The notes under the pieces were generated by a model. The model was given only the letters and a program-made list of their open reading frames with translations. It ran no database searches and was not told the DNA's origin. Of a stretch of 64,000 nt of DNA, positions 1 through 64,000 are shown in pieces. Within the stretch, counting starts at the first letter, position 1, and each line of letters begins with the position of its first letter. Both the position numbers and the translations under genes were made by a program. Source of the stretch: Gammaproteobacteria bacterium (GTDB lineage Bacteria; Pseudomonadota; Gammaproteobacteria; Eutrophobiales; Eutrophobiaceae); the NCBI GenBank assembly GCA_965205405.1, contig OZ242169.1, positions 2,381,826 through 2,445,825 on the forward strand, given 5' to 3'.

Positions 1-1681
1 AAATGCCTGATAATCGTCATAGTCGTAGTAAAAACCAGAGGCATTGAGACGCATACCCGCTTCCGGAAACGACTTCTTGAACCCGATTTCGTAGGCGTGC
101 AACACTTCTTCATCATGACGCAGACGCCCGACCGGGGTTATAAAAAGTGTGTAGCTTCCTCCCTTGATGCCCCGATTGAAAGAGGCATAGGCCAGGAAAT
201 CCTCATTGGGCTTCCAGTCCAGTTGCAGGCGCACCGCGAAATCGCCGTAATCTATGTCGGGCGCCAGCGTTGGATCCGCTTCCGTATCAAGAAAAATCGT
301 TCCTGCCGGAAAGTCCAATCCGGGAAACAGACCAAATTCAGCGCCACCACCATCAGTAAAATTGATCAGGTCTATACTCTTGTCATCCTGGCTGAAACGA
401 AGGCCGCCAATAAAGGTTAGTTCACTGGTCAGGTCGTACTCGGCCTGGCCGAAAACTGACCAGTTTTGTGAATCCATTGTCCATTCGTTGGCTATCCTGC
501 CATCCGGCACACCGGTGACAAAAATCCCGCCGACGAAATCCCCACCTTCAATGTCCACATCCATGTAATAGGCGCCGAGTTGCCAGCGCAATCGGTCATA
601 GTCACCAGACAGCCTCGCCTCCTGGGTAATCTGCTCTGTTTCAGCAACCGGATTGTAAGGAAAATCAGGGACAAAACCACCACCGGCATCTTCCAGATAG
701 TCCTTGAAAATGTCAGTCCAGCTCGTAATGGAGACAAATTCCAGATTGTCATTTATCTGCCAGGTCATTTTTCCGATGACAGAAGTCACATCGCGAGTGA
801 TACCGCCTTCCAGGTAGTTCGCATGTTTGTGGACATCACCGGTAATCGGTGACTGTTCCGGTTCTGCACCGAAACCAGTGGCCGGGTCCGGTGAAGCCGG
901 ATAAACAACGTAACCTCCGGTGGGCGCGTCATTGTCTTCGGTTCGGGAAACCCTTAAATCGATGAGCACGTCTTCAGACGCATCCCATTGCAGAGCGCCC
1001 CTGATTGAAAAACCATCTTTACCGTTAGTATCCCGGACACCTGGACGAATGGATTCGGTATATCCGTCTGCTTTCTCCCAACGACCTGCAACTCTGGCTC
1101 GCAATGTTGGCGACAGTGCACCCCCCACCGCACCTTCAAAAGTATAGTTATCATATTCGGCAAAACCGGCCTTGAAATAACCGTTGAATTCTTCCTCATC
1201 CGGCGCATTGGTTAAATAGTGGATCACGCCACCCGTCGCATTCCGGCCGATGAGGGCCACGCAATACTTCTACCCGTTCCAGGTCATAGGCTTGCTGCCC
1301 CAGGCCGTTGGTCGAGGACATATAGGCATCATCGATATAGACGGCGATTGGCGCTTCTACCGAATCGAGGAAGGTATTTTGCGAAACGCCGCGCAGATTA
1401 AAGTAAATGTTCCCCGGGTTGTAAGTAAACAATTGCAGGCCGGGGACCTGGTAAACGATATCAACCGTATTGGTCACACCCATTTTTTCCAGTTGCTCTC
1501 CGGAAAACGCAGCGATTGAAATACCTACGTCCTGCAGGCTTTGTTCACGTTTCTGTGCCGTGACAGTAATTTCTTCCAGTATCTGCGCACTTGCAGCATT
1601 CGAAAAAGACAGGATGATGCTTGAACCAAGCAACGAGATAAATATCCATCTGTAAAGTTGATTAAATATGTGCATTTTCAT
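1..1681 (-). pseudogene. TonB-dependent receptor, 3' end off-window, frameshifted near 1236-1250
   Basis: The 1196..1681 ORF gives a signal peptide and plug ending RVEVLRGP, then nonsense. The rest of the barrel reads stop-free in another frame from about 1237 to position 1 (RNATGGVIHY...GFYYDYDDYQAF). About 11 nt are missing in the conserved RGPQGTLYG region. Confidence 0.55.
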
Positions 1682-1782
1682 TGTCCCCTCGTCATCTCAG
1701 GCTGAGATTGTGTGAGTATGATAATATCTAGTTGGTCAGTTGACAAATATTATACGAGACTTAAACTTTTATCAATATCTCA

Positions 1783-2427
1783 ATGCGAGCCTCAGATCAG
1801 AAATCTCCTAAGATTACTGCAAAGTCAACAGCAGCGAGCAGTAATAAAGGCAGGAAACGTATCAAAGAAATCATGGAAGCCTGCAAGACCGTTCTGATTG
1901 ACAAAGGCTATACTCAATTTTCCTTGCGTAATATCGCCAGGGAAGCCGGCATCCACCTCAGTAATCTCCAATACTACTTCCGTACCAGGGAAGAATTAAT
2001 CAAGGCACTGATCGATTACAACAGCCAGTCCTATTCCCAAAAATACACGGATGCGTTTGCAACACTGCCGACTACGCCTCATCTCAGGTTTCTAGCAGTC
2101 ATTGACTACCTCATCGAAGATATCAGGGACCCACTGACAAGACGTTTCTTTATTCAGTTCTGGGCCTTGCTCGATGCTTCCGGCGCACATACCGAGAGAT
2201 TGTTGAATGACATGTATGCACCGCATATTCAATCGCTTAATGAACATATTGCAGAACTCAATCCATCATTATCTCCCGGGGTGAGGCAGCAACGGGCAGC
2301 AATGATTGCCTCCATGATAGAAGGCATGATGCTGATGCTGGAAGAAGCAGATAATGATCTCAGGGAAGGCGACGCCGGTATTGAAACGGAAATGCGAAAA
2401 CAAATCATCCGAATTGCAATGGATTAG
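1783..2427 (+). CDS. TetR family transcriptional regulator
   Basis: N-terminal TetR helix-turn-helix: CKTVLIDKGYTQFSLRNIAREAGIHLSNLQYYF. Length 214 aa. Confidence 0.8.
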   Translation: MRASDQKSPKITAKSTAASSNKGRKRIKEIMEACKTVLIDKGYTQFSLRNIAREAGIHLSNLQYYFRTREELIKALIDYNSQSYSQKYTDAFATLPTTPHLRFLAVIDYLIEDIRDPLTRRFFIQFWALLDASGAHTERLLNDMYAPHIQSLNEHIAELNPSLSPGVRQQRAAMIASMIEGMMLMLEEADNDLREGDAGIETEMRKQIIRIAMD

Positions 2428-2746
2428 TGGATTAGGGGATTAGGGTCGGACCCACATAATCCACATAACCAACTGTTTTACCTCAGTTTATTATCCATTT
2501 TTGGCAATTATTCCCTCTTAAAACCCCCGTTTTGCTATGAAAATGGAGACTGTAAGTTACAAGGTCTTCCTTGATGGTATTTCCTAAAGGGATTAGGGTC
2601 AGACCTACATAATCTACATAACCACCTGTTTTACCTCAGTTTATTTTCCAATCATGGGAATTATATCCTCTTAAAACCCTCATTTTGCTATGAAAATGGA
2701 GATTGTAAGTTACAAGGTCTTCCTTGATGGTATTTCTCTCCTGATA
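2424..2746. repeat. Two tandem ~155-bp units; unit 2 carries the real 3' end of the transposase gene, unit 1 is a diverged duplicate
   Basis: 2424-2588 and 2589-2745 align at about 88% identity. Both contain a GGGTC(A/G)GACC motif. The reverse complement of unit 1 encodes a diverged copy of the transposase C-terminus. Confidence 0.7.
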
Positions 2747-3421
2747 CATTGCATCCGGCTTATGCTGTGCCTTAGCTGCCAGTGATGACTTTACCCCTTC
2801 AATAAACCGGTCACTTCCAATCGCGATGCTGGTGGACCATTTTTCCTCTTTCCTGGATGGCATCCCCTGTAATCCTTGTTCTACCCATTCACGGAGATGT
2901 CTCTGTAAATCTGATAACGAGGGGGCGCCACACAATGCCACTAATGTCGGTAGGTCAATAATGCGGTAACGCAGGGGGGGTGACTGGATTTCCCGATATC
3001 CGCCATGAACCCAGTGTTCAGGATGACGCACCACCCCCGCCCTGACCATATTCAGGTCAATATAAGTAAGACATTGAAATAAGTGGCTGTCTGCGGCAAT
3101 AGCCGTGGCATGATAGCGGTCTTCCCAATAGGCCCCCTTGCGACCTTTGCGGTTGTTATACTCCTGCCCGGTTCGACCTGCAATCAGTTGCAGACTCTTA
3201 GGAATTACAGACTCACCGGTATCTTTCACCAGCAAATGAATATGATTCGACGTTACCACATAATTCAGCACAGATAATCCATAACGCCGCTTTGCCTGAA
3301 ACAGCCAATACAACCAACGCTGACGGTCTTTAGCAAACTTAAGTAAGAATTCTTTCTTATGACACCGGTGAGTGATGTGCCAGATGTGCCCCTGTAAAAA
3401 GATACGATTAGCTCTAGGCAT
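2636..3421 (-). CDS. IS200/IS605-family Y1 (HUH) transposase, REP-associated tyrosine transposase (RAYT)-like
   Basis: MPRANRIFLQGHIWHITHRCH...SNHIHLLVK matches the RAYT/TnpA-IS200 N-terminus and HxH motif. Length 261 aa. Confidence 0.7.
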   Translation of the reverse strand: MPRANRIFLQGHIWHITHRCHKKEFLLKFAKDRQRWLYWLFQAKRRYGLSVLNYVVTSNHIHLLVKDTGESVIPKSLQLIAGRTGQEYNNRKGRKGAYWEDRYHATAIAADSHLFQCLTYIDLNMVRAGVVRHPEHWVHGGYREIQSPPLRYRIIDLPTLVALCGAPSLSDLQRHLREWVEQGLQGMPSRKEEKWSTSIAIGSDRFIEGVKSSLAAKAQHKPDAMYQERNTIKEDLVTYNLHFHSKMRVLRGYNSHDWKIN

Positions 3422-3479
3422 GACGCTTCCTCCTTAAAGTCCTGTTTTAATCCATAAAAAACGCAGTTTAACCGCTTTA

Positions 3480-3812
3480 TAGCATTCTTATCTAGATAGT
3501 TTACCTTAATTATCAGTAAGTTGTGTCAGTTTGAACTGGTCTGACCCCATCCTCAATCCTCCTCCTGCATCCTGCATCCTGCACCAGATATGGCCCGGTA
3601 AAAAGATACGATTTGCTCTGGGCATGAAGCTTCCTCCTTAAAGTCCTGTTTTAACCCACAAAAAACGCAGTTTAACAGCTAAATAGCCTGCGTATCAAGA
3701 TATATTATCTTTATTATCAGTAAGTTGTCTCAGATTGAGCTGGTCCGACCCGATCCCTCGATCCTCGATTATCAGTAAGTTGTGTCAGATTAGGCTGGTC
3801 TGACCCGATTCT
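3480..3812. repeat. Reiterated transposase 5' flank: partial second copy of the gene start plus upstream (about 3590-3690) and three copies of an ATTATCAGTAAGTTGTGTCAG...CTGGTCTGACCC motif
   Basis: 3385-3480 and 3593-3690 are about 90% identical. The ~40-bp motif occurs at about 3513-3552, 3712-3757 and 3768-3812. The last copy overlaps the 3' end of the AraC gene. Confidence 0.6.
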
Positions 3813-4783
3813 TCGTTCATCTTCTCGCGAAAGGCGCTGGGGGACATGGCATATTGCTGTTTGAAACGTTTGTTGAAATGGGCGGAGTCCTGGAAGCCCC
3901 AGTAAAAGGCGATGTCGGAGATTTTTCTGTTTTTCATGTGGGGGTTCAACAGGTCGCGCGCACAGAAATCCAGGCGCCGGCGAAAAATGTATTGCTTGAC
4001 TGTATCATCGTCTGGGTCAGCATTGAATAACCAGTGCAGGTAGCGGCAAGACATGCCGCCCGCTTTTGCGATCATGATCGGAGACAGGTCCGGGTCACGA
4101 ATATTGGCCTTGATATACTCCTTGATATGATACAACTGGGTAACTCGCAGAGGTATTGGATCATCAGCGCTTCCCATTTCCAGGGCGTTGACCAGCACGC
4201 CGATGGTCGCGTCAATCAACGCGTAGTTGTCCTTGCAGCCGCCGTCGAATACCGACTCGCGTAATGATTTAACGTGATTGGTCAACAACAGGCCGCTGTT
4301 TGACTGCCCATCCAGGGCGTGCCGGATCGAGAACCAGGATCGAGGCAGCCAGGATTGAAAGCGCGGCAAGGGCAGTACCACGGAGATTTTGTGTAACCGG
4401 TCCTGGACCTGAAAGGACATGGGCTTGGTGCTGTCCCAGATCAGGAGATCGCCCTGTTTCAACAGGATATCCTCGCCGTTGAAGTTAATATACTCACGGC
4501 CCTGGAGTACGGCTTGGATGGTCAGGGTCTCAAGGCCGTCTGCCCGGATATTGGCGCGGGTACGGGTCGCACCACAAGGGTCACAAGTGCATTCAATGAC
4601 TTTCAGGGTCGCATCGTCATAATGCTTGACGGTACTGAAGAAGTCAGACGTCACCGGTTTATCCATTTCCCAGTGACCATAGGCCTCGTTCAGTACGCTC
4701 GTCCAGGCATCGAACCGGTCACTCTTCGCCAGTCCACTTGTCGTCCAGGTATTGACGAACGATTGGGTAATATTATCGCTCAC
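3785..4783 (-). CDS. AraC family transcriptional regulator
   Basis: C-terminal AraC helix-turn-helix: IAKAGGMSCRYLHWLF...DIAFYWGFQDSAHFNKRFKQQYAMSPSAFR. Confidence 0.8.
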   Translation of the reverse strand: MSDNITQSFVNTWTTSGLAKSDRFDAWTSVLNEAYGHWEMDKPVTSDFFSTVKHYDDATLKVIECTCDPCGATRTRANIRADGLETLTIQAVLQGREYINFNGEDILLKQGDLLIWDSTKPMSFQVQDRLHKISVVLPLPRFQSWLPRSWFSIRHALDGQSNSGLLLTNHVKSLRESVFDGGCKDNYALIDATIGVLVNALEMGSADDPIPLRVTQLYHIKEYIKANIRDPDLSPIMIAKAGGMSCRYLHWLFNADPDDDTVKQYIFRRRLDFCARDLLNPHMKNRKISDIAFYWGFQDSAHFNKRFKQQYAMSPSAFREKMNEESGQTSLI

Positions 4784-5120
4784 TGCCCTCTCTAGCCGCC
4801 TACCTTACCAACACATGCGACGACCATATCTAACGGTAAAGTATACGGGCTTGTGTGTTTTCAACAACACCAATCAGGTGGTAATTTAACGATAAAAATG
4901 AGTTTGCATCATACCGCCAAAACTTACCGATACCCCCAAAGTGTAGACTGTTTTCGCTCAAAACCAAGTTGATTTGCGCAATTATCAAAGATTTAGCCTG
5001 TAATTTCCTCAAGAATCCGCCTCTATCGTAGCGTTTGCACGTCCAGACAGGTTCAGTTTCGCCAGGGAACAAGTTACTTTCAGCGATATCCGGTATATTT
5101 CCATTGTTAAAATACAACAA

Positions 5121-5209
5121 GGATATTTGGGGTCAGAGTAAAAATACAGGCAATCAGGTAGATGATGCCGGTTTGCTGTTGAGTATTTTTACTCTGACCC
5201 CAAATATCC
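5121..5209. repeat. Palindromic MITE/REPIN-like element, copy 1
   Basis: GGATATTTGGGGTCAGAGTAAAAATAC, a 37-nt spacer, then GTATTTTTACTCTGACCCCAAATATCC. Intergenic. Confidence 0.85.
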
Positions 5210-5226
5210 GCAAAGGGGGAAAGTAA

Positions 5227-7571
5227 ATGAACAGACATTTATCAGACGATCAGCAATCAGCCGGGGCAGTCTCCTGGATCGCTATTCACTGTGGAATAAG
5301 CATGTGTACAGGTTCGGTTCTCGGATCGGCATTGCTTGCACTGGCAATATTGGCCGCGCCGGTTGGCGCCTTGTTGACGAGCCAGGCCGTAATGGCGCAA
5401 GGGGATACGCTGCTTGAGGAGATTATCGTCACGGCACGCAAGCGGGAAGAGAACGTCTTGGAGATACCGGAATCCCTCACCACATTTACCGGAGATATGG
5501 TGGAGAGTGCCAATATAAACGGTCTGGAGGATATCGGACTGCTCGTGCCCAACCTCTGGATGAGCAGGCGCCTGGACGGTTTCCCCAACGTCTCCATTCG
5601 CGGCCTGGGTGCATTCGGCAATACCCAGGGGGTCGGCTTTTACCTGGATGATGTGCAGTTGTTCGGGGATGCTTCGTCCCGTTTCGGCAATTTCGAGCGT
5701 ATCGAGGTGCTGAAAGGACCGCAAGGCATCCTGTATGGCGGTTCCAATATCGGCGGGGCGATCAAATTTGTTACCAAACGGCCGGACCCGGAGGCATTCT
5801 CGGGCCGCGTAAAAGCCCAGGCCGGTGAAGACAATTACTATGACGGCGAGATCCAGTTGAATGTGCCGCTGGGCGCGGACTGGGCATTGCGTCTGTTTGG
5901 TTTTGCCATGACGGATGATTCGTTCCTCACCAACCCGAATTCCCCGCGCCTGAACGGCGGCGTCCCGAACAATGATCCGGACGTAGGAAAAACGGAGAAA
6001 TACGGCGTGCGCGCGGCCCTGGCCGGCAACATCAGCGAACGACTTTCGGTCTACGCTACCCTGCGTTACAACGAACTCGACGGACCCAACAATATCTGGA
6101 ACAGGGAATTGAGCAGTAACCTCACCCACACCAATGTCGTGGACACCAGTTACAACCCGCGCCACAAACGGGAAACGGTCGGGTCAGCCTGGAACTGGCC
6201 TACGATTTCGACAACTTCACCGCCACGTCCACTACCTCGTATACCGACACGGAGTCGGACCGGCAGACCGACCTGGATACCTCCCAGGAGTTCGCCCTTG
6301 ACCTGTTTCGTCCGTGGCCCCTCGAGGTATGGACCCAGGAATTGCGCTTTACGTCCACGAGTGACAGCCCCCTTGCAATGGCAGGCCGGGGCGTACTACC
6401 TGGACTACCAGAGGGATTACGAAGCGGACCTTTTTATCCCCTATGGTTTCTGCTTCTTCCTGGATACTTAGTTGCAATCCCAACCCGGATGATCCGATCC
6501 CGTTCCCACCGATTGACGTGGAGTCTCCAGAAGGTCTGTTCGGTGGCCTTCCTTTCGAGCACAGTGATCGGGGACGGGAACAGATTGCCGGCTATGCCAA
6601 CGTGAGCTACCGTTTCAATAACGTGGAGATAGCCGGCGGCGTGCGGGTGGATAACTGGAAAAGCGAGCGGACCAACTACCGATTTAGCGCCCATCCCCGG
6701 CGGCATCTATCCGGCCGGCAGGAGGAGACCGAGGTGTTAGGGCGCGGTTCAATAGCAATGTTCTTCGATGATGATCGGTCCATGGTGTACGGAACCGTCT
6801 CCCAGGGTTTCGAGCCGGGCGATTTCAACTGTTGTGGACAAGACTTTGTAGCCTGCAGGTTTCGAACCGGAAGAGGCGACGCAATACGAACTCGGCTACA
6901 AGGGGCGGTTGCTGGGTGACCGCCTGATATTGACCCTGGCCGGTTTCTTCATCGACTACGATAGGACCGCCAGTTCGAACTCCAGAGGACCGACCCGGTT
7001 ACCAATACGGTCATTGAGAATATAATCAATGTCGGTGATTCCGAGCAATGGGGTCTGGAGGGTGATATGGTCCTGTCGATGCATGAGAATTGGACCCTGT
7101 CTGCCGGTTTCGGCTATGTGGATGCGGAGTGGGACGATGGTACGTTGTTCGCCCCTAACGGGTATCGACCTGTCGGGAATGACGCCGCCCAACACTGTCG
7201 ACTGGAGCGCCACCGCGGCGCTGGATTACGACCAGCAGGTGAATGGTGATATGCGCCTGTTCGGGCGCTTGCAGTTGCGTTACAAGGGGGAGGCTTCCAC
7301 CAACGCCCAGTTCAAGGACACTCCCGGGGATGATTTTCCAATCTGGGAAAACCCCTGATTTTACCGTCGTTGACCTGGGCGCCGGGGTGGAGTGGAATAA
7401 CTGGGAGTTCGGCATTCACGTAGAGAACCTGTTCGACGAGGACTATTACATCGACGTGCAGGAGTTCCCGAACTTCGCCGGTTCGGCGCTGCCGGGTGCC
7501 AACCAGACATCATCATCGGCACCCTGGAGCAGCCGCGCCGCGTTGTCGGTTCGGTACAGTACCACTTCTGA
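5227..7571 (+). pseudogene. TonB-dependent receptor with at least 8 frameshifts
   Basis: Plug and barrel motifs are recognisable across four reading frames: EIIVTARKRE, RIEVLKGPQGILYGG, LELAYDFDNFTATS, QWQAGAYYLDYQ, GLEGDMVLSMHENW and the C-terminal VVGSVQYHF. Shifts include an extra C in a C5 run near 6386 and a 2-nt insertion near 6960. Confidence 0.65.
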
Positions 7572-7614
7572 CAGGATACGATTCACTGTACGCGCTTACC
7601 GCCTGGAGAAAGCT

Positions 7615-8073
7615 ATGGCACTACCACAAGACATCAGTCCCGTTAACAGCGAACTGATGGATTCGCTGTGCAAAACCGGGGATATGGACTGGATTCCAAT
7701 GGAAGCGGACCCCGAGCGGGGGTTCATGAAGGTCCTGTGGACAGGACCGGAGACCGGCGCCTGGGCCGCGCTGTTTCGCTGGTATAAGGGCTACGTGGCG
7801 CCGCCCCATAAGCACCTGAGTCCGGCCCATGTGTATGTCCTGTCGGGGAAGTTACAGGTGCGCGACGGTATACTCGAAGCGGGTGATTACGTGTATGAAC
7901 CGAACGGCATGGTCCACGGCGCCACCACGGCCCTGGAGGATACCGTCTACCTGTTTATCTGTAACGGGCCGGTCCTTTTCTTCGATGATGACAACTTCAC
8001 CAGTTACCTGGGTTGGGAAGAGCTGCGACGTGTCCAGCAGGAATACGAAAATGCCGGGAATCCGGCGACGTAA
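7615..8073 (+). CDS. Cupin-domain protein (ChrR-like cupin / DUF4437 type)
   Basis: About 152 aa, cupin-like. Paralog of 8678..9139 (shared HxH...G.Y..P.G..H and FxDDD motifs). Confidence 0.55.
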   Translation: MALPQDISPVNSELMDSLCKTGDMDWIPMEADPERGFMKVLWTGPETGAWAALFRWYKGYVAPPHKHLSPAHVYVLSGKLQVRDGILEAGDYVYEPNGMVHGATTALEDTVYLFICNGPVLFFDDDNFTSYLGWEELRRVQQEYENAGNPAT

Positions 8074-8104
8074 GCGTAGTGAATAAAAATAAGGTGTTTG
8101 TTCA

Positions 8105-8641
8105 ATGAATGATACGGTTCAAGAGGGCGGCGTTACAGAGTCCCCTGAAACGGAAGGGTTTGTATTCAACCAGACCATGCTGCGTATCAAGGATCCGGAG
8201 CGATCCCTTGCGTTTTACCAGGACGTCCTGGGGATGACGCTGGTTAAGAAACTTGACTTCCCCGAGATGGAATTTTCGCTGTTCTTTATGGGATACGTCC
8301 GGCCGGAAGACGGCCCTATCCCGCAGGATCCGCTGGAGCGGACAGAATACACGTTTGAGCAGAAGGCGTTGCTGGAACTGACCCATAACTGGGGCACGGA
8401 GAATAACGAGACATTTGAAGGTTATCACAATGGTAACAACGACCCGCGCGGTTACGGCCATATCGGCTTGTCCGTTCCCGACGTTTATAGCGCTTGTAGC
8501 CGCTTCGAGGAATTAGGAGTAGAATTTGTCAAGCGGCCGGATGACGGCAAGATGAAAGGCATCGCTTTTATTAAAGATCCGGATGGATATTGGATTGAAA
8601 TTTTGGAAGCTGGAATATCGGCGGCTTTATGTAACCAGTAA
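8105..8641 (+). CDS. gloA: Lactoylglutathione lyase (glyoxalase I), long eukaryote-type GLO1
   Basis: [25 protein letters not shown]...ELTHNWGTE...[60 protein letters not shown] is close to human GLO1 (recalled, not searched). Confidence 0.9.
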
Positions 8642-8677
8642 AAATCAAAAACCCTGAATAAATGAGGAGGTAACAGC

Positions 8678-9139
8678 ATGAATCCACAAAAGTATGAGCC
8701 TATCCCCGGCCGTTCGGTGCAACTTGACGAAATCGATTGGGTGGACTTTCCGGGACCGCTGAGCCAGGGCGGGATACGCTGGAAACTGTTGAACGTGGCG
8801 CCTGAACTCGGGTCCTGGGCAGCCATATACGATTGTCCGAAAGGTTCGTCTTTTGCGAGCCATGTTCATGTCGGCCCGGGGGAATATTTCCTGACCAAAG
8901 GCCACATGGAAGTCAGGGGGGGCTTGGACGAAGGCGGCATAAGTGTAAAAGCGCCCGCCTACGGTTACGAGGCCTGCCAGGCTTTTCATGGGTTGACAAA
9001 CTTTCTTGAAGACAGCGAGTTTTACATGACGTTTCTCGGACCCCTGAATTTTGTTGACGATGATGGTAATACCGTTGCCCTGGTGACATGGCAGACCGCT
9101 CAGGAAGCCTGGGACGCAGCTCAGACAGCAAAAGGCTGA
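8678..9139 (+). CDS. Cupin-domain protein, paralog of 7615..8073
   Basis: 153 aa. Motifs HVHVGPGEYFLTKGHMEV and FLGPLNFVDDDG parallel the upstream cupin. Confidence 0.55.
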   Translation: MNPQKYEPIPGRSVQLDEIDWVDFPGPLSQGGIRWKLLNVAPELGSWAAIYDCPKGSSFASHVHVGPGEYFLTKGHMEVRGGLDEGGISVKAPAYGYEACQAFHGLTNFLEDSEFYMTFLGPLNFVDDDGNTVALVTWQTAQEAWDAAQTAKG

Positions 9140-9230
9140 GAAGCCGTTTCCATTTTCCCGCCATTCCCGCGCAACGGGGAATGGCGGGGAAAGGTCTGTA
9201 AGGACCACCCTTCCGTCATTTCCACGAACA

Positions 9231-9318
9231 ATATGTTTGGGGTCAGAGTAAAAATACAGATAATCTGGTAGAGGGTGCCGGTTTATTGTTGAGTATTTTT
9301 ACTCTGACCCCAAATATC
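9231..9318. repeat. Palindromic MITE/REPIN-like element, copy 2
   Basis: Same 27-bp inverted arms as copy 1. The spacer keeps the AATC.GGTAGA...GCCGG core. Confidence 0.85.
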
Positions 9319-9507
9319 TATCAGGCTGGATCAAGCCCGGAATGACGAACTGCCGGCATTCCCCCATCATACGGGCATCCGCTGGTGCCGCAGTATTCCG
9401 TAATGACGTGATTTGACTAATCTCGGTCGTTCCTGGGATAATCGCCTGTATTCCCCGCTGCTTAAGATGCGTGTGTAATTATCATCTCCCATCAGGAACA
9501 GAAAACC

Positions 9508-11970
9508 ATGAAAACGCACGCGCGTGTGGTTGTTATCGGAGGCGGTGTCGTCGGTGTCAGCACCCTGTATCACCTTGCCTTGAAAGGCTGGGGGGAAGAC
9601 GTGGTGCTGGTGGAAAAAGCGGAACTGACCTCCGGCTCTACCTGGCATGCCGCCGGCCTGTTGCCCCTGTTCAACATGAGTTACAGCGTCGGCCAGATTC
9701 ATAAATATTCGGTGAATCTTTACCAGCAACTGGAAGCTGAAACAGGACAACCGGTAGGTTTCAAGCAGGTCGGCAACCTGCGCCTCGCCATGAACCGGGA
9801 GCGTATGGACGAATACTATCAATACGCGGCCACTGCCCGCACCATCGGCGTCAATGTTGAATTCCTGTCACCGGATCAAGTGGGAGAGATCTGGCCCCCG
9901 TGTAATACGGATGGGCTGGTCGGCGCGCTGTTCCATCCCGAAGACGGTTATATCCAGCCGGCTGACCTGACCCAGGCCCTGGCAAAGGGCGCCCGGGCGC
10001 GGGGTGCGGTGGTTTATCGCAATACCCTGGTCGAAGGTATTGAACGCAGCGCTACGGGTGAGTGGCGGGTCAGGACCAGCAAGGGCGATATTACCTGTGA
10101 ACACGTTGTCTCTGCGACCGGCAACTATGCTCGCCGGACTGGCGCCATGGTCGGTCTCGACATTCCGGTAATGCCGGTTGAACATCAATATATCGTGACG
10201 GAATCCCACCCCGACCTGGTTGCCCGGGCCGGGCAGGGCTTGCCCGAAATGGCCGTCTTGCGTGAATCCGACGGCTCCTGGTACCTGCGCGAAGAAAACC
10301 AGGGTTTCATCCTGGGACCCTATGAAAAGGGCGCGCCCTGCTGTTACATCGACGGCCCCGACGAGACCGCCGAGTATGAATTGTTCCAGGAAGATATAGA
10401 ACGCCTGGAGCCTCATATTGAGGCTGTCATGAACCGGGTGCCGGCCTTTGCCGAATGCGGCATCAAGCAGGTTTACAACGGCGCCATCGCCTATACCCCG
10501 GACGGCAACCCCATCGTCGGTCCCGCCTGGGGCCTGAGAAACTTCTGGCTCAATGAAGGGCACAGCTTCGGCATTACCGCGGCGGGTGGCGCCGGACGGC
10601 AACTGGCGGAGTGGATTGTCGAGGGTGAACCGGGCATCGATATGCTGGGGGTAGAGTCGCGCCGTTTCGGTGATTACGCCGACAAGGATTATTTGATCAA
10701 AAAGAATGAAGAAGCCTATTCCCACGTGTTCATCATCCATTACCCCGATGAGGAGCGGCCGGCGGCCCGCCCGCTGAAGACTGCGCCCTGTTATGGACGC
10801 CTGATGGAAATGGGGGCAGTATTCGGCCAGAAATTCGGTTGGGAGCGGGCCAACTGGTTTGCCGTGGACGGCATGCTACGGCAGGATGACTGGTCGTTTC
10901 GCAGGTCGCGCTGGTTTGAAGCCATTGGAAAAGAGGCGCTGCACGTGAACCGGAGAGTAGGGCTGCTGGATATGACGCCATTTGCGAAGTGCCGGCTATC
11001 CGGACCGGGCGCCGAGGCGTTTCTGGATTTCATGGTCGCCAACCGGCTGCCCGCAAAGACAGGGCGGATCCGTCTTTGCCACTCACTCAACCAACGCGGC
11101 GGCGTCCATTCGGAATTTACCATCACCCGCGAGGCGGAAGATTCGTTCTACCTGGTATCGGCTGCCGCCTGGCAAAGACTGGATCACGATTATCTCAGCA
11201 AGTTCATGCCTGCTGACGGTTCGGTAAACTACGAGCACCTGACCGACAGCATGGGCGTATTCGTCATAGCCGGACCCCTTGCCCGCAAACTGCTGCAACG
11301 TGTATCAGTTAATGATTTTTCCAATGAGGCATTTCCGTTTCTGGCCGCCCGGCAGGTTGATATGGCCGGGATGCCGGTGCATGCCCTGCGGGTGAATTAC
11401 GTGGGAGAACTGGGCTGGGAACTGCATCACCCCATCAACCGGCAGAACGCGCTGTTCGATGCCCTGTTTAAAGCCGGTGAAGACCTGGGTTTGCAGCCAT
11501 TCGGCATCCGCGCCATGGATTCGCTGCGCTTGGAGAAATCCTATCGGATGGTGGGTACGGAATTATCCATCGAATACAGCGCCTATGAATCAGGAATGGA
11601 TCGTTTCGTATATCCGGATAAGGGGGAATTCCTGGGCCGGGAAGCACTGCTGGCGGGCAGGGAACGCGGTGTCAACTACAGGCTCGTCACCCTGGAAGTC
11701 CTGGATCCTGATGATGCCGATGCACTGGGAAACAATGCGTTAACCAGGGACGGCGAACTGATCGGGCGCGCTACTGGTGGCGGTTTCGGTTTTCGCGTCG
11801 ATAAATCCCTGGCGCTGGGCATGGTTAAGCCGGAATACGCCGTAACGGGCACTGAAATGGAGATCGATATACTTAACAAGAATTACCGGGCAGTCGTGAT
11901 ACCGGACAGCCCGTTCGACCCCGGCAACGAGCGCTTGCTGGACATCAATGACGCAAATGAAGTCGATTAG
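9508..11970 (+). CDS. Dimethylglycine/sarcosine dehydrogenase-family flavoprotein (FAD DAO domain plus GcvT-like folate-binding C-terminus), paralog 1
   Basis: VVVIGGGVVGVSTLYHLA...TSGSTWHAAGLL, 820 aa, C-terminal aminomethyltransferase-like domain. Confidence 0.85.
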   Translation: MKTHARVVVIGGGVVGVSTLYHLALKGWGEDVVLVEKAELTSGSTWHAAGLLPLFNMSYSVGQIHKYSVNLYQQLEAETGQPVGFKQVGNLRLAMNRERMDEYYQYAATARTIGVNVEFLSPDQVGEIWPPCNTDGLVGALFHPEDGYIQPADLTQALAKGARARGAVVYRNTLVEGIERSATGEWRVRTSKGDITCEHVVSATGNYARRTGAMVGLDIPVMPVEHQYIVTESHPDLVARAGQGLPEMAVLRESDGSWYLREENQGFILGPYEKGAPCCYIDGPDETAEYELFQEDIERLEPHIEAVMNRVPAFAECGIKQVYNGAIAYTPDGNPIVGPAWGLRNFWLNEGHSFGITAAGGAGRQLAEWIVEGEPGIDMLGVESRRFGDYADKDYLIKKNEEAYSHVFIIHYPDEERPAARPLKTAPCYGRLMEMGAVFGQKFGWERANWFAVDGMLRQDDWSFRRSRWFEAIGKEALHVNRRVGLLDMTPFAKCRLSGPGAEAFLDFMVANRLPAKTGRIRLCHSLNQRGGVHSEFTITREAEDSFYLVSAAAWQRLDHDYLSKFMPADGSVNYEHLTDSMGVFVIAGPLARKLLQRVSVNDFSNEAFPFLAARQVDMAGMPVHALRVNYVGELGWELHHPINRQNALFDALFKAGEDLGLQPFGIRAMDSLRLEKSYRMVGTELSIEYSAYESGMDRFVYPDKGEFLGREALLAGRERGVNYRLVTLEVLDPDDADALGNNALTRDGELIGRATGGGFGFRVDKSLALGMVKPEYAVTGTEMEIDILNKNYRAVVIPDSPFDPGNERLLDINDANEVD

Positions 11971-11982
11971 GTTTCTCACGCA

Positions 11983-13239
11983 ATGACCAGGCAGAAATAC
12001 TCCATCTTCTCCCTGTTACGCAATGCCGTCTCTTATAATGAAAACTGGCAACAGGCCTGGCGCAGTCCCGCCCCGCGCAAGAAGTACGACGTGCTCATCA
12101 TCGGCGGTGGCGGCCACGGTCTGGCTACCGCCTACTACCTGGCAAAAGATCACGGGATGCGCAACATTGCCGTGCTGGAGAAAGGCTGGATCGGCGGCGG
12201 CAATACGGGACGCAATACCACTATCGTGCGCTCCAACTACCTGTGGACCGAAGCCGCGCTGCTCTACGAGAAGTCGCTGAAGCTGTGGGAGGGGTTAAGC
12301 CGGGACCTGAATTACAATGTCATGTTCAGCCAGCGCGGCGTCTATAACCTGGGACACAGCCTGCAGGACTTGCGTGATATCGAACGGCGGGTCAGCGCCA
12401 ATCGCCTGGATGGCATCGATGCCGAGGTAGTCACGCCTGCGCAGATCAAGGCCGCCATCCCCATGATCAATATCTCTCCCGGGGTGCGTTATCCAATCCT
12501 GGGGGCCTCGTTACAACGCCGGGGCGGGGTCGCCCGCCATGACGCGGTGGCCTGGGGTTTTGCGCGCGCGGCCGACGCCCTGGGCGTCGATATCATCCAG
12601 CAATGCGAAGTGACCGGAGTGAATCGTGACGGCGGCAGGGTAACCGGCGTTGAGACAAGCCGCGGCCGCATAGAGGCAGACCGGATTGGTGTGGTTGTCG
12701 CCGGCCATGCCAGCGTCCTGGCGGAAATGGCGGGGTTGCGCCTGCCGCTGGAGAGCCACCCGTTGCAGGCCTACGTTTCGGAACCCCTGAAGCCGGTCCT
12801 GGATACCGTCGTCATGTCCGGGGCCGTACACGGTTATATCAGTCAATCTGACAAGGGTGAACTGGTCATCGGCGCCGGTATCGACGCTTATATCGGTTAC
12901 GGCCAGCGCGGCAGTTTCCGGACTATCGAACATGCCATGCAGGCCATTATTGAACTGTTTCCCGCCTTCAGCCGGGTGCGCATGTTGCGTCATTGGGGCG
13001 GGATCGTTGATGTCTCGCCCGACGCCTGCCCAATCATCGGCAAGACCCCCGTACAGGGCCTCTATTTCAACTGCGGTTGGGGTACCGGAGGGTTCAAGGC
13101 CACTCCCGGTTCCGGCTGGGCCTTCGCCCATTCCATCGCCCGGGACCAGCCCCATGAACTGAATGCGCCGTTCAGCCTGGAACGTTTTATAACCGGTGCG
13201 CTCATCGACGAACACGGCGCTGCTGCGGTCGCACACTGA
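11983..13239 (+). CDS. soxB: Sarcosine oxidase beta subunit
   Basis: [21 protein letters not shown]...[22 protein letters not shown]. Length 418 aa. Confidence 0.9.
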
Positions 13240-13252
13240 GCGGAACAGGAAC

Positions 13253-13501
13253 ATGCTGCTGATAAAATGCCCCTGGTGCGGCGCACGCGACGAGAGCGAA
13301 TTCAGCTACGGCGGCGAAGCCGATATCACCCGGCCGGCCGAACCGGATGCCCTGACCGATGAGGAATGGGCGGATTACCTGTTCATGCGCAGCAATACCA
13401 AGGGCTTGCACCGGGAACAATGGCTGCATGAGCAGGGCTGCCGGCGCTGGTTCGTACTGGAAAGGAATACCGTCAGCTATCAGGTTACAGGTGACAGGTA
13501 A
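13253..13501 (+). CDS. soxD: Sarcosine oxidase delta subunit
   Basis: MLLIKCPWCGARDESEF... Small (~82 aa) and positioned between soxB and soxA. Confidence 0.8.
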   Translation: MLLIKCPWCGARDESEFSYGGEADITRPAEPDALTDEEWADYLFMRSNTKGLHREQWLHEQGCRRWFVLERNTVSYQVTGDR

Positions 13502-13518
13502 CAAATTGCAGAGGATAG

Positions 13519-16500
13519 ATGACAGGGAATCCAGATATGCAGCCCTATCGACTTGCTGAAGGCGGACGTATCGACCGTTCACGACCCCTGACGTTCAGTT
13601 TTAACGGCCGTACCTTGCTTGGCTATGCCGGTGATACCCTGGCCTCCGCGTTACTGGCTAACGGGATCCGGATTATCGGCCGCAGTTTCAAATACCATCG
13701 TCCGCGGGGCATCATGGGCATAGGCGTGGAAGAACCCAACGCCATAGTCCAGCTGGGCGCAGGCGCTGACACCATACCCGGACTGCGCGCCACTGAAGTG
13801 GAGTTATACGACGGTCTGGCCGCAGCCACGACCAGGGGTTGGCCCTGTCTCAATTTTGATTTGCTGGCGCTCAATGATTTCTGCGCACGTTTGCTGGGGG
13901 CGGGATTTTACTACAAGACCTTCATGGCGCCGCGTTTCCTGTGGCGCTTGTATGAACACTATCTGCGGCGCGCCTCCGGTCTGGGTGTCTCGCCACAGTT
14001 GCCGGACCCGGACAGTTATGAATATGTCAACGCCCATTGTGACGTCCTGGTGGCGGGGGGCGGGCCGGCAGGACTGATGGCGGCGTTGGCGGCAGCCAAA
14101 TGCGGCGCCAGAGTCATCATAGCGGATGAACAGAGCGAGTTCGGCGGCAGCCTGTTATATGACACGGCCAGGCTGAACGGCAATTCTGCTGCGGAATGGC
14201 TGCACAAGGTGTTGCAGGAGCTGGCACAATGCCCCGAAGTCGTACTCCTGTCCCGCAGCACGGTGTTCGGTTATTACGACCATAATTTCCTGACTATCCT
14301 GGAACGTTGCAGCGATAACCCGGGAGCACAGGGCGCAGAAGGGGTCCGCCAACGCGTATGGCGGGTGCGGGCTAAGCGGGTCATCCTTGCCCAGGGCAGC
14401 CATGAACGACCTCTGGTCTTTCCGAACAATGATCGTCCGGGTGTGATGCTGGCTTCGGCGGTATCCGGCTATATTCGCCGCTACGGGGTGTGTCCGGGCC
14501 GGAGCGGCGTGATCTTCACCAATAATGACGCAGGCTATCAGACGGCTCTGGACCTGGTATCGGCAGGGGCGACCGTTGTTGCGGTCGTTGATTGTCGCGC
14601 AGGGGGCGCCGGCGCCATTGCCGAATCACTGCGCCAGGCCGGTGTTGGCATATTCGAAGGGTGTGTCATCACCAACGTGACAGGCAGAAAGAAGGTGCAT
14701 TCAGTCCATGTTGCGCGGTTGTCGGCGGACGGCAGGAGCCTGACCGGTGCGCCCAAAACCCTTGGCTGTGACCTGGTTGCCATGTCCGGCGGTTGGAATC
14801 CCGCCGTCCATTTGCATTCTCAGGCGGGAGGCAAAATTGTCTGGGATGAAATCCGCAACTGCTTTATCCCCGGTGAGTCACGGCAGGATAATGTATCGGT
14901 GGGGGCAGGCAACGGCTGTTTTTCCCTTGATGACTGTCTGGAACAGGGGACGCAGGCGGGAGTGAACGCAGCGCATGAGTGCGGGTTCGAGCCGCTGCCG
15001 TTTTCTGTCCCGGATGTTAACCAGAGGGTAGATGGGGGGACAAGACCGATGCAGCCTTTATGGCGGGTTCCCTTGCCGCAATCTCCGGGGCGTTGTCCGA
15101 AACAATTTGTTGACTACCAGAACGATACGACCGTGGCAGACGTGTACCAGGCTGTGAGTGAGGGTTTTCAGAGCGTGGAGCACGTCAAACGTTATACCGC
15201 GCTGGGGTTTGGCACCGACCAGGGCAAGCTGGGAAACATTAACGGTATGGCGGTGCTGGCGGAGTCCCTGGACAAGCCCATTGCCGAAGTCGGCACGACC
15301 ACCTTCAGGCCGCCTTACACGGCTGTAGCCTTCGGTGCCTGCGCCGGCGCCGACGTGGGGGCGCTCTATGAACCGGTACGCAAGACCGCGCTGCATGACT
15401 GGCATGAAGCAGCCGGCGCTGAATTTGAGGTGGTGGGGCAATGGTTGCGCCCCTGGTATTTCCCCAGAGAGGGAGAAGATCTGCATGGTGCAGTAGCCCG
15501 TGAGTGCCGCGCCGCCCGCGCATCGCTGGCAATCATGGACGCCTCGACCCTGGGCAAGATAGAGGTGCAGGGGCCGGATGCGGTAACCTTCCTGGAGCGT
15601 GTCTATACCCACAACGTTGCCGGGATGAAAATTGGACGTTGCGCCTACGGCATCATGCTGGGCGAAGATGGCATGGTTATGGATGACGGGGTCATGGCCC
15701 GTCTGGGTGAGCAACATTTTTATCTGACCACTACCACCGGCGGCGCAGCCCGGGTGCTGGGTTGGCTGGAACTGTGGTTGCAAACCGAATGGCCGGATTT
15801 AAACGTGTACCTGACGTCGGTTACCGAACGCTGGTCCACCCTTGCCCTGGTCGGCCCCGACAGCAGGAAGTTGTTGCAAAGCATGGAGAGTGATATCAGT
15901 TTCGACCAAGTCGACTTTCCCTTCATGTCAGTGTGCTCCGGCTCACTCGCAGGGTTTGCCGTTCAGGTATTCCGGGTGAGCTTCAGCGGTGAACTCGCCT
16001 TTGAAATCAACGTGGAAAGCGACTTTGCCCCGGCTCTGTGGGATACCCTGATGGAAGCCGGTAAGCGGTACGGCATTACCCCTTACGGTACCGAGACCAT
16101 GCATGTGCTGCGCGCCGAGAAAGGCTTTGTCATCGTCGGCCAGGATACCGACGGCTCCGTATCGCCGCTGGACCTGGGACTGCACTGGCTCCTGTCCAAA
16201 GACAAGGACTACCTGGGCAAACGTTCCCTGGCGCGGCCCGACTGTCAACGGACGGATCGCAAACAACTGGTGGGTTTGTTATGTGAGAAAAAGGTGGATG
16301 TGTTCCCGAATACTTCCCGCTCGTCATTCCGGCGAATGCCGGAATCCAGTCATACCCTACACGAGGCAGAAGTATTGCCGGAAGGTACGCAACTCGTGGA
16401 ACAACCCGGCGGCGACCCGCCAATCACCAAACTGGGCCATGTCACTTCCAGTTACTACAGCGCTTGCCTTGGCTATCCAATAGCCCTGGCATTGGTCAGC

Positions 16501-16623
16501 GCCGGGCGCGCCCGCAAGGGCGACGTCATCCATGCTGCGTTGCGCGACGGACAATATACCAGGGTCAGGATCGTCTCTCCCGTATTCTACGACCCGAAAG
16601 GAGAGCGGCAGCATGCCTCATAG
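13519..16623 (+). CDS. soxA: Sarcosine oxidase alpha subunit
   Basis: 1034 aa. N-terminal 2Fe-2S-like/FAD region and C-terminal GcvT-like domain. Canonical soxBDAG order. Confidence 0.9.
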   Translation: MTGNPDMQPYRLAEGGRIDRSRPLTFSFNGRTLLGYAGDTLASALLANGIRIIGRSFKYHRPRGIMGIGVEEPNAIVQLGAGADTIPGLRATEVELYDGLAAATTRGWPCLNFDLLALNDFCARLLGAGFYYKTFMAPRFLWRLYEHYLRRASGLGVSPQLPDPDSYEYVNAHCDVLVAGGGPAGLMAALAAAKCGARVIIADEQSEFGGSLLYDTARLNGNSAAEWLHKVLQELAQCPEVVLLSRSTVFGYYDHNFLTILERCSDNPGAQGAEGVRQRVWRVRAKRVILAQGSHERPLVFPNNDRPGVMLASAVSGYIRRYGVCPGRSGVIFTNNDAGYQTALDLVSAGATVVAVVDCRAGGAGAIAESLRQAGVGIFEGCVITNVTGRKKVHSVHVARLSADGRSLTGAPKTLGCDLVAMSGGWNPAVHLHSQAGGKIVWDEIRNCFIPGESRQDNVSVGAGNGCFSLDDCLEQGTQAGVNAAHECGFEPLPFSVPDVNQRVDGGTRPMQPLWRVPLPQSPGRCPKQFVDYQNDTTVADVYQAVSEGFQSVEHVKRYTALGFGTDQGKLGNINGMAVLAESLDKPIAEVGTTTFRPPYTAVAFGACAGADVGALYEPVRKTALHDWHEAAGAEFEVVGQWLRPWYFPREGEDLHGAVARECRAARASLAIMDASTLGKIEVQGPDAVTFLERVYTHNVAGMKIGRCAYGIMLGEDGMVMDDGVMARLGEQHFYLTTTTGGAARVLGWLELWLQTEWPDLNVYLTSVTERWSTLALVGPDSRKLLQSMESDISFDQVDFPFMSVCSGSLAGFAVQVFRVSFSGELAFEINVESDFAPALWDTLMEAGKRYGITPYGTETMHVLRAEKGFVIVGQDTDGSVSPLDLGLHWLLSKDKDYLGKRSLARPDCQRTDRKQLVGLLCEKKVDVFPNTSRSSFRRMPESSHTLHEAEVLPEGTQLVEQPGGDPPITKLGHVTSSYYSACLGYPIALALVSAGRARKGDVIHAALRDGQYTRVRIVSPVFYDPKGERQHAS

Positions 16624-17200
16624 ACCGCAAAGACGGCACGCCCTGACCTGTTTCCTCAATGGGAAGAATGCGTCCGGTCCGGATCACTCAGGCGTGCAAC
16701 TGGAAGTACGACCCGGTCACGGTTATCTCAACCTGCGCGGCGACCCCGGCGATGAACAGTTCCTGCAGGCGGTGCAGGCAACGCTCGGACAACCTCTGCC
16801 CACCATTGCCAATACGTTTACGGCCGGAGAAAATACACAATTCCGGTTGGGTCCCGATGAGTGGTTGCTGGCTACGGAACCTGGTAAGGAAAGAGACATT
16901 GCCGAACAGCTTGGGGAAATCCTGTCAGGTCAATGCTACTCCCTGGTCGATGTGACCGGCGGACAGGTTTTACTCCGCCTGCGCGGCAGTCATGTCCGGG
17001 AGGTACTGGCTAAAGGCTGTACCCTGGACCTGCATCCGCGCGCATTCAAAATGGGCCAATGCGCACAGACCACCCTGGCAAAAACGTCCATGCTGATCGC
17101 CCTGATCGATGACGCGCCGACCTTCGATATCATCGTCCGCCGCAGTTTCGCCGAATATGCGGCGCTGTGGCTGCAACACAGCAGCGCCAGGGCGGGATGA
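16613..17200 (+). CDS. soxG: Sarcosine oxidase gamma subunit
   Basis: ATG at 16613 behind an AAAGGAGAG ribosome-binding site, overlapping the soxA stop. About 195 aa. Confidence 0.75.
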   Translation: MPHRPQRRHALTCFLNGKNASGPDHSGVQLEVRPGHGYLNLRGDPGDEQFLQAVQATLGQPLPTIANTFTAGENTQFRLGPDEWLLATEPGKERDIAEQLGEILSGQCYSLVDVTGGQVLLRLRGSHVREVLAKGCTLDLHPRAFKMGQCAQTTLAKTSMLIALIDDAPTFDIIVRRSFAEYAALWLQHSSARAG

Positions 17201-17347
17201 GGAGTAGTTATTACGTTCTGCAAGCCCGCTCGACTACGGTTGTGACTGCCGCATGTATCATTGGATTATTGTTAAAAGCATTGATTTTTTCATATATAAC
17301 ATGTAAGTAGGCAAATTTCATTTAACAATCCAAAAAATAAATTAACA

Positions 17348-18151
17348 ATGAATAGAGTTTTATCTTTACTGCTGTCGGCACTTATGATTTCTAACGCTGT
17401 CACAGCCCAGGACAGATTAAGGTTGGCCACCACCACCAGCACGGAAAATTCGGGTCTGCTGTCCCTGTTGCACCCGCCTTTTGAAGAGCGGCACAACGTC
17501 ATGGTGGACGTGATCGCCGTCGGCACCGGCAAAGCCTTGCGTCTGGCTGAGAACGGCGACGTGGACCTGGTCATGGTCCATGCTCCGGCTGCGGAGCAGG
17601 AGTTCGTAAAGAGTGGATTTGGCGTGGAGCGCCTGCCCGTCATGCACAATGATTTTATCCTGGTCGGTCCCGCTGCAGATCCGGCAGCCGTGAACGCGGC
17701 AAGTTCCCTGGCAGACGCCATGACGCGGCTCGCACAATCCGCTACCGGTTTTATTTCAAGAGGGGATGACTCAGGGACACACAAGAAGGAAATGGCTCTT
17801 TGGCAGGCGGCTCGGCTCAGTCCGGAGGGGGTATGGTACCTGTCTGTCGGACAGGGTATGGGCGCCGTATTGAAAATCGCCGATGACAAGCAGGCGTACA
17901 CACTGACCGACAGAGGGACGTACCTGGCATTTGACGGCAAAATAGAGTTGACTATCGTCTATGAAGGCGCAGCGGAGTTACTTAACCCCTATCACGTTAT
18001 CCTCGTAAACCCCGAAAAACATCTCCATGTCCAAACGGCGCTGGCGCAGAAATACGTGGACTACATTCGGGGAGAGGAGGGGCAGCGTATTATTCGTGAA
18101 TTCAGGATTTCAGGCGAGCAACTCTTCATCCCTGACGTTATTTCTCCGTGA
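17348..18151 (+). CDS. TupA/WtpA-like periplasmic tungstate/molybdate-binding protein (orphan substrate-binding protein)
   Basis: Signal peptide, then TTTSTENSGLL...VIAVGTGKALRLAENGDVDLVMVHAPAAEQEF...SRGDDSGTHKKE, matching the TupA family as recalled. No permease or ATPase is adjacent. Confidence 0.55.
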   Translation: MNRVLSLLLSALMISNAVTAQDRLRLATTTSTENSGLLSLLHPPFEERHNVMVDVIAVGTGKALRLAENGDVDLVMVHAPAAEQEFVKSGFGVERLPVMHNDFILVGPAADPAAVNAASSLADAMTRLAQSATGFISRGDDSGTHKKEMALWQAARLSPEGVWYLSVGQGMGAVLKIADDKQAYTLTDRGTYLAFDGKIELTIVYEGAAELLNPYHVILVNPEKHLHVQTALAQKYVDYIRGEEGQRIIREFRISGEQLFIPDVISP

Positions 18152-18161
18152 GGGTAGCGAA

Positions 18162-19457
18162 TCAGGTACTTTGCTCCTTTTCCGGCGCCAACGGGTCGCC
18201 CAGGTCCGTTTCATCCATCGCCTCGGCCACGATAACCTGCGAGGTCTGCATCATGACCGCCATGCCGTGGGATTGCTCCTCAGCGGTAATTGGCGCGCGC
18301 ACCGACATTCGGTAAAGGGTGAACAGCGCCATGAACAGGTAAACCAATGCCACGAAGTAATACAGGCTGCCGGGACCGAAGAACTTCATCATCTGGGTAC
18401 TGAGTATGGGACCTGATATCCCGCCGATTCCGTTTATGAAAATAATGCAGCCGCTGGCCGACAGGATTTGTTCGTTGCGTACGTGATCGTTGATGTGGGA
18501 CAGGGACACCGAATAAAAACACAGGACCACCCCGCCCACCAGGAACAACAGGCCGGCCAGCAGCCATAGGTTGCCCAGGCGCGCGGCAAACGGCACGAAC
18601 AGGCTTGCGCCGGCAGCCAGGACTGACAATAACAGCAAGGTATGACGGCGTTCCTGGCGATCGGACAACCTGCCGACCGGCAGCAATAACACTAATCCTC
18701 CGAACATCAGGATGCCTACCAGCAAGGCGCTTTCGGCAACGGAAAAACCACTCTGTTTGCCGAATACCGCGGTTAACCACATCACTGCGCCGGAGGTAAG
18801 TCCCTGGACAAAGACACCCATGGCTCCCAGGGGAGTCAGCCTGATCAGCCTGCTCAGCTCAAGGTGCTCCGCGTACGCGATCGCAGGGGCGGAAATATTA
18901 CTCAGCAACATGGGCACAATAGCGATGGACAGCACCACGGAGGCAAGGATAAACAACTCGAAACCCAGGGGGGAGGCCAGGTTTATCAGGAATTGTCCGC
19001 CGGTGAACCCAAGGGTGATAGTGAACATGTAGGCAGCCAGCAGGCGTCCCCGATTGTCGTTGCCGGTGATGGCGTTCAGCCAGCTTTCCGAGACCATGAA
19101 CAGGCCGGACAGACAAAAGCCGGTGAGCATTCGGAACAGGAACCACATCACCGGGTGTATAACGGCAGAGTGCAACAGGATAGCTACGGACGCTATCGAG
19201 GCCAGCGCGGCAAACACGCGGATATGCCCCACCTGTTTCACCCACCTGGGCACAACACGGGCGCCCAGGAGGAAACCGACGTAATAGGCGGACATGATGA
19301 GTCCGATAGTGTCCACGGCAAAGTCTTCCAGGGATGCCCTGATCCCCAGCAGTGTGCCCTGCATGCCGCTGCACACGGAAATCAATGCAACGCCGAACAA
19401 CAGGCTCCAAACCAGTATAATCTGCGGTTTTTTCATTTGCTGACCTGTATGTTTCAA
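18162..19457 (-). CDS. MFS transporter
   Basis: 431 aa with 12 predicted hydrophobic segments. Confidence 0.8.
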   Translation of the reverse strand: MKHTGQQMKKPQIILVWSLLFGVALISVCSGMQGTLLGIRASLEDFAVDTIGLIMSAYYVGFLLGARVVPRWVKQVGHIRVFAALASIASVAILLHSAVIHPVMWFLFRMLTGFCLSGLFMVSESWLNAITGNDNRGRLLAAYMFTITLGFTGGQFLINLASPLGFELFILASVVLSIAIVPMLLSNISAPAIAYAEHLELSRLIRLTPLGAMGVFVQGLTSGAVMWLTAVFGKQSGFSVAESALLVGILMFGGLVLLLPVGRLSDRQERRHTLLLLSVLAAGASLFVPFAARLGNLWLLAGLLFLVGGVVLCFYSVSLSHINDHVRNEQILSASGCIIFINGIGGISGPILSTQMMKFFGPGSLYYFVALVYLFMALFTLYRMSVRAPITAEEQSHGMAVMMQTSQVIVAEAMDETDLGDPLAPEKEQST

Positions 19458-19705
19458 GAGTGATTGCCCGATTAACCTGCTTCGATAAGTTCAAGGGTGG
19501 TTTCTGTTACCTGTGCACCGGCGAGTGGCGCGATTGTCCGCTAATTTTATAGATAGTCAAGCAAAATCAATGGGTAGCTTTACGGTGTGTTCGGGGTTAT
19601 AGTGTTGCGGGAGAAAAACTCACAACAATCAGATATATAGTGCTCTCCCACAAGCAATACGACAGCCGTTATACGGTCGGTCAGGACAACGTCCGCATCT
19701 TCAGG

Positions 19706-21196
19706 ATGGAGTTGCATAACCCGGTATTTTTCATCACTGCATTTCTCACCATCAGTTTTGTTGTAGGGACGTTGTTGTTCCCTCAGGATGCCAAAATCAT
19801 ACTTGAGCAGGCAAAGAACTGGTCCATTGAAAATTTCCATTGGCTGGTGATTATTTCGGGCAATTTCTTTGTCTTCTTCTGCATGATGCTGATTGTGCTG
19901 CCTTGCGGCAGAATACGGTTGGGAGGGGAAGCGGCCAAGCCCGAGTTTTCCCGGTTGTCCTGGTTTTCCATGCTGTTTGCCGCCGGTATGGGTATCGGCC
20001 TGATGTTCTGGTGCGTAGCCGAGCCGGTTGCCTACTACACGAACTGGGCGGGGACGCCGTTAAATGTACAGTCCCATTCGCCTGAAGCTGCTGCCGTCGC
20101 GATGGGAGCGTCGCTGTATCATTGGGGATTGCATCCCTGGGCTATCTTTGCCGTGGTGGCATTGTCCCTGGCCTTCTTTTCTTTCAATAAAGGGTTGCCG
20201 TTGGCGACCCGCTCCATCTTTTACCCGTTGCTCGGCGAACAATGCTGGCGCTGGCCGGGCCACATCATTGACGTGGTGGCTGTCTGCGCTACCATTTTCG
20301 GTCTGGCCACTTCCCTTGGACTGGGAGCAAAACAGGCTACCGGGGGACTGCACTCCGTGTTCGGCGTTGACAACGGCTTGACGACACAGTTGTTGCTTAT
20401 CGCCGTGATCACGACAATAGCAATTATCTCGGTCATGCGCGGCCTTGATCGTGGTGTCAAGGTATTGAGCAACTTCAATATACTGGTTGCCTTGCTGCTC
20501 CTGGTGTTCGTTATCAGCGCCGGCCCCACCTTGTCGGCCCTTTCCGGTATCGGTGAGAATCTTTCACATTATCTGACGTACTTCCTCCCCTTGAGCGACT
20601 GGGTCGGCCGGGAGGACGAGGCATGGTACAAGAGCTGGACCGTGTTCTACTGGGCCTGGTGGATATCCTGGTCACCTTTTGTCGGCCTGTTTATCGCGCG
20701 AATATCCAGGGGCCGCACAGTCAGGGAATTTTTGACGGCCGTATTGTTATTGCCGACCCTGGTCAGCGCCATCTGGATGTCGGTTTTTGGCGGTGTTGCA
20801 CTGGACCAGATACAGCTTGGCATAGGTGAGTTGACCAACGGCATTGATGATCCCTCCCTGGCGCTCTTCCACATGCTGGGGAACCTGCCGTTTACAACCA
20901 TGGCATCACTGGTTGCAGTGGTACTGGTACTGACTTTTTTTATTACCTCAGCCGATTCAGGCTCCCTGGTCGTGGACATTATCACCGCCGGGGGACGGCT
21001 TGATACTCCCCGTTACCAGCGCGCTTTCTGGGCCATACTGCTGGGCCTGATTGCCGCGGCCTTGCTCATCGGCGGTGGCAGCGATGCCCTGGGCGCGTTA
21101 CAGGCAGGCACCATCACCATGGCCGTGCCGTTTACCGTGGTGCTGCTCCTTTCCTGCCTGTGCCTGGTACTGGGCCTGTTGTCCGAGTCTTATTGA
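19706..21196 (+). CDS. BCCT family betaine/carnitine/choline transporter
   Basis: BCCT signature WTVFYWAWWISWSPFVGLFIARISRGRTVREF. Start set at the internal ATG MELHNPVFF. Confidence 0.85.
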   Translation: MELHNPVFFITAFLTISFVVGTLLFPQDAKIILEQAKNWSIENFHWLVIISGNFFVFFCMMLIVLPCGRIRLGGEAAKPEFSRLSWFSMLFAAGMGIGLMFWCVAEPVAYYTNWAGTPLNVQSHSPEAAAVAMGASLYHWGLHPWAIFAVVALSLAFFSFNKGLPLATRSIFYPLLGEQCWRWPGHIIDVVAVCATIFGLATSLGLGAKQATGGLHSVFGVDNGLTTQLLLIAVITTIAIISVMRGLDRGVKVLSNFNILVALLLLVFVISAGPTLSALSGIGENLSHYLTYFLPLSDWVGREDEAWYKSWTVFYWAWWISWSPFVGLFIARISRGRTVREFLTAVLLLPTLVSAIWMSVFGGVALDQIQLGIGELTNGIDDPSLALFHMLGNLPFTTMASLVAVVLVLTFFITSADSGSLVVDIITAGGRLDTPRYQRAFWAILLGLIAAALLIGGGSDALGALQAGTITMAVPFTVVLLLSCLCLVLGLLSESY

Positions 21197-22098
21197 ATCA
21201 ATGGGGTCAGCTCGATAATCTTCCATACCCCCTTTTCGCGAAAAGCAGGAATGGTCTGGCGACGCGCTGCGTTGGTGACGGCGGGCGCTGAAAGTCCATT
21301 CTGCTTGATGTAATCCGATAGTTTGATGATTGTCTTCCCCTGCAAATAGCTCAGCCTCTTGTGCAGCGACTCTGTGAGAGCCAGCGATAGAATGCCTTCC
21401 ATCGTCCTGGTCGTTTTGCCGTTCTCATAGTCCCTGAAAGCCCGATAGTACCTCTCCTTCTCCGAGTTGCGGATGATAAGGCGCGGCAGACCGAGTTGCA
21501 GGAGTTGAAAATTGATGATAACCCGCCCCAAGCGACCATTACCGTCGTAAAAGGGATGGATGGTCTCGAAATCCAGGTGAAATCGGGCAATCTTGTCCAA
21601 GAAGTAGGAGCCGAGGTCGCTGGAATACTCGATGAGGATATTATCCATCATACGCTCCACGCGCTCGGGCGCCGGTGCGATATGGGTGCCTACCCGCACG
21701 TACTCCCCCTGTCGGCGAAAACGGCCTGCGATGGCATCATCAATGCCGCCGATAAGCATCTGATGCAAACGTAGTAACAGGTCATTGTTCAATTCACTAT
21801 CTTTAACTCTGGTGCGCTTGTATTCCATAACTCGGGCCAGGTTTTTCGCCTCGAAGACTTCCCGCACAGATACATTTCGGGACAGCATCTGTTCCAGCAG
21901 GATTCTCTCTGTCTCCTCCAGGGTGAGTGTTGAATTCTCGATAGCATTCGAATTGTACACGCTCTCGCCTATCTCCACTTCGTCGATCATCGACAGCAGT
22001 GATACCTTGCCCTGGCGCAAGGTATCGTACTCGCGTTTCAGAACTTGGATGCGGTCTCTTATTGGTTGAGTGGTTGCCATGTCGTTATTGTAGCGCAT
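21190..22098 (-). CDS. Fic/Doc family protein
   Basis: Canonical Fic motif HPFYDGNGRLGR. Length 302 aa. Confidence 0.9.
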   Translation of the reverse strand: MRYNNDMATTQPIRDRIQVLKREYDTLRQGKVSLLSMIDEVEIGESVYNSNAIENSTLTLEETERILLEQMLSRNVSVREVFEAKNLARVMEYKRTRVKDSELNNDLLLRLHQMLIGGIDDAIAGRFRRQGEYVRVGTHIAPAPERVERMMDNILIEYSSDLGSYFLDKIARFHLDFETIHPFYDGNGRLGRVIINFQLLQLGLPRLIIRNSEKERYYRAFRDYENGKTTRTMEGILSLALTESLHKRLSYLQGKTIIKLSDYIKQNGLSAPAVTNAARRQTIPAFREKGVWKIIELTPLIQ

Positions 22099-22340
22099 TC
22101 ACTATACATTGCTAAATATTAGTGAATATATTGAAAATAATAGGACATATTCACTAATTATAATAGATAAATAGTGAATATATCGGTTATCTTCTGATGA
22201 ATGCAGTAAACTGAGACCGCAGGGGCAAGAGCAAATGGCGTTGCATGGCAAGACCTTACATCATTGTTAAATACTGCTCCACTCGCTTGCGATATTCGCT
22301 TTCCTTATCTCCTCTGAAATAAATTTCGATAAATTCAATA
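22098..22340. promoter_or_regulatory. AT-rich divergent promoter region with four copies of a TAGTGAATAT-like motif in alternating orientation
   Basis: Copies at about 22098-22108 (reverse complement), 22128-22142, 22156-22168 (reverse complement) and 22181-22196. Confidence 0.3.
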
Positions 22341-22419
22341 TGTGAATATCTTGAGGTCAAGGAGATTGACTTGTTCCCCATTTGTGGTACATTATCTGTT
22401 AATGAAAAAGGAGGTGTCC

Positions 22420-22677
22420 ATGGCTAAGACAGAAACAATCCGTGCCCGTGTTGAACCGCGGTTGAAGTGCCAGGCCGAAGAGGTCTTCTCGGAGATCGGG
22501 CTGTCGCCAACCGAGGCGATTACGCTGTTTTACACGCAGGTAACCCTGCACCAGGGTTTACCGTTCGCCGTGAAGGTTCCCAATGCCGAGACCATCGAAG
22601 CACTGCGTCAGGCACGCTCAAGAGAGGGGCTTACTGAATACGCCGACCTGGAGAATCTCAAAGCCAGACACGGCTAA
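22420..22677 (+). CDS. dinJ: DinJ/RelB-family antitoxin
   Basis: MAKTETIRARVEPRLKCQAEEVFSEIGLSPTEAITLFYTQV...LPF. AAAGGAGGTG ribosome-binding site upstream. Confidence 0.8.
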   Translation: MAKTETIRARVEPRLKCQAEEVFSEIGLSPTEAITLFYTQVTLHQGLPFAVKVPNAETIEALRQARSREGLTEYADLENLKARHG

Positions 22678-22680
22678 TTC

Positions 22681-22980
22681 ATGCGCCTGCTCACCACGAA
22701 GCGCTTCGAGAAGGATATCAAGCGTGCCGGGAAACGCGGCAAGGATCTCGATAAGCTCTGGGGTATCGTTGAACGGCTCTTGTCACGGCAGCCACCTGAT
22801 CCGCGCAACAGACCACACCGTTTATCCGGTGATTGGTCCCCTTACTGGGAATGTCACATCGAACCGGACTGGCTATTGATCTGGGAGCAGGAAGTCGATA
22901 TAGCCCTTGGATGTTTTCTCGAAGTCATTGGCGGGTTTGCCGTCTTCGGCAAAGAAACGCCAGCCGGCTTCTTCAAGTAG
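22681..22980 (+). CDS. yafQ: YafQ/RelE-family toxin, probably inactive (C-terminus replaced)
   Basis: KRFEKDIKRAGKRGKDLDKL...HRLSGDWSPYWECHIEPDWLLIW matches YafQ. The expected RTGTHSDLF tail is replaced by IALGCFLEVIGGFAVFGKETPAGFFK, which is the antisense of the gene fragment at 22873..23016. Confidence 0.6.
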   Translation: MRLLTTKRFEKDIKRAGKRGKDLDKLWGIVERLLSRQPPDPRNRPHRLSGDWSPYWECHIEPDWLLIWEQEVDIALGCFLEVIGGFAVFGKETPAGFFK

Positions 22981-23016
22981 CTTGTTAATCTTGATGCGGG
23001 CTGTGGCTTCGTTCAT
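22873..23016 (-). pseudogene. 47-aa N-terminal fragment of a restriction-endonuclease-like (HSDR_N-type) protein
   Basis: MNEATARIKINKLLEEAGWRFFAEDGKPANDF... resembles the type I/III restriction enzyme N-terminus. Terminates after 47 aa, convergent with and overlapping the toxin 3' end. Confidence 0.35.
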
Positions 23017-23185
23017 GGGGTTGAGTCGACCTGTTGGTAGTGGATGTTATTTTACACATATTAATAGGGAATATTTTTTTGACTGGATTCTGGCATGCGC
23101 TAGAATGACGGATGAGCTTATACTCGGTTTTAATATGACTTGTGTAATGGTATCCTGTCACCAGCCTACTGACTGCACAGTGACC

Positions 23186-24778
23186 ATGACCACCACTACC
23201 TCTCCAACCCCGCAACCGTCCCTGGATAAAAAAGTTTTCCTGCCTACTTTTGTCCTGGTCATTTCCATTGGCGCGTTGCTGGTCCTGAAACCTGAGAGTG
23301 CCCAGTTGCTTCTCGGTGACGCGTTGCAGGTAGTTACCGGTTATTTCGGCTGGTTGTATCTCCTGGTGGGCTTTGGCGCAATCGCGGTGCTTGTCTGGCT
23401 GGCGTTCAGTCGTTACGGGCGGGTAAAATTAGGCGCCCCTGACGACGGCCACGAATTCTCAACACCAAGCTGGATTGCCATGATGTTTACCGTGGGGATA
23501 GGCATAGGCCTTACCAACTGGGCATTTGTCGAACCGATCTTTTATTTCCAATCGCCCCCGTTCGGAGTCGAGGCGGGTACGCCGGAGGCGGCCGAGTGGG
23601 CGCACATGTACGGCCAGTTCCACTGGTCGATAGTTCCCTGGGCAATCTACGCGCTGCCGGCGTTGCCGATTGCCTATTCCCTGTATGTCCGAAAACAGCC
23701 TTTCTGCAGGATCAGTACCGCAAGCGCCGGCGTGCTCGGCCGGCAGAGTGGCGACTGGCTCGGTATCGGGGTCGATGTGATTGTGATTATTGCCATCATC
23801 GGCGGTGCCGGCACCAGCCTGGGGCTGGGCCTTCCCCTTGTCTCCGCACTTGTCGCCGAGTGTTTTTCCCTGCCGGATACGCCTATGTTGCAATTCGGCG
23901 TCCTGGTGGTGTGGACGGCCATCTTTGCAACAAGCGTTTACCTCGGACTGGAGAAGGGTATCCGTATCCTTGCCGACGTGAACGCGGTGTTCGCTATCCT
24001 TTTCCTGATATTCGTGCTGGTTGTCGGTCCGACCGTATTCATCCTGAATATGTCTGTGAACAGTGTCGGTCTGATGCTGGACAACCTGTTCCGTATGAGT
24101 TTCTGGATGGATCCGGTTGCAAAAAGCGGCTTCCCTGAGGATTGGACGGTGTTCTACTGGGGCTGGTGGATTGCTTATGCGCCGATGGTCGGACTGTTCG
24201 TGGCGCGCATTTCCCGGGGGCGGACGATCAGGGAGGTCATCATCGGCCAGGTGATATGGGGTAGCCTCGGTTGCATGGCCTTTTTTGCAATTGCCGGCGG
24301 ATATTCTCTGGATATGGAGATGAGTGGCATTCTGGGCATATCCTCGGTGCTGAACGATTCAGGTATCCCCGCCGCTGTCGTTGCCATCGTCGGTAGCCTT
24401 CCGGGAGGGGCGCTCACGCTGTTCATATTCACTCTCCTGTGCATTATTTTTCTCGCCACGACGCTGGACTCTGCCGCTTACGTACTGTCCAGTATGAGCA
24501 CCAAGAACCTGACCGGCGAGGGGCAACCGGCTCGCTGGAATCGCTTTGCCTGGGCCTTTGCTCTTGCCATTATAGCGGTCGGGCTGATCGCGGCCGGCGG
24601 CTTGAAGACCGTACAGACGTCAACGGTGATTGCCGCATTGCCGTTAATCCCGGTTCTGGTTATCCTGCAGGTTTCCTTATTCAAATGGCTGCGTGAGGAT
24701 TTTGGTAATAAGCTCAGGCCGGCAAATTATGCACTTGAACACCGTCCGGACGGCAAAACGGAAGTACGCGAGGTTTAA
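23186..24778 (+). CDS. BCCT family transporter, second copy
   Basis: WTVFYWGWWIAYAPMVGLFVARISRGRTIREV. Start set at MTTTTSPTPQ. Confidence 0.85.
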   Translation: MTTTTSPTPQPSLDKKVFLPTFVLVISIGALLVLKPESAQLLLGDALQVVTGYFGWLYLLVGFGAIAVLVWLAFSRYGRVKLGAPDDGHEFSTPSWIAMMFTVGIGIGLTNWAFVEPIFYFQSPPFGVEAGTPEAAEWAHMYGQFHWSIVPWAIYALPALPIAYSLYVRKQPFCRISTASAGVLGRQSGDWLGIGVDVIVIIAIIGGAGTSLGLGLPLVSALVAECFSLPDTPMLQFGVLVVWTAIFATSVYLGLEKGIRILADVNAVFAILFLIFVLVVGPTVFILNMSVNSVGLMLDNLFRMSFWMDPVAKSGFPEDWTVFYWGWWIAYAPMVGLFVARISRGRTIREVIIGQVIWGSLGCMAFFAIAGGYSLDMEMSGILGISSVLNDSGIPAAVVAIVGSLPGGALTLFIFTLLCIIFLATTLDSAAYVLSSMSTKNLTGEGQPARWNRFAWAFALAIIAVGLIAAGGLKTVQTSTVIAALPLIPVLVILQVSLFKWLREDFGNKLRPANYALEHRPDGKTEVREV

Positions 24779-24849
24779 TCCGTATTTCCCGCCAGAGGGC
24801 GTGGTCAGAGTGTTTCTGTGCTATTATTAATAATTGTCCGGAGGGATTT

Positions 24850-25815
24850 GTGATAGCTGCTAAACAACCACTCCATTACGGGTTCCTACTGGTGCCGAAT
24901 TTTACTCTGATCGCGTTTTCCTCGGCGGTCGAAGTGCTTCGTATGGCAAATTTAACCTCGGAGCAGGAGTTGTATCGCTGGTCCGTTTTGACTTTTGATG
25001 ATGCTCCCGTCGCATCAAGCGCCGCCCTGCAAATCCAGCCCACACTTCCGTTTGATCAAGTAAGAAAACTTGACATGTTGTTCATCTGTGCCGGTGTACA
25101 TGTCAAGGACTCCTGGAATCCGCCGCTGGGCAAGGCATTGCGGCGGCTTGCCTGCACCAGTTTACCACTGGGGGCTTTGTGTACCGGATCATACCTCCTG
25201 GCAAAATCCGGGGTGCTTAACGATCATCGTTGTACGATACACTGGGAAAACATAGGTAGCCTGCGCGAGGAATTTCCCCAGCTGAAAGTGACTGACGAAC
25301 TTTTTGAGATTGATCGCCGGCGTTATACCTGCGCCGGCGGCACGGCGCCGTTGGACCTGATGCTGTTCCTGATACGAAGGGACTACAACCGGGAAATCGC
25401 CTCGGCAATTTCCGAGCAGTTCACGGTTGCTCGCGTCAGGGAACTGGGTGAACCCCAGTATATATCAGTTCGCAGCCAGGCCCCCGGCGCGCCGGATTAC
25501 CTGAATGAAGCCGTACTGCTCATGCGGAATAATATTCCCGAACCGTTGCTTGTAGAGGAGATTGCCAAATATCTTAATGTGTCGACACGGCAACTGGAAC
25601 GTGTGTTTCGGCAATATTTCCACTATTCACCAAGCCAGTATTACCTGAGGCTGCGACTGGTTGCAGCCCGAAATCTGCTGCGTCATACCGGCACGAATGT
25701 ACGTGGAATCGCAATAGAAACCGGCTTCAAATCCTTGCAGCACTTCAGCAAGTGCTACCAGGAGTATTTCAATATCAGGCCTAGCAAGGAGCGCGCCAAA
25801 TATTCCGAGGTATAA
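24850..25815 (+). CDS. GbdR/CdhR-type AraC family regulator (DJ-1/PfpI-like N-terminal domain plus AraC helix-turn-helix)
   Basis: GTG start. LHYGFLLVPNFTLIAFSSAVEVLRMAN, C-terminal AraC helix-turn-helix, 321 aa. Confidence 0.75.
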   Translation: MIAAKQPLHYGFLLVPNFTLIAFSSAVEVLRMANLTSEQELYRWSVLTFDDAPVASSAALQIQPTLPFDQVRKLDMLFICAGVHVKDSWNPPLGKALRRLACTSLPLGALCTGSYLLAKSGVLNDHRCTIHWENIGSLREEFPQLKVTDELFEIDRRRYTCAGGTAPLDLMLFLIRRDYNREIASAISEQFTVARVRELGEPQYISVRSQAPGAPDYLNEAVLLMRNNIPEPLLVEEIAKYLNVSTRQLERVFRQYFHYSPSQYYLRLRLVAARNLLRHTGTNVRGIAIETGFKSLQHFSKCYQEYFNIRPSKERAKYSEV

Positions 25816-26008
25816 ACGATCTGTATCTGACTTTTCCCGGCGAAGACGAAATACGGTTCATGATGGTAGTGACACTTTACGAATGACGACAGCAGGGGTC
25901 GTATTCATATTGCGTAAATGGGTAAATCAGTGTCGTTATTTTCCCGTATTTCATAGTCCTGCTGTGGTTCAATAATATGAAACATGACTGGATTCAGGGG
26001 GCAAATGA

Positions 26009-26899
26009 ATGAATTTTGAAGTGGCTATCACCTGTGCAGTGACCGGTGCCGGCGATACGGTCGGAAAACATCCCGCCATTCCGGTTACTCCGGAACAGAT
26101 TGCCGGGGCCGCTATTGATGCAGCCAAGGCCGGGGCGGCTATCGTCCACTGTCATGTGCGTGATCCCGAGACAGGTAAGGGAGCGCGTGACGTTGAACTC
26201 TATCGGGAAACGGTCGACCGCATTCGCTCTGCCGAAACCGACGTGGTGATCAACCTTACCGCGGGTATGGGTGGAGACCTCGTCATCGGCCCGGATAATG
26301 CGCCGACAAAATTCGGGGATGACACTGATCTCGTCGGCGCCCTCGAGCGCCTGCCTCACGTGGAGGAATTGTTGCCGGAGATCTGCTCCCTGGACTGCGG
26401 CTCGTTGAATTTCGGTGACGGCAGTCTTGTTTACGTATCCACCCCCGACATGCTGCGCCGTGGCGCAAAACGCATCCGGGAACTGGGTGTAAAGCCTGAA
26501 CTGGAAATTTTCGATACGGGCAACCTGAGTTTTGCGCTGCAAATGTTTAAGGAAGATTTGCTGGACCCCCCGCCATTGTTTCAACTCTGTCACGGCATCC
26601 CCTGGGGAGCGCCGGCGGACGTGGGTGTTTTCAAATCCCTGGTCGACCAGTTGCCGCCCGGCGCTAACTGGACTGCCTTTGCCCTGGGCCGCTACCAGAT
26701 GGCATTTGCTGCACAGGCCGCCATACTCGGCGGCAATGTGCGTGTTGGTCTGGAAGACAATCTTTACCTGGAGAAGGGGGTATTCGCCAGTAATGCGCAA
26801 CTGGTAGAGCGGGCGCGCAAAATAATTGAACTGATGGGAGCCCGCGTGCTGGGACCTGACGAGGTTCGCACGAAATTCGGTCTGGTCAAACGTGCCTGA
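26009..26899 (+). CDS. BKACE / DUF849 family cleavage enzyme (CdhC-like 3-dehydrocarnitine cleavage enzyme candidate)
   Basis: [12 protein letters not shown]...[25 protein letters not shown], 296 aa. Context with the regulator and dehydrogenase. Confidence 0.75.
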
Positions 26900-26948
26900 T
26901 GGGACTGTCCCGGCGTTCGCCGGAATGACGGACATGGTCATGCTCGCC

Positions 26949-26973
26949 GGGGACAGATTTAAAATCTGTCCCC
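26949..26973 (+). terminator. Perfect hairpin GGGGACAGATTT-AAA-AATCTGTCCCC downstream of the BKACE gene
   Basis: 11-bp stem. A near-identical hairpin recurs at 28084. Confidence 0.45.
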
Positions 26974-27041
26974 TCTAACCGGCAGAATCCGATTCCTGGC
27001 GTATGCGGAAGGTTCTGTTGAAATATCCTGGTTAAGGTCTA

Positions 27042-28052
27042 ATGATGAAGGAGATCAAAACCGTAGCCGTAATCGGGACCGGGGTTATCGGCGCCGGTTG
27101 GGCGGCGCGTGTGCTGGCGCACGGACTGGACGTGGTTGCCTGGGATCCTGCTGCGGACTGGCAGGTCGGCTTGAAGGCAGCGCTGGAGAACGCCTGGCCG
27201 GCATTAAACAAGGTCGGCCTCTACCCCGGCGCCAGTTTGGACAGGCTGCGCTGTGCCGACACGATGGAGGCAGCCTGTGCGGTTGCTGATTTCATCCAGG
27301 AAAGCGCCCCGGAGCGGCTGGAATTGAAGCGTAGTCTGCATGCCCGAATAGACGCCAACGCCCGCGCCGATGTCATCATCGCTTCCAGTACCTCGGGATT
27401 GCTGCCATCTGATTTCCAGGCTGATTGCCGCCGTCCCGACCGGGTTATCGTCGGACATCCTTTTAATCCGGTATACCTGCTACCGCTGGTGGAAGTACTG
27501 GGCGGCAGCCAGACTGCGGATGAGAATATCGACCGCGCCGTGGAGTTCTACACCGACATGGGTATGCACCCGTTGCGAGTGCGCAGCGAAATCGAGGGCT
27601 TCCTCTCGGACCGCTTGCAGGAGGCCCTGTGGCGGGAAATCCTGCACTTGGTCAACGATGACGTGGCTAACACCGAGGAACTGGACGCAGCAATCACCTA
27701 CGGCCCCGGCCTGCGCTGGGCCTTTATGGGCACTTGCCTCAGCTTCCACATGGCGGGTGGCGATGCGGGCATGCGTGATTTTATGAAACAGTTCGGTCCG
27801 GCGTTGAAATTACCCTGGACAAAACTGGCAGCACCTGAGCTTACGGATGAATTAATTGACAAGATGACTGCCGGGACCCGGCAACAGGCTGCGGGCCGGA
27901 CAGTGAAGGAACTGGAACAGTTGCGCGACGATTGCATTATCGCCATCATGCAGGCGCTATCCCGTTACCAGGTCGGCGCCGGTAATGTACTTGCCCGGGA
28001 TGAGGCACGCCGACAGGTTTTTGCCACAGAGGACACAGAGAAAAAACATTAA
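27042..28052 (+). CDS. L-carnitine dehydrogenase-like (3-hydroxyacyl-CoA dehydrogenase family) protein
   Basis: TVAVIGTGVIGAGWAARVLAHGLDVVAWDP, 336 aa. Adjacent to the DUF849 gene and GbdR-like regulator. Confidence 0.7.
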   Translation: MMKEIKTVAVIGTGVIGAGWAARVLAHGLDVVAWDPAADWQVGLKAALENAWPALNKVGLYPGASLDRLRCADTMEAACAVADFIQESAPERLELKRSLHARIDANARADVIIASSTSGLLPSDFQADCRRPDRVIVGHPFNPVYLLPLVEVLGGSQTADENIDRAVEFYTDMGMHPLRVRSEIEGFLSDRLQEALWREILHLVNDDVANTEELDAAITYGPGLRWAFMGTCLSFHMAGGDAGMRDFMKQFGPALKLPWTKLAAPELTDELIDKMTAGTRQQAAGRTVKELEQLRDDCIIAIMQALSRYQVGAGNVLARDEARRQVFATEDTEKKH

Positions 28053-28083
28053 CTCTGTGATCTCTGTGGCTTCAATACCGACT

Positions 28084-28107
28084 GGGGACAGATTTAAATC
28101 TGTCCCC
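28084..28107 (+). terminator. Intrinsic terminator hairpin GGGGACAGATTTAAATCTGTCCCC followed by a T-run
   Basis: Perfect palindrome, then TTTTCTTCTC. Lies between convergent genes. Confidence 0.6.
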
Positions 28108-28116
28108 TTTTCTTCT

Positions 28117-28911
28117 CTATCGTCCCTTCCAGATCGGTTTGCGCTTTTCTGCGAAGGCGCGGGTGCCTTCCTGCAGGTCATCGCTGTCATAAAGTACGTT
28201 AACGGTTGGGATACCCTTGTTGTTCAGTAGCTTAAGCGCGTCCTGTTCCTTGAGGTTTTCTGTCATTCGTATCGTCTCCTTGGTGGCGGCGAAGACCAGC
28301 GGTGGGCCCTCGGCGAGGAGTTGGGCGACTTCCCGGACCCGGTCCATGAGGCCTGCGGCAGGCAACACCTCGGTGACAAGGCCCCAGCGCGCGGCCTCTT
28401 CAGCCTCCATCCAGCGTCCCGTCATCAGCAGGTCCATGGCAACGTGGAAGGGTATGCGGCGGGGCAGTTTTACGCTGGCGGCATCGGCAAGTACGCCGAC
28501 GTTGATCTCGGGTAACGCGAAACGGGCGTGTTCAGACGCGTAGATGAGGTCGCAGGAGATGGCCAGTTCAAAGCCGCCTCCCACCGCCATGCCGTTGACC
28601 GCGGCGATGACCGGCTTGTTGAGCCTGGGCAGTTCCTGCAGGCCGCCGAAACCGCCGACGCCGTAGTCCGTGTCCGGCGGCTCGCCCTCAGCCGCGACTT
28701 TCAGATCCCACCCGGCCGAGAAAAATCGTTCACCCGCTGCCGTCAGGATCGCGACGCGCAGTTCCGGGTCATCGCGAAATTCGGCAAACACGTCCCCCAT
28801 GTGCTTGCTGGTGGGACCGTCAATGGCATTCGCCTTGGGCCGGTCCAGGGTGACTTCCAGAATGGCGCCGTTGCGCCTGGTGTGAACAGGATTATCAGTC
28901 GTATTTGTCAT
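28117..28911 (-). CDS. caiD: CaiD-like carnitinyl-CoA dehydratase / crotonobetainyl-CoA hydratase (crotonase family)
   Basis: NGAILEVTLDRPKANAIDGPTS...FRDDPELRVAILTAAGERFFSAGWDLKVAAEGE...PIWKGR is close to E. coli CaiD (recalled). Confidence 0.8.
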   Translation of the reverse strand: MTNTTDNPVHTRRNGAILEVTLDRPKANAIDGPTSKHMGDVFAEFRDDPELRVAILTAAGERFFSAGWDLKVAAEGEPPDTDYGVGGFGGLQELPRLNKPVIAAVNGMAVGGGFELAISCDLIYASEHARFALPEINVGVLADAASVKLPRRIPFHVAMDLLMTGRWMEAEEAARWGLVTEVLPAAGLMDRVREVAQLLAEGPPLVFAATKETIRMTENLKEQDALKLLNNKGIPTVNVLYDSDDLQEGTRAFAEKRKPIWKGR

Positions 28912-28914
28912 TAA

Positions 28915-30081
28915 TCAGCCTCCCAGGGGTCGGAGCAGGTCTCGCGCGATAATATGGCGCTGGATTTCGCTGGTGCCGTCCCAGATCCGCTCAACCCTGG
29001 CATCGCGCCAGAAGCGTTCTATGGGCAGGTCATCCATCAGGCCCATCCCACCGAATATCTGTATCGCCTCGTCGGTCACCCGGGCCAGCATTTCCGAGGC
29101 GTAGAGTTTGGCCTGTGCGATCTGGCGGCCGGCGTCGAGTTCCTTGTCAAGACGCCAGGCCGCGGCCAGCGTCAGCCAGTCCGCCGCGTCGATCCAGGTA
29201 GCCATATCGGCGAGCTTGAAGGAAACGCCCTGAAACTTGCCGATGGGCTGACCGAACTGGCGGCGGTTGGCGGCCCAGTCCACACAGAGATCAAAGCAAC
29301 GCCGCGCCCGACCCACGCACATGGCGGCGACGGTGAGGCGCGTGGCGGCGAGCCAGGTATTAGCCAGGTCAAAGCCGCCGCCTTCCTCGCCGAGCAGCTG
29401 GGAAACCGGCACGCGGCAGTCGTCGAAAGTCAGAATGCTATTGTGGTAACCGCGGTGGGAGATGGAGTTATAGCCCGGACGTATCTCGAAACCCGGGGTG
29501 CCCCGGTCAACCAGGAAACAGGTGATGCGTTTCTTTGGTCCTTCCGGTTTTACGTCCTCTCCCGTTGCCACAAACGTAATGACAAAATCGGCGACATCCG
29601 CGTGGCTGATGAAATGCTTTGTGCCATTAATGACATAATCGCTCCCATCACGCCGGGCAAAGGTTTTCATTGCGCGAATATCTGAGCCGGCATCGGGCTC
29701 GCTCATGGCCAGTGCGTCAATCTTTTCGCCGCGCACACATGGAAGTAAATACCGCTCGCGCTGTTCGTCAGTGCCGGAACAGAGAATATTGGAGGGCCTG
29801 CCCCAGAACACCGACAGCGCCATGGAGGCGCGACCAAGTTCGCGCTCAAGCAGAGTGAAAGTCAGGAAATCCAGGCCGCCGCCACCGAATTCCTCCGGGA
29901 TATTGGGGGCGTAGAAGCCGAGTTCAAGAACCTTGTTCTGTATCTCGCGGCCTAGTGTCCCTGGCACCAGTCCGGTCCGGTCAATTTCGCCCTCAAGAGG
30001 ATAAAACTCCTTCTCGACAAAGCTCCGCACGGTGTCCACCACCAGCTGCTGTTCATGAGTCAATCCGAATTCCATCGCCAC
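28915..30081 (-). CDS. Acyl-CoA dehydrogenase (CaiA-like position)
   Basis: 388 aa acyl-CoA dehydrogenase fold (...SEPDAGSD..., ...IFGGMG...). Only 3 nt separate it from the caiD-like gene. Confidence 0.8.
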   Translation of the reverse strand: MAMEFGLTHEQQLVVDTVRSFVEKEFYPLEGEIDRTGLVPGTLGREIQNKVLELGFYAPNIPEEFGGGGLDFLTFTLLERELGRASMALSVFWGRPSNILCSGTDEQRERYLLPCVRGEKIDALAMSEPDAGSDIRAMKTFARRDGSDYVINGTKHFISHADVADFVITFVATGEDVKPEGPKKRITCFLVDRGTPGFEIRPGYNSISHRGYHNSILTFDDCRVPVSQLLGEEGGGFDLANTWLAATRLTVAAMCVGRARRCFDLCVDWAANRRQFGQPIGKFQGVSFKLADMATWIDAADWLTLAAAWRLDKELDAGRQIAQAKLYASEMLARVTDEAIQIFGGMGLMDDLPIERFWRDARVERIWDGTSEIQRHIIARDLLRPLGG

Positions 30082-30151
30082 CTCATAGATTTATTTCAGA
30101 ATTATAGCCGTCTTGTGCAGAACGAAAAATACGAACATTTCGCGTCATACT

Positions 30152-30922
30152 TCATTCAGCATAGTCGTCACCTTCAAGGTCCAGGATCGTCTTCAGATCG
30201 CTGAAGTGACGTTGTGCCTGATCGGGATAATTCTCCAGTTCCTTGGCGGTTTTCTCGGCGGTTTCCGGCGGGATAATGCGTAACTCGCGTCCGGTTTGCA
30301 GCGCCTTGATGTAAGTTTCGGCTGCCCGCTCGAAGTAATAAAGGCGGTTGAATGTATCGGCAACGCTGTCCCCGATTACCAGGATACCGTGGTTGCCCAT
30401 GATCATGACCTTTTGCTTCGGGTTGTTGAGCAGTTCGGCACAGCGTTTCCCTTCCTCTTCAAAGGCCAACCCGCCGAAATCCTCGTCAACCACGTAGCGG
30501 TTGTAGAAAGTCGCGGTGTTCTGGTCAATGGGAGGCAAAGCGCTGTCGGCTAGACAGCTCAGCACGGTCCCGTAAATTGAATGTATGTGCATAATGCAGC
30601 GTGCGTGGGGACAATGGCGATGGATTGGCCCGTGCAAGCCCCAGGCAGTCGGGTCCGGGGCATCCCGCCGGTCCAGGACGCCGGGATCATCTGCGTCCAG
30701 CAGTAACAGATCGCTCGCCTTGATAAGAGAAAAATGGCGCTGGTTGGGATTGATCAGGAAGCGCTTCCCGGCACTGTCTACCGCGAGGGAGAAATGATTG
30801 GCGACAGCCTCATGCATGTTCAACTTCGCCGCCCAGCGAAATGCCACGGCAAGATCGACCCGTTCTTCCCGGTAGAGCAGTTCCGGCAAGGCCTGTAATG
30901 TATCTCTACGGATGTTCATCAT
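30152..30922 (-). CDS. Class II aldolase/adducin family protein
   Basis: MMNIRRD...HIHSIYGTVLS...MGNHGILVIGDSV. Start moved to the internal MM because the longer ORF runs into the inverted repeat. Confidence 0.7.
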   Translation of the reverse strand: MMNIRRDTLQALPELLYREERVDLAVAFRWAAKLNMHEAVANHFSLAVDSAGKRFLINPNQRHFSLIKASDLLLLDADDPGVLDRRDAPDPTAWGLHGPIHRHCPHARCIMHIHSIYGTVLSCLADSALPPIDQNTATFYNRYVVDEDFGGLAFEEEGKRCAELLNNPKQKVMIMGNHGILVIGDSVADTFNRLYYFERAAETYIKALQTGRELRIIPPETAEKTAKELENYPDQAQRHFSDLKTILDLEGDDYAE

Positions 30923-30946
30923 TGCACCTTTCACATCGAAGTCACA

Positions 30947-31103
30947 ATATTTGATGTGCACCTTCCTTGGCACACACCCTGCGGGCGTCCTGCAGACGTC
31001 CAAATCCGCTCCTGGCGGATTTGTGGGGTCAGAGTAAAAATACTAAACTATTAATCGACACCATCTACCGGATTGTCTGTATTTTTACTCTGACCCCAAA
31101 TAT
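30947..31103. repeat. Extended repeat unit: 71-bp extension with 9-bp-stem hairpin CAAATCCGC-tcctg-GCGGATTTG, plus MITE copy 3 at 31018-31103
   Basis: About 94% identical to the reverse complement of 40002..40159. Confidence 0.8.
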
Positions 31104-31199
31104 TATTGTTACTGTTTGAGAGTATAATATAGAAGAATCTATGGCAACTGTTCGGGCTGATTTGAAAAACAAACGACGCGTCTTTATGCGCAGACGACA

Positions 31200-31376
31200 A
31201 TGTTAAATAATACCGGATTCGACACGCTCGAAATTGAATGTCCGTTGCACCAGGGGCGCTTCCATATCCCTACCGGCAAGGCAAAAGGCGCGCCGGTATG
31301 CATCGACCTGAAGACCTGCCCGACCAGGGTGGTTGACGGCGAGGTCTATATTCTAACCGGTGATCATCTCTCATAA
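31200..31376 (+). pseudogene. C-terminal half of a Rieske [2Fe-2S] ferredoxin-like domain (truncated remnant)
   Basis: LEIECPLHQGRFHIPTGKAKGAPVCIDLKTCPTRVVDGEVYI carries only the second CPxH box. No upstream CxH in any frame. The repeat element lies immediately 5'. Confidence 0.4.
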
Positions 31377-32037
31377 GCATCGCTTCATTTTCTTCGCCGT
31401 CCCCAGGACGGGGACCCACGCCGTTCGTCAGGCCCTCAGGCCGCACCTGGTTGAAGACGATTGGGAACAGCAGGCGCTATTCGGCGAACAGAGCATACCG
31501 GTTCCGGAGGTCGCCGCCATCGGGCATGGCCATGTTTCTTTTCAACAGATCAGTGCGTGCTTGCCGGCGCAGACCTTGTCTTCTTATTTCAAGTTCGGCT
31601 TTGTCAGGAATCCTTTTGACCGGTTTGTTTCCACCTGTTTTTTCCTGAATCGTCGCAACCACAGGTTTGCCGGAAATGAGGTCGAATTCATGCGCCGGGC
31701 CATCAGCAATGAACGGTTTCGACAGCGGGTCCTGGCAAGACCTCAATACCGGTTGCTAACGGATGAACATGATCGGCTTATGATGGACTACGTAGGTCGC
31801 TATGAAACCTTGCAAGAGTCATTCGATGAGATCTGTCGCCAAACCGGCCTTACCCCATCGATATTGAGCCGGAAGAATGAGTCTCAGCACCAGCGTTACG
31901 AATGTTATTATGACGCTTCCCTTAAAGAATCGGTTGTGGAATATTACCGAAAGGATTTCCAGTTATTCGGTTATGATGCAGGAAATATTGCCGCTGATCC
32001 GTTAACAAGCCAGGAGGATACGCCGGACACGCCATGA
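31360..32037 (+). CDS. PAPS-dependent sulfotransferase family protein
   Basis: GTG start. 5'-PSB-like loop FAVPRTGTHA. 3'-PB-like RNPFDRFVS. 225 aa. Confidence 0.7.
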   Translation: MIISHKHRFIFFAVPRTGTHAVRQALRPHLVEDDWEQQALFGEQSIPVPEVAAIGHGHVSFQQISACLPAQTLSSYFKFGFVRNPFDRFVSTCFFLNRRNHRFAGNEVEFMRRAISNERFRQRVLARPQYRLLTDEHDRLMMDYVGRYETLQESFDEICRQTGLTPSILSRKNESQHQRYECYYDASLKESVVEYYRKDFQLFGYDAGNIAADPLTSQEDTPDTP

Positions 32038-33029
32038 AACTCGCCAGACCCTTCATCCGCCTTCCGCTGGCCTTTGACGCCGCACGCCTGGCACAGGAAG
32101 ACGCGCAACTGGAACAGGTTGCCTGGAGGCCGCATCCGTTGGGATTAAAGGGTAATTCGGCTGTTGCGCTCATTTCCAGGGCTGGTGAGGACAACGATGA
32201 ATTCGGGGGACGCATGGCGGCCACCCCCCACCTTGATCATTGTCCTTACCACCAGCAGGTCATGGCGAGTTTCGGCGAGGTCCTGGCGCGCTCCCGCCTG
32301 ATGAAACTGGATGCGGGCTGCGAAGTGCAGTACCACGTCGATTTCAATTACCACTGGTATACCCGGGTACGCATACACATACCGATCAGTACGAACCCTG
32401 GGGTCGTATTTTATTGCGGCGCTGAAAAAGTCCACATGCGGGCGGGCGAATGCTGGATATTCGATAACTGGCGCCGGCATAATGTGATCAACGCCAGCGC
32501 GCAGGGTCGGATACACCTGGTGATAGACCTGGCGGGTTCATCACGTTTCTGGAGGATGGTAAGCCAGGCGCTGCAAGCCGATCCCGCCGGGGACGGAGCA
32601 GGCGCCGGCAGGCAGGTTAAATTCGTGCCGTACGAGCCGGACAAGCAGGTGAACATCCTTACCGAGAATTACAATATTTCACCGGTCATGGCGCCGGGGG
32701 AAATCGATGCACTGGTGACTGATCTGGTCCGTGAATTCGAGGATCATCCCGCTAACGACCCGGTCCTGGTGGAGCGTTACAAACAGTCATTGACGGACTT
32801 TGCCAGCGACTGGCGTGAAGCCTGGCACTGCTACGGCATAGGCAAACAGGGATTGCCCCATTACCGGGGCCTGATAGACCGGGTAAAAAGTGAATTACAC
32901 CCGGACCGGCGCGCCCTGCTCATCTCGTCTAACGATATCGGTGTGAACCCTGTTATCGTTCAACGTATACTGCGCGCGGCCCTGGCGGTCGACGTCTATG
33001 ATCAATTTGTTGAGGGTGTTGAGAACTGA
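32034..33029 (+). CDS. Aspartyl/asparaginyl beta-hydroxylase-like (cupin, non-heme Fe) oxygenase
   Basis: YHVDF...RVRIHIPISTNPGVVFYCGAEKVHMRAGECWIFDNWRRHNVIN...RIHLVIDL matches the core of the Asp/Asn beta-hydroxylase family. ATGA start/stop overlap with the sulfotransferase. Confidence 0.6.
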   Translation: MKLARPFIRLPLAFDAARLAQEDAQLEQVAWRPHPLGLKGNSAVALISRAGEDNDEFGGRMAATPHLDHCPYHQQVMASFGEVLARSRLMKLDAGCEVQYHVDFNYHWYTRVRIHIPISTNPGVVFYCGAEKVHMRAGECWIFDNWRRHNVINASAQGRIHLVIDLAGSSRFWRMVSQALQADPAGDGAGAGRQVKFVPYEPDKQVNILTENYNISPVMAPGEIDALVTDLVREFEDHPANDPVLVERYKQSLTDFASDWREAWHCYGIGKQGLPHYRGLIDRVKSELHPDRRALLISSNDIGVNPVIVQRILRAALAVDVYDQFVEGVEN

Positions 33030-33043
33030 ATTAGGTAACGGCC

Positions 33044-33598
33044 ATGAGTAAAGTGAATTTCACCGCTATGGATCACGGTACCCGTGAGGACTACGACCTG
33101 GTTTTTGCCCATGATGTTAAGAATGGGTCACACCAGGCAGAGCAGGTAATCGGCTGGTTGCGCGCCATGGACGGGGATTCTCCCTACCATGTCAGCCGCC
33201 TTGAACACTGTCTGCAGACTGCCACACGAGCGGAACAGGATGGCGCCGATGAAGAAACTGTCGTGTGTGCCCTGTTGCATGACATCGGCGACGTGCTCGG
33301 CCCCCACAACCACTCACAACTCGCTGCGGCCCTGTTGCGGCCCTACGTCGGTGAAAAAAATTACTGGGTCGTCAAATACCACGGACTGTTCCAGGGCTAT
33401 TACTGGATGGAGCATTTCAACCAGGATAAAAATGCCCGGGTCCGCTATAAAGACCATCCCTACTACCAGGACTGCGTCGATTTCTGTGCTAACTGGGACC
33501 AGTGTTCATTCGATCCCGCCTACCCGTCGAAACCACTTGAACATTTTATCCCCATGGTCGAACGGTTGTTTGCGCTCAAGCCGCTAACTTTCGTCTGA
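33044..33598 (+). CDS. HD-domain protein, PhnZ/MIOX-like (possible di-iron oxygenase)
   Basis: LEHCLQTATRAEQDGADEETVVCALLHDIGD...H.H...YH...D parallels the PhnZ/TmpB HD-oxygenase layout. 184 aa. Confidence 0.55.
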   Translation: MSKVNFTAMDHGTREDYDLVFAHDVKNGSHQAEQVIGWLRAMDGDSPYHVSRLEHCLQTATRAEQDGADEETVVCALLHDIGDVLGPHNHSQLAAALLRPYVGEKNYWVVKYHGLFQGYYWMEHFNQDKNARVRYKDHPYYQDCVDFCANWDQCSFDPAYPSKPLEHFIPMVERLFALKPLTFV

Positions 33599-33618
33599 AT
33601 TTAAGGCCCCCGGTCGCT

Positions 33619-33638
33619 ATTCCTGCGAAAGCAGGAAT
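33619..33638. terminator. Bidirectional hairpin ATTCCTGC-GAAA-GCAGGAAT between convergent genes
   Basis: Perfect 8-bp stem with a GAAA tetraloop. Confidence 0.4.
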
Positions 33639-33643
33639 CCAGG

Positions 33644-34480
33644 TTAATAGTCGAAATAGCTTATCCATGGTTCCAGGATGGGCAATACCGACTGCATGTC
33701 ACGCTGATAACGCCGCCAGCGATCCGTAGCTTCCGAATAAAGGGGTTGGGTCACCTGGTTGTAGCTTGCGGTACCGATGTAAGACCTGTCCCGAGCGGTT
33801 CGCTCGTGCTCCAACAGACCGGGATGCCATGATGTCCCAAGAAGGTCCAGTATTGGGCGGCAGGTCGCTTCGACGTCTGTGATCAGGTCTTCGTACCTGA
33901 TCTGGATCATGTTCAGTTCCAGGAGGTCAGTGTATTGCCGCCACAGACCGAATACCTGGTCATACAGGTGGGCGCTGTCTTCCAGGGTGAAAAAACTGGC
34001 ATTTGCCGAGGTTTCGTAGAAGGTCTGCATGAAGCAACTCAGTACGCAATCGGCGGGGTGGCGCAACAGGAGGATGAACCTGGCCTGCGGAAACAGGCGA
34101 ACTATTTCACCCGCATAAATGATGTTGAGGGCAAATCGGTCAACCAGTACGGCGTTGCCGTCATCCGGGTTGGCATGACGCGCCAGTCCGTCCAGATAGA
34201 TCTTCCTGAAACCTTCAACTTCGCTGTCCGAATGATTTGCCAGGTTCTCCAGGCGTTCGTCCGATTGTCCCGAAAGTTAATTGACCATCCGGGCCACGGC
34301 GACTGCCGGCCGCTTCCTTGAGTTGTCCGCTGCGGAGAAAGGCGATCCCCAGACTGTTATGGATATTGGTGAAATCCGGTTAGATGGACAGCGCCGCCTG
34401 GTAGCTGCGGATTGCAGCGTCAAACCTGGCGCCCTGGATCAGCTTATTTGCGTGGGTAAGTTTTTCAGTATTGCCGGATT
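33644..34480 (-). pseudogene. Degraded TPR-sulfotransferase paralog
   Basis: Reverse-strand reading gives the sulfotransferase C-terminus (RHPADCVLSCF...). Upstream there is no start codon. An in-frame TAA lies near 34277-34279. Beyond it sit TPR-like repeats: AIRSYQAALSI*PDFTNIHNSLGIAFLRSGQLKEA. Confidence 0.55.
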
Positions 34481-34489
34481 GCTCCGGAT

Positions 34490-34717
34490 TCACAGCAACT
34501 TGACCAGCGCGGCTACCACACCAATTGCGACTACTATCATGGAACCGAGGTGCAACCTAAGTCGTAGCTCCAGTTCTTTCAAATCCTCTTTCGTCGCCAG
34601 CTTTTCCTCAATCAACGTTGTCTGTGACCGCGCCAATATCTCGGCCTGCTCTTCCGGCATACCGACCCGGGTCAGTTCTTTTACGAAAGCATGGGTATCA
34701 AACATGATTGCCGCCAT
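34490..34717 (-). CDS. DUF1640-like small coiled-coil protein with C-terminal membrane anchor
   Basis: MAAIMFDTHAFVKELTRVGMPEEQAE...LATKEDLKELELRL...VAALVKLL. Length 75 aa. Confidence 0.5.
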   Translation of the reverse strand: MAAIMFDTHAFVKELTRVGMPEEQAEILARSQTTLIEEKLATKEDLKELELRLRLHLGSMIVVAIGVVAALVKLL

Positions 34718-34931
34718 GAGAATTCCTCCCTGGATTCCAGATAATTCGAGTTGGTTTAATGGGTGAAGCGACTATAGCATAAAAAGGCCGGTACAACATC
34801 AACCGCGCCGGCCTTTTTCGCTCCCCTCTGACTGAGTTAGTTATTGTCGTAGGAAAAACGGATGCCGAAGATGCGTGGCTGGTTGGTCACTGCCAAAGTC
34901 GGGATAATTATCGCTGGAATTGGTATAAGGT

Positions 34932-36935
34932 TTATATGGGATACCGCTCCAGTATTTCCGCCCCCTGTGCTTCTTTCAGGGGGGCCAGCCAGGGCTCAAA
35001 GTTGCGCCATTGTTCCAGTCCGGTCTTGTAGATGGGCTGCCGGACCTGTTCGGAACTGGGGGTACGGATACTACGTTCAGTCTGGTGGTAGTCCACACAG
35101 GCCTGCTCGAACGGCAGGTCACAAAAATCAAGAATCCTGTGTACCTGTTCCTCCAGGTTATTCACTACGTCCTCGTGCTGAACGCGTAGAACGAAGCCGG
35201 GCAATACCCGGTCCCAATGATCCATGAGATTTACGTATTGCCGGTAATAATTACCTATTTCTTTCAGGCCGTACGAAAACTCCTGCCCCTCGCCAAACAA
35301 CTGTTTGAAGCCACTGAAACAGCAGGCCATGGGGTGACGACGAGCATCAATAATCCTGGCATTTGGCAGGATGAGTTTTATCAGCCCGATATGGAAAAAA
35401 TTGTTTGGCATCTTGTCGGTGAAAAACGGGGCGGCGCCCCGGTAGGCGCGGGTATCCTGAATGAATTGCTCACCAAATCTCCGAAAATAATCATCATCAA
35501 GCTCCGTCAGAATTTTCGGATATCTGGGTATCCCGTCCTGATTACTGTCCCTGCCGCGCAGCCGTTTTGCCAGGTTCAGGATATTGTGCAGTTCCATGGT
35601 GCCATCAACCTGGGAATGCGACGACAGTATCTGTTCAAGCAGGGTTGACCCCGCTCGTGGCAGCCCGACAATAAAAATGGGATCGGGCACTTCCAGTCCC
35701 ACCCCTTGTTTAGCGGAAAATAATTCCTCGGTACACACCGTTATCTGGCTGTCGATCCTTATCTGTAATTGCCCGGGGCTATGATGGGTTTTCGATTGTT
35801 TCAGGGTGTTGCCTTTATCATAATAGTCAAACGACTGTCCATATTCCCGTCTGTCTTCATAGGCATTGCCCAAGGCAAAACACAGTTGAATGCGGTCATT
35901 CTCGCTGGTCGCCGAGTCCGCCTCCATTGCCGTCATTTGCGCCAATTCGTCTTCGGTGAACACATAGGATTTTGTGTTCGCCAGACTCCAGTAGGCATCT
36001 CCATGATCCCGCCTGATCCCGTATGCTTTGCGGTAAAGTTCTACGGCCTTGTCGATATCGCCGTCTGTTTTGTGTACATGGGCCAGGGAAACCGGGAAAA
36101 AATGATTTTCAGGATGCGCTTCCATCAACTTCTCATAGCTTTTGATTGCGGTCTCATTTTTGCCGACCCCGGTGCAGGCGTTGGCGTAAAGCGACAACAC
36201 GCGGTCACGGTCGTCGGGGTAACGTTGTAACAGTAATTCGGCCTGTTCCAGGGCTTTGCTGAACTTCTGTGTCTTGAGCAGCAGGTTGGCGTACTGCATG
36301 CGCGCGTTGACATGTTCGGGGTGGAATTCGACGCAACTCTCCAACAGAAATTCGGCATCCTTGTAAACCTTGTTCCGGGTTGCAATTTCGGCAAGCAGCC
36401 TCATGCCCTCCGCGTGGGTTTTATTGGAACGCAGAAAGTGGTTGCATAAGCGCTCCGCGTCGATCAGCTTATCATCCGACAGGTAGCTGATTACCCCCAA
36501 CAGCTCGACCGGCAGTTCGCTGAGAAACTCGACCTGTTCCTGTGCGGCAGCCAGCTTCTCCCGATTGCCTGTGTCCCGATACAGTTTGACCAGACATTTC
36601 CAGCTATTTATCAACGAGGGGTCTGCAGTAATAGCCTTTTCAAAAGCGGCGCCGGCGCGGGTATATTGTTTTAAAGCGATGTGGTTGTAACCAACCTCCT
36701 GGTAGGCCCGGCCAAAATGGGGTTGATATCGGAGGATTTTTGACAAGGTGGAAATTGCCGTCATCCACCGGTGTTGATGGCGCTGAGCTACGGCCAAGGC
36801 ATACTGCGCCTCAATATTGTCCGGTTCGGCGTCCAGCAACGCCTGCATCATTTGCTCGGCCCGGTGAGGCTCGTTTTTGCTTAGCTGATACTGGGCTTCC
36901 TGTATTCTGGCCTGCGTGTCAGTCATGTTATACAC
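34932..36935 (-). CDS. TPR-repeat sulfotransferase
   Basis: About 380 aa of TPR repeats at the N-terminus. C-terminal sulfotransferase with GLPRAGSTLLEQIL and RHPMACCFS motifs. 667 aa. Confidence 0.8.
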   Translation of the reverse strand: MYNMTDTQARIQEAQYQLSKNEPHRAEQMMQALLDAEPDNIEAQYALAVAQRHQHRWMTAISTLSKILRYQPHFGRAYQEVGYNHIALKQYTRAGAAFEKAITADPSLINSWKCLVKLYRDTGNREKLAAAQEQVEFLSELPVELLGVISYLSDDKLIDAERLCNHFLRSNKTHAEGMRLLAEIATRNKVYKDAEFLLESCVEFHPEHVNARMQYANLLLKTQKFSKALEQAELLLQRYPDDRDRVLSLYANACTGVGKNETAIKSYEKLMEAHPENHFFPVSLAHVHKTDGDIDKAVELYRKAYGIRRDHGDAYWSLANTKSYVFTEDELAQMTAMEADSATSENDRIQLCFALGNAYEDRREYGQSFDYYDKGNTLKQSKTHHSPGQLQIRIDSQITVCTEELFSAKQGVGLEVPDPIFIVGLPRAGSTLLEQILSSHSQVDGTMELHNILNLAKRLRGRDSNQDGIPRYPKILTELDDDYFRRFGEQFIQDTRAYRGAAPFFTDKMPNNFFHIGLIKLILPNARIIDARRHPMACCFSGFKQLFGEGQEFSYGLKEIGNYYRQYVNLMDHWDRVLPGFVLRVQHEDVVNNLEEQVHRILDFCDLPFEQACVDYHQTERSIRTPSSEQVRQPIYKTGLEQWRNFEPWLAPLKEAQGAEILERYPI

Positions 36936-36967
36936 CGTCCAGCGCCGTCCGCGGCGCTCCTGAGGGA

Positions 36968-36995
36968 AATGAAAAAGGGCGAACCGAAGTCCGCC
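36968..36995 (-). terminator. Intrinsic terminator after the TonB-dependent receptor
   Basis: Reverse complement AAGGGCGGACTTCGGTTCGCCCTT followed by TTTTCATTT. Confidence 0.5.
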
Positions 36996-37037
36996 CTTGC
37001 TATTTTACTATAGTGGATTATTCAGGTAAGGACTGAG

Positions 37038-39845
37038 TTAATAATTGTAGGAGAACCTCACGCCCACGGTGCGCGGCCGCTGCACAGTGACTGCCGGAGT
37101 ATAATGGCCGGCAATCTGCATGACCGGCGCTTCCTCGTCATTCAGGTTGTCGATAAAGACCTCGGCTCCCCAGTTGGCAGCCTCCAGACCCACGGACAGG
37201 TTAACGGTGGTGGCGTCGGGATTGACGAAGCGCGAGTTGCTAGGCAGGCGCGAGCCGCCCATTCCATCCGGTATCTCCACGGTGCCGTAGGTCCCGCCCT
37301 CATGCTGAAGTTTCAGACCGGAGTAAGCGCCGGATTGCTGGTACAGGGTGTCGTCCATGAATTCCGCGCTGCCCACAACTCCGGAAACACTTTCGCCCCT
37401 GTAATTGACGCTGGCTGCCACGTAGGCGTTGCTGCCTCCGCCCACGGCAATGGGGAAGCTGTAGCGCGCTCTCAAATTACCCGAAAACGAGGGTGAGAGC
37501 GGCAACTCGCTGCCTTCCGGCACAGCGATGCCCGACAACTGCTGATTCAGTTTGGTTAACTCCGTGTCCAGCAGGCTGAACGCGCCGGAGACAGTCAGAC
37601 CGTTGGTGGGAGCCCACTGGAAGTCCACGTCCATCCCCTGGGTTTCCGCATCGCCGACATTCTCGATAAAGAACAGGAAAGCCACATTGGAGGGGTCAAA
37701 ACGAGATACCTGCAAATCACTGATATCTGTCTTGTAAAGGGCGGCATTAAATTTCAGGGAACCATCGAAAAGAATGCTTTTCAAACCGATTTCATAGCTT
37801 TTCAAGGTATCGGTCCTGGCCACCGCCGGCACCACGTAATTCTCGAAGACGCCCGTCTGGTTGGTGGACAGCTGGCCGGCGTTGCGGTTGGACGTGGCCG
37901 GGCGGTAACCCTCGGCGAAGCTCATGAATACCATCATGTCTTCCATGGGGCGATAGTTCAGGGCAAGGCGCATGATGGCATCGCTTTCGTTGACGGAGCC
38001 GTCGGATCGCAGATTGCTGATGTCCACGTGGCCGTTCTTGATGGCATCGAGCGTGGCCATATTGCTGCCGCCACCGCGGAACAGTTCTCGGGGAGAGCCA
38101 TCGTCTCCGTTCGGGCTCAACGCGCTCAGGATGATATCGTCGTTACCGGTGGCGTTGTATTCTCCCAAGGTCTCCAAACGCACTGAGACATCATTGCTGA
38201 AGTCAGTACCGTTGCAGCGGCCGTCCGCAGTTGCCTGAGAGTTGCCGCCAATACCGTAGCGGCAGCCGAAGGAGAAATTGGATGCGCCCTGCAACTGCGA
38301 GGTCAGGTCGTAGTAACGGGCGCTGACCGAAGCGGATAGCGTGTCGGAGAAATCAAACGCCAGTTCGCCGAAGATTGCCCATTCCTCTTCGTCGCGGGTA
38401 AAATCATTGAAAAAAACGGTTTCCGGCGGGCGCGGACCTTTCGCGTTGACACCAGCGGTAGGTAGAGTGTCATTGCCCAGCTGGAAGTTCGGATCACCGG
38501 TGACTTCGGCAAAAACATCGTTGGTGCCAAAGTACTGGAAGTCGCCTAAATGGTTGGTCTCCACTTCGTTATAGTAAGCGCCGGCCAGCACCCTCAGGCG
38601 CTTGGCAGGGTCGGTGCTGACCCGCAGTTCGTGAGTCATGCGGGTATTTTCCGTTTCCTCCACGTATTGCTTGGTTGGGTCGTAACAATTGTTCGGCACG
38701 CTCAGGTCGTAGTAGGGGCCAGAGCACAGGTAGTAGGTGATATAACCACCGCCGTTGTTGTAATGAGTATAGTCGATGAGGCTCTCGACGTCGCGGTGCA
38801 GGTAACCACCCGTGTAAACCACGTCAAGGTTAGCAAGACGTCCGTTCAGGGTCCAGGTCGTTAATCCAAATTCATCTTCGTTGGCGTCCGGCGCAAAATG
38901 AGCGGATGATTCCTTGCCGCCAAGGCTGGTATCAACCAGGAATACGCCTTCCACGTCCAGTTCCTGATAGGATTGCGATACCAGGGCATCCCAGTCATCG
39001 TTGATTTCAAAAGCCAGGCTGACGCGGCCCCCGCGATAGGTGGCCTCATTCCAGTTGTTCTCCACCAGGGCATCGTTGCTGGCGCTTTGTATGCTGTCGG
39101 CGTTGGCGAACTGCGGACCATAGCCGATCGAGTTGCGGTCAATCACTTCAGCGCTGGGCGTAAACGTGGCGGGTACATTGTCAATCCAGCCACCCTGATC
39201 GTCATTGTACAACACAATGCGGACTGCCAGTTGTTCCGAAATGGGCACATTCAGGTAGGCGTCCACCGCGTAACTGTCGGAGCCGCCATCGGTGTTGCTG
39301 TAGCGGGCATTAATACCTCCCTGGACTTCACCCTGCGTCGGCTTATTAGTGATCATGCGCAAGTTGCCGGATTGGGAACTGGCGCCGAATAACGTACCCT
39401 GGGGTCCGGACAGCACTTCGATACGCTCCATATCCACTGCGTAGACGTCCAGGTTGCGGCCGCCGAAGGACACCGGTTGCTCATCAAGGTACAGGGCGAC
39501 GCCCGGCGCTGAGCCCTGGGCCGAGGATATAGTGACACTGGTCTGCTCGGTGGCGCTGCCGCGGATGTAAAGCTCCTTTTTGCCGGGGCCATTCCCGGCG
39601 CTAACCACATTCGGCAGGTATTCTATGTATTTGTCGAAAGTCTCGACGCGAAGCTCCCTGAGCGTGTCGCCGCCTACTGCCTGCACAGTGATAGGCACGT
39701 CCTGCGCGCTTTCGGCCCGCTTGGTCGCCGTTACGATTATCTCTTCGATCTGGGCATTGATTGGTGCGCTGACGGCTGTTGCAGTGATGGCTGACAGGAT
39801 TGCGCAGCTCAGTTTATTCCGTTTGAAATCAACCTTATTGGACAT
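37038..39845 (-). CDS. TonB-dependent receptor (intact, 935 aa)
   Basis: Signal peptide, plug (EEIIVTATKRAE, RIEVLSGPQGTLFGASSQSGNLR), C-terminal RFSYNY. Confidence 0.9.
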   Translation of the reverse strand: MSNKVDFKRNKLSCAILSAITATAVSAPINAQIEEIIVTATKRAESAQDVPITVQAVGGDTLRELRVETFDKYIEYLPNVVSAGNGPGKKELYIRGSATEQTSVTISSAQGSAPGVALYLDEQPVSFGGRNLDVYAVDMERIEVLSGPQGTLFGASSQSGNLRMITNKPTQGEVQGGINARYSNTDGGSDSYAVDAYLNVPISEQLAVRIVLYNDDQGGWIDNVPATFTPSAEVIDRNSIGYGPQFANADSIQSASNDALVENNWNEATYRGGRVSLAFEINDDWDALVSQSYQELDVEGVFLVDTSLGGKESSAHFAPDANEDEFGLTTWTLNGRLANLDVVYTGGYLHRDVESLIDYTHYNNGGGYITYYLCSGPYYDLSVPNNCYDPTKQYVEETENTRMTHELRVSTDPAKRLRVLAGAYYNEVETNHLGDFQYFGTNDVFAEVTGDPNFQLGNDTLPTAGVNAKGPRPPETVFFNDFTRDEEEWAIFGELAFDFSDTLSASVSARYYDLTSQLQGASNFSFGCRYGIGGNSQATADGRCNGTDFSNDVSVRLETLGEYNATGNDDIILSALSPNGDDGSPRELFRGGGSNMATLDAIKNGHVDISNLRSDGSVNESDAIMRLALNYRPMEDMMVFMSFAEGYRPATSNRNAGQLSTNQTGVFENYVVPAVARTDTLKSYEIGLKSILFDGSLKFNAALYKTDISDLQVSRFDPSNVAFLFFIENVGDAETQGMDVDFQWAPTNGLTVSGAFSLLDTELTKLNQQLSGIAVPEGSELPLSPSFSGNLRARYSFPIAVGGGSNAYVAASVNYRGESVSGVVGSAEFMDDTLYQQSGAYSGLKLQHEGGTYGTVEIPDGMGGSRLPSNSRFVNPDATTVNLSVGLEAANWGAEVFIDNLNDEEAPVMQIAGHYTPAVTVQRPRTVGVRFSYNY

Positions 39846-40001
39846 ATTATTCCTCCCGAGATTGGCCTATTCCGTCATTATATGAAGAGGGAGATTTTAT
39901 TACAATAAAAATTCGACTTTTTTTATACTATATACGACATTGTTGGAATAATGATACACAGTCATTTCAGCCTCACAAGGTTGATACCTCGAAGAATGCG
40001 A

Positions 40002-40159
40002 AATATCTGGGGTCAGAGTAAAAATACTCAACTATAACCCGGCACCTTCTACCAAATTACCTGTATTTTTACTCTGACCCCACAAATCCGCCAGGAGCGG
40101 ATTTGGACGTCCGAAGGACGCCCGCAGGGTGTGTGCCAGGGAAGGCGCACATCAAATAT
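40002..40159. repeat. Extended repeat unit in inverted orientation (MITE copy 4 plus 71-bp extension)
   Basis: Reverse complement of 30947..31103. Overlaps the stop codon of the BBOX-like gene. Confidence 0.8.
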
Positions 40160-41373
40160 CAAGTCTGGCGGAAGTCCCGGCCTTTTCTGCGCAACACTTC
40201 CAGGCAGCTCTGTAAATCGTCCCGGCAGATATAGCAGCCCTGCAGATGGCGATAGCCGCTGTTCGGATCAAAGGCGCTGCGTGCGTGCATGATGCGGGCA
40301 TTATCGAATACCTGGCAGTCGCCCTTGTTCAGGCGGAATTTGAATTGCATTTCGGTACTGTTTGCAATGCCGAGAAACGCCCGGTGCGCCCGATAAAATT
40401 CCGCCTGTAATTCAGGTTCGATATCCACCGGTCCCAGCAGGGCCGGATGCAGCCGGGTGCCGATAATATCACCGTCTTCATCGACGTCGATGATGGTGCC
40501 GCGGTTGATGATGTGCCAGTCATCGTCAATAGAACTGAACGTCACTTTCCGGGTACTCAGCAGGTTAAATGCAGCACGATCCATTTGGTGCAACTTTCTG
40601 GCCGAAGCGATGGAATCAACCAGGATACTTTCTCCCCCCCGGGCATCGTTATGCAAACAATGCAGAAACTGTATGCCCGGCATATGGCGACGGCTGGGGA
40701 GATCGTTATGCGGATACAACGCCTGCGGCGTATAGGCCAGGTTTTCGGGGTTTGGTTTTGATTCCACGTCGAAATGACGACCAAAATGGGATTCTTCGAG
40801 GAAGGCAACCCGTTCGGCAAGCCCGACAACGGCAAGGTTTTCCGCGGGAACGCCGGTGACGAAAGCAACGCCTGTATCGTCGATATACTCCAGCAGTTGA
40901 AGGAGGTCCTCATCGTTGCTCATTGCGCCGTCATAGTCAACGGATATGCTTTCCTTATCGAACTCGGCGGCGGCCCAGGCTGTACGCTGTTTTTTGCGCG
41001 CCAGGCGCGCGGCGTTCTCGCAACGGTGCCGATTCAACCACTCCCAGCTAAAGAAACTCCCGGCACAGTCAGCTCCATACCCGGGCCAGGTAATGTGCAG
41101 GCCGCGCGCATCGGTACTGAACGAAGCAGGGGTGATATCCAGCGGGATCGCCAAAAAGTCGACAATGCGCTCCCATGCCTCCTGGTGAGTGCATTTCGGG
41201 CAATGACAGTTCTCCCGCAGCCAGTAGAACAGGTGGCGACTGCGGTAACCCTCAGGCCAGGCAATCTCCAGACTGTCCGCCTGCGCTTTTATTGCGGGGA
41301 TTTGCTCCCGGATATCCAGGGGTTTTATCAACTTGCTGACGCCTCCGCCGGTTCGCCAAAAAGATAACGACAA
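40159..41373 (-). CDS. Gamma-butyrobetaine hydroxylase-like (BBOX/TmpA-type) 2-oxoglutarate/Fe(II) dioxygenase with N-terminal Zn-ribbon domain
   Basis: N-terminal FYWLRENCHCPKCTHQE (DUF971-type) plus a TauD-like C-terminal domain. 404 aa. Confidence 0.7.
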   Translation of the reverse strand: MSLSFWRTGGGVSKLIKPLDIREQIPAIKAQADSLEIAWPEGYRSRHLFYWLRENCHCPKCTHQEAWERIVDFLAIPLDITPASFSTDARGLHITWPGYGADCAGSFFSWEWLNRHRCENAARLARKKQRTAWAAAEFDKESISVDYDGAMSNDEDLLQLLEYIDDTGVAFVTGVPAENLAVVGLAERVAFLEESHFGRHFDVESKPNPENLAYTPQALYPHNDLPSRRHMPGIQFLHCLHNDARGGESILVDSIASARKLHQMDRAAFNLLSTRKVTFSSIDDDWHIINRGTIIDVDEDGDIIGTRLHPALLGPVDIEPELQAEFYRAHRAFLGIANSTEMQFKFRLNKGDCQVFDNARIMHARSAFDPNSGYRHLQGCYICRDDLQSCLEVLRRKGRDFRQT

Positions 41374-41498
41374 TCGTAGCTGACGATATTATATATATGA
41401 CATTGACATGGTTGACAGTCCGACAAATATAATCGGTTATCCGACATTCCTGAGCAGGCTGGAAAACCGGCCGCTATCCCTGTAACCTGAAGAACATC

Positions 41499-42809
41499 AT
41501 GGAAAACAATATCACTTCTACACTGGAACGCCTGTTCAAACTGTCGGAACATGGTACAAGGGTTCGCACCGAGGTGCTGGCGGGCCTCACCACCTTCGTT
41601 ACCATGGCCTACATTATCTTCGTCAATCCGCAGATGATGGCTGCCGCCGGTATCGATCCGGGCGCCAGTTTCGTCGCTACCTGCCTGGCCTCGGCCCTGG
41701 CCTGTATTTTCATGGGTCTGTACGCGAACTGGCCGGTCGGACTGGCGCCGGGTATGGGCATGAACGCGTTTTTCACTTATACGGTAGTCGGCAGTATGGG
41801 TTATAGCTGGCAAGTCGGACTGGGGGCGGTGTTTCTTTCCGGAGTGCTGTTTGTGATCATCAGCGTTACCCGCTTGCGCCGCTGGATGCTGAACAGCATC
41901 CCCATGAACCTGCGCCTGGCTATGGGTTGCGGGGTGGGGCTGTTCATCGGCTTTATCGGTTTGCAGAACGGCGGGCTAGTTGTCGCCAATCCCGCCACCA
42001 TCCTGACCTTGGGAGACCTGACCCGGCCTGAGCCCATGCTGGCGGCCATCGGCTTCCTGTTGATCGCCGGTCTCGGGGTACGCGCCGTGCCCGGCGCCAT
42101 CATGCTGGGTATCCTGGCAATGACGGTCGTTGGCCTGCTCACCGGCCTGGTAGCCTACCAGGGACTGGTTTCGGCGCCGCCCGATATGGCCGCAACCTTC
42201 CTGCAACTGGACATCGCAGGCGCTCTCGATATGGCTATGATCAGCGTAGTGGTGGCTTTCCTGTTCGTCAACCTGTTCGATACTACGGGCACCTTGATGG
42301 GTGTTGCCAACCGGGCCGGCCTGGTTGATGACAAGGGCAATATCCGGGACATGGACCGGGCGCTGAAGGCTGACAGCTCCTCCAGCGTTGTCGGCGCCTG
42401 TCTGGGTTGCACACCGGTAACCAGCTATGTGGAAAGTGTAGCGGGTATCGCCAGCGGCGGCCGCACCGGGCTTACCGCTGTGACCGTTGGCGTGCTGTTC
42501 CTGCTGGCTGTTTTCTTTGCGCCCCTGGCGCGCATGGTGCCTGAATTCGCCACCTCCGGCGCCCTGGTATTTGTGGCCATGCTGATGCTGGGCGGCATGC
42601 GCGACCTGGACTGGGACGATGCCACTGAACTGGTCCCTGCGCTGCTGACAATCGTGGCGATCCCGTTGACCTTCTCCATTGCAGACGGTATTGCCGTGGG
42701 CTTTATCACTTACGTCAGCCTCAAACTGGCAACCGGCAAATTCAGCGGGATTTCTATGGGAGTCTGGTTTCTGGCGCTGATCTTCATCGCCAGGTTTGTG
42801 TTCATTTAA
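41499..42809 (+). CDS. NCS2/AzgA-family purine permease
   Basis: 436 aa. RVRTEVLAGLTTFVTMAYIIFVNPQMM resembles the N-terminus of the adenine/guanine/hypoxanthine permease family. Confidence 0.8.
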   Translation: MENNITSTLERLFKLSEHGTRVRTEVLAGLTTFVTMAYIIFVNPQMMAAAGIDPGASFVATCLASALACIFMGLYANWPVGLAPGMGMNAFFTYTVVGSMGYSWQVGLGAVFLSGVLFVIISVTRLRRWMLNSIPMNLRLAMGCGVGLFIGFIGLQNGGLVVANPATILTLGDLTRPEPMLAAIGFLLIAGLGVRAVPGAIMLGILAMTVVGLLTGLVAYQGLVSAPPDMAATFLQLDIAGALDMAMISVVVAFLFVNLFDTTGTLMGVANRAGLVDDKGNIRDMDRALKADSSSSVVGACLGCTPVTSYVESVAGIASGGRTGLTAVTVGVLFLLAVFFAPLARMVPEFATSGALVFVAMLMLGGMRDLDWDDATELVPALLTIVAIPLTFSIADGIAVGFITYVSLKLATGKFSGISMGVWFLALIFIARFVFI

Positions 42810-42845
42810 CCCGTTAACCAATTTCCGTCATTCCTGCATCACGCC

Positions 42846-42932
42846 GGATATTTGGGGTCAGAGTAAAAATACAGTTAATTGGGCAGGTGTTGCCGGGTGA
42901 TTATCAAGTATTTTTACTCTGACCCCAAAAAT
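42846..42932. repeat. Palindromic MITE/REPIN-like element, copy 5
   Basis: Same 27-bp arms as the other copies. Confidence 0.85.
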
Positions 42933-42951
42933 CTGTCCCCTGATGTCCTGG

Positions 42952-45558
42952 TTAGAATTCGTAGCCCAGTCTCAGGTAGAAGAAACCACCGTTGTAGTCG
43001 TAAGGCGAGCTTTCCGGTTCTGCATTGCCTTGACCAAGGGACTCGTCCCGTACTGCACCTGGTGAGGTGTCAAACAGGTTCTGCGCGCCGAATGCCGCGG
43101 AGTACGCGTCCAGAAAGCGGTAGCTGACTTCAGCGTCAAGGAGAAAAGCTCCGTCATAAGAATCGAGATTTGCACAACTCGCTCCGGCGAATCTACAGGC
43201 TTTCCAGTCCGTGTAATAACTGCCGCGCAATAGGACCTGCCAGTTGCCTGACAGGTGCGTCAGCGTTGCTTGCAGGCGGTGCGGCGGATTCAGTTCCTCG
43301 AGTTCCACACGGCGCCTCTTGGTCAGCAGGCTCACAGTCAACGGATTTTCAAGTCGTTGACCGAGTATTTCGGTGACTTCCCGCGCTGGGGAGAAGTCAT
43401 CCAGGGAAGTGTCCGTCCAGTTCCAGCCGAAGTGCAGGGCAGTCGTTCCGGCCTGCCAATCGACTTCGTAGTCCAGACCCAGGTCGATGCCGCGGGTAGT
43501 GGTATCGAAGTCATTGGTGTTGAAGCTGATATTTTGCACGCCTGAGGCGGCAGCCAGGCCGCTTTGCTCCAACAGGGCCGCCACCTCCGGCGTGATGCCG
43601 ATATTACCGGTGCGAGCGATACGATCATCGATCTCGATATTGAAAAAATCGAAGCGCAAGCGCAGATCGTTCCGGAATTGATAAGTGAAACCCAGGGAAA
43701 AGCCGACGGATTTTTCTTCATGCATCGGTTCTCCCCCAAGAGCCTGTGCGACGGGATTGTGCGGCGGCACGGTACCTACTTCCACCAGGTTGCCGGTACC
43801 GGAGAAAGTGGTGGAGAGCAGGGAGATATTGGCCTGACCGGGGGAGGGGGCGCGGAAGCCGGTACTGAAGGTGCCGCGCAGCACGAGATTATCAGTCATG
43901 CGCCAACGGGCTGAAACCTTGCCGTTTATGGTATCACCGAAGTCTTTATAGAAGTCCTCGTAGCGGGCGGCCACGCCGAGCAACAGGGCTTCAGTCAAAT
44001 CTGCTTCAAGGTCGACGTATGCCGCGTAATTGGGGCGCTTCCAGTCCCCTGCGTTCCTGGGGGCTAATCCCTGGAAACCGTTCGAGCCGACACTGAAGGC
44101 GTTGCTGATACGGCCGTCGGCATAGGGGCCGATAATATAGGACGCCTCATCACCGGCGCCGACTTCGAAGTGTTCCTGACGCCATTCCGCCCCCACTGCG
44201 ATGTTGAGCGGAGAGTGGAATGCGGCTATATCCAGCGGGTAGGAGAGGTCAAAATTGACGTTCACGTCAGTCTGCGTATACGTCCTCGGTTTGAATTCGA
44301 TTGGTGTCTCAGGACCAAGCGATGCATTGATGGTATTGCGCATGAAGAACTCCACGTCACTTTCTGCGGCGCCGACACTCAGGTCCCAACTCAAGCCGGA
44401 GAGAGTCTCGCCGCGCAGGCCGACAACCGTGCTCATATCAGTGATATCGGCGCCGAAGCGCGGCGTAAACCCGCCCGGGAAACGCTCGTTAAACAGGAAA
44501 CACCGGTCCCGGGTAGATTCTATGAAGGTCTGCACCTCTGCATTCGGCGCTTCCAGGTCCGGTAGCGCGGCCCGGCAGTCCAGGTCGTCAGCGGGGACCA
44601 GGTCGGCCACAAGACGCACGTCACCGCTGCGGAACACGCCGTTGCGGGCGTTGCCGGTCCCCGGCGCGCGAAAGAAGAAGCCGCCCTCCGACCTGCGCTC
44701 GGCATAGTTGCCGAAGGAGTAGAACTCGGCCCAGGCGCCCAGTTCAGCAGCCAGGTTATAGAAGCTGTTGAACGAGTCGTCTATAACGGGATTGCCCCAG
44801 ATCTGCGCCGGGTCGGCCACCGGATAGCCGCGCTGTTCAAGGACGGCGGCCTCGGCGCGCTGTACACTGCGAATCGTAGGATCAAGGGTTTTGTATTCTG
44901 CGCTCAGGTTGAGAAACCCGGAGTTGCCCAGAGGCAGGCCGATATTACCCGCGACCTGGGTCAGTTCACCGTCACCCTCGTAGTATTCACCATATCGCAC
45001 CTCCAGCATGCCGCCTTCAGCCGCATCCTTGAGTTGAACGTTGATCACGCCGGCAATGGCGTCGGAGCCATATTGCGCGGCGGCCCCGTCCCGCAACACC
45101 TCAATGCGCTTAACCGCAATTGCCGGGATCACAAACATGTCCGGCCCCTGGGAGCCGGCGTTCAGGGAGCTGCCCAGGAAGGTAATTGCGGCTGATCGGT
45201 GCCGGCGTTTTTCGTTTACCAGCAGCAGCGCCGCGTCCGGCGCCAGGCCGCGCAAGGTCGCGCCGCGTACCAGGGTCCCTTCATCATCAATGGCATGGCG
45301 TTGCACGTTGTAAGACAGGGTGGTGGTGCGTAGCAGGTCATCGAGGTCGGTTGACCCCTGTGACATGAGTTCATCACCCTGGATGACATCCACCGGAACC
45401 GGCGCATCCTCCAGCGCCTGCTCAGCCCGTCGGGTACCGATAACGATCATCTCCTCGATCTGCGGGTCTGCGCCTGAGGACTGTGCCAGCGTGAGGCTTG
45501 GAAGCAACATAGAGATGATGTTCATAAGGAGAAATAAGTTTCTTGACGTAACCTTCAC
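42952..45558 (-). CDS. TonB-dependent receptor (intact, 868 aa)
   Basis: Plug motifs EEMIVIGTRRAE and RIEVLRDGAAAQYGSDAIAGVINV. C-terminal LGYEF. Confidence 0.9.
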   Translation of the reverse strand: MKVTSRNLFLLMNIISMLLPSLTLAQSSGADPQIEEMIVIGTRRAEQALEDAPVPVDVIQGDELMSQGSTDLDDLLRTTTLSYNVQRHAIDDEGTLVRGATLRGLAPDAALLLVNEKRRHRSAAITFLGSSLNAGSQGPDMFVIPAIAVKRIEVLRDGAAAQYGSDAIAGVINVQLKDAAEGGMLEVRYGEYYEGDGELTQVAGNIGLPLGNSGFLNLSAEYKTLDPTIRSVQRAEAAVLEQRGYPVADPAQIWGNPVIDDSFNSFYNLAAELGAWAEFYSFGNYAERRSEGGFFFRAPGTGNARNGVFRSGDVRLVADLVPADDLDCRAALPDLEAPNAEVQTFIESTRDRCFLFNERFPGGFTPRFGADITDMSTVVGLRGETLSGLSWDLSVGAAESDVEFFMRNTINASLGPETPIEFKPRTYTQTDVNVNFDLSYPLDIAAFHSPLNIAVGAEWRQEHFEVGAGDEASYIIGPYADGRISNAFSVGSNGFQGLAPRNAGDWKRPNYAAYVDLEADLTEALLLGVAARYEDFYKDFGDTINGKVSARWRMTDNLVLRGTFSTGFRAPSPGQANISLLSTTFSGTGNLVEVGTVPPHNPVAQALGGEPMHEEKSVGFSLGFTYQFRNDLRLRFDFFNIEIDDRIARTGNIGITPEVAALLEQSGLAAASGVQNISFNTNDFDTTTRGIDLGLDYEVDWQAGTTALHFGWNWTDTSLDDFSPAREVTEILGQRLENPLTVSLLTKRRRVELEELNPPHRLQATLTHLSGNWQVLLRGSYYTDWKACRFAGASCANLDSYDGAFLLDAEVSYRFLDAYSAAFGAQNLFDTSPGAVRDESLGQGNAEPESSPYDYNGGFFYLRLGYEF

Positions 45559-45913
45559 GGTAGATCTCCTGAGCCGTTAAAACTATAGCGTTGCAGAATA
45601 TATAATGGACAATATCCGCTAGCCGGTTTTCAGTGATTGATTTCCGGCAACTAAATGGCGCGAATCAGGGTACTGAAAACGGCGTAATTATACACGATTA
45701 GGGGAGGAAATTATGAGATGACATGTTATATGTTCCTGACATGGACAATTCTGTTTGTTGACAACACTTAAATGACGGTGTTTGTCGCATATACATGTAA
45801 CAATGTCGTGCTGCTATATACATGAAATTACTGGCTAATCCAGACTTCCGCGAAATTCAGTTCAGGAAAAGCAGGAGATTTAAATCTGTACTTCCTTAAG
45901 TTACTCATGAGGC

Positions 45914-46651
45914 ATGATAGCAATGAACCAAGAAGCTGCTGCAGAAATTTGGGTTGAAGACCAAGACGATGAGCTGGTCCTGTCGGAACTGGACGATACG
46001 GAACTGGTTGAGCAAATGCACGATGATCTCTATGACGGCCTTAAGGAAGAGATTGTAGAAGGGACGCAACTCCTGCTGGGCCGGGGCTGGGCCGCGGACA
46101 AGGTGCTTAACGAGGCCCTGGTCGGCGGCATGCAGATCGTGGGTATCGATTTCCGCGACGGGATTTTATTCGTGCCGGAGGTGCTGCTCGCGGCCAATGC
46201 CATGAAGGGAGGGATGACGGTGTTACGCCCGCTACTGGCGGAAACGGGGGCAAAACCCATCGGCAAGATGGTGATCGGTACCGTGAAAGGCGATATCCAT
46301 GATATCGGCAAGAACCTGGTCGGAATGATGATGGAAGGGGCCGGTTTCGAAGTAATCAATCTCGGCATCAACAACAGTGTCGAAAGCTATTTTGCCGCGA
46401 TGGAACAACATCAACCGGATATTCTCGGCATGTCAGCCCTGCTCACCACCACTATGCCCTACATGAAAGTCGTGATCGACGAGATGGTCTCACAAAACAT
46501 TCGCAACGATTATATCGTCATGGTCGGCGGCGCCCCTCTGAACGAGGAATTCGGTATTGCGGTTGGCGCCGATGCGTACTGCCGGGATGCGGCGGAAGCT
46601 TCCGACACCGGCACGCGCCTGGTACGAACGCGGGAAATCATCAGCGCCTGA
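45914..46651 (+). CDS. Corrinoid (cobalamin)-binding protein of a methyltransferase system
   Basis: B12-binding DxHxxG motif (VKGDIHDIGKN) plus an N-terminal B12-binding_2-like cap. 245 aa. Confidence 0.85.
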   Translation: MIAMNQEAAAEIWVEDQDDELVLSELDDTELVEQMHDDLYDGLKEEIVEGTQLLLGRGWAADKVLNEALVGGMQIVGIDFRDGILFVPEVLLAANAMKGGMTVLRPLLAETGAKPIGKMVIGTVKGDIHDIGKNLVGMMMEGAGFEVINLGINNSVESYFAAMEQHQPDILGMSALLTTTMPYMKVVIDEMVSQNIRNDYIVMVGGAPLNEEFGIAVGADAYCRDAAEASDTGTRLVRTREIISA

Positions 46652-46765
46652 TCCGCAGATCAAGCACACGGGCATAGCTTCAGGAATTGACACGTCCCAT
46701 GCCGATCTGCCAGAATTTCCCCGGCTTTGCTGAGATGGTTTGATCGAAATCTGGAGAGAACAGCG

Positions 46766-48310
46766 ATGGCAAGACAATCCGGTGGGAGAGAGGCGCGCAG
46801 GGCACTGCGTAGCGCACCGCTGGCTGATGCGCTTAAGCCCGTTCATCCTGGTGAAGTCGGCGGGCAATTCCGGCCTTTGAAGGATGCGGACATAGCGGCC
46901 ATAAACGATAACGTCTTCAGGATTCTGGGAGAAGTCGGCTTCAGCGAAGCGACGCCACATTGCATCGAGGCCTGTACCGGCGTCGGCGCTGTGCTCGGCG
47001 ACGACGGCCGTTTGAGAATGCCGAGAGCCGTGGTCGAAAACGCCATGGGGCTTGCCAGGCACAACCTGGTGTTGCACGGCCAGGACCCCAGACACGACTT
47101 GCACCTCAACGGCAGCAAGGTCCACTTCGCGACGGCCGGCGCCGCGGTCATGGTTGCCGACCCTGAAAACAATCTGTACCGCGAGTCGACGGCACAGGAC
47201 CTCTACGACATGGCGCGCATTGCCGACACCTGTGAACATATTCACATGTTCCAGCGTACCTGCGTGTTGCGAGACATAGCAGACAATTACGAAATGGACC
47301 TCAATACCGCCTATTGCGTGGTTATGGGCACGAGCAAGCACGTGGCCTCGAGCTGGACTGAATTCAAGCATCTCGAAAAAACCCTGGAAATGTTGCACAT
47401 CATTGCCGGAAGCGAAGCCGAGTGGCGCGCGCGACCGTTTGTCAGCCAATCCAACTGTTTTGTTGTGCCGCCGATGAAGTTCGCCGTCGACTCGCTGGAA
47501 TGTTTACGAGTCGCAGTCCAGGGCGGTATGCCGGTGCTGCTCCTGTCTGCAGGACAAGCCGGCGCGACAACGCCGGCTTGTCTGGCCGGCGCCGTCTCCC
47601 AGGCCTGGGCAGAATGTCTCGGTGGTCTGGTCTATGTGAATGCAATAGAACCCGGCGCCCCGGCTATTCTCGGCACCTGGCCTTTTATCTCCGACCTGCG
47701 CACCGGCGCCATGAGCGGCGGTTCACCCGAACAGGGCCTGCTGTCCGCGGCCTGCGCGCAGATGGGCAACGTCTACGACTTGCCCTTTGGTACGGCCTGC
47801 GGGATGACGGATTCGAAATTCCCGGATTTTCAGGCCGGCGCCGAACGCGCCGCGACAACCCTGGCCGCGGCGCTGTCAGGCGCCAACATTATCTACGAAT
47901 CGGCAGGCATGTACGCGAGCCTGTTAGGGACTTGCCCCGAGAGCCTGTTATTGGACAATGACGTGCTCGGCGCCGCCATGCGGGTAACGAGAGGGATTGA
48001 AGTTAATGCCGAGACCTTGAGTTTTGACGAAATAAAACAGGTCTGCACCGGTGGCGAAGGTCATTACCTGGGCTCTGATCGGACGTTGAAGGTCATGCAA
48101 AGCGAATATATTTATCCGGACTTCAGCGATCGTACGAGTCCTAACGTGTGGGAAGAAAGCGGAAAACCGATCATGTTGCAGAAAGCTATCGAGAAGAAAC
48201 AAGCGATTCTCACCAGTCATTTTCCCGGCCATGTCAGTGGTGAAACTGACGCCGAGGTGCGGGCCAGGTTCCCGATTTTCCTATCCCGCGAGGCCATCGG
48301 CCGGAGCTGA
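46766..48310 (+). CDS. MttB-superfamily (non-pyrrolysine) quaternary-amine:corrinoid methyltransferase
   Basis: 514 aa. The MttB/MtgB fold is recognised throughout. There is no internal amber codon, so it is the non-Pyl type. Confidence 0.75.
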   Translation: MARQSGGREARRALRSAPLADALKPVHPGEVGGQFRPLKDADIAAINDNVFRILGEVGFSEATPHCIEACTGVGAVLGDDGRLRMPRAVVENAMGLARHNLVLHGQDPRHDLHLNGSKVHFATAGAAVMVADPENNLYRESTAQDLYDMARIADTCEHIHMFQRTCVLRDIADNYEMDLNTAYCVVMGTSKHVASSWTEFKHLEKTLEMLHIIAGSEAEWRARPFVSQSNCFVVPPMKFAVDSLECLRVAVQGGMPVLLLSAGQAGATTPACLAGAVSQAWAECLGGLVYVNAIEPGAPAILGTWPFISDLRTGAMSGGSPEQGLLSAACAQMGNVYDLPFGTACGMTDSKFPDFQAGAERAATTLAAALSGANIIYESAGMYASLLGTCPESLLLDNDVLGAAMRVTRGIEVNAETLSFDEIKQVCTGGEGHYLGSDRTLKVMQSEYIYPDFSDRTSPNVWEESGKPIMLQKAIEKKQAILTSHFPGHVSGETDAEVRARFPIFLSREAIGRS

Positions 48311-48412
48311 ATGTCAGGGGACGGACTTCAAGTCCGTCCCCGGTTGGTCCAGGCCATCGGCCGGAGTTAACCCGCATAGTCAGGGGACGGACTTCAAGTC
48401 CGTCCCCAGTTT
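48290..48412. repeat. Tandem ~70-bp duplication, each unit carrying the perfect hairpin GGGGACGGACT-TCAA-GTCCGTCCCC
   Basis: Hairpins at about 48312-48340 and 48381-48410. GCCATCGGCCGGAG recurs at 48290 and 48350. Lies between convergent genes. Confidence 0.6.
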
Positions 48413-48443
48413 GCACACGCTGTAAGCAGGGGTGGGAATCCGG

Positions 48444-50909
48444 TCAGCTACGGATGCGTTTATTGTCAGGATCGTACATGGGTCGCAGTGAGGCCTCGGC
48501 CAGAACGCGGATGCCGGCTACTTCGATTTCGAACTTATCTCCGACCAGTTCCGTCACCTCGCGAATTTCCGACGTATCAACGTAACCGAGACCGATACTG
48601 CCGCCCAGGGTGTGGCCGTAGCTGCCGGACGTCACGTGGCCGATGATCCTGTCTCTATGCCAAATCGGCTCGTTGTGGTAGAGCAGTGGTCCCGGGTCGC
48701 ATAACTTGAACTGCAGCATGCGTCTGCGCAGACCCTGCTCCTTCTGTTTCAGTAGCGCATCGCGGCCGATGAACCCGCCCGGCTTGTCGAACTTCACCGT
48801 AAACCCCAGGCCCGCTTCGAGCGGCGTGTCCTCGTCGGTAATATCGTGGCTCCAATGTCGATAGGCTTTTTCGATACGCAGGGAGTCGAGGGCATGATAA
48901 CCGGCGTGGGCCAGATCGATCGACTCTCCGGCAGCGACGATAGTGTCGTACACCCCGGCGACGAACTCGGTCGGTATGTAAAGCTCCCAGCCCAGTTCAC
49001 CGACGTAGGTGATTCGTGAGGCGCGCACCAATGCGTAACCCAACTCTATCCCCCGGCTGGTTGCAAAGCCGAACGCCTCGTTCGACAAATCGGCCGGCGT
49101 CAATGGCTGCAACAGCTTGCGCGCATTCGGACCCATCACGGATATGACGCCCATGGCCGATGTTACATTGGTCAGCACGCAGTGCGCATCGGCGGGAATG
49201 TGTTGTTTGAGCCAGTGAAAATCGCGGACTTCAGTAGCGGCGGCCGTCACGATCAGGAAGCTGTCCCGGGCGAGACGCGTGACTGTCAGGTCCGCTTCGA
49301 TTCCTCCCTGCCCATTCAACCACTGCGTATAGACGATGCGACCGGGCTTAACATCAACGTCGTTGGCGCAAACGTAGTTCAGCACCCGTGTGGCATCTCT
49401 CCCTTCCAGCCGGTACTTGGCGAAGGACGACTGGTCGAACAGGCCGACGTTTTCACGCACCGCCCGGTGTTCGGCGGCCGAGTACTCGAACCAGTTCTGG
49501 CGCCCGTAGCTGTATTCATACCTGGCCTCCACCCCCCGGGGAGCGTACCAGTTCGGTCGTTCCCACCCGGCCGTTTCGCCGTGACAGGCGCCAATTGATT
49601 TCAGGCGGTCGTAAAGCGGCGACTTGCGCACGCCGCGTGCGGTCTCATATTGGCGAAAGGGGTAGTGCCTGGCGTAGAGCAGACCCAGGCTCTCGGACAC
49701 GCGCTCGCGCAGGTATTTGCGGTTGCCCTGGAAAGGCATGTTGCGCCGCACGTCAACTTCCCAGAGGTCGGCCGGCGGATGCCCGGCGCGAATCCATTCC
49801 GCCATGACTTTCCCTATTCCCCCCGCAGATTGCAGGCCGATTGAATTCAAACCGGCGGCGACAAAGCAATTCCTGAATTCGGGCGCCGGGCCGAGATGGT
49901 AACGAACGTCCGGCGTAAAGCTTTCCGGACCGCAAAAAAACTTCTGGATACCTGCCGATTCGAGGGCCGGCACGCGCGCCATGGCATCCCGGAGAATCGG
50001 CTCGAAATGATCGAAGTTGCCGGCAATTTCGTCAAAGCAGAAGTCTTCGGGAATGCCGTCCACCCCCCAGGGCCGGGCGCTGGGTTCAAACGCGCCCACC
50101 AGTAATTTGCCGGCGTCATGTTTGTAATAGGTACAGGCGTCATAGTCGCGTATCACCGGGAGGTTCTCATCCAGCCCCTCAACGGATTCAAACAACGCAT
50201 AGTAGTGTTCACAGGCGTGCAGCGGTACGTTGGCCCCGATTGTCGCGGCCAGGTCCCGCGTCCACATACCGGCGCAAAGCACCACGTGGTCGGCGTCCAT
50301 ATCGCCGTACCCGGTACTGACGCCGGTGACCCGGCCGGCGCCGGTACGAATTGCCGTTACCGGCACGTTCTGAAAAATCCGTGCGCCGCTGGCCCGTGCT
50401 CCCTTGGCCAGTGCCTGGGTGATGTCAACCGCGTTGCCGTATCCGTCGGAAGGAATATGTATCCCGCCGAGCACGTCGTCGGTATGAAGCAGCGGTATCC
50501 GCTCCTTGATGGCCCCGGGCGTGACGACATCGACTTTCAGCCCGAACACCTGCGCCATCGAGGCGTTGCGTTTCAGTTCCTCGAAGCGTTCTTCACTGGT
50601 GGCGATTGAGACCGAACCGCATTGCCGGTAGCCCGTCGCCTGTCCTGTTTCCGCCTCCAGTCCGTCGTAGAGTTCCCTGGTGTAACGGGCAAGCTTGGTC
50701 ATATTGATGGAACCGCGCAACTGCCCGATCAGACCGGCTGCGTGCCAGGTGGTCCCCGATGTGAGCTGCTTGCGCTCCAGCAGTACAACGTCCTGTGAGT
50801 GGAATTTGGCCAGGTGATAGGCAATGGAACAACCGATCACGCCGCCACCGATGATAACCACGTCGGCGCGTCCCGGAAGATTCGGCAAGCTGGCTCGGGT
50901 ATCGGACAC
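48444..50909 (-). CDS. Dimethylglycine/sarcosine dehydrogenase-family flavoprotein, paralog 2
   Basis: VVIIGGGVIGCSIAYHLAK...TSGTTWHAAGL. Length 821 aa. Confidence 0.85.
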   Translation of the reverse strand: MSDTRASLPNLPGRADVVIIGGGVIGCSIAYHLAKFHSQDVVLLERKQLTSGTTWHAAGLIGQLRGSINMTKLARYTRELYDGLEAETGQATGYRQCGSVSIATSEERFEELKRNASMAQVFGLKVDVVTPGAIKERIPLLHTDDVLGGIHIPSDGYGNAVDITQALAKGARASGARIFQNVPVTAIRTGAGRVTGVSTGYGDMDADHVVLCAGMWTRDLAATIGANVPLHACEHYYALFESVEGLDENLPVIRDYDACTYYKHDAGKLLVGAFEPSARPWGVDGIPEDFCFDEIAGNFDHFEPILRDAMARVPALESAGIQKFFCGPESFTPDVRYHLGPAPEFRNCFVAAGLNSIGLQSAGGIGKVMAEWIRAGHPPADLWEVDVRRNMPFQGNRKYLRERVSESLGLLYARHYPFRQYETARGVRKSPLYDRLKSIGACHGETAGWERPNWYAPRGVEARYEYSYGRQNWFEYSAAEHRAVRENVGLFDQSSFAKYRLEGRDATRVLNYVCANDVDVKPGRIVYTQWLNGQGGIEADLTVTRLARDSFLIVTAAATEVRDFHWLKQHIPADAHCVLTNVTSAMGVISVMGPNARKLLQPLTPADLSNEAFGFATSRGIELGYALVRASRITYVGELGWELYIPTEFVAGVYDTIVAAGESIDLAHAGYHALDSLRIEKAYRHWSHDITDEDTPLEAGLGFTVKFDKPGGFIGRDALLKQKEQGLRRRMLQFKLCDPGPLLYHNEPIWHRDRIIGHVTSGSYGHTLGGSIGLGYVDTSEIREVTELVGDKFEIEVAGIRVLAEASLRPMYDPDNKRIRS

Positions 50910-50954
50910 TACTGGTCTACCTGTATGGCCGTCATTCTGCGATCAAAGACGCTG

Positions 50955-53381
50955 TTACAACCTTAATCGTTCGTTGGCAGGATCATAAGCCGGTTCCTTC
51001 AGGACCCTTGCCGGACAGCGTTCTCCGAGGAGGTCAATACTCAACTCCATGCCGGGTTTGGCCAGTTCCGGGGTGACGTAACCAAAGCCCAGGCATTTTC
51101 GAACGAAATGGCCGTAAGCCCCCGATGTGGCTACCCCGACGCACGTATCGCCATCGAACAGGGGCTCACTGCCACGCACGTCCGAGTCGATTGCATCGAC
51201 TTCGAAATACACGAGTTGCATGATTCGGTCCTGTTGATCCAGGGTGGCCTGCCGGCCCACAAAGTCTTCCTTATCAAACTTGATAAAACGCTCCATGTCG
51301 GCATCAATCATCGTGACTTCGTTGGTCAACTCCGCTCCCCAGCCCCGATACGCCTTCTCCATCCGCAGGCTGTTGACGGCGTACAGCCCGAAATCGGCAA
51401 TAGCGAACGCCTCGCCTGCTTCCCGGAGGGCATCGTATAACTCCTCCATGTATTCCATCGGCGGATGCAACTCCCAACCCAGTTCACCGACGTAGTTGAC
51501 CCGCAACGCCCGGACGGGCCTGCCTGCAACGGTGATTTCTTTGCCGCTTAACCAGCGAAACGCGCCGCTGTCCAGAGGCGAGTCCGTAAGTTTAGCAAGG
51601 ACATCTCGCGATCTCGGCCCGGCAAGCACCAGCACGCCCCGCTCATCGGTGACGTTGGCGACCTGCACTTGCTCATCTTCACGCGCGGACTGAAGCAAAT
51701 GGTCCATGTCGCGCAACTCGGCGCCGGCTGCAGACAATACGTAGAAATGCTCGTCTGCAAGATGTGTAATCGTCATCTCGCCGCCGATACGTCCGCCTTC
51801 GGACAACACGTGCGCCAGGGTGATACCGCCTATTTTCGGCATCCTGTTGGCGCAAATACGATCCAGGAACGCACGGGCGCCGGCGCCGGTCACGTCGAAC
51901 TTGGCGAAACCCGATAAATCCAGGATGCCGACACGTTCGCGCACCGCCAGGCACTCACTACGCACAACGTCGAAAACGTTGTTGCGACGGTAGTCGTATT
52001 CTTCCTCGCGAGCGTCCGGAGAAAACCATTTGGGCCGTTCCCAACCGAATGTCTCGGTGTACACGCAGCCCCGTGCTTTCAGTTTTTTATACAGCGGGCT
52101 GACGCGTCGCGGGCGGGCGGCGGGCAACTCTTCCCCGGGAAGCGGGGTAAAGTAGGTCATGCCGTAATCCTGGCGGCCCTTCGCCTTCATGTAGTCCTCA
52201 TCGGCAAAAACGCCGAAGCGACGAGGGTCGAATCCGGTCATATTAATTTCCGCATCTCCGTAGAGCATCCACTGTGCGAGATACTTACCGCACCCCGCGC
52301 CTTGCGCAATGCCGAACGAGGAACCGCAACAGAGCCAGAAGTTCTTTAGCCCCGCCACGGGACCCAACAGGGGCGGGCCGTCCGCGGAATGGGGAATGGC
52401 GCCGTTGACGATACGTTTGAGGCCGGCATTTTCGATGACCGGCATGCGCTCCATCGCGCGCTCCAGCCATGGCATCAGACGGTCGAGATCTTCGTCAAAC
52501 AGTTCGCTGTCGGACTCCCACTCCGGCAGCCCCCGCGGCGGCCACGCTTCGGCAAGGTTATCGTGCTCATAAATGCCGATGAGGCCTGACTTCTGCTCCT
52601 GGCGCAGGTACGCCGAGGAGTACGGATCGCGCATCACCGGAATCTCTTCATCTCGCTCGATAAATTCCGGTATCGGACCGGAGACGAGATAGTGGTGTTG
52701 AATGTTGCAGATAGGCAGGTCCGCGCCCACCATTTGCGCCACCTGCCTTGCATAACAGCCCGCTGCGTTGACGACGGTTTGCGCAATGACGACGCCCTTC
52801 TCGGTCACCACCTGCCATTCACCGGAAGGCAGCGCGTTGATATCGACGACCCGGTTATGCCGGACGATCGCGGCGCCCATATTGCGTGCGCCGCGAGCCA
52901 TTGCGTTGGTAAGACCCGCCGGGTCCGCATGACCGTCATCGCGCGTCCACGCTCCGGCCAGGACAGCGTCAGTGGATATAAACGGATTGAGCTTTCTGAT
53001 CTGATCGACGCCGATGATTTCCATGTGAAACCCGACGTTATCTGCAATCCCTTTGACGTATTTAAACCAGTCCAGGTCACGTTCGGTCAACGCGAACCGA
53101 ACACTGCCCGACGTGTGCCAACTGACAGACTGTCCGGTGAGTTCTTCCAGTCTTTTATAGAGGGAGATGCTGTATTCATGGATTTTGGCGAGATTGTAAT
53201 TGCCGACGAAGTTCGGGCATTGGCCGGCCGCATGCCAGGTCGAACCGGAGGTGAGTTCACCTTTCTCGATCAAAACAACGTCAGTGCAACCCTCCTCAGC
53301 CAGGTGGTAGAGCAGTCCGACTCCCATGATTCCGCCCCCAACGATGACGATGCGAGCATGATTATCCGTGCTGTTCTTCAT
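50955..53381 (-). CDS. Dimethylglycine/sarcosine dehydrogenase-family flavoprotein, paralog 3
   Basis: IVIVGGGIMGVGLLYHLAE...TSGSTWHAAGQ. Length 808 aa. Confidence 0.85.
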   Translation of the reverse strand: MKNSTDNHARIVIVGGGIMGVGLLYHLAEEGCTDVVLIEKGELTSGSTWHAAGQCPNFVGNYNLAKIHEYSISLYKRLEELTGQSVSWHTSGSVRFALTERDLDWFKYVKGIADNVGFHMEIIGVDQIRKLNPFISTDAVLAGAWTRDDGHADPAGLTNAMARGARNMGAAIVRHNRVVDINALPSGEWQVVTEKGVVIAQTVVNAAGCYARQVAQMVGADLPICNIQHHYLVSGPIPEFIERDEEIPVMRDPYSSAYLRQEQKSGLIGIYEHDNLAEAWPPRGLPEWESDSELFDEDLDRLMPWLERAMERMPVIENAGLKRIVNGAIPHSADGPPLLGPVAGLKNFWLCCGSSFGIAQGAGCGKYLAQWMLYGDAEINMTGFDPRRFGVFADEDYMKAKGRQDYGMTYFTPLPGEELPAARPRRVSPLYKKLKARGCVYTETFGWERPKWFSPDAREEEYDYRRNNVFDVVRSECLAVRERVGILDLSGFAKFDVTGAGARAFLDRICANRMPKIGGITLAHVLSEGGRIGGEMTITHLADEHFYVLSAAGAELRDMDHLLQSAREDEQVQVANVTDERGVLVLAGPRSRDVLAKLTDSPLDSGAFRWLSGKEITVAGRPVRALRVNYVGELGWELHPPMEYMEELYDALREAGEAFAIADFGLYAVNSLRMEKAYRGWGAELTNEVTMIDADMERFIKFDKEDFVGRQATLDQQDRIMQLVYFEVDAIDSDVRGSEPLFDGDTCVGVATSGAYGHFVRKCLGFGYVTPELAKPGMELSIDLLGERCPARVLKEPAYDPANERLRL

Positions 53382-53538
53382 TGTGTGCCAGGCAATCAGT
53401 GGTGAAAAGAATAAGGAGTTCTCTTGCCGGGAGTTCGATTACGGCCGGATAGTTTATCAAATATCGGGATTACATCATCAGTGACGGATGACGATGTCGA
53501 AAAAAGTCAATTACATGTCGCTCGCAGGGCAACCGCAA

Positions 53539-53596
53539 GATATTTGGGGTCAGAGTAAAAATACGGCTAATCCGGTAGATTGTGTTGTTGTACCAC
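53539..53596. repeat. Truncated MITE copy 6 (left arm and half spacer only)
   Basis: GATATTTGGGGTCAGAGTAAAAATAC plus the AATCCGGTAGA spacer core. The right arm is absent. Confidence 0.7.
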
Positions 53597-53695
53597 CTAA
53601 TTTGGGACACCCATAAATTGAGCATAATTCAGGACACCCATAAATTGTATTGTAAAAAAACAGGCCTCTGTAATTATTGGGTGTCCCAAATTAGG
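53596..53695. repeat. Second, unrelated palindromic element with 17-bp perfect inverted arms CCTAATTTGGGACACCC / GGGTGTCCCAAATTAGG
   Basis: Internal direct repeat GGACACCCATAAATTG occurs twice. The right arm supplies the ureG stop codon. Confidence 0.7.
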
Positions 53696-54335
53696 GGACT
53701 GCACGAATTTCGTCGATATTCCGTTCAGGCAGCATACCCTCGGTCACGATAAAGCGGATGATCGTATCCAGGCCGTCCCCTGTCTTGAGATTAGAGAATA
53801 CGAAGGGCTTATCCTTGCGCATTCTGCGGGTGTCGCGATCCATCACATCGAGGGAAGCGCCGACGCTGGGAGCCAGGTCTGTCTTGTTGATGATCAACAG
53901 GTCTGAGCGGGTGATGCCCGGTCCACCCTTGCGCGGGATTTTGTCCCCGGCCGATACGTCGATCACATAGAGTGTCAGGTCGGAGAGTTCGGGGCTGAAA
54001 GTGGCGCTGAGGTTGTCCCCCCCGCTTTCCACAAACACCAGGTCGAGTTCACGGTGACGCTGTTGCAACGTGTCAATAGCCGCCAGGTTCATTGAAGCGT
54101 CCTCGCGGATGGCCGTGTGCGGGCAACCTCCCGTCTCTACGCCGATGATGCGATCTGCCTCAAGCGCCTCATGGCGGGTAAGAAACTCCGCGTCCTCGCG
54201 AGTATAGATATCGTTGGTGACGACGCCAATATCATAGTGATCGCGCAGCGATTGGCACAATGATTTCAGCAATGCGGTCTTGCCGGAACCGACCGGCCCG
54301 CCGACGCCCACTCTCAGGGTTTGATTAGCTTGCAT
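53691..54335 (-). CDS. ureG: Urease accessory GTPase UreG
   Basis: [17 protein letters not shown]-loop motif. Length 214 aa. Confidence 0.9.
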
Positions 54336-54346
54336 AAGAGACTCTC

Positions 54347-55060
54347 TCAGGATCTGAATAACCGACTGTATTGTTGTTCGTGGCGGCTGCTGGCCAGCGC
54401 CAGGGCCGGCAAGGAACTGCCTATCTCCTCGTCCGCAACACCTGCGGCTTTATTGACGACTTCCGGCAGCTCTTGCAGGACGACGTCCAGTAACTGCTGG
54501 GCCGCTGTCTGCCCCAGTGCCGTCAACCTGGTTGCCGCGGCGACCTGGTTTTCCAACCAACTCCAGAGGTAGCCGTGGCAGGCGAGTTTCGGCTCGATAT
54601 GCCAATGTGTTGCCACCATCGCAAAGCTGGTAATGAAAGCGGTTTCACCCTGCGCCTGCCAGGGCACGTCGATTTTAAGAGGAGGCGCCAGACGAAGCAG
54701 GGCCTCTCCCATTGCAATCTCTGCCGCGCGCAGTTCGGTCGTATCCCGGCAGGCAAGAACCCAGGCATTCCAGCGGCGCAGGTCATCTGCATTGCACCGC
54801 TGAGCAGCGTCCATCTGGCGCAGCAGCAAAGGCAGATCAACCTTTGCATGACCTTCGCTCAACTGTAATGACAACCAGGCATTAATTTCTTCTCTGTTGC
54901 GCAACCAGCCTTCTTCCGCCGCCGCCTCCAGGCCCTGGGAGAAGGAGTAGCCCCCTACGGGCAGGGCGGCGCTGCTTAATTGCAGCAGGCGCAGTAACGC
55001 GCTTTCAGTGGTGGTGATGAGCATGACCGGCTCCACTGTAAGCCCCCGACTCCGGTTCAA
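54347..55060 (-). CDS. ureF: Urease accessory protein UreF
   Basis: [24 protein letters not shown]. The start may be the internal M at about 55024. Confidence 0.8.
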
Positions 55061-55457
55061 AAACTGCCTCCTGGTGAACCAGCTCCAGGCCCAGTTTCAC
55101 CAGCATTTCCTCCAGCACGTGATCGGGGGTCATACGCAGCCAACGCTCCCCTATCTGCAATCGCACATGTCGATTTCCAAGGTGGTAACAGGCGCTGGCG
55201 AATAAGGCCCAATCGTCGGCGCGCGCCAGGACGACCGATTCCGTCGCTCCGGCTACCACCAGGCGCCGGCCGCAGGCGCTGCGCAGTCCCTGACCGAGGT
55301 GCAGGACGTTGCCTCGCTCCAGGAAGACTCGAACCTCGGTGCCGTCAGCCAGGAAGGTTTTGAACCTGCCCTTCTCTCGTTGCAGGTGGTCAAGCGCCAG
55401 CACCTCAGCGTCAGAACCGGGTTCCGGATGGGCCAGCAGCTCATAGACTTCCAGCAT
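55005..55457 (-). CDS. ureE: Urease accessory protein UreE with C-terminal His-rich tail
   Basis: MLEVYELL... ending HAHHHH. Start set at the ATG rather than the TTG the ORF track used. Confidence 0.8.
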   Translation of the reverse strand: MLEVYELLAHPEPGSDAEVLALDHLQREKGRFKTFLADGTEVRVFLERGNVLHLGQGLRSACGRRLVVAGATESVVLARADDWALFASACYHLGNRHVRLQIGERWLRMTPDHVLEEMLVKLGLELVHQEAVFEPESGAYSGAGHAHHHH

Positions 55458-55465
55458 GGCATTCC

Positions 55466-57165
<1,700 letters not shown>

Positions 57166-57169
<4 letters not shown>

Positions 57170-57495
57170 GTTTCACCCGATGACTCTCCATCCAGCGAGC
57201 CCATTATATTACCTCGGAAACCGTACACCTTGCGGATGCCGGCGTAGGCGACCAGTTCCACCTCCCGGTCCTGCCCCGGCTCGAACCGGATGGCGGTGCC
57301 CGAGGCGATATTCAGGCGAAATCCCCGAGTCCGGTCACGATCAAACAGCAAGGCGGGATTGGTCTCAAAAAAATGGTAGTGGGAACTGACCTGCACCGGG
57401 CGGTCCCCGCTGTTTTTTACTGCCAGGGTCAGGGTCTCCCGTCCCTGGTTCAGGTTGATTTCACCCTCGGCCACGAGGATTTCACCAGGGATCAT
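57166..57495 (-). CDS. ureB: Urease beta subunit
   Basis: [16 protein letters not shown]. Confidence 0.9.
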
Positions 57496-57512
57496 ATTGG
57501 TATAATATCCGG

Positions 57513-57815
57513 TCAGTTGATGGGGTTATGTACGGTAACCAGCTTGGTTCCGTCAGGAAAAGTGGCTTCGATCTGTACATCCTTGATCATTTCCACCACG
57601 CCGTCCATTACCTGGTCTGGCCGGAGTATATTCTTGCCGTAGCTCATTAATTCCGCTACCGTTTTTCCGTCGCGGGCGCCTTCCATGATCTCCAGCGACA
57701 GGTAAGCTACGGCTTCCGGGTAGTTAAGCTTGAGTCCCCTGTTCAGGCGCCGTTCCGCCAGCAGCGCCGCGGCAAACACCAGCAGTTTGTCTTTCTCTCT
57801 CGGCAGCAGTTCCAT
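57513..57815 (-). CDS. ureA: Urease gamma subunit
   Basis: [23 protein letters not shown]. Length 100 aa. Confidence 0.9.
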
Positions 57816-57830
57816 AATGTCTTTCTCTGT

Positions 57831-58679
57831 TTAGGTAGACCAGATACGCGGCGCACAGGCGTTACGTCCGAGTAGTGACGGACGCAAGGTCCGCCACCAG
57901 GCGCCATACAGTTTGCGTGCGCTGTGTGCGCTACCGCCAAGATAACGTCCCACCAGAAAGTTGCCCAGCCAGCTTATTGCCACGTCAGGTTCCGGCGCAG
58001 CCTGGCGCAGTAATTGCAGCAAGGGAGTGTGTTTTTCGGCAGCAAAGGGTCCGGCCAGAAACATGCCGGTAACAGGTTGACCACGCAGCCCTGCCGAACC
58101 GTGCAGCATCGACTCGCGATTATTTTCATCCAGGGAGAAGTTCTCGATGAATACCGGCGTTCCCTCCTGCAGCACACGGTAACGCTGTGAGAAACGTCCG
58201 CTACGGAAGGGTTGCCGGCTCGCAGGCAGGCCGAAGCAACTCACTTCCCAACCGACAAAACAACTGTTCCGGGCCAACTCAACCGTTGTTTCCAGTTCTA
58301 CCCAGGCGCCGTCGAACACAATGGTTTCCATGGGGAACCATTCCAGAATTGCATCCCTGCCAAGGCGCAGGCGGCAGCGCTGGCGTTGTAGCGGATTGTC
58401 GTCGCGAGCCCGGTAAACCCGGGTCGCGCCGGGCGTGGTTACCAGGGCGCCACTGTTGGCGGCGACGTCAACCGCAATATCCAGGCAATCGCCCGAGACA
58501 ATGCCGCCGGGAGGGTGTAGCAGGTACAGATGGGGGTGCTCCCTGCCTTCAGGATAAAAGGGTCTTTGCACATACAGGGGGCCATTGTGGGAACAGCGCG
58601 CCAGACGGGTCTTGCCGGCCTCCGAGCGCAGGCCCAGCTCGACGCTTGCCGGCCAGGACTGCGCCGCAGACAACGCCAT
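57831..58679 (-). CDS. ureD: Urease accessory protein UreD
   Basis: Operon position. 282 aa. LYLLHPPGGIVSGD. Confidence 0.8.
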   Translation of the reverse strand: MALSAAQSWPASVELGLRSEAGKTRLARCSHNGPLYVQRPFYPEGREHPHLYLLHPPGGIVSGDCLDIAVDVAANSGALVTTPGATRVYRARDDNPLQRQRCRLRLGRDAILEWFPMETIVFDGAWVELETTVELARNSCFVGWEVSCFGLPASRQPFRSGRFSQRYRVLQEGTPVFIENFSLDENNRESMLHGSAGLRGQPVTGMFLAGPFAAEKHTPLLQLLRQAAPEPDVAISWLGNFLVGRYLGGSAHSARKLYGAWWRTLRPSLLGRNACAPRIWST

Positions 58680-60970
58680 CAGAACTCCATGCCGAAACGT
58701 ACCATGTATTGTCGGGGCGCAATCAGTTCATCTCCGGTGGCGCCCACTCCAAAAACGTCGGTAAAGCGGGCATTGATACCGTCTTCATCGCCCAGGTTCA
58801 TCGCCATCAGGTTGATGTGCCAGGGGTAGGCGTCCGGCGCGATACTGAGCATCAGGTTGACGATATTATAGCTCGGCACGTCGTCAGCTATCGGATTGTT
58901 GAAGATACGGTGCTGGAAGCCGTCGCGGTAGGTGTACTGCACGCTGCCTTCGAGGTCGGCCCAACTGCTCAGGCGGCCGCGGTAACGCAGCATCACATCT
59001 GCGGTGAACTTGGGTGTTTTGGCCAGCTTATTGCCGTTGACGTCTGTGATCACGGCGGCGCGTGCCTGCTCGATCTCTGGACCAATGAGAAAGGCTCCCT
59101 GGCCGAGCAGTGCATTAGTTACCGCCTCGGACTGCACGTTATCCAGGGCCAGGTGAGATTCGGTGATCTCCGTTTCCAGCCAGGATAAACGGGCGTCCAG
59201 GGTGAACCTGTCGGTTATGAAACTGAGGAGTTCCAGCTCTGCGCCGTAGATTTCGGAGCCCGGAAGGTTGCCGACGCCGCCGTTAAACACTTCGGGGTCA
59301 GTTGCCTGGTACTGCAGGTTCTTATAGTCGTAGTAGAAGACGGCCGCGTTCAGACGAATCCGGTTGTCTGCGAAGTCCGTCTTGATGCCCAGTTCCCAGG
59401 CCTCAATCGTTTCATCCTTAAAGGTTGGCAGCACCAGTATGGGTGAGATGACATCCTCGATGCCGAAGGTCAGGTTGCTGCCGCCCGGTTTGAAACCGCG
59501 GGTGTATGAGCCGTATACCATGGTGTCATCACCCAGGTCGTATTCCAGCGCGCCGCGGCCGGTGACCTTTTCACTTTTTACTTCGAGTATATCCGTGCCC
59601 TCGCGGCCGAAATAGTTGGTCACCTCGGAGTAGACCTCATCCTCCGTATAACGCAGGCCGGCTATCAGACGCATGCGGTCGGTGAAGTGATAAGTTCCCT
59701 GGCCGTAAACGGAGATCGAGTCCCGCTCCGGCTTGGAATCAGAGATAAAGCCGACCTCTCCGCCGTAGCTCAGCACCTGTTCCACCGTGACCGGGCCAAA
59801 TACACCGTTTTTATCGATGTCTACGTACTCACGAATGAGAATATCTATCTCTGTATCCAGGTAGAAGACCCCGGCTACCCAGTCCAGCTTGCCCCAAAGT
59901 GGTTCGGCGGATATCAGGTTGAATTCCTGAGTGAAAGTTTTCTGCCGATTGGTCTCGGGATCGAAAACGGCGGGTAGAGGTGGAAAAGAGATGCCCTGGT
60001 TGATAAGGGTCGCATAATCGTTGCGGTCGTTGTCCCGCACTACGGCAATATCATCGTCCTGGTAACTGGTCAGCGATTTCACCGTGAAGGCCGATAAGTC
60101 CCATTCGGCAACAAGGCTGTACAACTGGCTTTCCAGGTCGTATTTGTTTTCCGAGTTTTGCGCCAGCCGGCGTTTACCTGGGGTGCGGTCGAGGATACCC
60201 TTCTGCGCTGCCCCGTTGGTATCTTCCTCATAGTACTGGGCGGTGAGGTTGAACCGCAGGTTTTCCGCGGGGTTCCAGAACAGGCGGACCCGGCCGGAAA
60301 TATTGTCTGCCTGGTCCAATTCCTGGTCCAGTACGATATTCCTGCTGAATCCGTCGTGGTTATGGTAAGAAACAGAGGCGCGCAAGGCCAGGGTATCACT
60401 CATTGGGACATTCACTGAGCCCCGGGTCCGTATCAGGCCGTAGTTACCTACGGTCAGGTCGGCATTACCGAAAAACTCCTCGGTATCGGGCGCCTGGGTG
60501 ATCACGTTGATAGCGCCGCCCGTGGAATTCTGACCGAACAGGGTGCCCTGAGGACCGCGCAATACTTCAATGCGCTCGATATCCAGGAAATCCGTGTGCA
60601 GCGCATAGGGTGAGGCCACGTAAATGCCGTCCAGGTGATAGGAGACGGAAGGGTTGGCGCTCGCATTCTGGTTGGTTTCATTCCCTACGCCGCGAATGGA
60701 GATGACGGTTTTGAAACCTTCGTTCTTGGCGACTGTCACCCCGGGGGCAATACTGCTCAAATCCACGAAGGAGGTAATGTTCCGGTTGTCTATGTCCTCG
60801 CCGGACAGCGCCGTGACGGCCTGGGACAGGTCTTGCAGGCTTTCGGAGCGTTTTTCCGCGGTGACTATGATCTCTTCAAGCAGCGGTCTTTCATTCTGCG
60901 CCACGGCATTCAGTGGGATCAGTGCGGATATCATGCATAGCAGATATGGGTAGGGTATCAATGTTTTCAT
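58679..60970 (-). CDS. TonB-dependent receptor whose stop overlaps the ureD start
   Basis: 763 aa. Plug motifs EEIIVTAEKRSE and RIEVLRGPQGTLFGQNSTGGAINV. C-terminal FGMEF. Confidence 0.9.
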   Translation of the reverse strand: MKTLIPYPYLLCMISALIPLNAVAQNERPLLEEIIVTAEKRSESLQDLSQAVTALSGEDIDNRNITSFVDLSSIAPGVTVAKNEGFKTVISIRGVGNETNQNASANPSVSYHLDGIYVASPYALHTDFLDIERIEVLRGPQGTLFGQNSTGGAINVITQAPDTEEFFGNADLTVGNYGLIRTRGSVNVPMSDTLALRASVSYHNHDGFSRNIVLDQELDQADNISGRVRLFWNPAENLRFNLTAQYYEEDTNGAAQKGILDRTPGKRRLAQNSENKYDLESQLYSLVAEWDLSAFTVKSLTSYQDDDIAVVRDNDRNDYATLINQGISFPPLPAVFDPETNRQKTFTQEFNLISAEPLWGKLDWVAGVFYLDTEIDILIREYVDIDKNGVFGPVTVEQVLSYGGEVGFISDSKPERDSISVYGQGTYHFTDRMRLIAGLRYTEDEVYSEVTNYFGREGTDILEVKSEKVTGRGALEYDLGDDTMVYGSYTRGFKPGGSNLTFGIEDVISPILVLPTFKDETIEAWELGIKTDFADNRIRLNAAVFYYDYKNLQYQATDPEVFNGGVGNLPGSEIYGAELELLSFITDRFTLDARLSWLETEITESHLALDNVQSEAVTNALLGQGAFLIGPEIEQARAAVITDVNGNKLAKTPKFTADVMLRYRGRLSSWADLEGSVQYTYRDGFQHRIFNNPIADDVPSYNIVNLMLSIAPDAYPWHINLMAMNLGDEDGINARFTDVFGVGATGDELIAPRQYMVRFGMEF

Positions 60971-61159
60971 TACAATTTCTCTATCAGGTTTTTGAATTTG
61001 CGGGGATCGTATGATGCCCTGTTATTATGCTTCTACGCGCACAAAAATGCATTAATGCACCATTACGGTGCAATAAACTAAATATTACGGTAATACGGTA
61101 GCTATGTAACTTATTGTAGCAACTACTGTGCCAATCGCCGGAAAGACGATAATCTGGAT

Positions 61160-61870
61160 TCATAAAGTATGTGTTTGCCTTGGGAACGGGGCGGGGTTGG
61201 CGGTAATCTTTTCCAGTTCGGCAAATACCCGGGTACTGGTTTCCAGCGTTCTCTGGATATGGTACTTCGTTGCCGTACAGGCAGCGTCCGCGTCCCGTGA
61301 CAGGGTTGTTTCCATGATTTTCCGGTGCTCCAGGTGGACGTCCCGATCTTCATCGCGAGTTAATATGGCAATGAAACGGTATCGCTTGTGTTGTTCATAT
61401 AGTATATGGCGCAAGCGTAACAGCCAGGGGGAGGCACAGGCGGCAACCAGGGACTCATGAAACTCTTCGTTGCGCCGCTCCCACTCGGCCAGGTTGTTGC
61501 CATAGCTTTGTTCGGCTTTTTGCAGGCGGTGATAAGCTGCGACCAGGTTTGCTTCCCATTCATCGTCACCGTTCCTGATGCTGTCCCGCAGCGCCTCGCA
61601 TTCCAGCATGATGCGCATGCGGCTCAGATCCTGCAGGTCGTCCAGGGAAATAGGCGCAACCTTGAATCCTCGCTGTTCTTCGACCGTGACAAAGCCTTCA
61701 CCGGCTAACCTGTTCAATGCCTCCCGCAACGGGCTTGCCCCGATCTGGTATTCTTCCCGCAGTTCCTCAATACGGAGTTTGGCGCCCGGCGCCAGTTTTC
61801 CGGCTATGATATCGGAACGAAGCCGGTTATAGGATGATTCGACCAGCGTTTTGGCAGGTGAAGAGGGCAT
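61160..61870 (-). CDS. GntR family (FadR/FCD-type) transcriptional regulator
   Basis: N-terminal winged helix-turn-helix YNRLRSDIIAGKLAPGAKLRIEELREEYQIGASPLREAL plus a C-terminal FCD domain. Confidence 0.8.
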   Translation of the reverse strand: MPSSPAKTLVESSYNRLRSDIIAGKLAPGAKLRIEELREEYQIGASPLREALNRLAGEGFVTVEEQRGFKVAPISLDDLQDLSRMRIMLECEALRDSIRNGDDEWEANLVAAYHRLQKAEQSYGNNLAEWERRNEEFHESLVAACASPWLLRLRHILYEQHKRYRFIAILTRDEDRDVHLEHRKIMETTLSRDADAACTATKYHIQRTLETSTRVFAELEKITANPAPFPRQTHTL

Positions 61871-62058
61871 TGTTAAAGGCTATTATTTATTTGCATTTGC
61901 AGTTATGTAAAAATATCGATAAAAAAAATAAATATCGATATAATTTAACGCCAGTGATATAAAATAGTACTATATCCGGATAAAGAAAACAGAGTCTGCT
62001 TCGTTTAACTCCTGCCTGGAGCAAGACGGATAAGACCGATAATACAATAAATCTGATT

Positions 62059-62850
62059 ATGCTGGAATTATACACACACCCCATGTCACCCTGTGCCCAG
62101 AAGGTGCGTATTGTATTGGCGGAAAAGCGCCTGGACTGGGAAAAACGTCACGTAAACCTGGCCGAAAAGGAAAACCTCAGCCCGGATTATCTCAAACTGA
62201 ACCCTCTGGGTGTGGTGCCGACCCTGGTCGACGAAGGACAACCGATCATCGAATCATCCATTATCTGTGAGTACCTGGAGGATAAATTCTCCGAACCGGA
62301 ACTACGGCCTGACAATCCCTACCACAGGGCGCAAATGCGTTTCTGGATGAAACATATAGATATCAAGGTTCATCCCAGTTGCGGCGCCCTGCAATGGCCG
62401 TTGCTGATGGCGGACAAACTCAGACAAATGTCGCAGGTGGAGATGGACGCCATGATCGACCGGGTTGTGGAAAAACCCCGGCGCGAACGCCAGCGGCGCT
62501 TATTGAAACAAGGCTATGATGCGCCTGATGTCGTTGATGCCGTCGGCACGTATGAAAAGACCATTACCGATATGGAACAGGTATTGAGCAAACAGGACTG
62601 GTTGGCGGGCGACAGGTTTTCCCTGGCTGATGCGGCCATGGCGCCGTATTTTCAAACCTTATACCAGTTTGGCTGGACTGACTGGTACCTGAACCGCAAG
62701 AACGTTGCAGACTGGTATGAAAGGTGTATGAAGCGTTCATCCTACCAGACCGGGGTAGCGGCCGATTTCCCCGCGGAAAAACTGGCTGAACTGAACAGCA
62801 AGGGCGAAGCGCCCTGGCGAAAAATTCAAGAGTACCTGGGTACGGGATAA
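62059..62850 (+). CDS. Glutathione S-transferase family protein
   Basis: GST N-terminal thioredoxin-like fold: MLELYTHPMSPCAQKVRIVLAEK...NPLGVVPTL...ESSIICEYL. Confidence 0.8.
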   Translation: MLELYTHPMSPCAQKVRIVLAEKRLDWEKRHVNLAEKENLSPDYLKLNPLGVVPTLVDEGQPIIESSIICEYLEDKFSEPELRPDNPYHRAQMRFWMKHIDIKVHPSCGALQWPLLMADKLRQMSQVEMDAMIDRVVEKPRRERQRRLLKQGYDAPDVVDAVGTYEKTITDMEQVLSKQDWLAGDRFSLADAAMAPYFQTLYQFGWTDWYLNRKNVADWYERCMKRSSYQTGVAADFPAEKLAELNSKGEAPWRKIQEYLGTG

Positions 62851-62852
62851 AG

Positions 62853-63278
62853 ATGAAACTAACGGTAGAGCAGAATAATATTCATTGGGAGGCGGCGCAT
62901 GCGCTGGTACAGGCCGCAGTGAAGCAGGCTGATGAAATGAATGTAAAAGTCAACGTCGCAGTAGTGGACAGCGGCGGCCACCTGGCAGCATTCCTGCGCA
63001 TGCCGGGTTCGGCGTTCCACTCCGTTGACGTGGCCATCAGTAAGGCTTACACGGCTATGAGTTTCGGTATGCCTACGTCACAGTGGCAGAACGTCATCGA
63101 TAATTTGTCTGTTCCGTGTCAAACGGGCCTGCCGTCGGTGGATCGGTTGATGACTTGCGGCGGGGGTGTTCCCATAGAAGTTGAAGGGCGTCGTATCGGC
63201 GCCATCGGCGTCTCAGGGGCAACTGAAAAACAGGATGAGGAAATCGGCCAACACGCACTGGCAATTTTACGGGGATAG
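62853..63278 (+). CDS. GlcG/HbpS-like (DUF336) putative heme- or cofactor-binding protein
   Basis: 141 aa. AVVDSGGHLAAFLRMPGS...SKAYTAMSFG...GGVPIEVEGRRIGAIGVSG. Confidence 0.6.
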   Translation: MKLTVEQNNIHWEAAHALVQAAVKQADEMNVKVNVAVVDSGGHLAAFLRMPGSAFHSVDVAISKAYTAMSFGMPTSQWQNVIDNLSVPCQTGLPSVDRLMTCGGGVPIEVEGRRIGAIGVSGATEKQDEEIGQHALAILRG

Positions 63279-63387
63279 GATATTTGGGGTCAGAGTAAAG
63301 GATATTTGGGGTCAGAGTAAAAATACAGCCCTGCTAGCAGGTAAAGCCGGATTATTGCTGGGTATTTTTACTCTGACCCCAAATATC
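63278..63387. repeat. Palindromic MITE/REPIN-like element, copy 7, with its left arm tandemly duplicated
   Basis: GGATATTTGGGGTCAGAGTAAA occurs twice (63278 and 63300). The right arm is at 63361-63387. Overlaps the stop of the upstream gene. Confidence 0.8.
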
Positions 63388-63440
63388 GCAAATATTCCGG
63401 GTCATGATGGACTACAAGTCTGGTATGAGGGTTCAGGTTA

Positions 63441-64000
63441 ATGCACGCAAAAGTAGAACAAGTCATTTCAGGTACGCCGTTTTGTCATTTCGTTAATGGC
63501 GAATATATCGGGTCTGCCGGCGGCAGGATGTTCGATACGCTCAACCCGGCAACGGGTATGGCATACGCACAGGTCCATGAAGCGGGCAGGGAAGAGGTAG
63601 ACGCGGCAGTCAACGCTGCCCGTGCCGCCCTGACAGGACCCTGGGGCGCGATGACGATACAGCAACGGGTCGCGTTATTGTATGACGTGGCCGACGGGAT
63701 TAATGCCCGCTTCGATGATTTTCTTGAAGCGGAATGCCTTGATACCGGCAAGCCCTGGTCATTGGCCAGGCACGTCGATATTCCGCGGGGTGCGGCCAAC
63801 TTCAAAATCTTTGCGGATATCATCAAGAACGTACCCGCTGAATCCTTCATGATGGATACCCCGGACGGGGCCGGGGCGCTGAATTATGCGCTGCGCGTGC
63901 CCAAGGGGGTTATCGGAGTCATCTGTCCCTGGAATTTGCCCTTGCTGCTGATGACCTGGAAAGTCGGACCGGCGCTGGCCTGCGGCAACACGGTCGTTGT
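63441..64000 (+). CDS. NAD(P)-dependent aldehyde dehydrogenase (5' partial, runs off the window)
   Basis: ALDH family motifs: LNPATG...VDAAVNAARAA...LECGGKPW-like...PWNLPLLLMTWKVGPALACGNTVV. Confidence 0.85.
   Translation, partial: MHAKVEQVISGTPFCHFVNGEYIGSAGGRMFDTLNPATGMAYAQVHEAGREEVDAAVNAARAALTGPWGAMTIQQRVALLYDVADGINARFDDFLEAECLDTGKPWSLARHVDIPRGAANFKIFADIIKNVPAESFMMDTPDGAGALNYALRVPKGVIGVICPWNLPLLLMTWKVGPALACGNTVV

Follow-up and report, generated by a model that had tools for sequence, protein, structure and literature searches.

A probable split, aerobic, cobalamin-dependent quaternary-amine demethylase system in a gammaproteobacterial genome

A gene for an MtgC-type corrinoid protein and, directly downstream, a gene for a non-pyrrolysine MttB-superfamily methyltransferase very probably make up the substrate-specific half of a split MtgBCD-type system for the aerobic, cobalamin-dependent demethylation of quaternary amines, with glycine betaine (GB) as the likeliest substrate. 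This assignment is built on sequence comparison of the 64-kb stretch of DNA analysed here (hereafter, the window) with related genomes. In the proposed mechanism, the methyltransferase, termed MttB1, would take a single N-methyl group off a trimethylammonium compound, in the likeliest case GB, and place it on the Co(I) of MtgC; a pterin-binding methyltransferase, MtgD (PF00809), would hand the MtgC-borne methyl to tetrahydrofolate (THF); and a RACo/RamA-type activase would re-reduce oxidised cobalamin. MtgD and RamA would be supplied from a second chromosomal locus, beside a paralogue of the true MtgB/4YYC type (MttB2), and a single MtgC would serve both methyltransferases. The tertiary-amine product (dimethylglycine, DMG, if the substrate is GB) would be demethylated twice by two convergently encoded flavoproteins of the dimethylglycine dehydrogenase (DMGDH) family, which would pass the carbon to THF via their GcvT-like domains. 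MttB1 and MttB2 are labels coined in this analysis for two MttB paralogue subfamilies.

Table 1. Features of the window discussed in the text.
Feature	Position	Strand	Remarks
Third DMGDH-family gene	9508-11970	+	625 bits vs rat DMGDH
Heterotetrameric sarcosine oxidase, soxB	11983-13239	+	NCBIfam
Heterotetrameric sarcosine oxidase, soxA	13519-16623	+	NCBIfam
Heterotetrameric sarcosine oxidase, soxG	16532-17200	+	NCBIfam
BCCT transporter	19640-21196	+	
Fic/DOC-family gene	21190-22098	-	inside the 19640-28052 span; unrelated to the uptake/carnitine set
BCCT transporter	22907-24778	+	
GbdR/CdhR-like regulator	24850-25815	+	GbdR 348 bits, under 480 cutoff
BKACE	26009-26899	+	
L-carnitine dehydrogenase	27042-28052	+	NF005471 474 bits, over 414 cutoff
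Gamma-butyrobetaine-hydroxylase-like / TmpA-like Fe(II)/2-oxoglutarate dioxygenase	40159-41373	-	PF06155, PF02668
AT-rich intergenic region, presumed promoter/regulatory	45559-45913	+	5′ of mtgC; divergent TonB-dependent receptor gene on other side
MtgC-type corrinoid (cobalamin-binding) protein	45914-46651	+	245 aa; PF02607, PF02310
Non-pyrrolysine MttB-superfamily methyltransferase, MttB1	46766-48310	+	514 aa; PF06253 / COG5598
Two copies of a perfect 12-bp-stem palindrome	48313-48433		between convergent genes
DMGDH-family flavoprotein with THF-binding GcvT-like domain	48444-50909	-	821 aa; DAO, FAO_M, GCV_T, GCV_T_C
DMGDH-family flavoprotein	50955-53381	-	808 aa; DAO-FAO_M-GCV_T-GCV_T_C

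The corrinoid protein and its methyltransferase

The mtgC product displayed the domains and the motif of the corrinoid component of aerobic MtgBCD systems: Pfam scanning recovered PF02310 (E 9e-26) and PF02607 (E 1e-14), and the cobalamin-binding motif DxHxxG / SxL / GG could be read directly from the translation as DIHDIG, SAL and GG. Its top NCBIfam match was MtgC_2 (184 bits, under the cutoff of 370), its top PDB match was 1y80 (182 bits), and it was 89-95% identical to the MtgC of MttB2-MtgC-MtgD-RamA operons in relatives. The relatives' protein has been called at 242 aa, which fits initiation from an in-frame ATG slightly further downstream, at 45923. MtgC is predicted to carry methyl groups, its cobalamin alternating between the Co(I) and CH3-Co(III) states. 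The intergenic region 5′ of the gene contained a single sigma-70-like match (45577-45606), no better than chance; searches ahead of mtgC and of the TonB receptor gene that diverges from it found neither a cobalamin riboswitch nor any other Rfam family, and the receptor itself was not BtuB-like.

The mttB1 reading frame was called from a TTG start (46727-48310, +), and the true start is likely the ATG at 46766, just preceded by GGAGAG, which would yield 514 aa, in agreement with the preliminary description. As the preliminary description had anticipated, this product matched the MttB profile, and did so over its full length (PF06253, 355 bits, E 4e-106, positions 2-490 of 500); since the gene has no in-frame stop, it is non-pyrrolysine. 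Against TIGR02369, the trimethylamine methyltransferase MttB equivalog, it scored 329 bits, below the curated cutoff of 525. Rfam also reported a PYLIS_3 element inside mttB1 (40.4 against a threshold of 38), but we do not regard it as a genuine pyrrolysine insertion element, given that AUG replaces UAG and many of the predicted pairs are non-canonical. Both mtgC and mttB1 are under purifying selection (dN/dS 0.05-0.09 for each, against at least ten relatives).

Comparison with characterised enzymes set MttB1 apart from MtgB. The MtgB of Desulfitobacterium hafniense (DhMtgB) binds GB through Y97, R312, H348 and F356, and R312 is reported to be conserved across all characterised members, every one of which uses acidic quaternary amines (PMC13080624). 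At these positions MttB1 carries G/G/E/L, and Met347 aligns with Pyl334 of Methanosarcina barkeri MttB (7XCL), a set of residues invariant in 74 of 74 aligned orthologues; MttB2, in contrast, has Y, R, H and G. The PDB matches of MttB1 were DhMtgB (187 bits), M. barkeri MttB (174 bits) and Sinorhizobium meliloti 4YYC (136 bits), whereas MttB2 scored 437 bits against DhMtgB and 745 bits against 4YYC, with 45% and 69% identity, respectively. The two subfamilies are about 23-24% identical to each other. These alignments place MttB1 in a paralogous subfamily of its own, without the GB-binding residues of MtgB and not orthologous to DhMtgB or 4YYC. The earlier designation of the gene as an MtgB-like, non-pyrrolysine MttB beside a corrinoid protein thus holds for family membership, but not for the strict MtgB type.

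Partner genes in the window, in relatives and in published systems

Only the B and C components had been recognised in the preliminary description, and our searches of the 64 kb bore this out. Pfam scans of essentially all window ORFs of at least 150 aa detected no PF00809 or MtrH domain, and six-frame tblastn with the MtgD, RamA, PF13769, DUF1638, MetF, MTHFR_C and FTHFS proteins of relatives gave no window match (best E at least 0.1). An mtgA-like gene just beyond the window is unlikely, because the pair lies at least 15 kb from each window edge and the partner locus of relatives lies about 0.9 Mb off. An exact-sequence look-up of the window's MttB1 gave no match, and a 99%-identical strain, L001, was used in its place; on its 1.55-Mb contig there was no RamA among the matches listed; the top RamA matches (P0242, P0243) came from other assemblies.

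In two close relatives, L007 (OZ220696.1, 92% identity) and L008 (OZ242265.1, 89%), the core order of TonB receptor, MtgC, MttB1 and two DMGDH genes is kept; L007 additionally has downstream urease genes, and in L008 an ALDH gene separates mtgC from mttB1. Both encode MtgD (PF00809) and, adjoining it, a RamA orthologue about 0.9 Mb from MttB1 on the same chromosome, within a second locus ordered MttB2 / PF13769 / (DUF5981-MTHFR) / Pterin_bind / RACo. No B12-binding protein was encoded within 10 kb of this locus in either genome, and one MtgC most likely serves both methyltransferases for that reason. By gene content, the MttB1/MtgC locus and the second locus complement each other in these genomes. 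A further genome, L086, carries MtgC inside the second locus, and no MttB1 locus was tied to it. From the relatives, at 89-92% MttB identity, we infer that the source genome also has the second locus. The earlier expectation that the third component is encoded elsewhere or substituted is therefore upheld in its first half, directly in close relatives and by extension in the source genome, and finds no support in the form of GcvT substitution.

We subsequently compared 80 genomes with MttB1 orthologues (71-95% identity), taking as neighbourhood the region within 10 kb. MtgD and/or RamA lay near MttB1 in 21, the B and C components only, as in the window, in 23, and none of the three in 36. Neither MtgD nor RamA was thus nearby at 59 of the 80 loci, so that the missing adjacent pterin methyltransferase, noted in the preliminary description, is the usual state and agrees with published dispersal in Ruegeria pomeroyi (PMC12478193). 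Among related loci, MtgD adjoined MttB1 in 13 and RamA in 18; the MtgD family is PF00809, with 85-90% identity maintained over hundreds of genomes; the RamA family, with Fer2 and RACo domains, is less conserved. The MttB1 orthologue stands directly 3′ of MtgC-MtgD-RamA in L049 and L059, 3′ of MtgD-RamA in L072, and within the operon MttB2-MtgC-PF13769-MetF-MtgD-RamA-MttB1-DMGDHx2 in L024; in L060 its neighbour is an MttB2-MtgC-MtgD-RamA operon transcribed divergently from it. In L006 (93% identity), ordered MtgC / PF13769 / RamA / MttB1, the RamA ORF begins with a fused mtgD remnant, which resembles an operon caught midway through break-up. Some loci, such as that of L003, lack an adjacent MtgC. 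A DMGDH-family gene, mostly paired, lay within 10 kb of MttB1 at 67 of the 80 loci. By name, many of the related genomes are bins from sponge and sediment metagenomes; one carrier, L078, is the culturable Ca. Seongchinamella marina IMCC8485.

This dispersal has published counterparts. GBT demethylation in R. pomeroyi requires MtgC and MtgD, encoded by unlinked genes (Mausz et al. 2025, PMC12478193), RamA and DUF1638 are co-induced, and CH3-THF is oxidised by metF2 (PMC12478193). The aerobic MtgBCD(E) systems of R. pomeroyi and Phaeobacter inhibens (PMC12478193; bioRxiv 10.64898/2025.12.19.695462) resemble the system proposed here in combining a PF06253 enzyme with a small PF02607/PF02310 corrinoid protein, in encoding MtgD, RamA, DUF1638 and MetF2 apart, in having several MttB paralogues share one MtgC, and in the nearby genes for DMG/sarcosine demethylation, which are often found close to mtgBCD in Gamma-, Alpha- and Deltaproteobacteria (PMC12478193) and are represented here by the two convergent DMGDH-family genes. 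Gammaproteobacterial (OM60/Halieaceae) cases already appear in Dataset S2 of the same study, where the marine strains HIMB55 (OM60), HTCC2080, HTCC2143 and HTCC2148 are listed with MtgC, MtgB and MtgD (PMC12478193). Since close relatives encode the partner proteins at another place on the chromosome, the arrangement in the window is ordinary, not an anomaly, and fits the published aerobic system.

More distant systems share parts of this scheme. The MtgB/MtgC/MtgA set of D. hafniense (DSY3156; PDB 2QNE/9YCE) and that of Methanolobus vulcani involve the same superfamily and the same three-component logic, with a substrate:corrinoid methyltransferase, a corrinoid protein, a methyl-corrinoid:THF methyltransferase and an ATP-dependent activase; unlike in these systems, however, the window's host is aerobic with dispersed genes, and the MtgB orthologue is the MttB2 of relatives, not MttB1. 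In S. meliloti, the 4YYC type ('putative trimethylamine methyltransferase') lies beside MtgC, DUF1638, PF13769, MetF, MtgD, RamA and bmt, but the window protein matches a second, unstudied paralogue, 53% identical, in a LysR / DMGDH / DMGDH / MttB1 module about 330 kb away. With the pyrrolysine MttB of M. barkeri, MttB1 shares a score near that for DhMtgB, the GANxIY motif, Gly at the Y97 position and enough coding similarity to trigger PYLIS_3; it differs in having no UAG/pyrrolysine, in its TIGR02369 score below the cutoff, in its aerobic bacterial host and in its DMGDH linkage.

Substrate, order of steps and competing readings

The convergence of the pair on two DMGDH-family genes with GcvT-like domains, noted in the preliminary description, was confirmed by Pfam architecture and by similarity to rat DMGDH. 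The 808-aa enzyme (655 bits against 4pab) is the nearest to mammalian dimethylglycine dehydrogenase of the window's three paralogues, all of which fit the dimethylglycine/sarcosine dehydrogenase family; the 821-aa enzyme (541 bits) is the more divergent of the pair and possibly sarcosine-dehydrogenase-like. The corrinoid and flavin enzymes had been presented as two alternative routes of N-methyl removal. By established chemistry, oxidation of a quaternary nitrogen is beyond flavin amine dehydrogenases; hence demethylation would start with the methyltransferase, and the DMGDH-type enzymes would take off the second and third methyls, most likely as successive steps rather than alternative routes. 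The palindromes between the convergent genes are likely a bidirectional terminator or REP-like element; they form part of a 66-bp tandem duplication that takes in the last 16 nt of mttB1, a single copy is present at this site in L001, the 99%-identical strain, and the palindrome recurs elsewhere in L011, L012, L014 and L015.

GB is the likeliest, though unproven, substrate of MttB1 when judged from context. The window combines GBBH-like, carnitine dehydrogenase, BKACE, BCCT, GbdR-like, DMGDH and SoxBDAG genes; those at 19640-28052 would serve uptake and the conversion of carnitine to betaine, and the DMGDH-soxBDAG operon (9508-17200, +) includes soxB and soxA products scoring above their NCBIfam cutoffs (721 and 1360 bits). 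The dioxygenase reached the cutoff neither of TIGR02409 (293 bits against 415) nor of TmpA (278 against 400); its gene neighbours mtgC in this lineage only and is adjacent in 9 related loci. No GbcAB or BHMT is encoded in the 64-kb window, leaving MttB1/MtgC as the sole candidate for the GB-to-DMG step within it. In Woeseiaceae, MttB1-MtgC-DMGDHx2-BKACE-CDH form one cluster, and GbdR-like regulators and BCCT transporters neighbour MttB1 in 10 and 24 loci, respectively.

The main competing reading keeps the same split machinery but assigns MttB1 another substrate (gamma-butyrobetaine, carnitine, beta-alanine betaine, or a non-acidic compound such as choline), with the linked DMGDHs acting on the dimethyl and monomethyl products. 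MttB1 would then be a distinct subfamily of aerobic Gamma- and Alphaproteobacteria, without the acid-group-anchoring Arg of the characterised members, that makes up a conserved three-gene module with two dedicated DMGDHs, strips all three methyls from a non-GB trimethylammonium compound, possibly a non-acidic one, and borrows MtgC, MtgD and RamA from the GB system. We consider this possible but clearly the less likely case. In its favour, all four GB-binding residues are replaced in every aligned orthologue, including Arg312 by Gly and His348 by Glu, and Arg312 is otherwise kept in every characterised member (PMC13080624). MttB2 retains Y97, R312 and H348, so that MttB2 may be the GB enzyme and MttB1 may act on another compound; likewise, given the separate DMGDH-soxBDAG operon, the DMGDH pair linked to MttB1 would seem superfluous if GB were the only compound to be degraded. 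The GBBH/TmpA-like dioxygenase in the neighbourhood, a methylmalonate-semialdehyde-dehydrogenase-like ALDH adjoining MttB1 in 14 loci, and the retention of the MttB1-DMGDHx2 module as far as S. meliloti, apart from the published 4YYC-type mtgBCDE cluster, point the same way. The context across families (BKACE/CDH, GbdR-like, BCCT, and the high DMGDH similarity of the 808-aa enzyme), however, favours GB. Furthermore, the gammaproteobacterial 'MtgB1' proteins of Dataset S2 are 56-58% identical to GBT-induced R. pomeroyi SPO2108 (PMC12478193), near the 53% of the S. meliloti-window MttB1 pair and under the approximately 67% of 4YYC-type pairs, a hint, though no proof, that the roseobacter MtgB1 induced by GBT belongs to the MttB1 type. 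P. inhibens MtgB1 (PGA1_RS07270) is genetically tied to growth on GB; the Dataset S1 neighbours of this gene and of R. pomeroyi SPO2108 (Q5LRL7) and SPO2134 (Q5LRJ3) gave no indication of paralogue type.

Three further readings concern the fate of the methyl group or the pair itself. Transfer from MtgC to homocysteine via MtgE or a MetH-type module, making a betaine-dependent methionine synthase instead of feeding THF via MtgD, is improbable. Roseobacter MtgC is indeed shared with the split methionine synthase MtgE (Mausz et al., PMC12478193), but marine gammaproteobacteria such as HIMB55 and HTCC2080 have MetH entries in Dataset S2 (PMC12478193), so this dual role may not hold here. Pfam scans of the window turned up no PF02574 protein, catabolic flux would presumably exceed what stoichiometric methionine synthesis absorbs, and in relatives a canonical MtgD, with MetF and FTHFS, adjoins MttB1, which indicates flux to THF and C1 oxidation. 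It is very improbable that the GcvT-like domains of the adjacent flavoproteins replace MtgA and take the methyl from methyl-cobalamin. Only gene adjacency and THF binding by these domains speak for it, whereas MttB1 orthologues share operons with the gene for a dedicated PF00809 enzyme. The established role of GcvT-type domains is to capture an iminium or formaldehyde equivalent, giving 5,10-methylene-THF, and they are not known to carry out methyl-corrinoid chemistry. Equally hard to credit is that the pair is decaying and no longer functional, a leftover of an ancestral operon that has lost MtgD and RamA: the series from L024 through L006, with its mtgD remnant, to the window, with a spacer of 75-114 bp, would fit such decay, but both genes are intact and constrained, the B-and-C-only arrangement recurs in 23 of 80 genomes, and relatives retain MtgD and RamA at the second locus.

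Implications for annotation and for aerobic betaine demethylation

Because the components of such systems are normally scattered, annotation by operon completeness misses them. Surveys that score every PF06253 gene as 'mtgB' or 'mttB' pool at least two deeply diverged paralogues (approximately 24% identity), which differ in active-site residues and of which one is tightly linked to DMGDH-type genes. Collectively, the locus adds evidence that B12-dependent demethylation of betaine osmolytes is routine in aerobic marine Gammaproteobacteria.

The corrinoid protein–methyltransferase pair and its surroundings

The preliminary description had read two adjacent genes of the window as the methyltransferase (B) and corrinoid (C) components of a corrinoid demethylase, and this identification is correct. 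From its likely start codon, the methyltransferase frame reproduces the 514-aa length and matches Pfam MTTB at 355 bits (E 4e-106) with near-complete profile coverage, while the MtgC product carries both B12-binding domains and the cobalamin-binding motif DxHxxG / SxL / GG. Because the MttB1 frame is uninterrupted by stops, the protein contains no pyrrolysine; Met347 aligns with that residue of Methanosarcina barkeri MttB. Strong purifying selection acts on both genes (dN/dS 0.05-0.09 against more than 10 relatives), and neither is a relic. An Rfam PYLIS_3 match inside mttB was rejected as an RNA element, given that AUG (Met347) stands where the model has UAG and that numerous predicted pairs depart from canonical pairing; it most likely reflects coding-sequence homology and could give rise to false 'Pyl' annotations.

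As previously described, the pair converges on two DMGDH-family genes, and both have the domain architecture of dimethylglycine and sarcosine dehydrogenases. The convergent end of mttB carries a 66-bp tandem duplication, each unit comprising the final 16 nt of mttB and the perfect palindrome GGGGACGGACTT-C-AAGTCCGTCCCC; in strain L001, which is 99% identical, the unit occurs once. The palindrome recurs at other sites in relatives (loci L011 at 1317, L012 at 759, L014 at 20357 and L015 at 1636) and in this respect resembles a REP-type element or a terminator. Weak BjrC80 Rfam matches arise from the same region.

Most of the window forms an island of genes for trimethylammonium catabolism, and its host looks like an aerobic gammaproteobacterium. 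The gamma-butyrobetaine-hydroxylase-like dioxygenase falls below both family cutoffs with near-equal scores, leaving its predicted substrate uncertain; an HD-domain protein of small size, weakly similar to PhnZ, is encoded at 33044-33598. The window further encodes several TonB-dependent receptors as well as a urease gene cluster. The 5_ureB_sRNA family derives from Helicobacter, and its match here is probably conserved urease coding sequence read from the opposite strand. The left end (1196-6919) looks degraded or mobile, with receptor fragments, a transposase and reduced GC (45-49% versus about 57%).

Features of the window and their coordinates
Feature	Position	Strand	Details
TonB-receptor fragment	1196-1681		Plug only
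IS200-like transposase	2636-3421
Split TonB receptor	5227-6471, 6443-6919
Third DMGDH-family gene, then soxB, soxA, soxG	9508-17200
Two BCCT transporters	19640-21196, 22907-24778
GbdR/CdhR-like regulator	24850-25815
BKACE enzyme and L-carnitine dehydrogenase	26009-28052
Small HD-domain protein	33044-33598
Receptor/sulfotransferase/BCCT module	34932-39845, 19640-24778
Gamma-butyrobetaine-hydroxylase-like dioxygenase	40159-41373	-	gamma-butyrobetaine dioxygenase 293 bits (cutoff 415); phosphonate enzyme TmpA 278 bits (cutoff 400)
MtgC	45914-46651	+	245 aa; B12-binding_2 E 1e-14, B12-binding E 9e-26 (Pfam)
MttB1	46727-48310 (open frame), likely start ATG 46766	+	514 aa; GGAGAG before ATG
PYLIS_3 match inside mttB	47804-47903	+	40.4 bits, threshold 38
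66-bp tandem duplication	48291-48433
DMGDH-family gene	48444-50909	-	DAO / FAO_M / GCV_T / GCV_T_C; 541 bits vs rat DMGDH
DMGDH-family gene	50955-53381	-	DAO / FAO_M / GCV_T / GCV_T_C; 655 bits vs rat DMGDH
Urease alpha-subunit gene	55466-57169	-
5_ureB_sRNA match (Rfam)	56734-57019	+	102 bits; antisense to urease alpha-subunit gene

Dispersal of the partner genes

Pfam scans of essentially all window ORFs of at least 150 aa detected no pterin-binding methyltransferase, RamA/RACo, DUF1638, MetF, GbcAB or BHMT, and six-frame tblastn of the whole window with MtgD, RamA, PF13769, DUF1638, MetF, MTHFR_C and FTHFS queries from related loci returned nothing (best E at least 0.1). The claim that only the B and C components are present therefore holds across 64 kb.

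Close homologues of the window MttB number in the thousands. A genome scan yielded 80 loci with MttB1 orthologues (71-95% identity), in all of which ORFs were called, clustered and the clusters labelled; they derive from Gammaproteobacteria MAGs (Halieaceae, Woeseiaceae, Ca. Rariloculaceae, Ca. Azotimanducaceae, Ca. Foliamicus and Pseudohongiella), and for many of them the isolate name points to a bin from a sponge or sediment metagenome. Over a distance of 10 kb, the orthologue was accompanied by a DMGDH-family gene, mostly paired, in 67 loci, by MtgC in 35, and by MtgD and/or RamA in 21; the arrangement of the window, MtgC without MtgD or RamA, was found in 23, and 36 lacked all three. An adjoining MtgD/RamA copy is thus the exception rather than the rule. 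Beside MttB1, a module of TonB-dependent receptor, TPR-domain sulfotransferase (~665 aa) and BCCT transporter recurs in several gammaproteobacterial families, in the window and in L027, L049, L057, L058, L064, L065, L081, L082 and others (receptor 33, sulfotransferase 22 among the related loci).

Complete operons were nevertheless identified: MtgC-MtgD-RamA-MttB1 in L049 and L059, MtgD-RamA-MttB1 in L072, and MttB2-MtgC-PF13769-MetF-MtgD-RamA-MttB1-DMGDH-DMGDH in L024, while in L060 a divergent MttB2-MtgC-MtgD-RamA operon lies beside MttB1-DMGDH-DMGDH. The MtgD cluster corresponds to PF00809 and the RamA cluster to Fer2 plus three RACo domains. These operons indicate that the partners of MttB1 are an ordinary pterin methyltransferase and activase; nothing supports the alternative in which the GcvT-like domains of the DMGDH-family enzymes stand in for MtgA. 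In L006, whose MttB is 93% identical, the order is MtgC-PF13769-RamA-MttB1, and the RamA ORF starts (4985-5230, JAAXHV010000092.1) with ~80 residues that derive from central MtgD (39% identity with its residues 141-220), a remnant of an mtgD deleted between the PF13769 gene and ramA. This locus looks like an intermediate stage of operon break-up.

Since MtgD is too conserved for following one lineage, we traced the partner genes with the L006 RamA, which matches several genomes carrying MttB1 loci with the core order of the window, including L007 (92%) and L008 (89%). In the two genomes inspected, a second locus ~0.9 Mb away on the same chromosome encodes an MttB2 paralogue, a PF13769 protein, MtgD and RACo, with no B12-binding protein within 10 kb; DUF5981-MTHFR is present there in L084 and absent in L083. 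A third assembly has the same locus without MtgC. The second locus L086, from a genome without an assigned MttB1 locus, contains MtgC; in this long-read MAG the gene is broken into 61-aa and 182-aa ORFs (6377-7104), whether through a frameshift or through misassembly. Identity to the window MtgC is 93% for the 182-aa piece and 89% for the L024 protein encoded beside MttB2, so that either locus can carry the same MtgC orthologue. In the simplest reading of these sequences, one corrinoid protein would serve both methyltransferases, the window being the MtgC and MttB1 half and the distant locus the MttB2, MtgD and RamA half. The earlier proposal that the third component is encoded elsewhere thus stands in relatives; for the window's own genome, we infer the second locus from them. 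The 100-aa PF13769 protein, annotated 'virulence factor' (L083 8597-8899, L084 7072-7374, L086 7215-7517, L088 7105-7407), consistently accompanies the MtgD/RamA/MetF genes, from Gammaproteobacteria through S. meliloti.

The lack of a third component is explained by gene dispersal, a usual state in this type of demethylase that had been published before. Mausz et al. (2025, PMC12478193) showed that glycine betaine is demethylated in aerobic marine bacteria by MtgB (PF06253), the small corrinoid protein MtgC and pterin-binding MtgD, cobalamin reactivation involving RamA and DUF1638 and methyl-THF being oxidised by MetF2. The genes concerned lie scattered in Ruegeria pomeroyi (SPO2108/SPO2134, SPO2160, SPO1863, SPO2041), and the window likewise encodes a PF06253 methyltransferase and a corrinoid protein, whose partners would be dispersed. 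According to the same study, MtgC and MtgD are common to the demethylase and split methionine synthase, one MtgC is usable by up to seven PF06253 paralogues, later-demethylation genes often lie near mtgBCD in marine Alpha-, Gamma- and Deltaproteobacteria, and the marine gammaproteobacteria OM60 HIMB55, HTCC2080, HTCC2143 and HTCC2148 have MtgC, MtgB and MtgD (Dataset S2).

Subfamily, substrate and predicted pathway

Sequence comparison places MttB1 outside the MtgB type. It scored 187 bits against Desulfitobacterium hafniense MtgB (DhMtgB), 136 against the S. meliloti structure 4YYC and 174 against M. barkeri MttB, whereas MttB2 scored 437 (45% identity), 745 (69%) and 116, respectively; MttB1 and MttB2 share only ~24% identity with each other. 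DhMtgB binds glycine betaine through Y97, R312, H348 and F356; every member whose function is known reportedly retains R312, and the substrates of these enzymes are without exception acidic quaternary amines (PMC13080624). Aligning 74 MttB1 orthologues, 10 MttB2 sequences and three solved proteins, we found G/G/E/L at these positions in 74/74 MttB1 and Y/R/H/G in MttB2. Lacking these binding residues, the window protein is not MtgB-like in the narrow sense of the earlier label. S. meliloti has both types: 4YYC lies in a published cluster with MtgC, DUF1638, PF13769, MetF, MtgD, RamA and bmt, whereas an MttB1 53% identical to that of the window is encoded ~330 kb from it, within a LysR / DMGDH / DMGDH / MttB1 module, which indicates that the MttB1 and two-DMGDH module is old and separate from the MtgB core. 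In strain Ak57 (L087, CP090106.1) the second DMGDH-family gene of this module is in two frames (12442-14773) and absent from the gene table; the record, labelled 'pSymB' yet 3.7 Mb, seems to be chromosomal rather than the plasmid it was filed as.

The replacement of the DhMtgB binding residues in every MttB1 aligned would fit a substrate other than glycine betaine, which we regard as the less likely case; the genomic context favours glycine betaine. The window encodes routes from gamma-butyrobetaine / carnitine through dehydrocarnitine and betainyl-CoA to glycine betaine, and from dimethylglycine through sarcosine (DMGDH/Sox) to glycine; for the intervening step, glycine betaine to dimethylglycine, it holds no candidate besides MttB1/MtgC. 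Consistent with this, Woeseiaceae loci unite MttB1, MtgC, the DMGDH pair, BKACE and carnitine dehydrogenase in a single cluster, and GbdR-like regulators and BCCT transporters repeatedly adjoin MttB1 in related loci. On this context, glycine betaine is the probable substrate. Furthermore, gammaproteobacterial 'MtgB1' proteins are 56-58% identical to glycine betaine-induced SPO2108 (Dataset S2, PMC12478193), nearer the alpha-gamma identity of MttB1 (53%) than that of the 4YYC type (about 67%), which hints that roseobacter MtgB1 belongs to the MttB1 subfamily. P. inhibens mtgB1 is genetically tied to growth on glycine betaine, the other three paralogues being termed uncharacterised (later preprint, bioRxiv 10.64898/2025.12.19.695462).

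In the mechanism we propose, MttB1 would methylate Co(I)-MtgC with a trimethylammonium substrate, MtgD would move the methyl group to THF, and MetF (with FTHFS in some relatives) would channel it into C1 oxidation, RACo repairing Co(II). The resulting tertiary and secondary amines would be oxidised by the two DMGDH-family flavoproteins, trapping carbon as methylene-THF. Oxidation by a flavin amine dehydrogenase depends on a lone pair at nitrogen, and quaternary amines are thus beyond its reach. The corrinoid enzyme and the flavoproteins, previously described as two alternative routes, therefore most likely act one after the other in a single pathway. Collectively, the locus would add a member to a known system, and what is worth following is that MttB1 forms a subfamily with a different active site and DMGDH-type genes alongside it in 67 of 80 loci.
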